From: a virus
Lineage: Duplodnaviria > Caudoviricetes
DNA: 41,381 nucleotides
Virus record (IMG/VR): IMGVR_UViG_3300022178_000578
Span: 1-41,381 of that record
Strand: one strand, 5' to 3'
The position numbers and the translations under genes were made by a program. The notes under the pieces were generated by a model that had not been told where the DNA came from, ran no database searches, and saw only the letters and a list, made by a program, of their open reading frames with translations. This document shows, piece after piece, positions 1 through 41,381 of the stretch. Positions within the stretch are counted from its first letter, which is position 1; every line of letters begins with the position of its first letter.

Positions 1-26
1 CGCCCTGTTTATTCTGATGACCGAAA

Positions 27-127
27 TGTAGGTAGTGATAGGCGTATGGGCTAGGTATTCGTTACCCTTTCGTTGTACCTAGATTGTAATAATCACCTAC
101 TAAACTGTACGCCTTTCACTACTTATA
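27..127 (+). promoter_or_regulatory. Long stem-loop leader upstream of the first early gene
   Basis: 27-49 pairs with 105-127 (23 positions, one mismatch, several G-U). Inner helix CTAGGTA 51-57 / TACCTAG 76-82. It ends just before the SD GGGAG at 131-135. Confidence 0.65.
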
Positions 128-141
128 CAAGGGAGAAAAAT

Positions 142-291
142 ATGATATGCGATAACTGTGGCTTAGATGAGATGATTGTGATTGGTCAACTCGCTAATGT
201 CAAATCATCTGTACTCAATATGGTCAAATGCATGACCTGTGGGTATGGAAGTGTAAGAAAGCAAGGCACTAAGAGGAGAGTGAACGATTGA
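142..291 (+). CDS. Small Zn-ribbon protein (49 aa)
   Basis: ATG 142 follows SD GGGAG, preferred over the ORF-track start at 73. CDNC...CMTC motif. Confidence 0.75.
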   Translation: MICDNCGLDEMIVIGQLANVKSSVLNMVKCMTCGYGSVRKQGTKRRVND

Positions 292-557
292 CTATGAGTA
301 CAAAAAATAAACCTAAAGCCAATAAAAAGGTTTTAGATAAAGCAATACGAAACCCTAACAAAAAGTTTGTTATGGGTGTATATCCTGACGACTACTTTGT
401 GAGTGGTGAACTCACAGCTAGGGTAGACAAACTAAACGAAGTGTTCGAATCAACAAGTTACGAATTTACAAAAGCCCGTAAGCATGGCGTGGAAGGTTAC
501 GCTTATTTGCTAGTGGAGTACGTTGATGTTGGTAATCCACACGAGGAAGAACAATAA
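288..557 (+). CDS. Hypothetical protein
   Basis: Overlaps the upstream stop; AGGAG upstream; start is TTG 288 or ATG 294. Confidence 0.75.
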   Translation: MTMSTKNKPKANKKVLDKAIRNPNKKFVMGVYPDDYFVSGELTARVDKLNEVFESTSYEFTKARKHGVEGYAYLLVEYVDVGNPHEEEQ

Positions 558-570
558 AAGAAAGGATAAT

Positions 571-1197
571 ATGAGTAAAAATAGCGAGGAACAGGAGTTT
601 GATGACTTCAAATCCGAGTTTGATGAGATGATAGAGAGAGCTACGGCACTAGGATTCAAACCCTTACACCATAAGCAAGACTTCCCACCAAGATTGTTTG
701 GTTTAAGAAGTCTTTACATAGGTGAGGAAACAGAGGGTGGAGATGATGGGTTAATTAAAAGCGAAATGTATTTCGCACCTAAAAATAATCCTATTGAGAT
801 GATGACTGACTATATGATGCACTTAACAGATGAGAATGTTAAGAAACAAATACACGCATTCGCAGGTTTCTTATCATCTGTTTTTAAGGATGGTGTTATT
901 GATGACATGATACCTTTGTTTGAGGCGAAAAGCAAAAGAGAAATGGCAGATATGATAGAGGATATCATTATGCAGACTACACATATGCTACTCAAAAGTC
1001 GTTCATGGCAGAAATTTACTGCTAATTACGACATTGATATGCCCCAAGCAGTCATCATAGGCAACCCAGAAGCCCTATCTAGTATGATAGCCACTACAAA
1101 TGGCGACTTACTAGCAGGTGCTAACCCTGAATCTATGGATAAGTTCCTTAAAGAAGTACTTAGAGATAGTGAAGGTAAGAATAATGAGGAGGAATAG
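571..1197 (+). CDS. Hypothetical acidic, Met-rich protein
   Basis: AAAGGA SD then ATG 571, in frame with ORF 523..1197. Confidence 0.8.
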   Translation: MSKNSEEQEFDDFKSEFDEMIERATALGFKPLHHKQDFPPRLFGLRSLYIGEETEGGDDGLIKSEMYFAPKNNPIEMMTDYMMHLTDENVKKQIHAFAGFLSSVFKDGVIDDMIPLFEAKSKREMADMIEDIIMQTTHMLLKSRSWQKFTANYDIDMPQAVIIGNPEALSSMIATTNGDLLAGANPESMDKFLKEVLRDSEGKNNEEE

Positions 1198-1394
1198 TGG
1201 CGTTACCTACACTAGATGGCTATGTACATTGTGCTAGTTGTATTAAAGAGAGTGGAAATGGTGGTTACAGACAGAAATTAGAAGTGGGAGTAAGACATGC
1301 CACCGAGTTGTTTGTTAACTGCTTAGTACATGACCTTGTAATTAAGGTCTTTAATATTGAGCCAATAGAAACGGAGTGTGATTGTTGTGGCTGA
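1197..1394 (+). CDS. Small Cys/His-rich putative Zn-binding protein
   Basis: GAGGAGG SD; GTG overlaps the upstream TAG; HCASC...CLVH...CDCC. Confidence 0.75.
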   Translation: MALPTLDGYVHCASCIKESGNGGYRQKLEVGVRHATELFVNCLVHDLVIKVFNIEPIETECDCCG

Positions 1395-1614
1395 TAACGA
1401 ACAAGTATACGAGTACATAGACCAAAACATGAAACGAGATGAGAATATATTGACTGTTGATTTCTACTTTGATAGTGATGTATCAAAAGAGAATGCAATA
1501 GATGAGGTAGATAAGATTGTATCTTTAGCTGATAACAAGCATGAGTACAAACTTACTTCCCATGCACCACGAATATATACTAAATCTCCACATAATGAGG
1601 AGGATAATGGCTGA
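1387..1614 (+). CDS. Hypothetical protein
   Basis: GGAG at 1373-1376; GTG 1387 gives better SD spacing than 1378; overlaps both neighbours. Confidence 0.7.
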   Translation: MADNEQVYEYIDQNMKRDENILTVDFYFDSDVSKENAIDEVDKIVSLADNKHEYKLTSHAPRIYTKSPHNEEDNG

Positions 1615-1948
1615 GAATACTATCATATCAAATCCTATTTTGCATAGGAGAAAGGACAGAGCAAAAAGAACTGCATACTTTGACAAGTATGGTCGAGATG
1701 ACTTTGTGTTTGACACATTAATAGACACAAATATTCCAGACAACTTGTGGGTATGTGACTTCTGTAACTTATCAATAGAAGTGGTTGACTTAGCAAACCA
1801 ACCTAAAAGTATCTGGGTACATCTGGGCTATGCCTTGTGTGGTAACTGCGTAGATGAACAGATAGCAAAAGAGGATAATACAACGGACACAATTAATTCT
1901 AGTGACGTAGAGTTTTGTAACTGTTGTGTAGGAGAGGATAATGACTAA
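1607..1948 (+). CDS. Zn-finger protein
   Basis: GAGGAGG SD, ATG 1607; CDFC...CGNC...CNCC. Confidence 0.8.
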   Translation: MAENTIISNPILHRRKDRAKRTAYFDKYGRDDFVFDTLIDTNIPDNLWVCDFCNLSIEVVDLANQPKSIWVHLGYALCGNCVDEQIAKEDNTTDTINSSDVEFCNCCVGEDND

Positions 1949-2075
1949 CGAGGAAATATTAAAAGCAATCGAAATGCTAACTGAAACTTGCGAACTGTTA
2001 CAGAAACAAATTTCTGGACATACAAAAGTTTTAGAACAGTTAGTAGGACTATTAGACAAGGAGAATGATGAGTAA
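1941..2075 (+). CDS. 44-aa coiled-coil microprotein (not in ORF track)
   Basis: GGAGAGG SD; MTNEEILKAIEMLTETCELLQKQISGHTKVLEQLVGLLDKENDE; fills the gap and overlaps both neighbours. Confidence 0.75.
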   Translation: MTNEEILKAIEMLTETCELLQKQISGHTKVLEQLVGLLDKENDE

Positions 2076-2577
2076 AGATAAAGATTCTGGTATTAATCCA
2101 GAGGATTTCTTACTACATAGTAAGGAAATTAGTGATGCAACGATACCTAAAAAGCATTGTGCAGTTACTAGAGATATATTGTTATACCTCAATGAGCTAT
2201 CGGTAGACATTGGTTACAACCAAAACCTAGCCGATTGGTTATTTGATGATAACAATGATATACAGATTGATAGGAAATTCCCTGTCTTTCTTAGGTTAGT
2301 AGTGCCTCATCACTACATAGCAGGAGAGCCAACTGATACACATTACCGAACTGTATGGGAATTTGTATTTACTGATGACTTCGAGAACAGTCATACAGGA
2401 ATGATTGACATACCTGCTGAGGCATACCACTTACTACCTGAAGTACCAGAAGTAGTACAAGTAGATAACGACACATACGAATTGTGGTCTAAGTTAGATA
2501 CTGAAACAATTACTTCTGACTTCATTAATGAAGTAGAGAGTTTACTTCGTGAGGAAACTGAAAAGGAGGAGGAATAA
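2065..2577 (+). CDS. Hypothetical acidic protein
   Basis: AAGGAG SD; 170-aa ORF directly before the ATPase gene. Confidence 0.8.
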   Translation: MMSKDKDSGINPEDFLLHSKEISDATIPKKHCAVTRDILLYLNELSVDIGYNQNLADWLFDDNNDIQIDRKFPVFLRLVVPHHYIAGEPTDTHYRTVWEFVFTDDFENSHTGMIDIPAEAYHLLPEVPEVVQVDNDTYELWSKLDTETITSDFINEVESLLREETEKEEE

Positions 2578-2579
2578 CA

Positions 2580-3302
2580 ATGATGAAAAACGAATGGTTG
2601 TTACTTGAAAAGGTAATTAAAGCCCCTCGTATATTACTGTATGGAAAACCTGGTACAGGTAAGACATACTCAGCTATGACAATGGGGACAAACAAAAACC
2701 AAATGAAAAAGTCAATTACATTGACACCAGAAACTTCGGCAACCGATTTGCTAGGACATTACATTCTAGTAGGAGATGATGGTATGGAATGGAATGATGG
2801 TATTGCTATTGAATCGTGGAAAAATGGTGGTAGATTAGTGATTAACGAGATTGACCATGCTGGTCAAGATGTCACTTCTATACTCCATGCTTTGCTAGAT
2901 GATGTAGACTTTGCAGAGTTGACACTACCCAACAAAGAGAAAGAAGTAGTAAGACCTGCAAATGGATTCCAATGCATAGCTACCATGAATGGCGAGCCAG
3001 ATGACTTGTCGGAGGCGTTGCGAGATAGATTCCCTATCAAGATAAACATTAGTGAGATACACCCTAATGCGATACATAGTCTGGATAGCACCATTATGAG
3101 TGTGATGAATGATGTTAGTGGTACTGACACTTCTATTCGTGCTTTTATGGAACTTAGCAGGTTGATTAACAAAGACAAAGTTAAACCAAATGATGCTATA
3201 TACGCTGTATTCGGTAGTATTGATGAGGACTTTGCTGATACTATTGTAGAAGCATACGAAGTAATTAACTCAGGGACTTCTCATATAGAAGATTCTGATT
3301 AA
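2580..3302 (+). CDS. MoxR/CbbQ/CobS-like AAA+ ATPase (AAA_5 type)
   Basis: Walker A GKPGTGKT, helix-2 insert DLLGHY, Walker B LVINEID, sensor-1 ATMN, Arg finger ALRDRF. Confidence 0.92.
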   Translation: MMKNEWLLLEKVIKAPRILLYGKPGTGKTYSAMTMGTNKNQMKKSITLTPETSATDLLGHYILVGDDGMEWNDGIAIESWKNGGRLVINEIDHAGQDVTSILHALLDDVDFAELTLPNKEKEVVRPANGFQCIATMNGEPDDLSEALRDRFPIKINISEIHPNAIHSLDSTIMSVMNDVSGTDTSIRAFMELSRLINKDKVKPNDAIYAVFGSIDEDFADTIVEAYEVINSGTSHIEDSD

Positions 3303-5002
3303 TGTCTTTGTTCAAGCAGAGAGCTAGACAAAAACCATTACCAAAAACATTACCTAACTTAGCGTTGCAAGGTAATCGTATACAGAGATATGAATACGAG
3401 GAAGGTGTAACAAATGGTACTAACAAATTTGCTATACCAATACCCCAACACGCTTACAATACCCAATTTGATGTAAATAGGGCAATACTATTGCAAACCC
3501 TACGGAAAAAATATTTCATCAAAGCAAGGTACATAGGTAATATAGACCAAGAGATAATGTCGATTGCCGAAACTCTTTGCATACTACCAAAAGCTAGTCA
3601 AGTAATTAAGAAAATACAAAAAGCACACGCTAAGTATTCGGATAAGCTAGTGGACAAAGGAGATAGTTATTATCTGACTACAAACCTACCACGCATTAAC
3701 GAGAATACTGCTAAGTATCATGTAGATAAGTTGATAGATTTATTCTACAAATTACTTAAAGAAGGCAACAATAGAGAGGAGATAGCATCTCAGCTAACTA
3801 GAGCTTGTGTTGTTGTGTTCGGTGCAGTTCGTAATACTAAAGGTACTGCCTTTGGTATAGACAGTAGTGAGTTATTCGATACTATTACTTCAGCAGTACG
3901 TAGGAATGTACCATTGGAGTTAGCACTAGATGATAGTAAGTTGAAATCTGAAGTTAATGCTATTGATATGATTCTTAATCTTACTCATAAAGCCAAGCAA
4001 AGTGCTATTGACGTGATACAGTCTGGAAACAGGAATCTTAATAAGTATCGTTGGGAACAACAACTTGATGGTAGTCATAAGTATGTAAGGTACAACGTAC
4101 CATTCAACCCTAAGAAGCATGCTAGGAGAGTATACAACGAGCTAATGAATCCACATTACATGAGTTACTATATGCAATATCGTCTTAGTGATTTGCCTTC
4201 TATTGTAGACGGCGTATTTGAAAACGAGAATGTAAATATTACAAAGGTAAAACAAGACGATACAAAGCGAGTAGAGGATATGCCTACTATGACTATGCCT
4301 AAGTTTCTTACAAAAGACTTAGCTAGAGATATAGAGCAAAAGGCAAATTCAAACTACCAACACGCAATAAATTACCTTAGTAATAGGGGTGGTGTACATG
4401 GTATAGCAAAGTTGCACAGATTTAAAGGCAACAAACCTATTCGTATTGCAGTACAGAAACTAATAATATCGCAAGGCGAGTATGGTGTTAAACCTAGACA
4501 AGTACACAGAATAATTACAGACAGAAAAGTCTTTAAACGTAAGCGACACATAGCAGGTGGTAGCTTAATGATTGACTGTTCTGGAAGTATGGGCTTCAAT
4601 AGTTATGATGTAAAAGAAATTGTCGAAACTTTACCAGCTAGTACAATAGCTGGTTATGTAGGGTATGGAAATAGTATAGGTGACTATGATGGTGACATAA
4701 GAATTATTGCACAGAATGGTCATATGGATACTAAATCTATCCACGACTTACAAGAACACGGAATGAACTCTGTGGATATGGACGCACTAAGATACTTAGC
4801 TAAACAACCTGAGCCAAGAGTTTGGGTTTCGGATATGCAAGTAGTAGGTGTTGCCGATACAGATAAGAGGTCAGGTACAACACTAAGTACTGACAAAGTA
4901 CATGAGATTATGAGATTCATGGCTAAGAATAATATCATACCGATACAGGATATTGAACATGTAAAGCAATTTGCTAAACAATATGCTAAGTTTGTAGGTT
5001 AA
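3302..5002 (+). CDS. vWA (MIDAS) domain protein, CobT-like partner of the AAA+ ATPase
   Basis: LMIDCSGSMG (DxSxS) and later WVSD; coupled to the ATPase by TAATG overlap. Confidence 0.85.
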   Translation: MSLFKQRARQKPLPKTLPNLALQGNRIQRYEYEEGVTNGTNKFAIPIPQHAYNTQFDVNRAILLQTLRKKYFIKARYIGNIDQEIMSIAETLCILPKASQVIKKIQKAHAKYSDKLVDKGDSYYLTTNLPRINENTAKYHVDKLIDLFYKLLKEGNNREEIASQLTRACVVVFGAVRNTKGTAFGIDSSELFDTITSAVRRNVPLELALDDSKLKSEVNAIDMILNLTHKAKQSAIDVIQSGNRNLNKYRWEQQLDGSHKYVRYNVPFNPKKHARRVYNELMNPHYMSYYMQYRLSDLPSIVDGVFENENVNITKVKQDDTKRVEDMPTMTMPKFLTKDLARDIEQKANSNYQHAINYLSNRGGVHGIAKLHRFKGNKPIRIAVQKLIISQGEYGVKPRQVHRIITDRKVFKRKRHIAGGSLMIDCSGSMGFNSYDVKEIVETLPASTIAGYVGYGNSIGDYDGDIRIIAQNGHMDTKSIHDLQEHGMNSVDMDALRYLAKQPEPRVWVSDMQVVGVADTDKRSGTTLSTDKVHEIMRFMAKNNIIPIQDIEHVKQFAKQYAKFVG

Positions 5003-5063
5003 GTTACAAGAAACTAGCAATAGTACTGCATCTATCAATAGATGTTATATGTAACTAATTAAT

Positions 5064-5117
5064 CCCCCTCTTGTGCGTACTCGTACGCATGAGAGGGGGG
5101 TTTTTTTTTGTTTTTTT
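5064..5117 (+). terminator. Intrinsic terminator of the early operon
   Basis: About 16-bp stem CCCCCTCTTGTGCGTA / TACGCATGAGAGGGGG followed by T9-G-T7. Confidence 0.9.
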
Positions 5118-5172
5118 ATATATGCATATGCATATGCATACACATAGAAAAATAAATAAATCGATTCAATGC

Positions 5173-5200
5173 TTGTATATAGAGTGTTCGGTGTTATGAT
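5173..5200 (+). promoter_or_regulatory. Sigma70/SigA-type promoter, probably leaderless
   Basis: TTGTAT, 16 nt, then TATGAT with extended TG; 6 nt to ATG 5207; no SD. Confidence 0.7.
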
Positions 5201-5206
5201 TACCAC

Positions 5207-5497
5207 ATGAGCAAAGATAAGAACATAAACATACCAGAGCTTATAACAAAAGCGTATGGTAAAAAACAGGGAGGGGTTACTGCTTGGTATAAGGCAGTAC
5301 CTAACGAAGTCAAACCATTCATTGAGGGTATAGAGCTACTTGTTAAAGAGGGTAAGAAACCTAATTCAAGTGCAGTCAGCAGAATACTACAAGAGGAATT
5401 TGACTTTACAATATCTAGGGCAGGTATCAACAGGTGGCTAACATACTTAAAAGATAAGGAAACTAATGAGAAAAAGAGAGCAGGAGAAACTAGCTGA
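5207..5497 (+). CDS. Putative HTH DNA-binding protein
   Basis: SSAVSRILQEEFDFTISRAGINRWL resembles a winged HTH. Confidence 0.65.
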   Translation: MSKDKNINIPELITKAYGKKQGGVTAWYKAVPNEVKPFIEGIELLVKEGKKPNSSAVSRILQEEFDFTISRAGINRWLTYLKDKETNEKKRAGETS

Positions 5498-6518
5498 ACT
5501 CTTAGTACAAGCTGAGAGTGACAAAGTTAGTGAACTTAAAGACACTAATAAGAGATTGTTAAAACAATTAGACAAACTCAAAGATAAAAAAGCAGATTTA
5601 GTTGAGGCAGTATACAAAGGAGCTAAAGATGGTATGTCAACAGTAACATTACCAAAAGTTAAAGCACCAAAAAAATCTTCTACACATGGACAAGAAATCT
5701 GTGTGCCTTTATTAAGTGACATTCAACTAGCAAAAAACACAGACACATACAACTCTAAGGTTGCGTACAAACGTGTCATTAAATATGCAGAGAAAATCGT
5801 GAATCTCTCTCAGTTGCAGGGTGCAAACCACACTATTAAGAAGTGTCATGTACTAGCACTAGGGGATATAGTTGAGGGAGAATTAATATTTCCTGGACAA
5901 GCACACGAAATTGACAGTTCACTTTACAAACAAGTAACAGTTGATGGACCTGCTATGTTGTTTGAGTTCTTTAGTATATTACTCACACACTTTGAGGAAG
6001 TTGAATGTACTTGGGTTATAGGTAATCATGGTGCATTAGGTGGCAGGGCTAGAAAAGATTACAACCCTGAAACTAATGCAGATAGAATGCTAGGCAAGAT
6101 TCTAGAAACTATGTTTAGGAACGAGCCAAGAATGAAATTTCATATACCTGATAGAAGTTGGTATACGATAGCAGACTTAGGTGTCAAAGCTAAGTTCCTA
6201 TGCTTTCATGGTGACAACATTCGTGGCAGTATGGGATTACCTTTCTATGGATACAATAAAAAAATACTAGGTTGGAAAGCACTAGCAAGTGCAGACTTGA
6301 TGGAAAACTTTACACACGCAGTGTGTGGTCACTATCATACACCGACTTCTTTGTATCTTAATGATGTAAGACTATGGGTTAATGGCTCTACTGAAAGCCA
6401 CAATGGTTATGCATTAGAACAATTAGCAGCTATGGGTAGACCATCACAATTCTGTTTGTTTGTTAAACCCTCTAAAGGTGTGACTGCTGAATACTTAGTT
6501 AGTTTAGAGGAGGGATAA
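5466..6518 (+). CDS. Calcineurin-like metallophosphoesterase with N-terminal coiled coil
   Basis: Motifs SDIQ, GDIVEG, GNH, FHGD, GHYH. Confidence 0.9.
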   Translation: MRKREQEKLAELLVQAESDKVSELKDTNKRLLKQLDKLKDKKADLVEAVYKGAKDGMSTVTLPKVKAPKKSSTHGQEICVPLLSDIQLAKNTDTYNSKVAYKRVIKYAEKIVNLSQLQGANHTIKKCHVLALGDIVEGELIFPGQAHEIDSSLYKQVTVDGPAMLFEFFSILLTHFEEVECTWVIGNHGALGGRARKDYNPETNADRMLGKILETMFRNEPRMKFHIPDRSWYTIADLGVKAKFLCFHGDNIRGSMGLPFYGYNKKILGWKALASADLMENFTHAVCGHYHTPTSLYLNDVRLWVNGSTESHNGYALEQLAAMGRPSQFCLFVKPSKGVTAEYLVSLEEG

Positions 6519-6520
6519 AT

Positions 6521-7405
6521 ATGGACAAGGAAAAACACAAGAAATTAATTAAAGACTTCCCTAAGAGTGTTGTAAAGAAAGCTCCACAGGGAAAATTTGG
6601 GGACTATGTTCCTCACCACATATACACACAACGATTAGTAGATGTAGTACCAGGCGAATACAACTTTATGTTTACTGAGATTAGAGATAAAGACAATTCA
6701 ATAGTAGGTGCTAAATGCACACTACAAATAGATGGCTTAGGTATGGTCGAGGAAGTTGGAGATGTAGATACTAACGCATTAAAAAGAAATATTACTGAAA
6801 GCGAAGTGCTAAAACTAGCAGTATCAGATGGTATAAAGAGATGTTGCATGAGATTCGGAATCGGATTAGAACTATGGACAGGTGGTACTACTGAAGAAGA
6901 ACACTATGCAAACGATACTACTGAAAAAAAACAGGCACCTAGCGTGGTGAAACCAGTTTCAGCTCCAGTTAGAACAGATGCAGACAAGTCGCAGGACAGC
7001 CTTTCTCCTGCCGTTGAGACCAAGACTTCCTCTGCATCGCCTAGTAATCCAGTAGAAATTCTAAAGGCAGCCAACTTCTCAACAGTAGGTAACACTCATC
7101 CTAAGGGTGGGTCTAAGGCTCTTGATGAATTAGGTTTATGGTGTATGTGTGGAGGAGATGTCGAATACATACCAGAGGGCAAGAAAACAAATAGCAAAGG
7201 TCCTGACTTTAGATGTCAATTGATGGGTAACTGTACTGCAGGAGATACAGTAGATGGCAGAGTATTTGCTAAGTCCTGGTGGTTAGCAGACTTTAAGAAA
7301 GAAACACCTGCTGCTTGGATTAATTATGTACAGGCACTTAATGGTGTAGTAATGCCAAAGGCTAAGAGTTTAGATGAAGTAGAAGATTGGGAAGCACCAT
7401 TCTAG
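6521..7405 (+). CDS. Rad52/Sak-like single-strand annealing protein
   Basis: AVSDGIKRCCMRFGIGLELW signature; C-terminal Cys domain (CMC...PDFRC...C...SWW); SSB-like acidic tail DEVEDWEAPF. Confidence 0.85.
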   Translation: MDKEKHKKLIKDFPKSVVKKAPQGKFGDYVPHHIYTQRLVDVVPGEYNFMFTEIRDKDNSIVGAKCTLQIDGLGMVEEVGDVDTNALKRNITESEVLKLAVSDGIKRCCMRFGIGLELWTGGTTEEEHYANDTTEKKQAPSVVKPVSAPVRTDADKSQDSLSPAVETKTSSASPSNPVEILKAANFSTVGNTHPKGGSKALDELGLWCMCGGDVEYIPEGKKTNSKGPDFRCQLMGNCTAGDTVDGRVFAKSWWLADFKKETPAAWINYVQALNGVVMPKAKSLDEVEDWEAPF

Positions 7406-7542
7406 GATACTATTTAAACACATGCATTGATTGCTTTAGAACATATTGGCATGAGGTACAGGCTTATCAGGGTTTATGTAAACAATGTGAAACAGCATTT
7501 GGAGAAAGGATGAATGATGTCGCAAAAAGAAATAGTAGCTGA
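7387..7542 (+). CDS. 51-aa Zn-ribbon microprotein (not in ORF track)
   Basis: TTG start overlapping the annealase end; CIDC...CKQC; fills the intergenic gap. The start is uncertain. Confidence 0.65.
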   Translation: MGSTILGYYLNTCIDCFRTYWHEVQAYQGLCKQCETAFGERMNDVAKRNSS

Positions 7543-7777
7543 ATTATTAACTGACAATAGACAAGGTGTGTGTGGTACAACCTTCTTACAAAATTACATA
7601 CCACGATTCGGTAGTCTTATATTTAATCTTAGACACGAAAAGAATTGGGACATAGTTAAAGAACGTTGCGATTTACACGAACATAAAAATACCCAATGGA
7701 AGTATAGGTTATTGCGTAGTGACACTACTAACTACAATGTAGCAACAGGTCATACTTATTCTTTTAATTTAGATTGA
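7514..7777 (+). CDS. Winged HTH protein (HTH_39-like)
   Basis: IPRFGSLIFNLRHEKNWDI resembles the RL.ARI.DLR..G..I phage HTH pattern. Confidence 0.7.
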   Translation: MMSQKEIVAELLTDNRQGVCGTTFLQNYIPRFGSLIFNLRHEKNWDIVKERCDLHEHKNTQWKYRLLRSDTTNYNVATGHTYSFNLD

Positions 7778-7780
7778 TTA

Positions 7781-7966
7781 TTAACTAATTTTTTTCTTAG
7801 CGTATGTCTTAACGACTGCAAGTGCAGCACCACCACCAGCTAATGCAGCTAACTCTAATGTATTTGCATCAACAGATATCAAAGGTGCGACAACTAAAGC
7901 TCCAAGAAATGCTTCAATGAAAGTCCATACGGTTCTTTCAATCATATCTTTAAGTTCTTCACTCAT
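7781..7966 (-). CDS. Holin, r1t-like
   Basis: ERTVWTFIEAF motif, two hydrophobic helices, basic tail, adjacent to the putative lysin. Confidence 0.85.
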   Translation of the reverse strand: MSEELKDMIERTVWTFIEAFLGALVVAPLISVDANTLELAALAGGGAALAVVKTYAKKKIS

Positions 7967-7975
7967 CTATCTCTC

Positions 7976-8569
7976 CTAATTTATTAATCTACCTTTAAGC
8001 ATAGCATTAGTCTTAATAACATTACCGTTTATCTCTTGTAATTTATCATATACAGACTCAGCTAATATCAAATGGTCTTTAGCTTTGTTATCTACTGGTT
8101 TATTCTCTAGTAAATTAGTTATTGTATTGTATTTTATAGTAACTTTCTTACCTTGTAGTAATTGATTTGCAACTTTTGAATACATTTTCTTGTATGCTAC
8201 AGCACTAGAGCCTATGAATCCATCAGCAGATATGTCTAAGTCTTGTTGTGACTCACCCACTATAAGACAACCTGATGTATGTTCATCAGTATTACCAGTA
8301 TGTATAAGTATATAAGTAAAGTTAGGTACATTTTGTACATGAAGCATTCCATAGTGTGCGTTCTTGTATCTCTCTGTGTATTTAGCATGAAATCCGCCAG
8401 TCTTTCTAAACTCTATTGCGTATTCACCTTCAGGTATGCAAGTCTCATGCATAACTTTAACTGCTTGATACTGGTCTTCTAATGTATAACACTCGAACAG
8501 ACCATTAATAAACAACATACCATTGGTAGCATCTTTACCAAACTGAGTTCTAATAACATCTAACTGCAA
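7976..8569 (-). CDS. DUF5675-family protein, putative cell-wall peptidase/endolysin
   Basis: TLED, CIPEGEY, VPNFTYILIHTGNT, GCLIVG (His/Cys pair); next to the holin. Confidence 0.8.
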   Translation of the reverse strand: MQLDVIRTQFGKDATNGMLFINGLFECYTLEDQYQAVKVMHETCIPEGEYAIEFRKTGGFHAKYTERYKNAHYGMLHVQNVPNFTYILIHTGNTDEHTSGCLIVGESQQDLDISADGFIGSSAVAYKKMYSKVANQLLQGKKVTIKYNTITNLLENKPVDNKAKDHLILAESVYDKLQEINGNVIKTNAMLKGRLIN

Positions 8570-8640
8570 TTTTCTATACCATGTTTATTGTTACATATCT
8601 GTATGTAAGTACCATTATCTTTTTGTTTTAAATAACACAT
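8560..8640 (-). CDS. 26-aa Cys-containing peptide (not in ORF track)
   Basis: MCYLKQKDNGTYIQICNNKHGIENCS; TAATG coupling upstream; overlaps the TTG start of the DUF5675 gene. Confidence 0.55.
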   Translation of the reverse strand: MCYLKQKDNGTYIQICNNKHGIENCS

Positions 8641-8888
8641 TACTCTTCCTCTTTCCAGGCTTCGTTATCAGCCGTAGTTATATCATCTGGTACGAACTTA
8701 CCTTTCTCATCTCTTGCTCTGACTTCGCCATCTTTATTTGCATTAAGATACAGTGGTATATTTGCAGATAATCCTGTAACAATAGGTGTTTCACCATTTA
8801 ACATTACTGTTGGTGTGAAGACTTTCTTATTATCTTTTTCTATTGTTAACAGTTCTTCAATTAAATATTGTAATTTTTTGTCGGACAT
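8640..8888 (-). CDS. Hypothetical protein with RARDEKGKFVPDD...NEAW motif
   Basis: C-terminal motif recalled from small proteins of aquatic phages. Confidence 0.75.
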   Translation of the reverse strand: MSDKKLQYLIEELLTIEKDNKKVFTPTVMLNGETPIVTGLSANIPLYLNANKDGEVRARDEKGKFVPDDITTADNEAWKEEE

Positions 8889-8897
8889 ATTGTACTC

Positions 8898-9080
8898 TCA
8901 CTTTCTAAATCCTATGGTCAATAACCATATAGCTAATGTAACTATTGTAGCAAGTCCTGTGACTTGTTGTGCAGAACCAGTTAAAGTTAATGTTGCAATA
9001 ACTAAACCAACTAAAGTCCAACTAAGGTTTAATGTTTCTTTAATTGCTGCTATAAACCAGTGACCTAGTTTCTTAAACAT
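8898..9080 (-). CDS. Small two-TM membrane protein
   Basis: Two hydrophobic segments; overlaps the end of the 709-aa gene; GAGG SD. Confidence 0.8.
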   Translation of the reverse strand: MFKKLGHWFIAAIKETLNLSWTLVGLVIATLTLTGSAQQVTGLATIVTLAIWLLTIGFRK

Positions 9081-11202
9081 TTCCTCTCCTTAATACAAAA
9101 GCTGCCATGCTAACTATTCTAGTCAAAATTACTGGCACTACAACCTCTTGTGCTTTTTCCTTTTGGTCATTAGTCATGTCATCACCTATGTTTGCAATAG
9201 TTATAGCACCTAGATTATTAAAATCTACGAAGGTCTCTATAGGATTTTCTATGAATGATTCGTAAGATATCTCTGTAACGACATCAGCTAAGGTATAGTT
9301 TTCTACATCTGTGTTTTCTACAGCTCTAGCTACGTACTTTTCTACTGCCTCAGCTACAATAACATCATCTTTTATAGACTCAGCTATTAATTCTACATCC
9401 TTTGCTTCTACCTGTAGTACTTCAGCTACGACTTCTACTTGCTCTGTGGTAAGTTGTTCCACATCTGCAATAGCTTCTTCTACAACGGCTTGTACAATCT
9501 CCTGGACTTCTTCTGACGCTGACTCTAAGTTCTGTACACCAACATCATTGACTTCTTCTAGTACCTCGACAACTTCTTCTTCGGTAAGTTCTTCGACATA
9601 CTCTTGTATTGCTTCTTCTTTAGCTTCTTTATACTCTACTAACTCTTCTTCTGTAAATTCTTCTATCTCTTCTTCAGTAGCTATCTCTATCTCGATAACA
9701 ATTACTTCTTCTATCTCAGCAACTTCTACAGCTACTTCTTCTTCAGTAAGTTCTACAACTTCTTCTGTCTCAAAGATTCCTCTGCTTGTATCCTTCTCTT
9801 CAAAATCCTGTATCTGCTCAACCAAAACCTCTTCATCTTGAAGTTCATCTTCTCTATTAGTGTCATCTCCATGTAATGTTTCGACCAACTCATCTTGTAC
9901 CTCCATTAAGTCTTCTTGTATCTCCTCCTCTGTAGGGGGAAACAAATCGTTTTCTATATATATCTCTATCCAGTCTACCTCATCAATAACTATATCCTCG
10001 TCAAAGATTTCTACTTCATAGATTTCTAGGTCTATCTCTTCTAGTTCTATTAGTGTGTCAATAAACTCTCTAGCTTTTTCCTCAGATTCAAACTCAAAGA
10101 ACTCAATCTCCTGCTCATACTCCAACTCTTTAGCTTCTCTTTCCATCTCTGCTTCAAGTTCAAGCAACTCTTCTTCAGTAAGCTCAATGTATTCCTCGTC
10201 TTCCAGTTCAATGTATTCAATGTCAAGTATGTCAGCATCATCAATAAACTGTTCTTCCTCTTCGTATATATCTTCGTCAATAATTTCGATACCATAATCT
10301 TCTAGGTCTCCTCTTTCTATCTGTTCATCTGTAAGAGCTACACCATATAGTTCTTCGTTAACAGCTCTTTGATTTTCACGCTCAATAGTTCCATCTTCAA
10401 TTTCATTTTGTGTATATTCTCCTTCACTACCATCATCTAATACAACAACTATTATTTCAGTGGCTTCTCTATACTCACGCTCGTAATTAGTTTCTGATAA
10501 ACCTGTTTCTTCTGCGTTGGCTGCCATCTCATTCTCAACAGCTTGTTGGTATTCTATTTGTTGTTGCACAATAATAGCTTCTTCTTCTTCTCTTATACCC
10601 TGTTCCTCATCTGTTTCTGCTATACCATACGAAGCAAAGTTAGCATTCCTTTGTATTGTTAAAGGGTCTAAGGTAGTAGTGGTGGTAGTAGTACCATCAT
10701 ATTTTATCTCTACATTATCTAGTAAAGACCAGTCGTTGATAGTAATAACAAACTTATCTATAAATTTGTTAGCTGTATCTTGGACTGAATAAACTATATC
10801 TTCATACATAGTATTAATATCCATACCACTCTGTGCATCTATAGTATTAGTTTGTGTGGTGTCATCATTGTGTGTGTACTGTACACTACCTTGATTATTC
10901 ATAGCACCTATGGTAAAAGCTACCTCATAGACATCATGGTCTACAGGTAATACGAACTCATAATCATTAGATGCACCACCATGTTTAGAATGTTCTAGTG
11001 ACATGTGGTAATTATCCATACCACCGTATGATTCCCAGGTGTTTTCTACTCTGACTAAGTTATTATTTTCGGTAGGAGGTACAACTATATCAGTTACTTG
11101 TTCTCCATCTCCACCTTCGAATGTTTCTACTTCTGTTATCTCATCTGCAAATGCAGGTATAGGCACGGCTAAGAATAGTGCTATACATATTCTAAGTAAC
11201 AC
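9073..11202 (-). CDS. Exported, very acidic, C-terminally anchored protein
   Basis: Signal peptide ending AFA, beta-rich domain, poly-Thr linker, long Glu-rich region, C-terminal hydrophobic segment plus RR. Confidence 0.85.
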   Translation of the reverse strand: MLLRICIALFLAVPIPAFADEITEVETFEGGDGEQVTDIVVPPTENNNLVRVENTWESYGGMDNYHMSLEHSKHGGASNDYEFVLPVDHDVYEVAFTIGAMNNQGSVQYTHNDDTTQTNTIDAQSGMDINTMYEDIVYSVQDTANKFIDKFVITINDWSLLDNVEIKYDGTTTTTTTLDPLTIQRNANFASYGIAETDEEQGIREEEEAIIVQQQIEYQQAVENEMAANAEETGLSETNYEREYREATEIIVVVLDDGSEGEYTQNEIEDGTIERENQRAVNEELYGVALTDEQIERGDLEDYGIEIIDEDIYEEEEQFIDDADILDIEYIELEDEEYIELTEEELLELEAEMEREAKELEYEQEIEFFEFESEEKAREFIDTLIELEEIDLEIYEVEIFDEDIVIDEVDWIEIYIENDLFPPTEEEIQEDLMEVQDELVETLHGDDTNREDELQDEEVLVEQIQDFEEKDTSRGIFETEEVVELTEEEVAVEVAEIEEVIVIEIEIATEEEIEEFTEEELVEYKEAKEEAIQEYVEELTEEEVVEVLEEVNDVGVQNLESASEEVQEIVQAVVEEAIADVEQLTTEQVEVVAEVLQVEAKDVELIAESIKDDVIVAEAVEKYVARAVENTDVENYTLADVVTEISYESFIENPIETFVDFNNLGAITIANIGDDMTNDQKEKAQEVVVPVILTRIVSMAAFVLRRGNV

Positions 11203-11205
11203 TGA

Positions 11206-11262
11206 TTAAACAGTGCCACAGCAGCCACCACCACAACAGCCATCGCCATTATATTTAGCCAT
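11206..11262 (-). CDS. 18-aa CCGGGCC peptide (not in ORF track)
   Basis: AAGGAG SD; MAKYNGDGCCGGGCCGTV; stop lies 3 nt before the GTG of the 709-aa gene. Confidence 0.65.
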   Translation of the reverse strand: MAKYNGDGCCGGGCCGTV

Positions 11263-11270
11263 CATACTCC

Positions 11271-11438
11271 TTACATACTCAAGCTGCCAACAATCAATAT
11301 GACTGTGGCAACTAATCCTAATACTTTATAAAATTCTGATTTATCTAACTTCTCATCTAGCTTTTTATCTATGTCATCTAATTTATCAAATATCATTTGG
11401 TTCAGTTCTTTCTGTGTAAAGCCATTGGAAGTTGTCAT
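11271..11438 (-). CDS. 55-aa coiled-coil plus C-terminal TM protein (not in ORF track)
   Basis: MTTSNGFTQKELNQMIFDKLDDIDKKLDEKLDKSEFYKVLGLVATVILIVGSLSM; TAATG coupled. Confidence 0.8.
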   Translation of the reverse strand: MTTSNGFTQKELNQMIFDKLDDIDKKLDEKLDKSEFYKVLGLVATVILIVGSLSM

Positions 11439-11572
11439 TATGGAAGGTCATCATGGGATAACATATCCCAGTCCTCATCTAAGAAAATAGTTTCAGATGT
11501 GCTTATATACTTAATTAAATTGTATATTTCTTTGCAACAATATCCTATTATAAATCCAATTAAATAATCCAT
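11438..11572 (-). CDS. 44-aa protein with hydrophobic N-terminus (not in ORF track)
   Basis: MDYLIGFIIGYCCKEIYNLIKYISTSETIFLDEDWDMLSHDDLP; apparently leaderless. Confidence 0.75.
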   Translation of the reverse strand: MDYLIGFIIGYCCKEIYNLIKYISTSETIFLDEDWDMLSHDDLP

Positions 11573-11579
11573 AGACTGG

Positions 11580-11588
11580 ATTATAACA
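11580..11588 (-). promoter_or_regulatory. Extended -10 promoter of the membrane/lysis operon
   Basis: TGTTATAAT, 7 nt before ATG 11572, no SD. Confidence 0.75.
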
Positions 11589-11593
11589 TAGAT

Positions 11594-11932
11594 TTATGAA
11601 GGTTTAGGATTATCGTCTTTAACTTTTTTTACAGCCTTGTACCACTCACCAGTTTTGTCGCCTTTGTCTGCTGTCATGTCGTGGTATAACAAGTCAAGTT
11701 GTTCTCCAATAGCACCATAAGATTCTTGTCTAGCTTTCTTATAGTCATTGTCTTGTGAGTCTAACTTACTAGCAGCTAAGTCAGTTACAGCTTGTGCATA
11801 CTCTGCATCTGTAAATTCTCTAACTACATTGTTAACTTGGGCTTTCATACCTGCACCACCGTTAGCAGTTTTCTTTGCGTCAATCTCTGTCTGAGCTTCA
11901 GCTGTAAATTGTTCTAATGTTTTTATCGCCAT
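11594..11932 (-). CDS. Tail-fibre-associated protein (assembly chaperone-like)
   Basis: RQESYGAIGEQLDLLYHD...W...VKDDNPKP, a motif typical downstream of fibre genes; AGGAG SD. Confidence 0.7.
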   Translation of the reverse strand: MAIKTLEQFTAEAQTEIDAKKTANGGAGMKAQVNNVVREFTDAEYAQAVTDLAASKLDSQDNDYKKARQESYGAIGEQLDLLYHDMTADKGDKTGEWYKAVKKVKDDNPKPS

Positions 11933-11943
11933 ATCTATCTCCT

Positions 11944-11952
11944 ATATTAGCA
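11944..11952 (-). promoter_or_regulatory. Possible extended -10 promoter
   Basis: TGCTAATAT in a short intergenic gap, but very close to the SD. Confidence 0.4.
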
Positions 11953-11968
11953 TACTATATTTATATTA

Positions 11969-12487
11969 CTACTTCTTCAAACCATATAAAGTTAATGTTC
12001 CACCATCAATGTTTCCACCTGTGCTTAAAAATACATTTATTCCATCACTTGCACTTGCAACTGTATGAACTCCACCATTTTGATTACCTCTAAAATCTAC
12101 TGTTGTATCAGAAGTAGTTGCTTCAAAAGTAGCAAAACTATATTCACTTGCATCAGCAAAATTAAACAAGTATGCAGTTAAATTAAAAACTGAGCCACTT
12201 GTAGTTCCTATAGCATTGAAACCCCACTCTGTATCATTGGTATCTGCATTATTTGCAAAAGCATTGTATGCTTTTAATTGTTTTCCAGCTTCATCATATT
12301 CACTATCTGTTTGTGCAGTACCACTTTTAGTAACTCTTATTTGTACTGTTGAAGAATCTGTAGCAGCTTCTAATCCACTAATTATTAATTTATAAACATC
12401 ATAAGTGCTATCAATCCCAACTAAAGATACAGAACTTACTCCAGAACTAACTGTTGTTTGTGCTATTCTTATTAAGCTAGCTGCCAT
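11969..12487 (-). CDS. Putative receptor-binding/tail-tip beta protein, type C copy 2
   Basis: Paralog of 13639..14148 (TVS..VSSVS..GI, VTKS, GG.HTV); ends LYGLKK. Confidence 0.75.
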   Translation of the reverse strand: MAASLIRIAQTTVSSGVSSVSLVGIDSTYDVYKLIISGLEAATDSSTVQIRVTKSGTAQTDSEYDEAGKQLKAYNAFANNADTNDTEWGFNAIGTTSGSVFNLTAYLFNFADASEYSFATFEATTSDTTVDFRGNQNGGVHTVASASDGINVFLSTGGNIDGGTLTLYGLKK

Positions 12488-13005
12488 TATTTAACTCCAT
12501 AAGTTGTAACATTTATATAATTGTGTGTTTGTCCACTAGAGTTTGTAACTCTCATTCCACCAATGCTTTGTGTACTTTTATAAACAGCTATCGCTTTAGT
12601 TCCAAATAAATTTCCATTACTTATTGAGCCATTTTGGGCTTGTCCAATTGTGTATGTATCATCTGCAAAAGGATTAAAAACATTTAAAGTAAATCCATAT
12701 CCATCTCCATCATCTAAATATCCACCAATACCACGCCAACCTACGCCACCATTTTGGTTAACAAATCTATACTCTTGAAAAGATGCATCACTTTTTAAAT
12801 CTAAAGAAGCCATATCATATTTACTTTCATTAGCTAAACTATCATCTGCTTGAAGTAATCTAATTTCAAAATATCCTGCACCATCCATATCTGTTGAAAT
12901 ATGCACTTGGTAAGCATCATATTTAGCAGTAAAAACACCTGTAACATCTAATGTAGTTACTAAAGTTGCTTTTGTTTGATTTATAAATTCTAAATTAGTA
13001 GCCAT
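12487..13005 (-). CDS. Putative receptor-binding/tail-tip beta protein, type B copy 2
   Basis: Paralog of 14148..14681 (NL.FIN.T, VF.A..D.Y, FNPF). Confidence 0.75.
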   Translation of the reverse strand: MATNLEFINQTKATLVTTLDVTGVFTAKYDAYQVHISTDMDGAGYFEIRLLQADDSLANESKYDMASLDLKSDASFQEYRFVNQNGGVGWRGIGGYLDDGDGYGFTLNVFNPFADDTYTIGQAQNGSISNGNLFGTKAIAVYKSTQSIGGMRVTNSSGQTHNYINVTTYGVK

Positions 13006-13634
13006 TATTCATACGCCTTTATGCCATATAGAGAAAATGTACCGTGTTCTAAATTGCCGTCTGAACTTGAAAACTCTATACCATTAACAACATTTGCTAT
13101 ATCATAAACACCACTTTGAAAATTACTATCTATACCTATTCCAAAATGTAAATTTTGAGAAGTTACAAAAGTATATTTTGTACTGTCTCCTGCATTGTAA
13201 ATGTAAAAGTAGCCATTTAAACCTTCTCTATTTGTACCAACATTGTATGCTAACCAAATTTTACTATCATTAGTAGACTTAACTTCTGAGCCACCTGTAT
13301 TATTTCTTTGCATAGCATATTGATAATTAGATGCAGTATCAGTACTACCACCTGTTTTAAATCTAAGCATAATGTGTCTATCATCTGTTTGTGGTTTGTT
13401 ATTTGTAATAGTCATAAAATGAACATTGTATTCACTTTCTTTTATGCTATCAAAAGAGAATGTACTTGGTGTACCAGTTATAGTTTTAGTTTCAATTAAT
13501 TCTAATTGTCCTAGCGTTAATATCTTTTCATCTTCTACTAACTCTTTATGTTCATTAACACTAAACACACCTGAGTTATTTAACACTGCTTGTGTTGGTT
13601 TAGCTGTACCTATATATCCAAATTCATTACTCAT
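13005..13634 (-). CDS. Putative receptor-binding/tail-tip beta protein, type A copy 2
   Basis: Paralog of 14678..15310 (GY.GTA, NSGVFSV, LELI, IKESEY.VH, YN.G.S.KY). Confidence 0.75.
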   Translation of the reverse strand: MSNEFGYIGTAKPTQAVLNNSGVFSVNEHKELVEDEKILTLGQLELIETKTITGTPSTFSFDSIKESEYNVHFMTITNNKPQTDDRHIMLRFKTGGSTDTASNYQYAMQRNNTGGSEVKSTNDSKIWLAYNVGTNREGLNGYFYIYNAGDSTKYTFVTSQNLHFGIGIDSNFQSGVYDIANVVNGIEFSSSDGNLEHGTFSLYGIKAYE

Positions 13635-13638
13635 AATT

Positions 13639-14148
13639 CTATGTTACCTTGTACAATGTAAATGTTCCTGTTGTTATGTTGCCTGCGTGATATTTAAATA
13701 ATAATCCATTACAACTTTGTGTAACTGTATGAACTAATCCACCTGTATTTCCAACTAACTCTGCTTGAAAATCAAAAGTAGTTGGCTCATAGGTAAAGCT
13801 TGAAAACTTTGAACTATTATTAAAGTTATAACAATAAATTATATAATTAGCCATTTCCCCTGTAGCTGTTCCACCATTACCAAGTGTTGGTGCAGTATCA
13901 TTTACAGCTCCTGTATTCCCAAAAGAACTTCCTGCTCTTATTTTTTTATAAGCATAATCATAATTAGCAGAACTATCAGCAGAGTTATCACTTGACTTAG
14001 TAACTTGTATATTTAAGTTTGTTATATCACTTGAACTTTTCATACCACTTACTGCAACCATATAAACATCATCAGTTGTAATTCCTAAAATACTAACTGA
14101 ACTAACTGCATCTGATACTGTACTTGTTGCTACTTGTGTTAATCCCAT
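13639..14148 (-). CDS. Putative receptor-binding/tail-tip beta protein, type C copy 1
   Basis: Ser/Thr-rich beta protein, ends GTFTLYKVT. Confidence 0.75.
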   Translation of the reverse strand: MGLTQVATSTVSDAVSSVSILGITTDDVYMVAVSGMKSSSDITNLNIQVTKSSDNSADSSANYDYAYKKIRAGSSFGNTGAVNDTAPTLGNGGTATGEMANYIIYCYNFNNSSKFSSFTYEPTTFDFQAELVGNTGGLVHTVTQSCNGLLFKYHAGNITTGTFTLYKVT

Positions 14149-14681
14149 TAGTTTACAGCCAACCCATATACTCTGATAGTACCACCTGCAAAAGGTCTTG
14201 AACCAGTATTATCTTTAACTTGAAAACCTGAAATACTTGAAGTTTGTTTTAAAACACCTATACCTTTCATAGAAATCTTTAAAGTTGCCGAAGCCACCAT
14301 ACTTTGATACAAAGCAAAAGTATAACTTGAACTTGAAAAAGGATTAAATATATATGAAACTTGTCCATTTTCTTCAGGTGCTTGGTCAACACTTTCCCCA
14401 AAAAACCTATAAAATTCATCTTCATCAGTATTTCTTTGTTCAGTCATTGCTGCATCTGCTCTCATTATTTGGTGTGCATAATCATAATTACTAGCAAGAA
14501 TAAGACTACCACTTGAATTAATAAATCTAAGGTCTGGGTCTGTTTGTGTAGTGCCAACTGTTGAAATACCATTTGAAGTAATTTTATAAATATCAAAATC
14601 TGCAGAAAATACATTTTCAATATTTACTGTTGATACACCACTTGTTATTGTTGTTTCATTAATAAATCTTAGGTTACTCAT
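14148..14681 (-). CDS. Putative receptor-binding/tail-tip beta protein, type B copy 1
   Basis: Starts MSNLRFINET, ends GTIRVYGLAVN. Confidence 0.75.
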   Translation of the reverse strand: MSNLRFINETTITSGVSTVNIENVFSADFDIYKITSNGISTVGTTQTDPDLRFINSSGSLILASNYDYAHQIMRADAAMTEQRNTDEDEFYRFFGESVDQAPEENGQVSYIFNPFSSSSYTFALYQSMVASATLKISMKGIGVLKQTSSISGFQVKDNTGSRPFAGGTIRVYGLAVN

Positions 14682-15310
14682 ATCTGTTTTACTCCATAGA
14701 GTTTAATATTAAAACCTGCATAATCGCCTGTACTTTTTAGAACTCTAATTCCATCAACAACACTTGCTTGTGGTAAAATTGCACCACCAATAGAAGTCCA
14801 AATTTTTCCATCATTATTTAAACCAACAAATTGTCCTGTCAGATAACTATATTTAGATGAATTACCTAAATTGTAAAAATAAAAATAGCCTTCCTCTTGT
14901 TCGCCTGTATCGTTTCCTGCACCAAAATTTAAATTTATTTTATCAGCTGAAGTTGACTTCCGATTATAATTTTCTAAACCTGAAATAGCTGAAACATTAT
15001 TAGCTCCTATTTGATAAACACCTGCAGTTTCCAATGTACCACTTTCAAATAATTGTATATTACACGACTCTTGATTATCTGCTGCTGATTTCATATTAGA
15101 CAAAGTCATATAGTGTACATCATATTCACTTTCTTTTATGTCTGTAAAATCAACTACTGCAACTGTACTTGAAAATGTTTGTTCTTGTATAAGTTCTAAT
15201 GAGCCACCGTAGTGACCCTTAGCTTCTAATTCATTTATATCAGATACAGAAAATACACCACTGTTACTCTTTATTTGATTAGGAGCAGTACCTAAATATC
15301 CATAAGGCAT
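14678..15310 (-). CDS. Putative receptor-binding/tail-tip beta protein, type A copy 1
   Basis: About 35-aa N-terminal arm plus the shared domain, ends LYGVKQI. Confidence 0.75.
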   Translation of the reverse strand: MPYGYLGTAPNQIKSNSGVFSVSDINELEAKGHYGGSLELIQEQTFSSTVAVVDFTDIKESEYDVHYMTLSNMKSAADNQESCNIQLFESGTLETAGVYQIGANNVSAISGLENYNRKSTSADKINLNFGAGNDTGEQEEGYFYFYNLGNSSKYSYLTGQFVGLNNDGKIWTSIGGAILPQASVVDGIRVLKSTGDYAGFNIKLYGVKQI

Positions 15311-15319
15311 AATCTACTC

Positions 15320-15652
15320 CTAGTCTGTTATTTCAAGATAACTTGCAAAAAATTCTATGTCTGAAGTTGCTGATGCTAACACCTGAATTTTATCAGTTGC
15401 CATAAGCACTAACTTAGAAGTACCTGCTAACTCAATCGAGCTATCTGCAGGAACTGTCATAGTCTTAGCTATGTAAGCATCTCCTGATGAACCGTCTACT
15501 ACTCTAACATCTACCGTAGCATCGTTAGTTCCATCAACATTAGTAGCTCTCAATGAGAGAACTATAGCTTCATGGTTCGCATCCAATGCAGGTATTAAAT
15601 CAGCTAGTGATGTTGTTCCATCATGATAAGCATTCTTAAATACATTTGCCAT
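15320..15652 (-). CDS. Small tail/fibre connector-like beta-sandwich protein
   Basis: MANVFKN...TNVDG...VPADSS...DKIQV...SYLEI; a type usually found after fibres ending in ALG. Confidence 0.7.
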   Translation of the reverse strand: MANVFKNAYHDGTTSLADLIPALDANHEAIVLSLRATNVDGTNDATVDVRVVDGSSGDAYIAKTMTVPADSSIELAGTSKLVLMATDKIQVLASATSDIEFFASYLEITD

Positions 15653-15663
15653 ATTTTATTCCT

Positions 15664-16761
15664 CTATCCTAGTGCCACTATCAGACCTACATCTGCTAGA
15701 CCACTTGTCTTACTATCTACATACGCTTTGATTGACTGTTGCGTAGCTAAATGTGCAGCACTGTTGCTACTCATATCGTCTTCGTCTTGAACAGGAACTA
15801 CAAAATCTAAGTTCCCATCTGTGTCATCATAGGATACAGATATAAATGTTTCTGTACCATCTAGCATACCACCAACGAAGTCTTCTACTTGTTCTTGTGA
15901 AAGTTGTGTATTGTCGTTAGCAGTCATATCTGTGACTACTAAGTCAATAGTTCCGTCTCCGTCTTCATAAGTAGCAGCAATTCTAGTTTCAGTATTGCTA
16001 GTAAACATAGCTCCAACTATGTCTTGTACTGCTTCAGAAGTAAGTTGTGTGTTAGCAGTCATGTCATCTGCAACTAAATCTATAGTTCCATCATCATCTT
16101 GATATGTTGCACTAATTCTTGTTTCTGTGTTACTTGTGAACATAGCACCGACTATATCTTGTACAGCCTCTGTAGTTAGGGTTGTATCAGTAGATACTAA
16201 GTCTATAGTGCCGTCACTATCTTCATAAGTAGCAGAGATATTTGTCTCTGTATTGCTTGTGAACATTGCACCAACAATGTCCTGGACTGCTTCAGAAGTA
16301 AGTTGTGTATCGGCAGTCATATCTGTAACAACTAGGTCAATAGTTCCATCTGAGTCTTCGTAGGTAGCAGCGATTCTAGTCTCTGTGTTACTAGTAAACA
16401 TAGCTCCTACAATGTCTTGAACAGCTTCTGTTGTTAAAGTTGTATCAGTAGAAACTAAATCTATAGTTCCATCTCCGTCTTGATAAGTAGCAGATATATT
16501 TGTTTCTGTGTTAGAACTAAACATAGCTCCAACAATATCTTGTATAGATTCAACATTTAAATCTACCCAAGCAGAACCGTTATAAAATTCTAATGCTGCA
16601 AGTGTTGAGTTATAAGCTATTTCACCAGTACTTGGTGAACCATTTCGTTGTGCTGTTGTATGTGTAGGTATTAATAAACCTGCGTTAGAACCATCAGGAA
16701 ACTCTCTTAATCCATCTGTATCAGAACCTGTACTGGTTACATGTATTGGTCTCTCTGCCAT
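15664..16761 (-). CDS. Tail fibre with tandem repeats
   Basis: N-terminal PTHTTAQRNGSPSTGEIAYN...YNGSAW motif, QDIVGAMF repeats, C-terminal TQQSIKAYVD...ALG. Confidence 0.85.
   Translation of the reverse strand: MAERPIHVTSTGSDTDGLREFPDGSNAGLLIPTHTTAQRNGSPSTGEIAYNSTLAALEFYNGSAWVDLNVESIQDIVGAMFSSNTETNISATYQDGDGTIDLVSTDTTLTTEAVQDIVGAMFTSNTETRIAATYEDSDGTIDLVVTDMTADTQLTSEAVQDIVGAMFTSNTETNISATYEDSDGTIDLVSTDTTLTTEAVQDIVGAMFTSNTETRISATYQDDDGTIDLVADDMTANTQLTSEAVQDIVGAMFTSNTETRIAATYEDGDGTIDLVVTDMTANDNTQLSQEQVEDFVGGMLDGTETFISVSYDDTDGNLDFVVPVQDEDDMSSNSAAHLATQQSIKAYVDSKTSGLADVGLIVALG
15800..16552 (-). repeat. Intragenic tandem repeat: five conserved units plus one degenerate unit
   Basis: The Met codon of GAMF lies at 16522, 16399, 16264, 16141 and 16006, giving spacings of 123/135/123/135 bp. 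Confidence 0.95.
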
Positions 16762-16775
16762 TTAACTATTCCTCA

Positions 16776-17042
16776 TTATATTAGATTGATATTATCTACT
16801 GTACCATCAGCTTTAGTAAATTTCAATAAGCTGTTGATAACAGAAATATCATCCTGCGTACCATTATACTCTAAAAATGTCAGTGTGCTGTTAGCTATAG
16901 TAATATTATCTTGCGTTCCATTAAATTCTACAAACTTTAAAAAGTCTAATAAATCTACATCTTCATCTACTGTATATGATTGTGTAAATCTTTTATCTAT
17001 TGCTAAAGAGCCACCCTCTTTAAGCATAAGTAACACACCCAT
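16776..17042 (-). CDS. Small tail protein with internal repeats
   Basis: Three L.F....GT.D.I repeats; GGAGG SD. Confidence 0.75.
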   Translation of the reverse strand: MGVLLMLKEGGSLAIDKRFTQSYTVDEDVDLLDFLKFVEFNGTQDNITIANSTLTFLEYNGTQDDISVINSLLKFTKADGTVDNINLI

Positions 17043-17043
17043 G

Positions 17044-17700
17044 CTATCCTCCTAGTGCCAGTGCCACGCCTAAACTTATTCCACCATTAGCGTCTACATA
17101 ATCTTTAACTGCTGCAGATGTCGGTATTGTTGTATCGTTATCATTAGATGCAATACCTTCTGACTCTATTACGAGTGTACCTGCTGCTATCTCAGAGGTT
17201 GTAAGTCCTGTTATTGTAAATGTTAAATCGTATGGGTCTCCATCTGAGCCTGTTGATACATCAGTCCAGTTAATATCTATACCTGCACCTTCAACAAACT
17301 TTACTTCTCTTGATGTATATACACCTGTAGCAACGCTAGGTGCAATAGTAACTTCTGTACCATCACCATCTTCTAATATAAAACCTTGTTGTACAGCATC
17401 GTGTACTTCTTCTATGTGTTGTTTAACTACAGCCAGTCTTACTGTTGTACCTGCTGCATGTGAAGGGTCTGTTCCGTGTTTAGAGTCTATGTCTCTAGTA
17501 ACTGTAGCACCAGTGTGGTCAGAACCTGATGCCCACAATACAACTTCTCTTGTACTGTCATTGTCAGGGTCTATAACAAAATACGCAGGAGAATCTACTC
17601 CTGGGTCTGCTGCTAAATTCATTGATGTACCACCACTACCTAACTGTGAAGCTAGGGTAGTTTCAAAAGCGTTTACTAAATTTGTTTCTCTTGCTACCAT
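17044..17700 (-). CDS. Proximal tail fibre/baseplate-like protein
   Basis: N-terminal anchor (TVTRDIDS...HAAGTTV); C-terminal PTSAAVKDYVD...ALALGG. Confidence 0.75.
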   Translation of the reverse strand: MVARETNLVNAFETTLASQLGSGGTSMNLAADPGVDSPAYFVIDPDNDSTREVVLWASGSDHTGATVTRDIDSKHGTDPSHAAGTTVRLAVVKQHIEEVHDAVQQGFILEDGDGTEVTIAPSVATGVYTSREVKFVEGAGIDINWTDVSTGSDGDPYDLTFTITGLTTSEIAAGTLVIESEGIASNDNDTTIPTSAAVKDYVDANGGISLGVALALGG

Positions 17701-19641
17701 TTATCCAAATCTCATTCTTGCAAAGGCATTAACTGCATAAACATCACCTGATGTAATAGCAGCAAAGGCTGTCTGTCTTGTGCCTCTGACCGTCAGTATA
17801 GCATACTGTGTCACGCTTCCAACGTTTGGGTTACTAATTATAGGGTAACTTATTTTCTCTACAACTCCAACTATTGTTTCTGCAGGGTCAAATATTTCTA
17901 AGGTAACAGCAGTTCCTTCTTTAGATTTTAAAGATTGATAGATACTTTCTCCTAAATTTTTAACTTTAATTGGTTTTCTAAAAGGTCTTTCAACTCTATC
18001 AGATATATTGACTGGTATCTGTACTACTACTAGCTCAGGTCTACCTAATGCACGAATCTGTATAGATTGTAACTTAGGTGTTGATGTTGTAGTTGCAGAT
18101 TTTAACACTATCTTTGCTGTAACATATCGTGCAACTCTACTCATCTGTGTTTCTACACCCCCTACACCATCTCTTTGTTCAAGTTCTAAAGACCACGAAC
18201 TATCATTAGAATCATTTATAGCCTTTAAATCATTTGATACAAAAATGTCTACTGTATTGTTGTTTGTCAATTCTTCTGTTTCTACTTCTACACCTACATA
18301 TTGTTTAGCTTCTGCTGTAAAGAAATCAGCTGGTGACGTAATTAAGTACCCTTCACTTTCAAAACTTGTAGCAGACTGTTGATGCAAACCACTACCATTT
18401 ACAGAAGCAATAAATCTTTCATCTACTTTATTAATTCCCTGTACTAAACCTCCAGCATTTAGTTTATAATATCTAGCTATACCTGCAGTAGGTAAGTAAT
18501 ATCTCCACAAATTGCTTACAGTTGCAGATTCTTTTATACCTGTATAGACAGAATCTCTTGTAACAAAAATTTCTCTAGGTGCTGCATCTAATCCATCTAT
18601 ATCCCATTCTTTAATTAATTGATTGTTTGCTAATACATACAAGTCATCAGCAACTGATAGATTTGCACGGTATAATCTACCTATTTTTTTAGCACCTGTT
18701 TGATTTACTTTTGTACCATAGAATATTATTCCTTGTGTTTCGCCTACGCATGTAGGTATTTCTCCTGATATTTCTGTTTGACCTTTAGCTGTTAGTGTAC
18801 CTGCTATGTCTTTTATAGAATATATTCTTCCATCTGTAGCTGTAGCTAACATTACTGCACCAACATCTGCCACGTCTGTCCACGTTTCTCCTGTTGGTAA
18901 AGTTAACATTGCTGATGCAACGGTAGTAGCACCATCATAATCATGTAATGCTGTTCCTATAGACACAACTAAGTGTCCTTTTACAGACCATATACCATCA
19001 TATATTGCTGCTGTAAGTTTAGTTGCAGCAGAACTACCATTGTATAAAATTATTTGTGAAGCACTACCATTACTTGTAACTATGTACAAACCAGTGCCAT
19101 GTGCAGCCATAGCTTTTATAGTGTAACCACCAGTTATACCAGTCGTTACAGTAGAAAAACTACTGCCATTGTTAGTTGATTTATAAAGTACAGCTTCATC
19201 AGCTACATAAATATCAGTGCCAACAACAGCTACATAGTTGTCATCATTAGCAGCATCACTAAATGTTCTTATGTTTGTTGTGGAGTTAAGTAAAGATATG
19301 TTATATGCTTTTCCTAAATCACTATTGAATACGTCTATGTTTTCGCTATCCCAATATCTAGTATTATCTCTAGGTGTAATATCTGATTTGTGTGCTTTGT
19401 CTAGATTACTACCACCACTAAAGTCATTTCTAGAAAATACTCTACCTATGTTAGTAGTAAAATCTTCAGCATTTTGTTTAACATTAACCGAACCTTCTTG
19501 ACCTACATCAGAAGATTGTATAATCATTTGCCTATCTTGTGAAGGTCCAATAGATGCTCTTAAAAGAAAGTCGTCTATTCTAAAATCATAACCTTTTCTT
19601 TGTGGATTTATTACATCAGACTGTGTAGTTAGTCTTGGCAT
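17701..19641 (-). CDS. Tail nozzle/stabilisation-like beta-propeller protein
   Basis: Size, position after the adaptor, beta-rich with an Asp-box-like STNNGSSF. Confidence 0.65.
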   Translation of the reverse strand: MPRLTTQSDVINPQRKGYDFRIDDFLLRASIGPSQDRQMIIQSSDVGQEGSVNVKQNAEDFTTNIGRVFSRNDFSGGSNLDKAHKSDITPRDNTRYWDSENIDVFNSDLGKAYNISLLNSTTNIRTFSDAANDDNYVAVVGTDIYVADEAVLYKSTNNGSSFSTVTTGITGGYTIKAMAAHGTGLYIVTSNGSASQIILYNGSSAATKLTAAIYDGIWSVKGHLVVSIGTALHDYDGATTVASAMLTLPTGETWTDVADVGAVMLATATDGRIYSIKDIAGTLTAKGQTEISGEIPTCVGETQGIIFYGTKVNQTGAKKIGRLYRANLSVADDLYVLANNQLIKEWDIDGLDAAPREIFVTRDSVYTGIKESATVSNLWRYYLPTAGIARYYKLNAGGLVQGINKVDERFIASVNGSGLHQQSATSFESEGYLITSPADFFTAEAKQYVGVEVETEELTNNNTVDIFVSNDLKAINDSNDSSWSLELEQRDGVGGVETQMSRVARYVTAKIVLKSATTTSTPKLQSIQIRALGRPELVVVQIPVNISDRVERPFRKPIKVKNLGESIYQSLKSKEGTAVTLEIFDPAETIVGVVEKISYPIISNPNVGSVTQYAILTVRGTRQTAFAAITSGDVYAVNAFARMRFG

Positions 19642-20654
19642 TACGACTGTATTCCATAAACCAAACCATCTACAGATACTGATTCTGGATACTTAGCTCT
19701 TAGATACTTTCTAGCTTGATTCAATAATAACTGTTGATACTGCAATAAAGAATTTCTAAGACTATTAGAACTTCCTACTGGATATGAAGCAACAGATAAT
19801 TGGTCTGATATATAATCTGCAGTAACATTAGGTACATCTCTACCAGAAATAAGTTGAGCTGTTACACCTGCCATAATTATAGGTTCGTATTCGTTTTCTA
19901 AACCCACAGTTGCTAACGTGTCTGACTCTGCAGTAGGTTCTATAAATTTCTTTTTAAAGGTTACAAATGCTGTGTGACCTGAAGCTATACCACTAAACTG
20001 AATAGCGTGTACAACACTAGGTCCTGAAGTGTATGTGTATGTTCTTTCTGTTCCACCTGAATCTGTATAAACAAATGGATTAGGTAACTCGATTAAAGAT
20101 GATGCAACTGTAGCAAAGTTTACACCTGTAGTATCAGAACCAGAACTGAAATCTGTGTACTGAGATATTGCACCTATAATAGAAACTATATAGTTGTGTG
20201 TACCTATTGAATCGTATGAACCTAGCAATGTATAACCATTAGAAGTAGTTATTGTTTGTGTTTCTACAGCAAACAATGTAGGAAACAGGTTATTAATCTG
20301 GTCAACTACTGCATCAAAAACAACTTTTCTAGGAAATGGTGGAGCAATTTTTATTGTATCTCCATCAGCATGTGTAGTTTTAGAAGAACCTCTGACTCCT
20401 CTTACAACTGTAACTTGATTATTAATAGTATCGATAGAACTACATAACATAAGTTCTTGATTTATTTCAATAATAGAACCTGCGTCCATCATATCTTCTT
20501 CTTCTTGTGTAAGAAGGTCACCATTAAAACTAATAGTTGTAGCAGATGTGCTGCTAACTGCAGCTGTTAAAACTGTATATGGTTGTAAATCGTCCATAGG
20601 TTCGAGATATTCTCGATAAACCCTATCAACTAGATTACCTATAGTAGTACTCAT
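19641..20654 (-). CDS. Head-tail adaptor-like protein
   Basis: Position after the capsid genes; helical ends with an inserted VVRGVRGS...HADG beta domain. Confidence 0.6.
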   Translation of the reverse strand: MSTTIGNLVDRVYREYLEPMDDLQPYTVLTAAVSSTSATTISFNGDLLTQEEEDMMDAGSIIEINQELMLCSSIDTINNQVTVVRGVRGSSKTTHADGDTIKIAPPFPRKVVFDAVVDQINNLFPTLFAVETQTITTSNGYTLLGSYDSIGTHNYIVSIIGAISQYTDFSSGSDTTGVNFATVASSLIELPNPFVYTDSGGTERTYTYTSGPSVVHAIQFSGIASGHTAFVTFKKKFIEPTAESDTLATVGLENEYEPIIMAGVTAQLISGRDVPNVTADYISDQLSVASYPVGSSNSLRNSLLQYQQLLLNQARKYLRAKYPESVSVDGLVYGIQS

Positions 20655-20658
20655 GGTA

Positions 20659-20997
20659 CTAAGCGTCTCTGAGTAATACTGTTATTGCTGAACTTGTGTC
20701 TTCTGTTGCACCTGATACAAATCTAATTGAACCTGTTGAAGCAAAAGCCCAACCTGACGGGTCAACTCTTGTAAGTTTATTAGCAGCTACTGTATAGGAT
20801 ACTGCTGAACCATCGGTTTCTTTTACATCAATATATGTTCCACCACCATCTTGGTCTGCTGACCATTGAAAGGTAACGGTTGTTCCATTAAATGCTGCGT
20901 TAGGTATAAATCCTGATAGCAACATACCATCTGTTGGTACAGGTGGACTTTGTGTTGCACTTCCAGTGTAAGTTACGCCTACTAATTTATTTGCCAT
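20659..20997 (-). CDS. Small virion beta protein (decoration-like)
   Basis: 112-aa beta-rich ORF after the capsid gene; AAGGA SD. Confidence 0.6.
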   Translation of the reverse strand: MANKLVGVTYTGSATQSPPVPTDGMLLSGFIPNAAFNGTTVTFQWSADQDGGGTYIDVKETDGSAVSYTVAANKLTRVDPSGWAFASTGSIRFVSGATEDTSSAITVLLRDA

Positions 20998-21024
20998 TAA
21001 TTCTTTTCCTTATATATTTATTTG

Positions 21025-21069
21025 ATTATAGCAGAACTAAGGGAGCAGGTGGAGCTACTCCCAAAGTTC
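21025..21069 (-). promoter_or_regulatory. Post-capsid stem-loop followed by an extended -10 promoter
   Basis: GAACT-TT-GGGAGTAG / CTGCTCCC-TT-AGTTC hairpin (21034-21069), then TGCTATAAT (21033-21025). Confidence 0.65.
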
Positions 21070-21080
21070 CAATATTTACT

Positions 21081-22202
21081 TTAGCTATTTGTTTGTTCAA
21101 ATAGCAAGTGATATGAAGGAGGTCCGAAATCGAATCCCATCTCCATATAAATTGCTTTACCAACTCTTGCATTAGCATCTTGGTCAATGTCTCTTACGAA
21201 CACAGTTCCATATCCTGGGATATTTGTGAATACTGGTTGTATAAAGGCAAGGTCTAAGATGTAAGCAGTTCCTGAAGGCATGATATTAGGGTCAATGACC
21301 ATCATACCAATAGAACCAAATGGTGTAACAACTGTATCAATGTCGATACCTGCAACGTTTCTATCCCTTGGGATAATTGCTGCAGCTAGTCCAATGGTAC
21401 CTTTAGCTAGTTCTTTGTTAAGAGCTAACAATTGTTTCGGTGTTACCACCAATACAGGTTGTTTCATTGGAGCATGAGCATCATACAATCTCTTCATGCC
21501 GTCTGCTATTGCATCCCATGTGAGGTCACGAGCTGCAGATGTTGCATCTCCGTCACTGTCACAATAGTGAATGTTACCACCAACATATGTTGGAGCTACT
21601 GTATTGTTAGCATTTGCATTAAGACCAATCCATTGTTTAAGTCCACGCATTTCACGTGTTCCTGAACCTGGTGTTGTATTAGCACCGTCTGCGAATGTTC
21701 CGTTAAAAGCGAACCATTCTACTTCTCTTGCTACTTTCTCCATTGCTAATTCTAATTGATTAGCAAATTCGTCTGTTACTGGGTTACCACCAAAAAGACC
21801 TAGTTTGTCTCCTGCTGTGACAGTACCGTCTCCGTCTGAGGAGTTGGCAATGTTTGCAGATAAGTCAAATGGATTTTGGTTCATGTAACTTGCTAAAGCT
21901 GTGTATGTCATTTGTACACCTTTATGGAAAACTTGTGTTGCGAAAGTGTAAGCTACCCTATCGCGACCTAAGTATTCTGTTGGAGCTGCACCTTCTTGAC
22001 CTTTAGTAGGTTCTGAAGATACAGTTGCATTATCAGCTGCTTGGATTTGAAAGAAGGTTGACTGTATAGCCTTGCCTCCATTTAAACCACCTGTGGCTGA
22101 TAAGAAAGGTGTCCTTTGACCACCAACTTTAAACAATTCACCAGTAAAGTTATTAATATTCTGAGCATAAATGCTACTGTTTGTTAGGGATATTGCTCCC
22201 AT
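21081..22202 (-). CDS. Major capsid protein (HK97 fold, SU10-MCP-like)
   Basis: TPFLS, EG..A, TQVFHKGVQMT, REMRGL, TPFG motifs; follows the scaffold gene. Confidence 0.85.
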   Translation of the reverse strand: MGAISLTNSSIYAQNINNFTGELFKVGGQRTPFLSATGGLNGGKAIQSTFFQIQAADNATVSSEPTKGQEGAAPTEYLGRDRVAYTFATQVFHKGVQMTYTALASYMNQNPFDLSANIANSSDGDGTVTAGDKLGLFGGNPVTDEFANQLELAMEKVAREVEWFAFNGTFADGANTTPGSGTREMRGLKQWIGLNANANNTVAPTYVGGNIHYCDSDGDATSAARDLTWDAIADGMKRLYDAHAPMKQPVLVVTPKQLLALNKELAKGTIGLAAAIIPRDRNVAGIDIDTVVTPFGSIGMMVIDPNIMPSGTAYILDLAFIQPVFTNIPGYGTVFVRDIDQDANARVGKAIYMEMGFDFGPPSYHLLFEQTNS

Positions 22203-22234
22203 AATTAATCTTCTCCTAGTTTATTATCTATTAC

Positions 22235-22720
22235 TTATTTTTTTGTTTGTTCGTCAAAAGCATCTATAGCATGCAGTTTTGCAGATATAGAACTCCTAAC
22301 ACTTGTCTCTGGATTATTAATAAAAGCGTTTAAATCCGAAAATGAATCTGCTGGAGTTGATTCAACTCCCAACTTATTAAGTTGTTCTACACGAGACTGA
22401 GCTTCAATTACGTTTTGATTAGGTGGAGCGGCTGGTGTAGTGTCAGCATTAATAGCATTTACTTCTCCAAACTCTTTACTAACAAAATCTGTTATAGCGT
22501 CAACTGTTACATCTCCGTCATACAGTTTTGTTACTGCTTTACCTAGTCCTTTATCAGAAGACAAACCTATTGAGGTAAGTGCTGAATCCATTGCTACTGC
22601 TTTATATTGTTTATTCTCAGCTTTGAGTTTTTTATACTCTTGTCTAAGTTGTTTAATGTTTTCATTATCCAATGATTCTTCAACTTCCTCTACGGCTACT
22701 TCTTCTTTAATTTCTTCCAT
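22235..22720 (-). CDS. Capsid scaffolding protein
   Basis: Acidic N-terminus and coiled coil, directly upstream of the capsid gene. Confidence 0.7.
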   Translation of the reverse strand: MEEIKEEVAVEEVEESLDNENIKQLRQEYKKLKAENKQYKAVAMDSALTSIGLSSDKGLGKAVTKLYDGDVTVDAITDFVSKEFGEVNAINADTTPAAPPNQNVIEAQSRVEQLNKLGVESTPADSFSDLNAFINNPETSVRSSISAKLHAIDAFDEQTKK

Positions 22721-22880
22721 TATTATTCCTCATTTCTCTGGCATCTAAAACCCCTATATAAATAATCGCCAGGTAATTAAAGGGATGTCGCAAGGGATTT
22801 ATGATACACGTTGGACACCTTGGATAACCAACTGCTACGACCCTATGTTTAAAGTGCCGACCTCGTCAGGCACTACATGT

Positions 22881-22909
22881 AGTATATAAAGATATAAATC
22901 TAAAGTCAA
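22881..22909 (-). promoter_or_regulatory. Near-consensus promoter of the scaffold-capsid operon
   Basis: TTGACT-17 nt-TATACT. Confidence 0.85.
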
Positions 22910-22918
22910 GGTTTAGAT

Positions 22919-24019
22919 TTAGGTTTCAGTAAGACCTGTTACTTGTCCTGATTGTGTTGTATAAGAACCTGTAGCTACTGAACTAGCTGTTATATTTTGT
23001 GCTTCTATAGCTTGTATCTCACTTAATAAATTGTCGTCTTTAAACAATGTAGCTTCTAAAACATTAGACGCTGTACCTACAGTGCTTGCTCTGTTCTGTC
23101 TTCTTGACATAGTGTTTAATAATCTTGCTGTTGTAGCTGCAGTAGAAAACTGATTTCTTGCTGAGCCAAGTGTAATACCTGCTTGTGTAAACTCTTGTAT
23201 TCGTTCTAAAGAAACATCTTGTCCTATTTCTGTAGTATAGATTGCACCTAGTTCAGATGCGTTTAATCTTTTTTGTAGTATCTCTGTATTTAAATTAGGG
23301 TCCATAGCAAGTGCTAGTATTGACGATTCATCTAATTTAACATCTTCTCCAAGCTCATTAGAATAATAATCATTATAAGCAGACACAACATTTTGTTTCA
23401 TGCCTTCATCCATTCTGTCAAATATTTTGTAACGAACAGTTTGTACTCTATTTATGTATTCATTTGGTGATACTTGATTAGCTACCAAAGTTGAGTAAAC
23501 TTCTCTGCCTTTTTGCTTAGCATATCCACCAAGTCCATTACCAATTAAAGATGCTTTGACTTGTTCGAATCCTGCAACATAAGAGTTTTCTGACATTCTG
23601 ATAGCACCTGTTTCAGTGTTTACTATTCCTGGAAATACTGTTTGATATTCAGGAAGTTCTCTCATTGAAGCTACAGCAGCAGTAGCTGAACCGTCACCTT
23701 CAATGTAACCTTTTATATACGCATCTACTAACTTATCTGCATTATCTCCTGCATATGATTTAAGCCATGGCAAACGTAAATACACTTGATTAGGACTAAG
23801 GTTTATTGCTTCTTCTTCTGTTGTAGAGGTTGTTGTTGATGCTGGAGCAGTATAACTTGAACCACCTACTAATGATTCTGATTCTCTAATAGCTCGTCCT
23901 TTATCTTGAAAGTATCCAGCACTTTCTAAATCAGCTATAAATTGTCTACCTGCAAGGGTTGAATCATCTGTTTCTATAGGTGTAAGTTGGTCTCTTCTGT
24001 AATAATTAAACTTTGCCAT
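22919..24019 (-). CDS. Probable internal virion/ejection protein
   Basis: Helical 366-aa ORF in the coupled block between portal and scaffold; function inferred from context. Confidence 0.6.
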   Translation of the reverse strand: MAKFNYYRRDQLTPIETDDSTLAGRQFIADLESAGYFQDKGRAIRESESLVGGSSYTAPASTTTSTTEEEAINLSPNQVYLRLPWLKSYAGDNADKLVDAYIKGYIEGDGSATAAVASMRELPEYQTVFPGIVNTETGAIRMSENSYVAGFEQVKASLIGNGLGGYAKQKGREVYSTLVANQVSPNEYINRVQTVRYKIFDRMDEGMKQNVVSAYNDYYSNELGEDVKLDESSILALAMDPNLNTEILQKRLNASELGAIYTTEIGQDVSLERIQEFTQAGITLGSARNQFSTAATTARLLNTMSRRQNRASTVGTASNVLEATLFKDDNLLSEIQAIEAQNITASSVATGSYTTQSGQVTGLTET

Positions 24020-25428
24020 TACCCTATCCTAGCTGACTGTATTACATTTCCACCTAGACTATTAGTTATATTTTCTGACATACTATTCATAAAGAACTTA
24101 TTTCTCTGACTGTATGCTTTTGTTCTGTAATTTTTCCTAGCATCTATTTGTGATAACCCTATGCCTTCTAAGAACGATTCATCTAACTCATCTGCTGTTT
24201 CTCCAAATGTATTTTGCCAAGAACTTTTATATGGACCAACAACCATAGAGTATTTAAGATTTTTACCTCCATACTTTTCTCCCCATATTGGGTCGTTATC
24301 AAACATAGTTTGCAATCTATCATTAAAAGTATTTGTATCGTTAGCATATAATTCTACTAAATTGTTTTGTTCTTCTTTAGATAACCCACTCCATCTAGAT
24401 AAACCTATGTAACTTATAGCTTGGTTTTGTGCAACCATACCATTAGCAAATGATGAATTAGATTGATTAAATACAGGTGAATTAAGTTCACTTCTTGGTC
24501 CTGAAAAAATCTGGTAGAAATCACTATCTTTACCAAAATCAAATCCTTCTATGCCAAGTACAAATCCTACGTACTCATCTAACAATGTAGCTGTAATTTT
24601 ACCTTTGACTGTTTGGTCTAATAAATTTTGGTACAATTCTGGATTTTCTCTTTTAAATACTTCAGGACTTATTCCAACATCTTGTAATGCTGTAACTAAT
24701 TCTCCTTCTTTAGTACCTAGCAACTTAGCAAACTTTTGATTTGTTACTGATTCACCATTTAAATTAAATGATAAAGGGTCATCTCCTCCTGTAAGAATAG
24801 TAGCATTTAAGAAATCTAATTGTCCTTGTGTATATCCTGTAGTTAATCCAGCTCTACTTAATTGTTCTGCTGTTACTGATGTACCTAATGCTAAGGCTTC
24901 AAACAATAAAGTAAGACCTGGTGTCTGACCATTTACTTCATCAAACAACCAAGGGTACGAAGTTTTTAATTCGTCAAAGCCACTAAAAACAAAATCTGAA
25001 TAACTATTATTAGCTGTTGAGGCATACTCGCCACCTATTGTAAAACCTGTCATAGATAGGCTAGGGTCTTCTATAATCTCCCCTGCTGGAGGTGTGTTAG
25101 ATATAGCAGGACCTACTCTGTTTTCTCCATCTCCAGATACACCCCAGTTAGTTGAATACTTATTAGGACTTAATCCATTAGCTACATAAGATATAAATGC
25201 TGGGTAGCCAACTAGGCTTGATATGTCATAAGCAAAATATACTACGCCTTCTTTTACATAAACAGCGTCTGCAACTAATTTATTACTATGTACCCAATTA
25301 GCATTTGCTACAGGAGCTGATGTTTTTTCTTCTTCTTGTAACCAACCTCTTTCTTTAAAGATTGGATAATCTTCTAGTTCTATAACTTTAGTCTGTCCGT
25401 CTTTAACAATTGTTATTTCTTCTCTCAT
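24019..25428 (-). CDS. Probable internal virion/ejection protein
   Basis: 469 aa, TAATG coupled; function inferred from context. Confidence 0.6.
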   Translation of the reverse strand: MREEITIVKDGQTKVIELEDYPIFKERGWLQEEEKTSAPVANANWVHSNKLVADAVYVKEGVVYFAYDISSLVGYPAFISYVANGLSPNKYSTNWGVSGDGENRVGPAISNTPPAGEIIEDPSLSMTGFTIGGEYASTANNSYSDFVFSGFDELKTSYPWLFDEVNGQTPGLTLLFEALALGTSVTAEQLSRAGLTTGYTQGQLDFLNATILTGGDDPLSFNLNGESVTNQKFAKLLGTKEGELVTALQDVGISPEVFKRENPELYQNLLDQTVKGKITATLLDEYVGFVLGIEGFDFGKDSDFYQIFSGPRSELNSPVFNQSNSSFANGMVAQNQAISYIGLSRWSGLSKEEQNNLVELYANDTNTFNDRLQTMFDNDPIWGEKYGGKNLKYSMVVGPYKSSWQNTFGETADELDESFLEGIGLSQIDARKNYRTKAYSQRNKFFMNSMSENITNSLGGNVIQSARIG

Positions 25429-26273
25429 TACTCAGTTTCTTTTCTACTATATGTTTTTTCCATAAAGTCTAGTTGTTTGTCTATAGCACCACTTATACTA
25501 AATCTTTCTTTTATTGTATCGCCTAATGATTTAAAAAATCTTGTGAAGTCGTTTCCTACAGTGTCTTCTTTTTCAGAATCTATTTTATCTTGTTGTTCTT
25601 TAGTTAAGTCAGTATCAAAAAATTGTCTTTCTTTTGTTTGTGGATTAAATATAGAATGTTTTTGTTTTAGTTCTCCACCTAAACTTTGAAAACCTGGACC
25701 TACTCCATAGGAAGTATATTCATACAATACTTCTTTATCCTCTGGTGGTGGGTCATCAATTGGTGGTGGGTCATCAATTGGCGTTGTGTCGAATGTTGTA
25801 AAACTTTTCTCTTTAGTCAACCTATTAGTTGCCCACTCAGGTATTTCATTATCATACTTTCTATTAAACTTTGCTTCTTGGTCAGCAATAACGTCATCTA
25901 AATTACCTTTAGCTATTAGCTCTAACCCATCATAGGTACCTCGTTCACCTTGTACATTTCTTAAAGCCCAAGGTCTATTGAAGTAAACTAAAACAGCATA
26001 CGATAATTCATCTTGTGTAAAGTCTTCTATTGATACATTAGGACTATTCTTAATAAGATTTTTAACAATTCCTTCTGCATGTTCTAAATCTAATTGCAAA
26101 ACTTCTAGTGCTTTTTCTCTATCTATAGTTTGTCCTTCAACAAAATCAAAAGTCTCTGTAGCTTGGGTATGTCCAAAACCAATAGTTAAATTATTGTTGA
26201 CATCATAGTATGCTTCATCTTTAAATCCTTCTAGTTCTTCTATGTGTTCTATAAGTTCTTCTGTAAGTTTCAT
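25428..26273 (-). CDS. Virion-associated GH24 (T4-type) lysozyme with C-terminal extension
   Basis: LEGFKDEAYYDVNNNLTIGFGH = E-x8-D-x5-T triad; the likely start is MKLTEEL at 26273. Confidence 0.85.
   Translation of the reverse strand: MKLTEELIEHIEELEGFKDEAYYDVNNNLTIGFGHTQATETFDFVEGQTIDREKALEVLQLDLEHAEGIVKNLIKNSPNVSIEDFTQDELSYAVLVYFNRPWALRNVQGERGTYDGLELIAKGNLDDVIADQEAKFNRKYDNEIPEWATNRLTKEKSFTTFDTTPIDDPPPIDDPPPEDKEVLYEYTSYGVGPGFQSLGGELKQKHSIFNPQTKERQFFDTDLTKEQQDKIDSEKEDTVGNDFTRFFKSLGDTIKERFSISGAIDKQLDFMEKTYSRKETE
25743..25778. repeat. Perfect 18-bp tandem duplication (IDDPPP x2 linker)
   Basis: TGGTGGTGGGTCATCAAT occurs twice. Confidence 0.95.
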
Positions 26274-26274
26274 A

Positions 26275-27981
26275 TTAGTTTCCAGGTTGGGAACTGATAT
26301 TGGCGAGGCTACCCATAAGGCTAGCAAAAGACTTCCTATACTGTGCATCTGCTTGACTCCCTGTAATAATATCTCCATAAGTATTTCTCATAAAGTCATT
26401 GAAACTGTTAGCCATAGCTGCATCTACATTTACTTCTCCTTCTAATTGACTAGGAGTAAATTGTGAACTCATACCAAGACCAGCATACTTTCTTCTTTTT
26501 CTTGCATCTTCTAGTTCAAGTTGCATGTTCCTTTGTCTTATATCAAAGTTTTGTTTTTGTAATGAATAGTCTTGTTTAGACCACCAATCAAAGTATTGTT
26601 GCAACTCTCCATCAGATGCAGGTCTACCTAAACCTTCTGTTATTGCATTTGATATTACATTTGTTGCATTTGAAAAGTTTGGTTTAGTATATTGAAATAT
26701 ATTCTGGTATGCGTTTTCTCCACCAAAGCCAGGTTCGAAAGCACCAGTACCATAACCGTAGTCTGATAAAGTATCTTTAAAGTTTTCTTTTAAGAATACA
26801 TTCATGTTTGCTGCTGTACTACCAGGTGCCAATAATATACTAAACAAATCCTGCCTAGCCATACCATCACCATTTAAATTAAACCTTGACATAGCTGACT
26901 CTATAGCTTCTATTGTTCCACCTGGATTGTTATCTAGCACTCCATAAACAAAAGTAAATGGTTGTAAAAATCCTGATTCAACTAACAACAACTGAGTATC
27001 CATTATGTCTTCAGGTGATGCATTAGCAAACAAAGAAGTACCTAATCCTGTCTGGTATAAAGGCATAGTACCTTGCCCAGTATCTTCGCTATACACATCT
27101 AAATCAAGTTCACCAACACCGTAGTAATCTGTTTCTCCAAAATACTGTTTTGCTCGAATCTGTTCTTGTTGGTCTGGACTTGTTTCTTCTGGTCCAAAAA
27201 TCCCAGCCATAGATGTTGGGTCAGCAATTCCTTTGTTTATAAAGTCTATTACATAGTCTTCACCGTATTCAGCATCTATAATGTTTTCTATTCCAGCTAT
27301 GTACTCTTGTGTAGTTATCTCATCGTTGTCTAGTTTATCTTGTAATTCTTTTGCACTATCAAAATTTATAGCTTCAGCTGCTACTTTTATGTACTCTCCG
27401 TCTTTGGCTTCTTTACCTATCTGTGCTTTGTAGGCTAAGTCAGCTTGGTCTGTATAACCTGCTGATATAGCTGTACCTACTATGTCACTACTTATGTGCT
27501 GTAGTTCTTCTGGCAGTGTACCTTTTTCATGTAAATCAATAAGTACATTAGCGTTTTCTTTTATCTGAGAAGCAGCTTCTGCTGATGTTGGATTATTATA
27601 TGCTAATGATTCATAAGTAAAATTAATTGCGTCTTGCATATTTGGTGGCATCTCGTCCCAAGGTATACCATAAACAGCTTCAGCGTATAGATGATACTCA
27701 GCTAAACTTATATCAGGTGAATCAAATGTACCTTCTGGTTCCATTCCACCACTTGTTCTTGCACCTAAATAATTTTTAACATTAGTTGCAAATTGTCTTA
27801 CAAACTGGTCATTTCCTAAAAAGAATATACTTAGAAAATCATTAAACTTTTCGTCATCAAAATCTTTTGATTGAAAACCATCTCTTGTTGCACCAAATGT
27901 AAATCGACCATAGCCGACTTCTACTTTAGGACCACCTAAAATATCATCAATAACTGATTGCTCTTCTTCTGTATACGCCAT
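26275..27981 (-). CDS. Probable internal virion protein with possible peptidoglycan-binding motif
   Basis: DIMDTQLLLVESGFL...G....GTIEAI resembles PG_binding_1. Confidence 0.6.
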   Translation of the reverse strand: MAYTEEEQSVIDDILGGPKVEVGYGRFTFGATRDGFQSKDFDDEKFNDFLSIFFLGNDQFVRQFATNVKNYLGARTSGGMEPEGTFDSPDISLAEYHLYAEAVYGIPWDEMPPNMQDAINFTYESLAYNNPTSAEAASQIKENANVLIDLHEKGTLPEELQHISSDIVGTAISAGYTDQADLAYKAQIGKEAKDGEYIKVAAEAINFDSAKELQDKLDNDEITTQEYIAGIENIIDAEYGEDYVIDFINKGIADPTSMAGIFGPEETSPDQQEQIRAKQYFGETDYYGVGELDLDVYSEDTGQGTMPLYQTGLGTSLFANASPEDIMDTQLLLVESGFLQPFTFVYGVLDNNPGGTIEAIESAMSRFNLNGDGMARQDLFSILLAPGSTAANMNVFLKENFKDTLSDYGYGTGAFEPGFGGENAYQNIFQYTKPNFSNATNVISNAITEGLGRPASDGELQQYFDWWSKQDYSLQKQNFDIRQRNMQLELEDARKRRKYAGLGMSSQFTPSQLEGEVNVDAAMANSFNDFMRNTYGDIITGSQADAQYRKSFASLMGSLANISSQPGN

Positions 27982-30900
27982 TAAATATCTCCTCCATAGT
28001 AACTTACTTCTTCTTCTATCTCTACTCTGAATACATCAAAGTACATAAAGTAAAAGTCTGGATTTTCTAACATTACTTTGTTTGCTACTCCTCGAAGATA
28101 AGCTCTAGATTCTTTAGCTTCTGCTCTACTTAATGTAGCATTTAATCCATACTCTGATTTTATTACATTCAATACCCTTTGTCTTGCTGTTAAGTATTTA
28201 ATGATTCCTTTCATTGCTGACATATCTTTTAACTTCTGAGTAGTACCATCAGGCATTGTTATGGAAGTATCGCCTTCTCTTTGTATCATTTCAGTAAGTT
28301 GTTTTATTTTTGCATCAGTAGATAACGAACGTGGTGCTGTTGATGTATCTCCATATCCTTGAAACTGTTGTTGTAGTTGTAGTCTTATTAGATATAGTTG
28401 TTCTACTCTTTTCTGATATGGCAAGTTTGCATACATAGGTCCGTCCATTATTACTCTTCTAGCATGTTCATAAGCCAAACTTCCTTGTGCTTGTCTTACA
28501 GCTTGTTTATATTCTTCAGGACTAAGGTTAACTCTATCTCCATCAGTGAATGCATTATTCCATGCTTGAAAATTAAATTCATCTAAAGGACTATCTGGAT
28601 ACATGTAATATGCAACATCAGGGTATTCTTTAAATACAGTTTCATTAAGTTGTTTAAAGTATCCTCCATCATCTGTAAAAGAAACTTTCTTAATTTGTTT
28701 TGACTTAGAAGTCAATAAAGCTGTAGGGTCAAAACCAAATACCTTGATAAACTGTGCTATTGCAATAACTCTATCTCCACCTGACTTAGCTAACATCTGA
28801 TAATATGCATCAGCTAATAGTGTTTGTGCAAAGTATTTACCTTCTGGGTCTTCTTCTTTTGCTTCTATTGGGTCTAGATAAGCTCTACCACCTGGTCCAA
28901 TTTCATAATCGTATTGCAATATAGCACCAGTAGGAGCTATGAATTGTATAAACGCTCTATGTAAAAGACTTTGTGTAGCTAATTTTTTTGCTTTTTCTAA
29001 TGAAGCTACTTCTTGTTCTGGTGTAGAGTCATCATAAGACTGTGTCATAAACATAGCTCTTTGAATTTCTTTTACAGTATTAGCATAACTTCTTTGAAAC
29101 TCAGCATCCATTGAGTCACCAGCTATAATGACTTTTCTAAACCAACTAGGCATAGCTTGTTTAGCATAGTATATAGGGTTTGCCATTTCTTTTAATCCGT
29201 CTTCTGGTCTGCCGTATGGAAAGAAAACTTTATCTACATCAGGAGTAGAAGGTAAAATAGCACTAGCAGGTATCTGTGCCAATGGTCCTAAGCCAGGTAC
29301 AATGTCTCCTGCTACCATATTTAAGCCACCAGCATATCCTCTTAACTTAGTATTAATATCAGGTATCTCTGTAGTTTGTTGACCAGTTATAGGATTAATT
29401 CCTGCTTCATCACCTTCAGGATTTTTAAGACTGTTATCAATATTAAATATATTTTCAAACCAGTTCATGTTATACATCTCTTCACCAGACTGTGGGTCAG
29501 TTGTAAAGAATCCTTCGTCTTCGTACTCACCAAACAAACTAGGTTTACGCATAGCTTCTATACTTCTTTGTGCTTTTCTACCAAATAAAGTCTTTTGACC
29601 TCTAAGTAATCTTGTCCAAGTACCAGCAATTTCAAGATATACTTCTGCGAAAGGCATAGCTAGTCTTACCATGTCTGTAATAACATGTCGTTTATTTAAA
29701 TCGTACAGTAAATCTTTTGTTTCTGTTAGAGCAAATGCTTTGGCTAAGTCATCAACTTGTCTTAAATCATCTACTCCTAGTAATTTAGATACATCTGCCT
29801 GTTTCATATTCTCTAAACTCTTTATATATTTTCTAGCTCTACTGCCTGGTAATGAATTACCCATCATCTTTTTTGCCTGACCTAATACCTGTACTCTTGC
29901 AACGTCATCTAGATTTGCATACATGTTTTCCATAAACTTCCAATAAAATTGTCTAAATGCTGGTGAACGTGATAAATCATTTGTAGTTGAACCCATTAAT
30001 CCTGAGAACAATGTTTCTAAAACTTTGTCATATCCACTTGCAAAGTCACCTGTTGTGTCAGTTCTTGATGCTTTAAAGTGATGTGTGTCACTCCATACTC
30101 CACTTTTATTTTTTTGTAACCATGCTCTATATTGTTTATGTTGCGACTCTGACATCTCTCTAGTAAATTTAATGTTCTGCGTTTCTCCAGCTTTATTAGT
30201 TATAGATACAAATTCATTAGATTCTTTAGCAATGTGACTAATTAGTTCTTCATCTCCAGCTTGTATAATGGTATATTCAATAATATTGTTTTCACTTTGT
30301 ATGTTAGGTTTAATAGAGTTTTCATCCCAAACATTTCCTACAAATTTACCATCAGGTGTTTTCTCTACAGCTCTATACCTACCACCAGTTTTATCATGTA
30401 GTCTGGCAACAATAGAATCTATATAAGAATCTGCATGTACTTTACTACTTGTTATTAAGTTTTTAGTATATTTTGATTGTTCATCAGAATTAGAAACAAA
30501 CGATTTTCTCCATTGACTTAAATCACCATCCCAAAATCTTTTTTTGACTTCATCAATTTGTCTATTAAATTCTTCTCTACCTCTTACAGGATTGAACTCT
30601 ACTCTTGCTATAGCTGTAGCTAATGGGTCATCTGCTAGTTGTAATAACTCCTTAGCACCAGCACCATAGAATCTTTTGTCACCTTTAGTTACTTGTGTAA
30701 AACCTCTAGCTCTCTTTGGGTCAAAGCCAAGAGTCATACCCCCATGAGATTGCGTTAGGGCTTGTTGATGTCGCATAGCAAGTTCTAATGATTCATCAAA
30801 TATATCTGTACCACCTCTACCTAGATTCAAGGTATCAGCTAAGTAATCATCTCTTAATAGTTTTCTTTGGTCTTTAAGAATACCTGCTCTTTGTGATGGC

Positions 30901-33900
30901 TTTCTACCTAGAACCCAAGCAAATGCAGAAAGAGGGTGAGCAAATGCGTTATCTAAATCTGCTGCCCACATACGCAGTTGTTCTTCACCTACAACTCTTA
31001 CAACCCATGCAGGTCTTAAAAGAATACTAGGTTTCCATATACGTTGCATGTATCCATCACCTACCATTGTAAGTAATCCTTCAGTAAGGTTTACTATTTC
31101 TTCGTCATCTGCAGTTTTCTTTACATTTACTCTTGATTTTTTAACAAGTAGTTTTAAACTTTCAAAGAAAGTTCTATCATCTTTTAAAGCTAACTCAGCT
31201 AAATCTGTTATTGGTTTTGCTAATAGTCTTTCATAATCAGCATCATTTAAATTTTTACCTCTACCAGTTAGTCTTAAACCTAAATCTCTCATAGGTCTAA
31301 AGACTCTTATAAACAATCTTGCATCAGGCATTGGTATATGACCTTGGTCATAATATTCAGATATTAAATGTGCTGTTGCTTTAGGAACTTTATTTACTTG
31401 TACTCTTTTAGCTAAGTCTTTATTGTTTGCTATTTCATCTGAAATATCTTCAACTAAACTTCTTAGTTCTTTAGCTGAATATACTGATTCTTCACCAGGT
31501 TTTATATTGTTGATAGCATCATCAATTGCAGTCTTTACATTACCTAATGTTATGTTCGGCTTAAATACTTTTTGTACAAAGAATATATCTTCCATAGCTG
31601 TTTTAAGCAATGCTTCTTCTGCACCAGTAAATTTACTAGGACCAGAAACATTAAGTGATTTTACATTATTAATTTCTGCAAACCTTTGTATTTCTTCTGA
31701 TTGTTTTTTTGTAAGACCTTTTGATAAATCAACTACAGCATAAGGTTTATGTCCTTGATATACACCTGGTTTTAATCCTTTAATACCTTCTTCAATAACA
31801 TGAGTACCTTTTTCCAAGTAGTTAATAACTTGTTTAATACCTTGACCACCTTTATTAGCACCAGTAAATATAATTGTCATATCAGCATTGTCTAAGTTGT
31901 ATCTAGATACTCTACTTATTTCTTGTTTGTCTAGTTTCATTGTTGCAAAATCTTGGTCCCAAAAGTCTTTGTCATAAATCTTTTTCTTATCTAGTTCTGA
32001 TAAACCTTTAAAGGCAGGGACAACATCATTAACTTGATTTGTCAAGTCACCTATTTGTTTGTCTATAGCTGTTCTATCAGTAAGGGCATTAGATAATTCA
32101 TCTTTAGTAGATTTAACTGCTTCATCTAATTGTTGTGCAATTGCGTCTTTAGCTTCTGCTGTAGTTGTACCAGGAAATTCTTTTTTATATTTTGTAACAT
32201 TTTCTGAATTTGGTTTATATTGTTTACTTATCTCATCAACTTGTGTTTTTAAAGAAGTAATTTTTTCTGTTATGTTTCTTGTTTTACTTTCTAACCCATC
32301 AAGTGTTTGTATCTTTGTATTAGTTTTAAGTCTTATTCTTCTAGGTAGCTTTGCAACTTCTTCACCTACTTCTTCTAATGCACTTTGTCTAGCGAGAGAA
32401 AGGTTTTTTAATTGTGCAGCTTTATCTGTATCTGACATATCTGTCAAACCTAATTCTTTCATTCTTTGTGAAACATCAGTACCAGACTTACCTCTAAAAC
32501 CATAAGGCACACGACCACCTGTTTGTATACCTATTTCTTCTGCTATGTCTAATGCAGCTTTCTCAACACCTTCATAGTATCCACCTGTAACGTACTCTAC
32601 TAATGCTCTATCTTCTGGTGTAGTAATATTTCCTGCTATCTCTTTAATGTCACTTAGTATTCCATCTAGCTCATTAGTATCTACTTGATTTGATTTTTTG
32701 TACTTAGCTAATACTTTAGATACAATTCCTAAAGCCTCATCATCAGTAAGTTGTTCAGAAAAATATGTATCAAAAGGTAAATCTTCTATCTTGCTACCTG
32801 GAAAGTATTCAAGTTCTCCAAGTTGGTTTGTAAAATACATTCTAGTTTCATCAATACTTGCCATCCATTTGCTTATGCCTTTTTGTAATTCTTTAGGCAA
32901 ACCTATATTTTCAAATTTTTCACCAATATGTTTTTGTACATCATTCCATATATCTAAAATGTCATTCATGTTTCTTACACCTTGTGCTCTATCTACGGTA
33001 TCTATACCTTTTTGTGTAAGAGCTAGGTCTGCTATTCTATCTAAAGCAGGTTCTGCTATTGCATCATCTACTCTCGCATATCTCATCCAATCTTGTAAAT
33101 CAAAAAACGACTGATTAAAGTCATTGACATAAAGTTTTGGTGCAGGAAATGTTTCAAACAATCTACCTACAGCAGTGTTATTTAAATTTTGTCGTATAGC
33201 CCCAGACAAGCCTACGGCTTCTCCTAGTTCTCCACCGACCATACCACCTAATTTAGATGACACCTTGCCTCTGAATATCATAGATGTTGGGTTTAGTTTC
33301 TTAGTAATCTCTCCTGCTTCTATTGCACCAACTAATAAATCTTCTACATCTTTAGTTGTCTTAGCTTGTTTAATATTTCTATGTAATACAGCATCAGCAC
33401 CACTACTACCTCTTTTACCTAGTAATCTTTTTATAGTTCCATAATCATCTGCTTTGACTAATTGATTAACAATCTTTCTACCTCCAGCAGTTCTTGTTAC
33501 ATACTCAATAGCAGAAGGAACATGTACTGTTTTTCTTACAGCTTTGTCTATTATTCCAGCACCTTTTAAAACATCACCTTGTGATAATGACCTAGTAACC
33601 TTGCCACCTTTTGACAAATAACCACCAACTAATATTGTTGGGTCAGCTAGCAATGTAAATGCACCATCAACAATACCTGTTGCTACATTGTATGACCTTG
33701 AACCAGGTTCTAGTACATTAGCAAACATAGGGGCTGCAGGTGTTAATTTAACCGTACCATTCTTAGATTGTATAGTTAGTCCTTCGTCTCTAGATTGTTC
33801 TTGATTAGTTATATCTTCACCGTAATAAGACTGAACTATCTTCTTTACTTCTTCTGGGTCAGCACCTCTACCAACCATTTCTTTATATATATCAGTATTC

Positions 33901-34481
33901 TCTGCTAATGTAGAGTTACCAAAAAATCCTTCACCTAGGTTTACCTTTTCACCTGCAAGAGATTTCTTTATTGCATCTCTACCAACAGAAGGACCTAACA
34001 TTTGTCTAGTCTTTTGCCATTCGCTCTGTGCTTGTTTGTCAAATAATAAAGAAGATGCAGCTGCAACAAAACCTTGACCGTCACCATGCTTTCTATCATT
34101 AAGATATTTTTGTGTAGCTAACATAGGTTTCTTTACTAACTCATCTTGAAACGAATCAAAACCAACAAATGCGGTTCTTACAGCACCTTTACCTGCATTC
34201 TTAGTTCTATCCCACCAAGTCTTTTCTACATCTAACCAACGCTCTACTAAAGGAGCTAACTCTGGAGATTCTGTAGTAAGTCCCATCAAAGCAGAACCAA
34301 TCAATATATCTTTAGGTAGATAAAAGTTTTCTGAAATAAGTCCTTTGAGGTTTGCAGCAATACCAGGATTAGATTCTAAAGCAGTAACAAGTTGTTCAGC
34401 TTGTACAAATCTTTCTTTTTGAGTTTCTTCTTCTAAATTCTCTGTGTGAGGAGGTTGCCACCACCATCTAATTTCTGCCAT
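27981..34481 (-). CDS. Giant probable ejection (polyvalent) protein containing a split cpYpsA/SLOG domain
   Basis: 2166 aa; motifs TGGYYEGVEKAALD, TGGRVPYGF, NLDNADMTIIF, KPYAVVDL, LNVSGP. Confidence 0.75.
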   Translation of the reverse strand: MAEIRWWWQPPHTENLEEETQKERFVQAEQLVTALESNPGIAANLKGLISENFYLPKDILIGSALMGLTTESPELAPLVERWLDVEKTWWDRTKNAGKGAVRTAFVGFDSFQDELVKKPMLATQKYLNDRKHGDGQGFVAAASSLLFDKQAQSEWQKTRQMLGPSVGRDAIKKSLAGEKVNLGEGFFGNSTLAENTDIYKEMVGRGADPEEVKKIVQSYYGEDITNQEQSRDEGLTIQSKNGTVKLTPAAPMFANVLEPGSRSYNVATGIVDGAFTLLADPTILVGGYLSKGGKVTRSLSQGDVLKGAGIIDKAVRKTVHVPSAIEYVTRTAGGRKIVNQLVKADDYGTIKRLLGKRGSSGADAVLHRNIKQAKTTKDVEDLLVGAIEAGEITKKLNPTSMIFRGKVSSKLGGMVGGELGEAVGLSGAIRQNLNNTAVGRLFETFPAPKLYVNDFNQSFFDLQDWMRYARVDDAIAEPALDRIADLALTQKGIDTVDRAQGVRNMNDILDIWNDVQKHIGEKFENIGLPKELQKGISKWMASIDETRMYFTNQLGELEYFPGSKIEDLPFDTYFSEQLTDDEALGIVSKVLAKYKKSNQVDTNELDGILSDIKEIAGNITTPEDRALVEYVTGGYYEGVEKAALDIAEEIGIQTGGRVPYGFRGKSGTDVSQRMKELGLTDMSDTDKAAQLKNLSLARQSALEEVGEEVAKLPRRIRLKTNTKIQTLDGLESKTRNITEKITSLKTQVDEISKQYKPNSENVTKYKKEFPGTTTAEAKDAIAQQLDEAVKSTKDELSNALTDRTAIDKQIGDLTNQVNDVVPAFKGLSELDKKKIYDKDFWDQDFATMKLDKQEISRVSRYNLDNADMTIIFTGANKGGQGIKQVINYLEKGTHVIEEGIKGLKPGVYQGHKPYAVVDLSKGLTKKQSEEIQRFAEINNVKSLNVSGPSKFTGAEEALLKTAMEDIFFVQKVFKPNITLGNVKTAIDDAINNIKPGEESVYSAKELRSLVEDISDEIANNKDLAKRVQVNKVPKATAHLISEYYDQGHIPMPDARLFIRVFRPMRDLGLRLTGRGKNLNDADYERLLAKPITDLAELALKDDRTFFESLKLLVKKSRVNVKKTADDEEIVNLTEGLLTMVGDGYMQRIWKPSILLRPAWVVRVVGEEQLRMWAADLDNAFAHPLSAFAWVLGRKPSQRAGILKDQRKLLRDDYLADTLNLGRGGTDIFDESLELAMRHQQALTQSHGGMTLGFDPKRARGFTQVTKGDKRFYGAGAKELLQLADDPLATAIARVEFNPVRGREEFNRQIDEVKKRFWDGDLSQWRKSFVSNSDEQSKYTKNLITSSKVHADSYIDSIVARLHDKTGGRYRAVEKTPDGKFVGNVWDENSIKPNIQSENNIIEYTIIQAGDEELISHIAKESNEFVSITNKAGETQNIKFTREMSESQHKQYRAWLQKNKSGVWSDTHHFKASRTDTTGDFASGYDKVLETLFSGLMGSTTNDLSRSPAFRQFYWKFMENMYANLDDVARVQVLGQAKKMMGNSLPGSRARKYIKSLENMKQADVSKLLGVDDLRQVDDLAKAFALTETKDLLYDLNKRHVITDMVRLAMPFAEVYLEIAGTWTRLLRGQKTLFGRKAQRSIEAMRKPSLFGEYEDEGFFTTDPQSGEEMYNMNWFENIFNIDNSLKNPEGDEAGINPITGQQTTEIPDINTKLRGYAGGLNMVAGDIVPGLGPLAQIPASAILPSTPDVDKVFFPYGRPEDGLKEMANPIYYAKQAMPSWFRKVIIAGDSMDAEFQRSYANTVKEIQRAMFMTQSYDDSTPEQEVASLEKAKKLATQSLLHRAFIQFIAPTGAILQYDYEIGPGGRAYLDPIEAKEEDPEGKYFAQTLLADAYYQMLAKSGGDRVIAIAQFIKVFGFDPTALLTSKSKQIKKVSFTDDGGYFKQLNETVFKEYPDVAYYMYPDSPLDEFNFQAWNNAFTDGDRVNLSPEEYKQAVRQAQGSLAYEHARRVIMDGPMYANLPYQKRVEQLYLIRLQLQQQFQGYGDTSTAPRSLSTDAKIKQLTEMIQREGDTSITMPDGTTQKLKDMSAMKGIIKYLTARQRVLNVIKSEYGLNATLSRAEAKESRAYLRGVANKVMLENPDFYFMYFDVFRVEIEEEVSYYGGDI

Positions 34482-34489
34482 TAGAACTC

Positions 34490-34810
34490 CTAACGATTGA
34501 ATTTCATTAAAGCTGCTATTTCTTTACTAGGTAAAACTTGATACATGCCTTGCAATATCATATCAGGGTCCATACCTGACATCATTGGTTGCTGTGCAAG
34601 TGTTTCTTGTGATTCAAAAGGTCTATCTGTAAACCTAGTTACATCTTGTATAGCACCTGGGTTAGGTCCTATAGCTTGTGGTGCAACTTCTGTTTCAACA
34701 ACTCTGGTGTCTTGACCAGCCATCATTGCAGCATTTTCTAAATCAGCTAACTCTGTAGCTTCACCTTTAAAGTTTTCGGCTTTATACTTACCTTTAACTC
34801 CTCTACCCAT
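34490..34810 (-). CDS. Hypothetical virion-associated protein
   Basis: AAGGAG SD favours ATG 34810 (MGRGVK); position after the portal. Confidence 0.7.
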   Translation of the reverse strand: MGRGVKGKYKAENFKGEATELADLENAAMMAGQDTRVVETEVAPQAIGPNPGAIQDVTRFTDRPFESQETLAQQPMMSGMDPDMILQGMYQVLPSKEIAALMKFNR

Positions 34811-34982
34811 AAAATTCATCTCCTTCTGGAATAATCAACATATCTAGTCTGCCTACTCCAGGTATGTACGCTAAAGTAATATGACTAATTGGTGTTTCGT
34901 TTATTTCTGTTTCTGCTGGTGGAGTATATTCTGGAAAGTTTCTTGCTACTATTTCAGCAAATTGCAAGTAATCATTCTCCAT
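34803..34982 (-). CDS. 59-aa protein (not in ORF track)
   Basis: MENDYLQFAEIVARNFP...PGVGRLDMLIIPEGDEFYG; TAATG coupled to the portal stop. Confidence 0.75.
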   Translation of the reverse strand: MENDYLQFAEIVARNFPEYTPPAETEINETPISHITLAYIPGVGRLDMLIIPEGDEFYG

Positions 34983-36712
34983 TACCCACCACCTAACAAT
35001 GCACCTAGATTAGGAGGTCCACCCTGTTGTACTGCTTGTGCTTGTTGTGCTTGTTGCAACATAGCTTGTTCTTCTGGAGAAGGTTCTTCACCTACTGCTG
35101 AAAAGAATTTTTCTAATATGCTACCAATGCCTTTAGGATTGTTGTAAATTTCTACAACAGCCATCATTGCTTTAGTATCACCCTGTTGGGATTGTTGCAA
35201 TAACATTTGAAATAATATTTCTTCTGTCTTTTGTTTTGTTATTCTTTCGTTAATTTGTACAATATTATCAAGTCCGTCCATTTCTTGTTGCATTGTTTCT
35301 TTATCTATGATTCCTGCTTGTAACAACTGTAGACCTGTAATTATTTTGTTAGGTGCATCAAAGGAAGCCATAGCACCATATTTTCTTTTTGTATTGTAGT
35401 TAGTATCTATATCTCTATCTGGAGTATAAAACTCTGCAAAAGATGCTCCTTTGTATGTACCTGTCATAGGTTTACGTTTATTACCTAATAAAATCTCATC
35501 CAGTTCAAGACGTTTGGAATCAACTTCTTGTAAAGCATACTCTAAAATCGTATGATATTCAGTAACCATAGCACCAACGCCAGATTCTAATTCTTCTAAA
35601 CCTCTACCTGTTACAAATGAGTTAGGTGAGATTGCATCATCCTGAACTGGATAACCTGCTACCACTCGCAATTGTCTTTCGAGTCGTCCTACAGACTCAA
35701 ATAATTGATACGGCAAGTTAGTAACTGGTTTAACTACTTGTGAACCAGGAGCTAAATAGTTTATAGAATGTCTTCCTTTTCTATATTTACCTGATTCTAT
35801 CTCACCAACAATATTTGTTTCTGTAAAAACTGCATCTTCCATAGCTATAACTGACAAGATGTTTATCTTTGCCATAGCTGCCATTAGACCTACTACTTGG
35901 TCAAACTGACCTTGTAACTTGTCAAAACTAAATCTTTTAGCAACAACAAAAGCAGGTCCTGATTTAAGGACATTTGGAATAAAATCTACAATTTTCTTAG
36001 AAGCTGGGTGTATAACATATGTTCCTTCAGGATTCATATATTCTACAATGACATCTCCGTCATCACTTGAATTACTCCAACTAGCGTCATTATTACCTAA
36101 TCCGTATAAAGCTGCTGGTTGGTTTTGTCTGTCGTTTTCTTTGGTGTCGTTGTACCATCCTTTGAGTTCTGGGTACATTTGCAATAATTCTTTAAGAGGA
36201 ACTGTTTGTACAATAGCTAACTCTTGTGGTTCTTGCATGTTACCTAGATAACCAGGATAACAATCATAAGGATTTCTTAGTTCTGCACAAGGATATATGT
36301 TTCCGTTAGCATCTTTCTTAGATGTTATAACCCATACACAAAATCCATAACCAGGTAGCCATCTTGCTACTTGTGGCATTTGTAAATCAAGTTTTTGCAT
36401 ATTGTCGTATGAAGTAACAATTCTTTCTATTTTTTCTTTTTTAGCTTTGTTACGACTACTGTCTCTTGCATTAGTTATCTGTACATCTAACGAAGGGGTT
36501 TTGCCAATCTTTTGTGCTAATCTATCTAAAGCAGATAACATTAAGTTAGGTGCAGGTAAAGTCCCACTATCTACATTTTCAGTACCCAGTAATTCTGCTA
36601 TTCCCTCTTCACCACCATTAAGAATGCTTTTAAATCTGTGCCTGTCAGGTAATGCATCTCTGTGCATATTCCTTAAATGTACTGCTCTGTCTAAAATTTG
36701 GTCAGGTGTCAT
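34982..36712 (-). CDS. Portal protein
   Basis: 576 aa directly after the terminase; Gln-rich C-terminus as in P22-like portals. Confidence 0.85.
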   Translation of the reverse strand: MTPDQILDRAVHLRNMHRDALPDRHRFKSILNGGEEGIAELLGTENVDSGTLPAPNLMLSALDRLAQKIGKTPSLDVQITNARDSSRNKAKKEKIERIVTSYDNMQKLDLQMPQVARWLPGYGFCVWVITSKKDANGNIYPCAELRNPYDCYPGYLGNMQEPQELAIVQTVPLKELLQMYPELKGWYNDTKENDRQNQPAALYGLGNNDASWSNSSDDGDVIVEYMNPEGTYVIHPASKKIVDFIPNVLKSGPAFVVAKRFSFDKLQGQFDQVVGLMAAMAKINILSVIAMEDAVFTETNIVGEIESGKYRKGRHSINYLAPGSQVVKPVTNLPYQLFESVGRLERQLRVVAGYPVQDDAISPNSFVTGRGLEELESGVGAMVTEYHTILEYALQEVDSKRLELDEILLGNKRKPMTGTYKGASFAEFYTPDRDIDTNYNTKRKYGAMASFDAPNKIITGLQLLQAGIIDKETMQQEMDGLDNIVQINERITKQKTEEILFQMLLQQSQQGDTKAMMAVVEIYNNPKGIGSILEKFFSAVGEEPSPEEQAMLQQAQQAQAVQQGGPPNLGALLGGG

Positions 36713-38626
36713 TTATCTCCAGGGTATTTCGTTCCAGTCCATGGTATCATACTTATCGTAACTTGGTGAGTAATCATAGGACATATCTTCATAAGTTAAT
36801 CTTGTTAAAGTTCTTACAGTTTTCATAGGAAACCAAGAAGCCATCACTACATCTGATGCAATTGCCCTACTAGTACCCTGTCCTTTAGAGGCAAAGTATG
36901 TTAATTGTTTAGTATAAAGTATTGATTTAGATATAGCTTCATCATCTCCAAATGGCAAAGTAATAATACCTTCTTGAAACATAGGTGCTAATGATGTTAC
37001 ACCAAACTTTTGGTCCCACTTGTTTTTATGTGTTTCATGTCCTTCTAACTTAATACCTTGTGAAGCAGCAAATTTTTTAATTCTATCATCTTGTCTAATT
37101 GCTTTTTGAAATCCGTTCTCTTCTATAACCCAGTGATAACAACCATATCTGTCATACCATTTCTTAATAAGTTCCAATGCTTCATCTAGACCACCACCTT
37201 GGTGGTTTTCTAAATCAACCAATGTTAACTTAGGTTTGTTATCTTCTGTTTCTACTGCCCATAAGAATCCTGCTTGATAGCCTGTTGCAGCAGGGTCAAG
37301 TCCAGCAACTAGGTAACTACCTTGTGGAATGTAACCTAGTGGTATTGATGTGTCGTAACATTTTTCTATAATCTCTGGATTAAATATATTTAGTCCTTCT
37401 GCCATAGCTTTATTCAGATAAACCATCTCAAAGTTTTTTAACCCACCTGTAGTAAGTGCGTCATTTTTTCTATTCATTAACCATTTAAAAGTTCTAAAAC
37501 TACTCCACAACATACAGTCAACATGTTTCTCTTCGTCAAACTCTGCTAGAGAACACATGCTGTCATGTGCCTCTTCTACTATTGTTTCCCATGCATTGTT
37601 GTTTAACAAAGCAGAATATAAATCTTCAGGGTGTTGTCTAGAGCCAATAAGAACCATAGCTGTATGTTCTTCTTTTCTTGAACCTAATGTAGTCGTCCAC
37701 CATTGTTTTGTATTTTCTCTTGACTTAGGTTGCATAGTAGAGCTGTGGTCTTCAATGTCATCTGCAATAATTATGTCACAGTCTCTTGATAAAATCTTAC
37801 CACCTCGTCCAATACCTATCATTGTAGGTGACTTGATACCAGGTATAGTTCTAGTAGCAACAGTAAATTGATTTTGTGACCAAGACTTACCTGTTCTGTT
37901 AGCTGGTTTAAAATTACCACCTGGTCCACAATAGGCTTCTTTAAGTTTATCATTGTTATCTAATGTATCCATAATTGATGATACAGAGTTTTTAGCTATG
38001 TCCTCGTTACCACCTACCCACATAATTCTCATATTAGGGTTTGTGCATATAAGCCAAACTACAAAATGTATAAGAAGTTCTGTCTTGCCATGTCTAGGTG
38101 GAGAGAGAATCATTTGTTGTCCACCTGTGTCAATAGCTTTTATAATTGAGTCTATCCACACTTTGTGAAAATCTGCTGTCTCAAACAGTTCACCTTTCTC
38201 TGTTTGGAAATACATATCTCTAAAATCTTGAAAGTCTTTTTCTGCTTGTAAGGTAGCTTCTGATTTCTCCCAGCTTTGTGTTGCTGCTGCCTGTTGTATA
38301 TCTTCTTGATAAGCACCTAGTAATCTAGAAATGTGTGCTGGTGTGCAACCTAACAACTCTGCTATCTCTTTACGTTTCATATTGTTATTAATTAAATCTA
38401 GTGCATAACCTTCTTCTACAAATTTGTCATACAACGCACCTCTTCTAGTTGTAGCTACTTGTGTTTTGTTAATTGATTTTTCTTCAGGTTTATATTCACG
38501 ATTAAGTTTGTCTGCTCTATGTACTCTTTTTTGTTCTCTCCACTTGCATGTATCAGAACAATATTTTCTTTTACCTTTTGATAATGAATTTGTACATTCA
38601 GGAGAAACGCAAACTAAATTTGGCAT
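36713..38626 (-). CDS. terL: Terminase large subunit with N-terminal Zn-finger and HTH
   Basis: Walker A PPRHGKT, Walker B IIIADD, coupling motif IGSR, nuclease GLDPA and IEENGFQ. Confidence 0.93.
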   Translation of the reverse strand: MPNLVCVSPECTNSLSKGKRKYCSDTCKWREQKRVHRADKLNREYKPEEKSINKTQVATTRRGALYDKFVEEGYALDLINNNMKRKEIAELLGCTPAHISRLLGAYQEDIQQAAATQSWEKSEATLQAEKDFQDFRDMYFQTEKGELFETADFHKVWIDSIIKAIDTGGQQMILSPPRHGKTELLIHFVVWLICTNPNMRIMWVGGNEDIAKNSVSSIMDTLDNNDKLKEAYCGPGGNFKPANRTGKSWSQNQFTVATRTIPGIKSPTMIGIGRGGKILSRDCDIIIADDIEDHSSTMQPKSRENTKQWWTTTLGSRKEEHTAMVLIGSRQHPEDLYSALLNNNAWETIVEEAHDSMCSLAEFDEEKHVDCMLWSSFRTFKWLMNRKNDALTTGGLKNFEMVYLNKAMAEGLNIFNPEIIEKCYDTSIPLGYIPQGSYLVAGLDPAATGYQAGFLWAVETEDNKPKLTLVDLENHQGGGLDEALELIKKWYDRYGCYHWVIEENGFQKAIRQDDRIKKFAASQGIKLEGHETHKNKWDQKFGVTSLAPMFQEGIITLPFGDDEAISKSILYTKQLTYFASKGQGTSRAIASDVVMASWFPMKTVRTLTRLTYEDMSYDYSPSYDKYDTMDWNEIPWR

Positions 38627-38841
38627 TATTCTTCTTCAGCTAATTTGTTTGCTTCTTCTACCATAACTATCATGTTGTAGTTATAATCATCTACGAATTT
38701 TTCTATAAGAGTATCTATCTTAGATGTGTTAGGTTTTTTATCTATTATAGGGCTACCGCATGCTGCAGATAACTCCATTGCCCATAATTTTAAATCTTCA
38801 GGTTTTACAAAAATATTTTTTTGTTGTTTTATTTTTGCCAT
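38626..38841 (-). CDS. Hypothetical protein
   Basis: 71 aa, TAATG coupled on both sides. Confidence 0.75.
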   Translation of the reverse strand: MAKIKQQKNIFVKPEDLKLWAMELSAACGSPIIDKKPNTSKIDTLIEKFVDDYNYNMIVMVEEANKLAEEE

Positions 38842-38963
38842 TATTTTTTCTTTATTTTTTTTACTTTGCCATTAACTGTTCTAGCATATTTATGTGTTTT
38901 AGTTTCTCTTATTAAAGTACCGTAGTGACGCTTGCCACCCCACATCCAACTTACTTTTGCCAT
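38841..38963 (-). CDS. 40-aa basic microprotein (not in ORF track)
   Basis: MAKVSWMWGGKRHYGTLIRETKTHKYARTVNGKVKKIKKK. Confidence 0.75.
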   Translation of the reverse strand: MAKVSWMWGGKRHYGTLIRETKTHKYARTVNGKVKKIKKK

Positions 38964-38964
38964 A

Positions 38965-39231
38965 TTACCACTTTACCTTATTTGCCCAGTAAGCTGCAGA
39001 CATCTTACCTTTTTTAATATTCTTAGCGTGTCGTGCTTTAAAAGACTTTCGTCTTGCTTTAGACTTCGCATCAGTCTTCTTACCAGCACCAGATACACCT
39101 TGTTGACCAAATCTAATGAGTTTAATTTTGTCACCTTCTTTAGCTAGGACTGCATGTGACTTACTAGCTTTAGGAGTTCTCTTAGGTTTATTGTACCCTG
39201 AAAACTTCTCACCTCTATATTCAATAGCCAT
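38965..39231 (-). CDS. Basic phage protein
   Basis: GYNKPKRTP...IRFGQQG...RKSFKARH...SAAYWA..KW, a motif recalled from aquatic phages. Confidence 0.85.
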   Translation of the reverse strand: MAIEYRGEKFSGYNKPKRTPKASKSHAVLAKEGDKIKLIRFGQQGVSGAGKKTDAKSKARRKSFKARHAKNIKKGKMSAAYWANKVKW

Positions 39232-39362
39232 TACTTTTTAGGTTTCTTTTTATATAGTCGTTTACTATTTTTAGTATGTTTCTTGCCAGAATGAATCTGA
39301 CCGTTAGGCATCTTATGATGAGCTCCTTTATACTCTTTACCTGCTTTTGTATACACCTTCAT
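39231..39362 (-). CDS. 43-aa basic His-rich microprotein (not in ORF track)
   Basis: MKVYTKAGKEYKGAHHKMPNGQIHSGKKHTKNSKRLYKKKPKK; GAGG SD. Confidence 0.75.
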   Translation of the reverse strand: MKVYTKAGKEYKGAHHKMPNGQIHSGKKHTKNSKRLYKKKPKK

Positions 39363-39364
39363 TT

Positions 39365-39436
39365 TTAATACATGCCTCGTTTAGTCTTCTTCTTTGCACT
39401 GTATTTTTTCTTCTTGCCTTTTTTGCCTATTGGCAT
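39365..39436 (-). CDS. 23-aa Lys-rich peptide (not in ORF track)
   Basis: AAGGAG SD; MPIGKKGKKKKYSAKKKTKRGMY. Confidence 0.65.
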   Translation of the reverse strand: MPIGKKGKKKKYSAKKKTKRGMY

Positions 39437-39554
39437 CATATCTCCTTAGTTTCTTATTGTACTCTGTACAACCTAGATTAACACATTTCTTATGTTTATC
39501 ACTAATTTCTAGTTCTCTTTTGCAACTCTTACAAATTGTTACGAACTTGCTCAT
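39381..39554 (-). CDS. 57-aa Zn-ribbon protein (not in ORF track)
   Basis: CKSC...CVNLGC; TAACAT lies 7 nt before the ATG, no SD. Confidence 0.65.
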   Translation of the reverse strand: MSKFVTICKSCKRELEISDKHKKCVNLGCTEYNKKLRRYDANRQKRQEEKIQCKEED

Positions 39555-39595
39555 CTAAATAATGTTAGACACATTTAACCAAGATTTCACCATTC

Positions 39596-39623
39596 TTGCA
39601 TATATAAACTTTACTGTTATAGT
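39596..39623 (+). promoter_or_regulatory. Promoter of the candidate ncRNA
   Basis: TTGCAT, 16 nt, then TATAGT with extended TG; same layout as the 5173 promoter. Confidence 0.65.
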
Positions 39624-39629
39624 TAACCT

Positions 39630-39860
39630 ACAAACATATTTTAATAAGGTATTTACAGGTAAAGGAGCTATCGGACGGCTGAAAGCTAGATACTTACAAC
39701 TAAGTAAGGACTGGGATTACCACAAGTCTAGTACCCAAGGATTACAATTTATTAAAATTTCAAAAAATTTACACACACATGTCCGCTAACGCCCTACAAG
39801 ACATACACATAAAGAAACACTACTCCTTTAAAAACAACTTTTAAAGAGTTGTCTTTCTTT
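39630..39860 (+). ncRNA. Candidate structured ncRNA
   Basis: Promoter upstream; nested helices 39660-67/39823-30 and 39672-77/39780-85; internal hairpins; terminator-like hairpin 39834-52 followed by CTTTCTTT. Confidence 0.55.
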
Positions 39861-40328
39861 CCCATTACTGTTAAAGTAGGACATAGTGAACGGTGGTGTA
39901 GTTTCACAACTATACCTTCCTTGTCGTGTAATATACCTGCTACGCCACTATTCACCTAGTACAAATTACCACATAATTTCTAAGGACTTACGTACTATAT
40001 ATAGGGGGGTGCCAGGTTAAATCCCCCCTCATGCACGCACACGCCTGCATAATGCGTATGCATATATAGGGAAATCTAAATCTAAAGTTTACATCTAGAT
40101 TATGCCCTTATGCGTATATATGCCCCTATGTGTCCCACGCTTGAATGAAAATACATTCCCATGCATTGAAACGCTTGTAAGATTCTCACGCCCTTACGCG
40201 TAGGAAAACAGAATCAAACTCTCCAGGAAAAAAACAAGCTCACAAAGTTTTCAAATAAAAAAGCTAATTGAAACCTAGCTAAAACAGAAAAGCGATCTCC
40301 AGCCGAACGACTCATGAATTTTTGGTGC

Positions 40329-40357
40329 TTGACAAGTTTGGGCAGGTCGATTAAGTT
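40329..40357 (+). promoter_or_regulatory. Strong host-type promoter
   Basis: TTGACA-17 nt-TAAGTT, followed by hairpin GTCCGAAA / TTTCGGGC (40370-40390). Confidence 0.75.
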
Positions 40358-40410
40358 TGATTTCAACAAGTCCGAAAAAACATTTCGGGCATAACGAAAA
40401 GGGGCATCTA

Positions 40411-40824
40411 ATGTCAACTAAAAAAGAAACGATTCGGGAGGATTTATTCCAACCTTATCGCACTAAATTCGGGGCGTACGTTGTTGTGAAAACACGAGGT
40501 AGCATATCCGAAAAATACGATAAAGAATCTGAGGGAAAAACTCGTTATATTATATGCGAGCTATCCGAAGGAAACTACAAGCCATTGGGCGTTTTAAAGC
40601 AATACGAGGCAGTAATCCAATTCAAAGAATTGATGAATTTAGCCCCAAATCCTTTAAATCGTAAGGCGTTAAAACCATTGAAAAATGGTCAGATGTCAGC
40701 CGAATTTATGAGCTTGATTGGTAGCAATAAAATTGCTAATGAATTCGAGGGAAAAGTCCCAACGATTCAACAGTCTAAGGCGTACATGAATTCTAAATTC
40801 AAGGGTAGCCCACTAGATTACTAA
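40411..40824 (+). CDS. Orphan basic protein (137 aa), monocistronic
   Basis: AAGGGG SD then ATG 40411; has its own promoter and terminator. Confidence 0.8.
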   Translation: MSTKKETIREDLFQPYRTKFGAYVVVKTRGSISEKYDKESEGKTRYIICELSEGNYKPLGVLKQYEAVIQFKELMNLAPNPLNRKALKPLKNGQMSAEFMSLIGSNKIANEFEGKVPTIQQSKAYMNSKFKGSPLDY

Positions 40825-40838
40825 GCCTAAACGAAAAA

Positions 40839-40874
40839 GCCCTCTCACGCTCACGCGTGGGGGGGTTTTTTTTT
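40839..40874 (+). terminator. Intrinsic terminator
   Basis: 12-bp stem GCCCTCTCACGC / GCGTGGGGGGGT, loop TCAC, T9. Confidence 0.9.
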
Positions 40875-40875
40875 G

Positions 40876-41381
40876 TCCATTCCCCTATGCATTATGCATA
40901 CATTCGCGATATCTCAAAACACGTCCCTTAACTCCTAACATTCACCTAGTTTGCTATCTGAGAGCCTCGAGGTTGGATTCTAAGGGGGGGGAGTCGTTCA
41001 AGTGGTCGACTGTTGCACGATTCAAAATACTATGCCTTAAATCGCCTTATTTGAGCTTACAGAGGAAAAGCCCTATTTCATTGGGTTTCGCCCTATATTT
41101 CATTATATCACATACGCCCCTATATATGTAATGAAATTTATTTTTTTTTATCCCTGAATATTCGCGATATCCCCCTATGCAGACCTAAACATATGCATAT
41201 ATAGGTGAACATTTCTCAGCTCTACTATATATGGTATGCTTATGCATATCTATTATGCATAATGTTTATATATATAAATGTGAACATTTCTCAGCTCTCT
41301 TAATTTTATGCATAGGTAGAGATTTCTCCTTTGCATACTCTATATAGAAAAAAAACTTTGAACTTTTTTTTTGTATATTTA
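40876..41381. repeat. Non-coding repeat-rich region
   Basis: GTGAACATTTCTCAGCTCT at 41205 and 41280; ATTCGCGATATC at 40902 and 41160; many TATGCAT and CCCTAT motifs. Confidence 0.85.

Follow-up and report, generated by a model that had tools for sequence, protein, structure and literature searches.

A conserved pseudoknotted RNA in the divergent gap facing the terminase gene of uncultured marine phages

Genome setting and transcription signals of RNA-1

The window, by which we mean the whole 41,381-nt stretch of phage DNA that was analyzed (a virus record of 41.4 kb, 99% complete), is organized in two arms, with late genes on the minus strand and early genes on the plus strand, and the predicted noncoding RNA described here (RNA-1) occupies the gap from which they diverge. 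The late arm encodes the major capsid protein (21081-22202, minus strand) and a large terminase of 637 aa (terL, 36713-38626, minus strand; PHROG 38, E 3e-67), which is head to head with RNA-1 and whose closest annotated counterparts, 24-27% identical, are those of Streptomyces phages. The window belongs to what we call type A; in types B and C, RNA-1 directly faces terL. The N-terminal segment of the terminase exhibits a Cys4 zinc-ribbon-like motif, with four conserved cysteines, and a helix-turn-helix, the latter giving weak matches, below cut-offs, in 14 of the 15 aligned members. This N-terminal module (38222-38626, minus strand) evolves fast and is mosaic relative to the ATPase, and its predicted fold (pLDDT 69) has no Foldseek match at E 0.001. 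It is possibly a fused small terminase, and no separate small terminase was recognized among the scanned ORFs of the window.

The early arm (1-7800 and 40357-40824, plus strand) encodes a pair of AAA ATPases, an exonuclease and a Rad52-like annealing protein, and no DNA polymerase, primase or helicase was recognized among the 46 scanned ORFs of the window. Tiny, very basic ORFs, reshuffled between relatives, occupy the interval between terL and the RNA locus (38841-39554, minus strand). The virion arm includes a 2166-aa protein (27981-34481, minus strand) with a short SLOG-like match and otherwise no family, for which relatives carry counterparts of 2000-2200 aa. Two 32-nt direct repeats, 88% alike and 75 nt apart, are found at 41192-41298, and the noncoding end of the window contains many ATGCAT/ATAT palindromic words.

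RNA-1 itself (39630-39862, plus strand) is a predicted transcript of ~233 nt that runs from a conserved ACAAA start to a pyrimidine tract, and we infer its transcription and its ends from promoter and terminator motifs only. The predicted promoter P1 (39596-39623, plus strand) consists of a -35 element, TTGCAT (39596-39601), a 16-nt spacer and an extended -10 element, TG-T-TATAGT (39615-39623). A generic scan did not list it because its -35 element matches at only three of six positions. Among relatives, an extended -10 element 4-13 nt upstream of the conserved ACAAA start was found in 48 of 71, against 3.1 expected by shuffling, which bears out the plus-strand promoter that a preliminary description of this DNA, made from the letters alone, had placed here. 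The length of about 230 nt proposed in that description stands as well, as does its closing hairpin followed by a pyrimidine tract, which is present at 39834-39852 and is weak (-5.7 kcal/mol, z -2.2). This predicted terminator (39834-39862, plus strand) is an 8-bp A-U-rich hairpin plus the pyrimidine tract; the generic scan did not list it in the window, and type-A relatives have a comparable hairpin with a U-tract at the same position. In type A, 225-257 nt separate the start of RNA-1 from the next promoter, and most type-B RNAs end earlier.

Twelve sequencing runs, eight of them recorded as RNA, hold part of the stretch as contigs only, which carry neither strand nor transcript ends. The four deepest RNA runs, all from one study, extend over silent DNA as well as coding parts (29 of 30 bins covered in the best two) and look like DNA carry-over. 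In four RNA runs from other studies, short contigs lie over RNA-1 and RNA-2 (see below) at a depth of 2-3, having been selected by the query.

Structure, covariation and distribution of the RNA-1 family

Relatives of RNA-1 were gathered first via the neighboring protein and then via increasingly loose DNA patterns, in IMG/VR and metagenome contigs. We obtained at least 136 distinct full-length sequences of types A and B, and at least 202 distinct cores once type C is included (64 A, 84 B and 54 C among the matches listed), with sizes of ~185-240 nt across the family. One loose pattern returned, beyond the known set, mostly chance matches in coding DNA, and five chance coding loci were left out of the RNA-1 set by name. 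The relatives are marine metagenomic phage contigs. For the alignment, we used 72 type A and B sequences at <95% identity, with a mean pairwise identity of 59%; the covariance model R1 gives the RNA-1 of the window 148 bits.

The architecture that emerges comprises two nested junctions, with helices P3 and P4 at the first and P5 and P6 at the second, all on the plus strand. Helix P1 (39638-39654 with 39740-39758, or 9-25 and 111-129 when numbered from 39630) is a long basal stem with internal loops: three of its five inner pairs show changes on both sides, and its outer A-U stem is present in the fold of the window and was recognized by eye in relatives. Helix P2 (39658-39661 with 39732-39735; 29-32 and 103-106), which adjoins a conserved 3x4 internal loop (ACA/CRAG), is 100% paired in all 72 sequences with an interchange of A-U and G-U (45/27); a further change from G-C to A-U, in type C, was seen first in an unselected model match and later gathered by a pattern that fixed it. 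Hairpin P3 (39666-39680; 37-40 and 48-51), which is 91% paired and has changes on both sides in three of its four pairs, presents a 7-nt loop (39670-39676) that holds the 5' strand of a pseudoknot. Helix P4 (39686-39691 with 39726-39731; 57-62 and 97-102) closes the three-way junction with P5 and P6, and five of its columns show 100% pairing over the 202 cores among the matches listed, with as many as five types of pair. For the variable hairpin P5 (39693-39708, pairing 39693-39697 with 39704-39708) and the small hairpin P6 (39712-39722), the alignment from one subtype to another is poor (59% and 67% paired, respectively), and support within subtypes is by eye. The 3' strand of the long-range pseudoknot (39781-39785; 152-156), preceded by a poorly conserved linker of 35-60 nt, pairs with 39672-39676 in the P3 loop. 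Three pseudoknot columns switch between G-C and A-U in concert (167/25, 188/5 and 149/44 in 193 cores among the matches listed), and the pairing is also kept in a further, GC-rich variant. The core is compact, ~90 nt plus the pseudoknot, and some of its junction bases never vary; what is invariant and unpaired consists of short A-rich words in junctions and loops, and a long conserved unpaired guide is absent.

As a single sequence, RNA-1 folds only modestly better than shuffles (z -2.3), and Rfam and ARAGORN returned nothing, so we relied on a comparative test, and the case for RNA-1 stands on covariation. In the 72-sequence alignment, from which the structure itself was derived and in which cells count sequences rather than independent events, 85% of cells are paired, versus 70.5% in shuffles, and 17 of 31 pairs show changes on both sides. 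The covariation score for these 72 relatives, collected with search patterns in which several conserved blocks were fixed, is 0.386, versus 0.139 when shuffled and at most 0.099 when slid. RNAalifold, run without a given structure, recovers P4 and the pseudoknot helix. G-U cells greatly outnumber A-C cells (480 versus 13 in the 202 cores among the matches listed), which identifies the plus strand as the folding strand.

All the sequence words named in the preliminary description are present about where it placed them, and its structural model survives in part. The closing helix it had drawn, TAAAGGAG/CTCCTTTA, has both arms in just one of the 72 relatives, the window itself, and is missing from the minimum-energy fold, and its GCT-GAA-AGC hairpin is possible in five of 72. 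The pairing of CGGACG with TGTCCG was correct to the extent that CGGAC/GTCCG covaries; it is not a nested helix and corresponds instead to the pseudoknot between the hairpin loop and the 3' tail. In the proposed ACTGGGATT/AAGTCTAGT helix, the 3' arm pairs instead with CTAGAT to form P4, which covaries in four of six columns. The TACTTA/TAAGTA hairpin is real, with its register shifted to 39693-39697 with 39704-39708. The basal stem, P2, P3, P4, P6, a second promoter and a second small RNA (39865-39960) were absent from that description.

Does the locus encode a peptide instead? The window ORF that overlaps RNA-1 (39562-39789) has 75 codons and no PHROG or Pfam match, and its frame is open across the core in five of 72 relatives, whose core lengths fall in all three classes modulo 3 (16/15/41). 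A conserved peptide starting at an ATG in the pseudoknot strand was rejected, as frames differ and type C has no ATG there, and no conserved frame was found 3' of the pseudoknot. Conservation therefore tracks base pairs and not the codons of ORF 39562-39789, the reverse of what, according to the preliminary description, would have refuted its proposal. With covariation in the collected homologs, no conserved ORF and a promoter motif of its own, RNA-1 is well supported as the stand-alone, structured plus-strand noncoding RNA that had been proposed, and it is very probably a real structured RNA.

A pattern search of GTDB contigs gave five matches, two of them chance matches in coding DNA and three on phage contigs binned into MAGs; an Actinomycetota MAG contains two related contigs, and a Gammaproteobacteria MAG one. 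Model R1 matched one of 65 genomes of the MAG's order, and model R2 matched one of 151 genomes at the level of the class and one of 151 at that of the phylum, in each case only phage contigs of the same MAG among genomes that are incomplete. No copy was found in the cellular chromosomes searched, and among the genomes searched so far RNA-1 is viral only. A GC-rich variant on a high-GC contig (L480:1038-1131, minus strand) has a further compensated pseudoknot, suggesting that the family extends to phages of other hosts. An actinobacterial host is only suggested, by terminase kinship, a MAG bin, leaderless starts and one GC-rich variant, and WhiB is absent from all six genomes tested.

An exchangeable slot, a second small RNA and a downstream element

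The place occupied by RNA-1 is an exchangeable slot. Of 80 terminase relatives, 43 have at least 2,800 nt upstream, and among these the slot holds RNA-1 in 28 and an unrelated structured RNA of ~200 nt, RNA-1', in 15, and is never empty. RNA-1' (for example L705:2420-2635, and also in L567, L568, L577, L589 and L606) occurs in 25 IMG/VR stretches, is flanked by the same promoter and the same terminator as RNA-1, and has hairpins and loop-loop pairs that covary across 16 sequences with two main alleles; it matches neither model R1 nor model R2, and has no Rfam match. RNA-1' phages are nested among type A on the terminase tree (support 98/98), with terminase ATPase domains 89-94% identical to those of type A, and the slot stays head to head with terL across 58-100% terminase identity. 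The N-terminal module of the window terminase is closer to that of RNA-1' phages (53-60% identity) than to that of other type-A phages with RNA-1 (44-49%), and hence does not covary with the RNA family.

Behind the terminator lies a second predicted promoter, P2 (39865-39877, plus strand), whose extended -10 element is TG-T-TAAAGT; the two promoters, P1 and P2, are identical over 12 of 13 nt. All 35 type-A loci that extend far enough have such an element, as do three of 35 type-B loci. It would drive RNA-2 (39883-39960, plus strand), a predicted hairpin RNA of ~80-90 nt with unpaired pyrimidine-rich seeds (fold z -4.0). Type-A RNA-2s are built on several unrelated scaffolds, and 31 of 35 share a CCTGTA[AG]C seed that is complementary to the invariant 5' core of RNA-1; in 17 of the seed-bearing loci the late leader has no matching word, and 14 RNA-2s add a second complement, of 7-8 nt, to the P6 region. 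In the RNA-1' clade, the seed is altered to match RNA-1'. A further match of RNA-2s is to the first late gene, at its ribosome-binding region or its first codons; within the clade of the window, RNA-2 and the start of that gene change together over four allele sets. In the window, TACCTG (39934-39939) faces RNA-1, and 39914-39922 and 39951-39956 face the first late gene start. The single matches are 7-11 nt long and often within chance (p 0.00-0.54 per locus), the duplex in the window is weak (rank 59 of 4136), and the target of the seed in RNA-1 is paired within helices P1/P2. RNA-2 is likely, from these complementarities, to be an antisense partner of RNA-1 and of the first late gene start, although the words shared by RNA-2, RNA-1 and late leaders could be direct-repeat DNA sites. 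The preliminary description had considered RNA-1 as an antisense regulator of a late leader, an idea that does not hold for RNA-1 and fits RNA-2 downstream. RNA-1 points away from the late genes, and some late leaders have a word in common with it in the same sense; we rejected it as an antisense to late mRNA, since conserved complementarity was not found and the complement sits in RNA-2.

The first late gene is reduced to a remnant (39587-39601, minus strand; four codons, then a stop) in the window and near-identical relatives. In close relatives it is intact, encoding a predicted nuclease, and is apparently leaderless; in one relative it has a weak Pfam NOV_C match (E 7e-4, below cut-off). 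In this region (39555-39601, minus strand), some relatives carry a SET-domain or SNase-domain gene beside the first late gene.

Further downstream, at 39966-40070, a TTACCA element leads into an AT-rich stretch and hairpins, one of them G6/C6. TTACCA is present downstream in all 72 relatives, ~30-50 nt past the pseudoknot in most of type B and 160-210 nt past it in type A, and in type B the TTACCA zone is followed by long inverted repeats. Contig ends are commoner on the downstream side of RNA-1 (60, versus 30 on the upstream side; p 0.002), at scattered rather than sharp positions. The element is a possible genome-end, packaging or origin signal.

Relation to known RNAs and possible roles

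RNA-1 matched no Rfam family, in keeping with the undescribed RNA that had been suspected: Rfam gave no match in the window at gathering score, three chance matches, all outside RNA-1, in 39200-40400 at E 10, and none for RNA-1 in three divergent loci or in six genome stretches. BLAST against 50,697 annotated phage records produced only short chance matches, and model R1 had no match in Streptomyces phage FlowerPower, which carries one of the nearest annotated terminase relatives (24% identity). No description of RNA-1 was found in the literature, where an unnamed listing is possible in large candidate catalogs that are not readable in full. RNA-1 motifs and six contig names are not in the accessible part of the files of one catalog of 10,000 phage RNAs (PMC10690425), in which a listing is possible. 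RNA-1 may be an unnamed entry in that catalog, in the supplement of PMC5737381 or in COMPASS (bioRxiv 10.64898/2026.10.21.760802), to go by their accessible portions. RNA-1 most probably represents a new class of structured RNA, which belongs, by its covarying structure, lack of a conserved ORF and own promoter motif, to the known general kind of stand-alone structured phage noncoding RNAs of unassigned role. It is neither a tRNA nor a tmRNA, as already stated in the preliminary description: ARAGORN finds no gene and there is no conserved tag frame. No Rfam model of a known riboswitch or self-cleaving ribozyme matched, and for SRP RNA, RNase P, group I intron, hammerhead and c-di-AMP riboswitch, whose layouts we compared, the helix order differs and Rfam gave no match.

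Several phage RNAs offer partial parallels. Going by the accessible text of PMC5066667, phi29 pRNA is likewise a phage noncoding RNA of similar size, with multiway junctions, long-range pairing through loops, a structured domain at the 5' end with a linker, and packaging functions as neighbors. The differences are several: RNA-1 has no Rfam match, whether at gathering score or with E relaxed to 10; pRNA comes from a ~20-kb terminal-protein phage (same partial source), whereas the RNA-1 phage has 41.4 kb, a 637-aa terminase and no recognized DNA polymerase; pRNA has one three-way junction and complementary CE and D loops, RNA-1 two nested junctions and a pairing between loop and distal tail; and RNA-1 is exchangeable for another fold. 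Membership in a packaging-type (pRNA) class, one of the suggestions in the preliminary description, thus fails on the features tested. Cluster A mycobacteriophages make an abundant, stable and host-toxic noncoding RNA from an early promoter at the genome end, as reported in the accessible sections of PMC5712189. Like RNA-1, these Pleft RNAs (L5, D29, StarStuff) are the first early-strand unit, near the genome end, with a host-type promoter, precede the first early gene and have no assigned function; they differ in being ~500 nt long, processed, host-toxic and shown to be expressed, and a conserved structure, which RNA-1 has, is not described for them in those sections. ROOL and GOLLD are, in the accessible text of PMC12286853, phage-borne, covariation-defined RNAs with loop-mediated contacts, a variable linker and unassigned function, and in contrast to RNA-1 they are much larger (GOLLD often >800 nt) and often near tRNA islands. 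With ~185-240 nt against a size of >500 nt, and no Rfam match, RNA-1 falls outside this group, and ARAGORN found no tRNA genes in the RNA-1 phages examined.

An RNA polymerase decoy akin to 6S or Ms1 had also been proposed for this locus. 6S RNA forms a rod with paired ends and a central bubble. RNA-1 is comparable in size range, long basal stem and possible polymerase partner, Ms1 binding core polymerase according to the accessible part of PMC6582537. It differs in being viral only among the genomes searched, in its branched pseudoknotted core and in ends that do not pair with each other: its 5' end pairs with positions 111-129, and its 3' 100 nt consist of tail, pseudoknot strand and terminator. 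Together with the lack of a match to RF00013 or RF02566, this speaks against membership on the features tested. P1 c4 and P4 CI are phage antisense RNAs with short seeds. Their counterpart here would be RNA-2, not RNA-1, since it has two short unpaired seeds matching sites of the same locus; it differs in having no Rfam match and in that one of its predicted targets is itself a noncoding RNA.

We tentatively favor, as a plausible reading that may well be wrong, an action of RNA-1 in trans, by its folded shape, on a conserved partner, probably host machinery. RNA-1 would be transcribed on the plus strand from its predicted host-type promoter and, during infection, its folded shape would bind this partner, probably a host polymerase, ribosome-associated or defense protein. 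In type A, including the window, RNA-2 would pair with the invariant 5' core of RNA-1 and with the first late gene start, and could time both. Shape is invoked because the invariant unpaired bases are short, A-rich and typical of tertiary packing, with no long guide; trans because RNA-1 has its own promoter and terminator and no gene under its control; and a host partner because an unrelated fold can replace RNA-1 beside a terminase ATPase that is 89-94% identical. Host machinery is preferred since RNA-1 is the first early-strand unit, as are the host-toxic Pleft RNAs of mycobacteriophages. Several points count against a host role. RNA-1 resembles no host RNA, so that no target of mimicry can be named; a slot that is never empty (43/43) and head to head with terL suits essential morphogenesis better than an accessory role; and the block that RNA-2 would impose on RNA-1 together with the first late gene hints at a late role.

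The main rival, possible and in our view rather unlikely, is a packaging or maturation cofactor that would bind terminase, portal or prohead as phi29 pRNA does, perhaps as an oligomer formed by pseudoknot pairing between molecules. The 35-60-nt linker would permit such pairing, and RNA-1' has covarying loop-loop pairs; RNA-1 is always head to head with packaging genes (against terL itself in types B and C), the slot is filled in 43 of 43, no separate small terminase was recognized, RNA-2 would repress RNA-1 along with the first late gene, and pRNAs themselves share only 12% sequence (accessible text of PMC5066667). However, the terminase is full length (637 aa), with a nuclease part and its own helix-turn-helix, and pRNA is found only in phi29-like phages, as far as the same text goes. 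Moreover, a different fold substitutes beside the 89-94% identical ATPase, the N-terminal terminase module follows the type of the downstream element and RNA-2 rather than RNA-1, and the RNA-1 promoter is on the early strand. We consider unlikely the fuller scheme of RNA-assisted packaging outside the phi29 group, in which phages that have an ordinary large terminase and lack a separate small one would employ a compact, swappable and maybe self-associating RNA as a cofactor of the motor or of initiation, with RNA-2 gating both this RNA and the first late gene in a timer made of RNA only.

Quite improbable, to our mind, is that RNA-1 serves mainly as a sponge for RNA-2, in an RNA-only early-to-late timer where RNA-2 would keep the first late gene untranslated and its titration by RNA-1 would lift the block. 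In favor of a sponge are the seed complementary to the RNA-1 core, present at 31 of 35 type-A loci (17 without the late-leader word), the second 7-8-nt complement in 14, the switch of the seed to match RNA-1' in the other clade, and the co-change of RNA-2 and late gene start in four allele sets; yet most type-B loci have no RNA-2 (second promoter in 3/35) and retain the whole fold, a sponge needs neither a pseudoknot nor two junctions, the seed target is paired in P1/P2, and matches of 7-11 nt are often at chance level (p 0.00-0.54). We give even less credence to an action in cis, whereby the transcript would make RNA polymerase pause or would modify it, or would itself become an R-loop primer, at the TTACCA/AT-rich element so as to start packaging or replication at the neighboring genome-end region. 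There is a precedent in T7, where polymerase paused at the concatemer junction recruits terminase (PMC3276506), both promoters aim at the conserved element, where contigs tend to break, and the 46 scanned ORFs include no recognized DNA polymerase, primase or helicase; against this, type A interposes a terminator, a second promoter and RNA-2, contig ends are scattered, and the 3' tail of RNA-1 is C/A-rich. A ribozyme or ligand-binding aptamer, such as a nucleotide-signal sink, would suit the compact ~90-nt core with its pseudoknot and invariant junction bases. It appears very improbable to us, since no Rfam ribozyme or riboswitch matched even at E 5-10, an RNA with a promoter and terminator of its own offers nothing obvious to cleave, no switchable terminator was seen, and the next early gene comes with a separate promoter-like site. 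Finally, it is extremely improbable that the conserved blocks are not RNA at all and belong instead to a small ORF or to sites on the DNA between divergent promoters: a 75-codon ORF does overlap in the window, but its frame is open in 5/72 and lengths vary across all frames, and nested and pseudoknotted covariation with a one-strand G-U bias is unexpected for duplex DNA sites.

RNA-1 adds a compact, well-covarying RNA class to an abundant lineage of uncultured marine phages, and is small enough for direct structure determination and pull-down. Its locus is also odd in that a small RNA is predicted to pair with both a structured noncoding RNA and the first late gene. The slot that is always filled, by unrelated RNA folds, amounts to a natural swap experiment on the role of such RNAs. 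Were RNA-1 a true packaging cofactor, pRNA would no longer be a feature of phi29 only; if, as we tentatively favor, it binds host machinery, it would represent an RNA route of host takeover or counter-defense.
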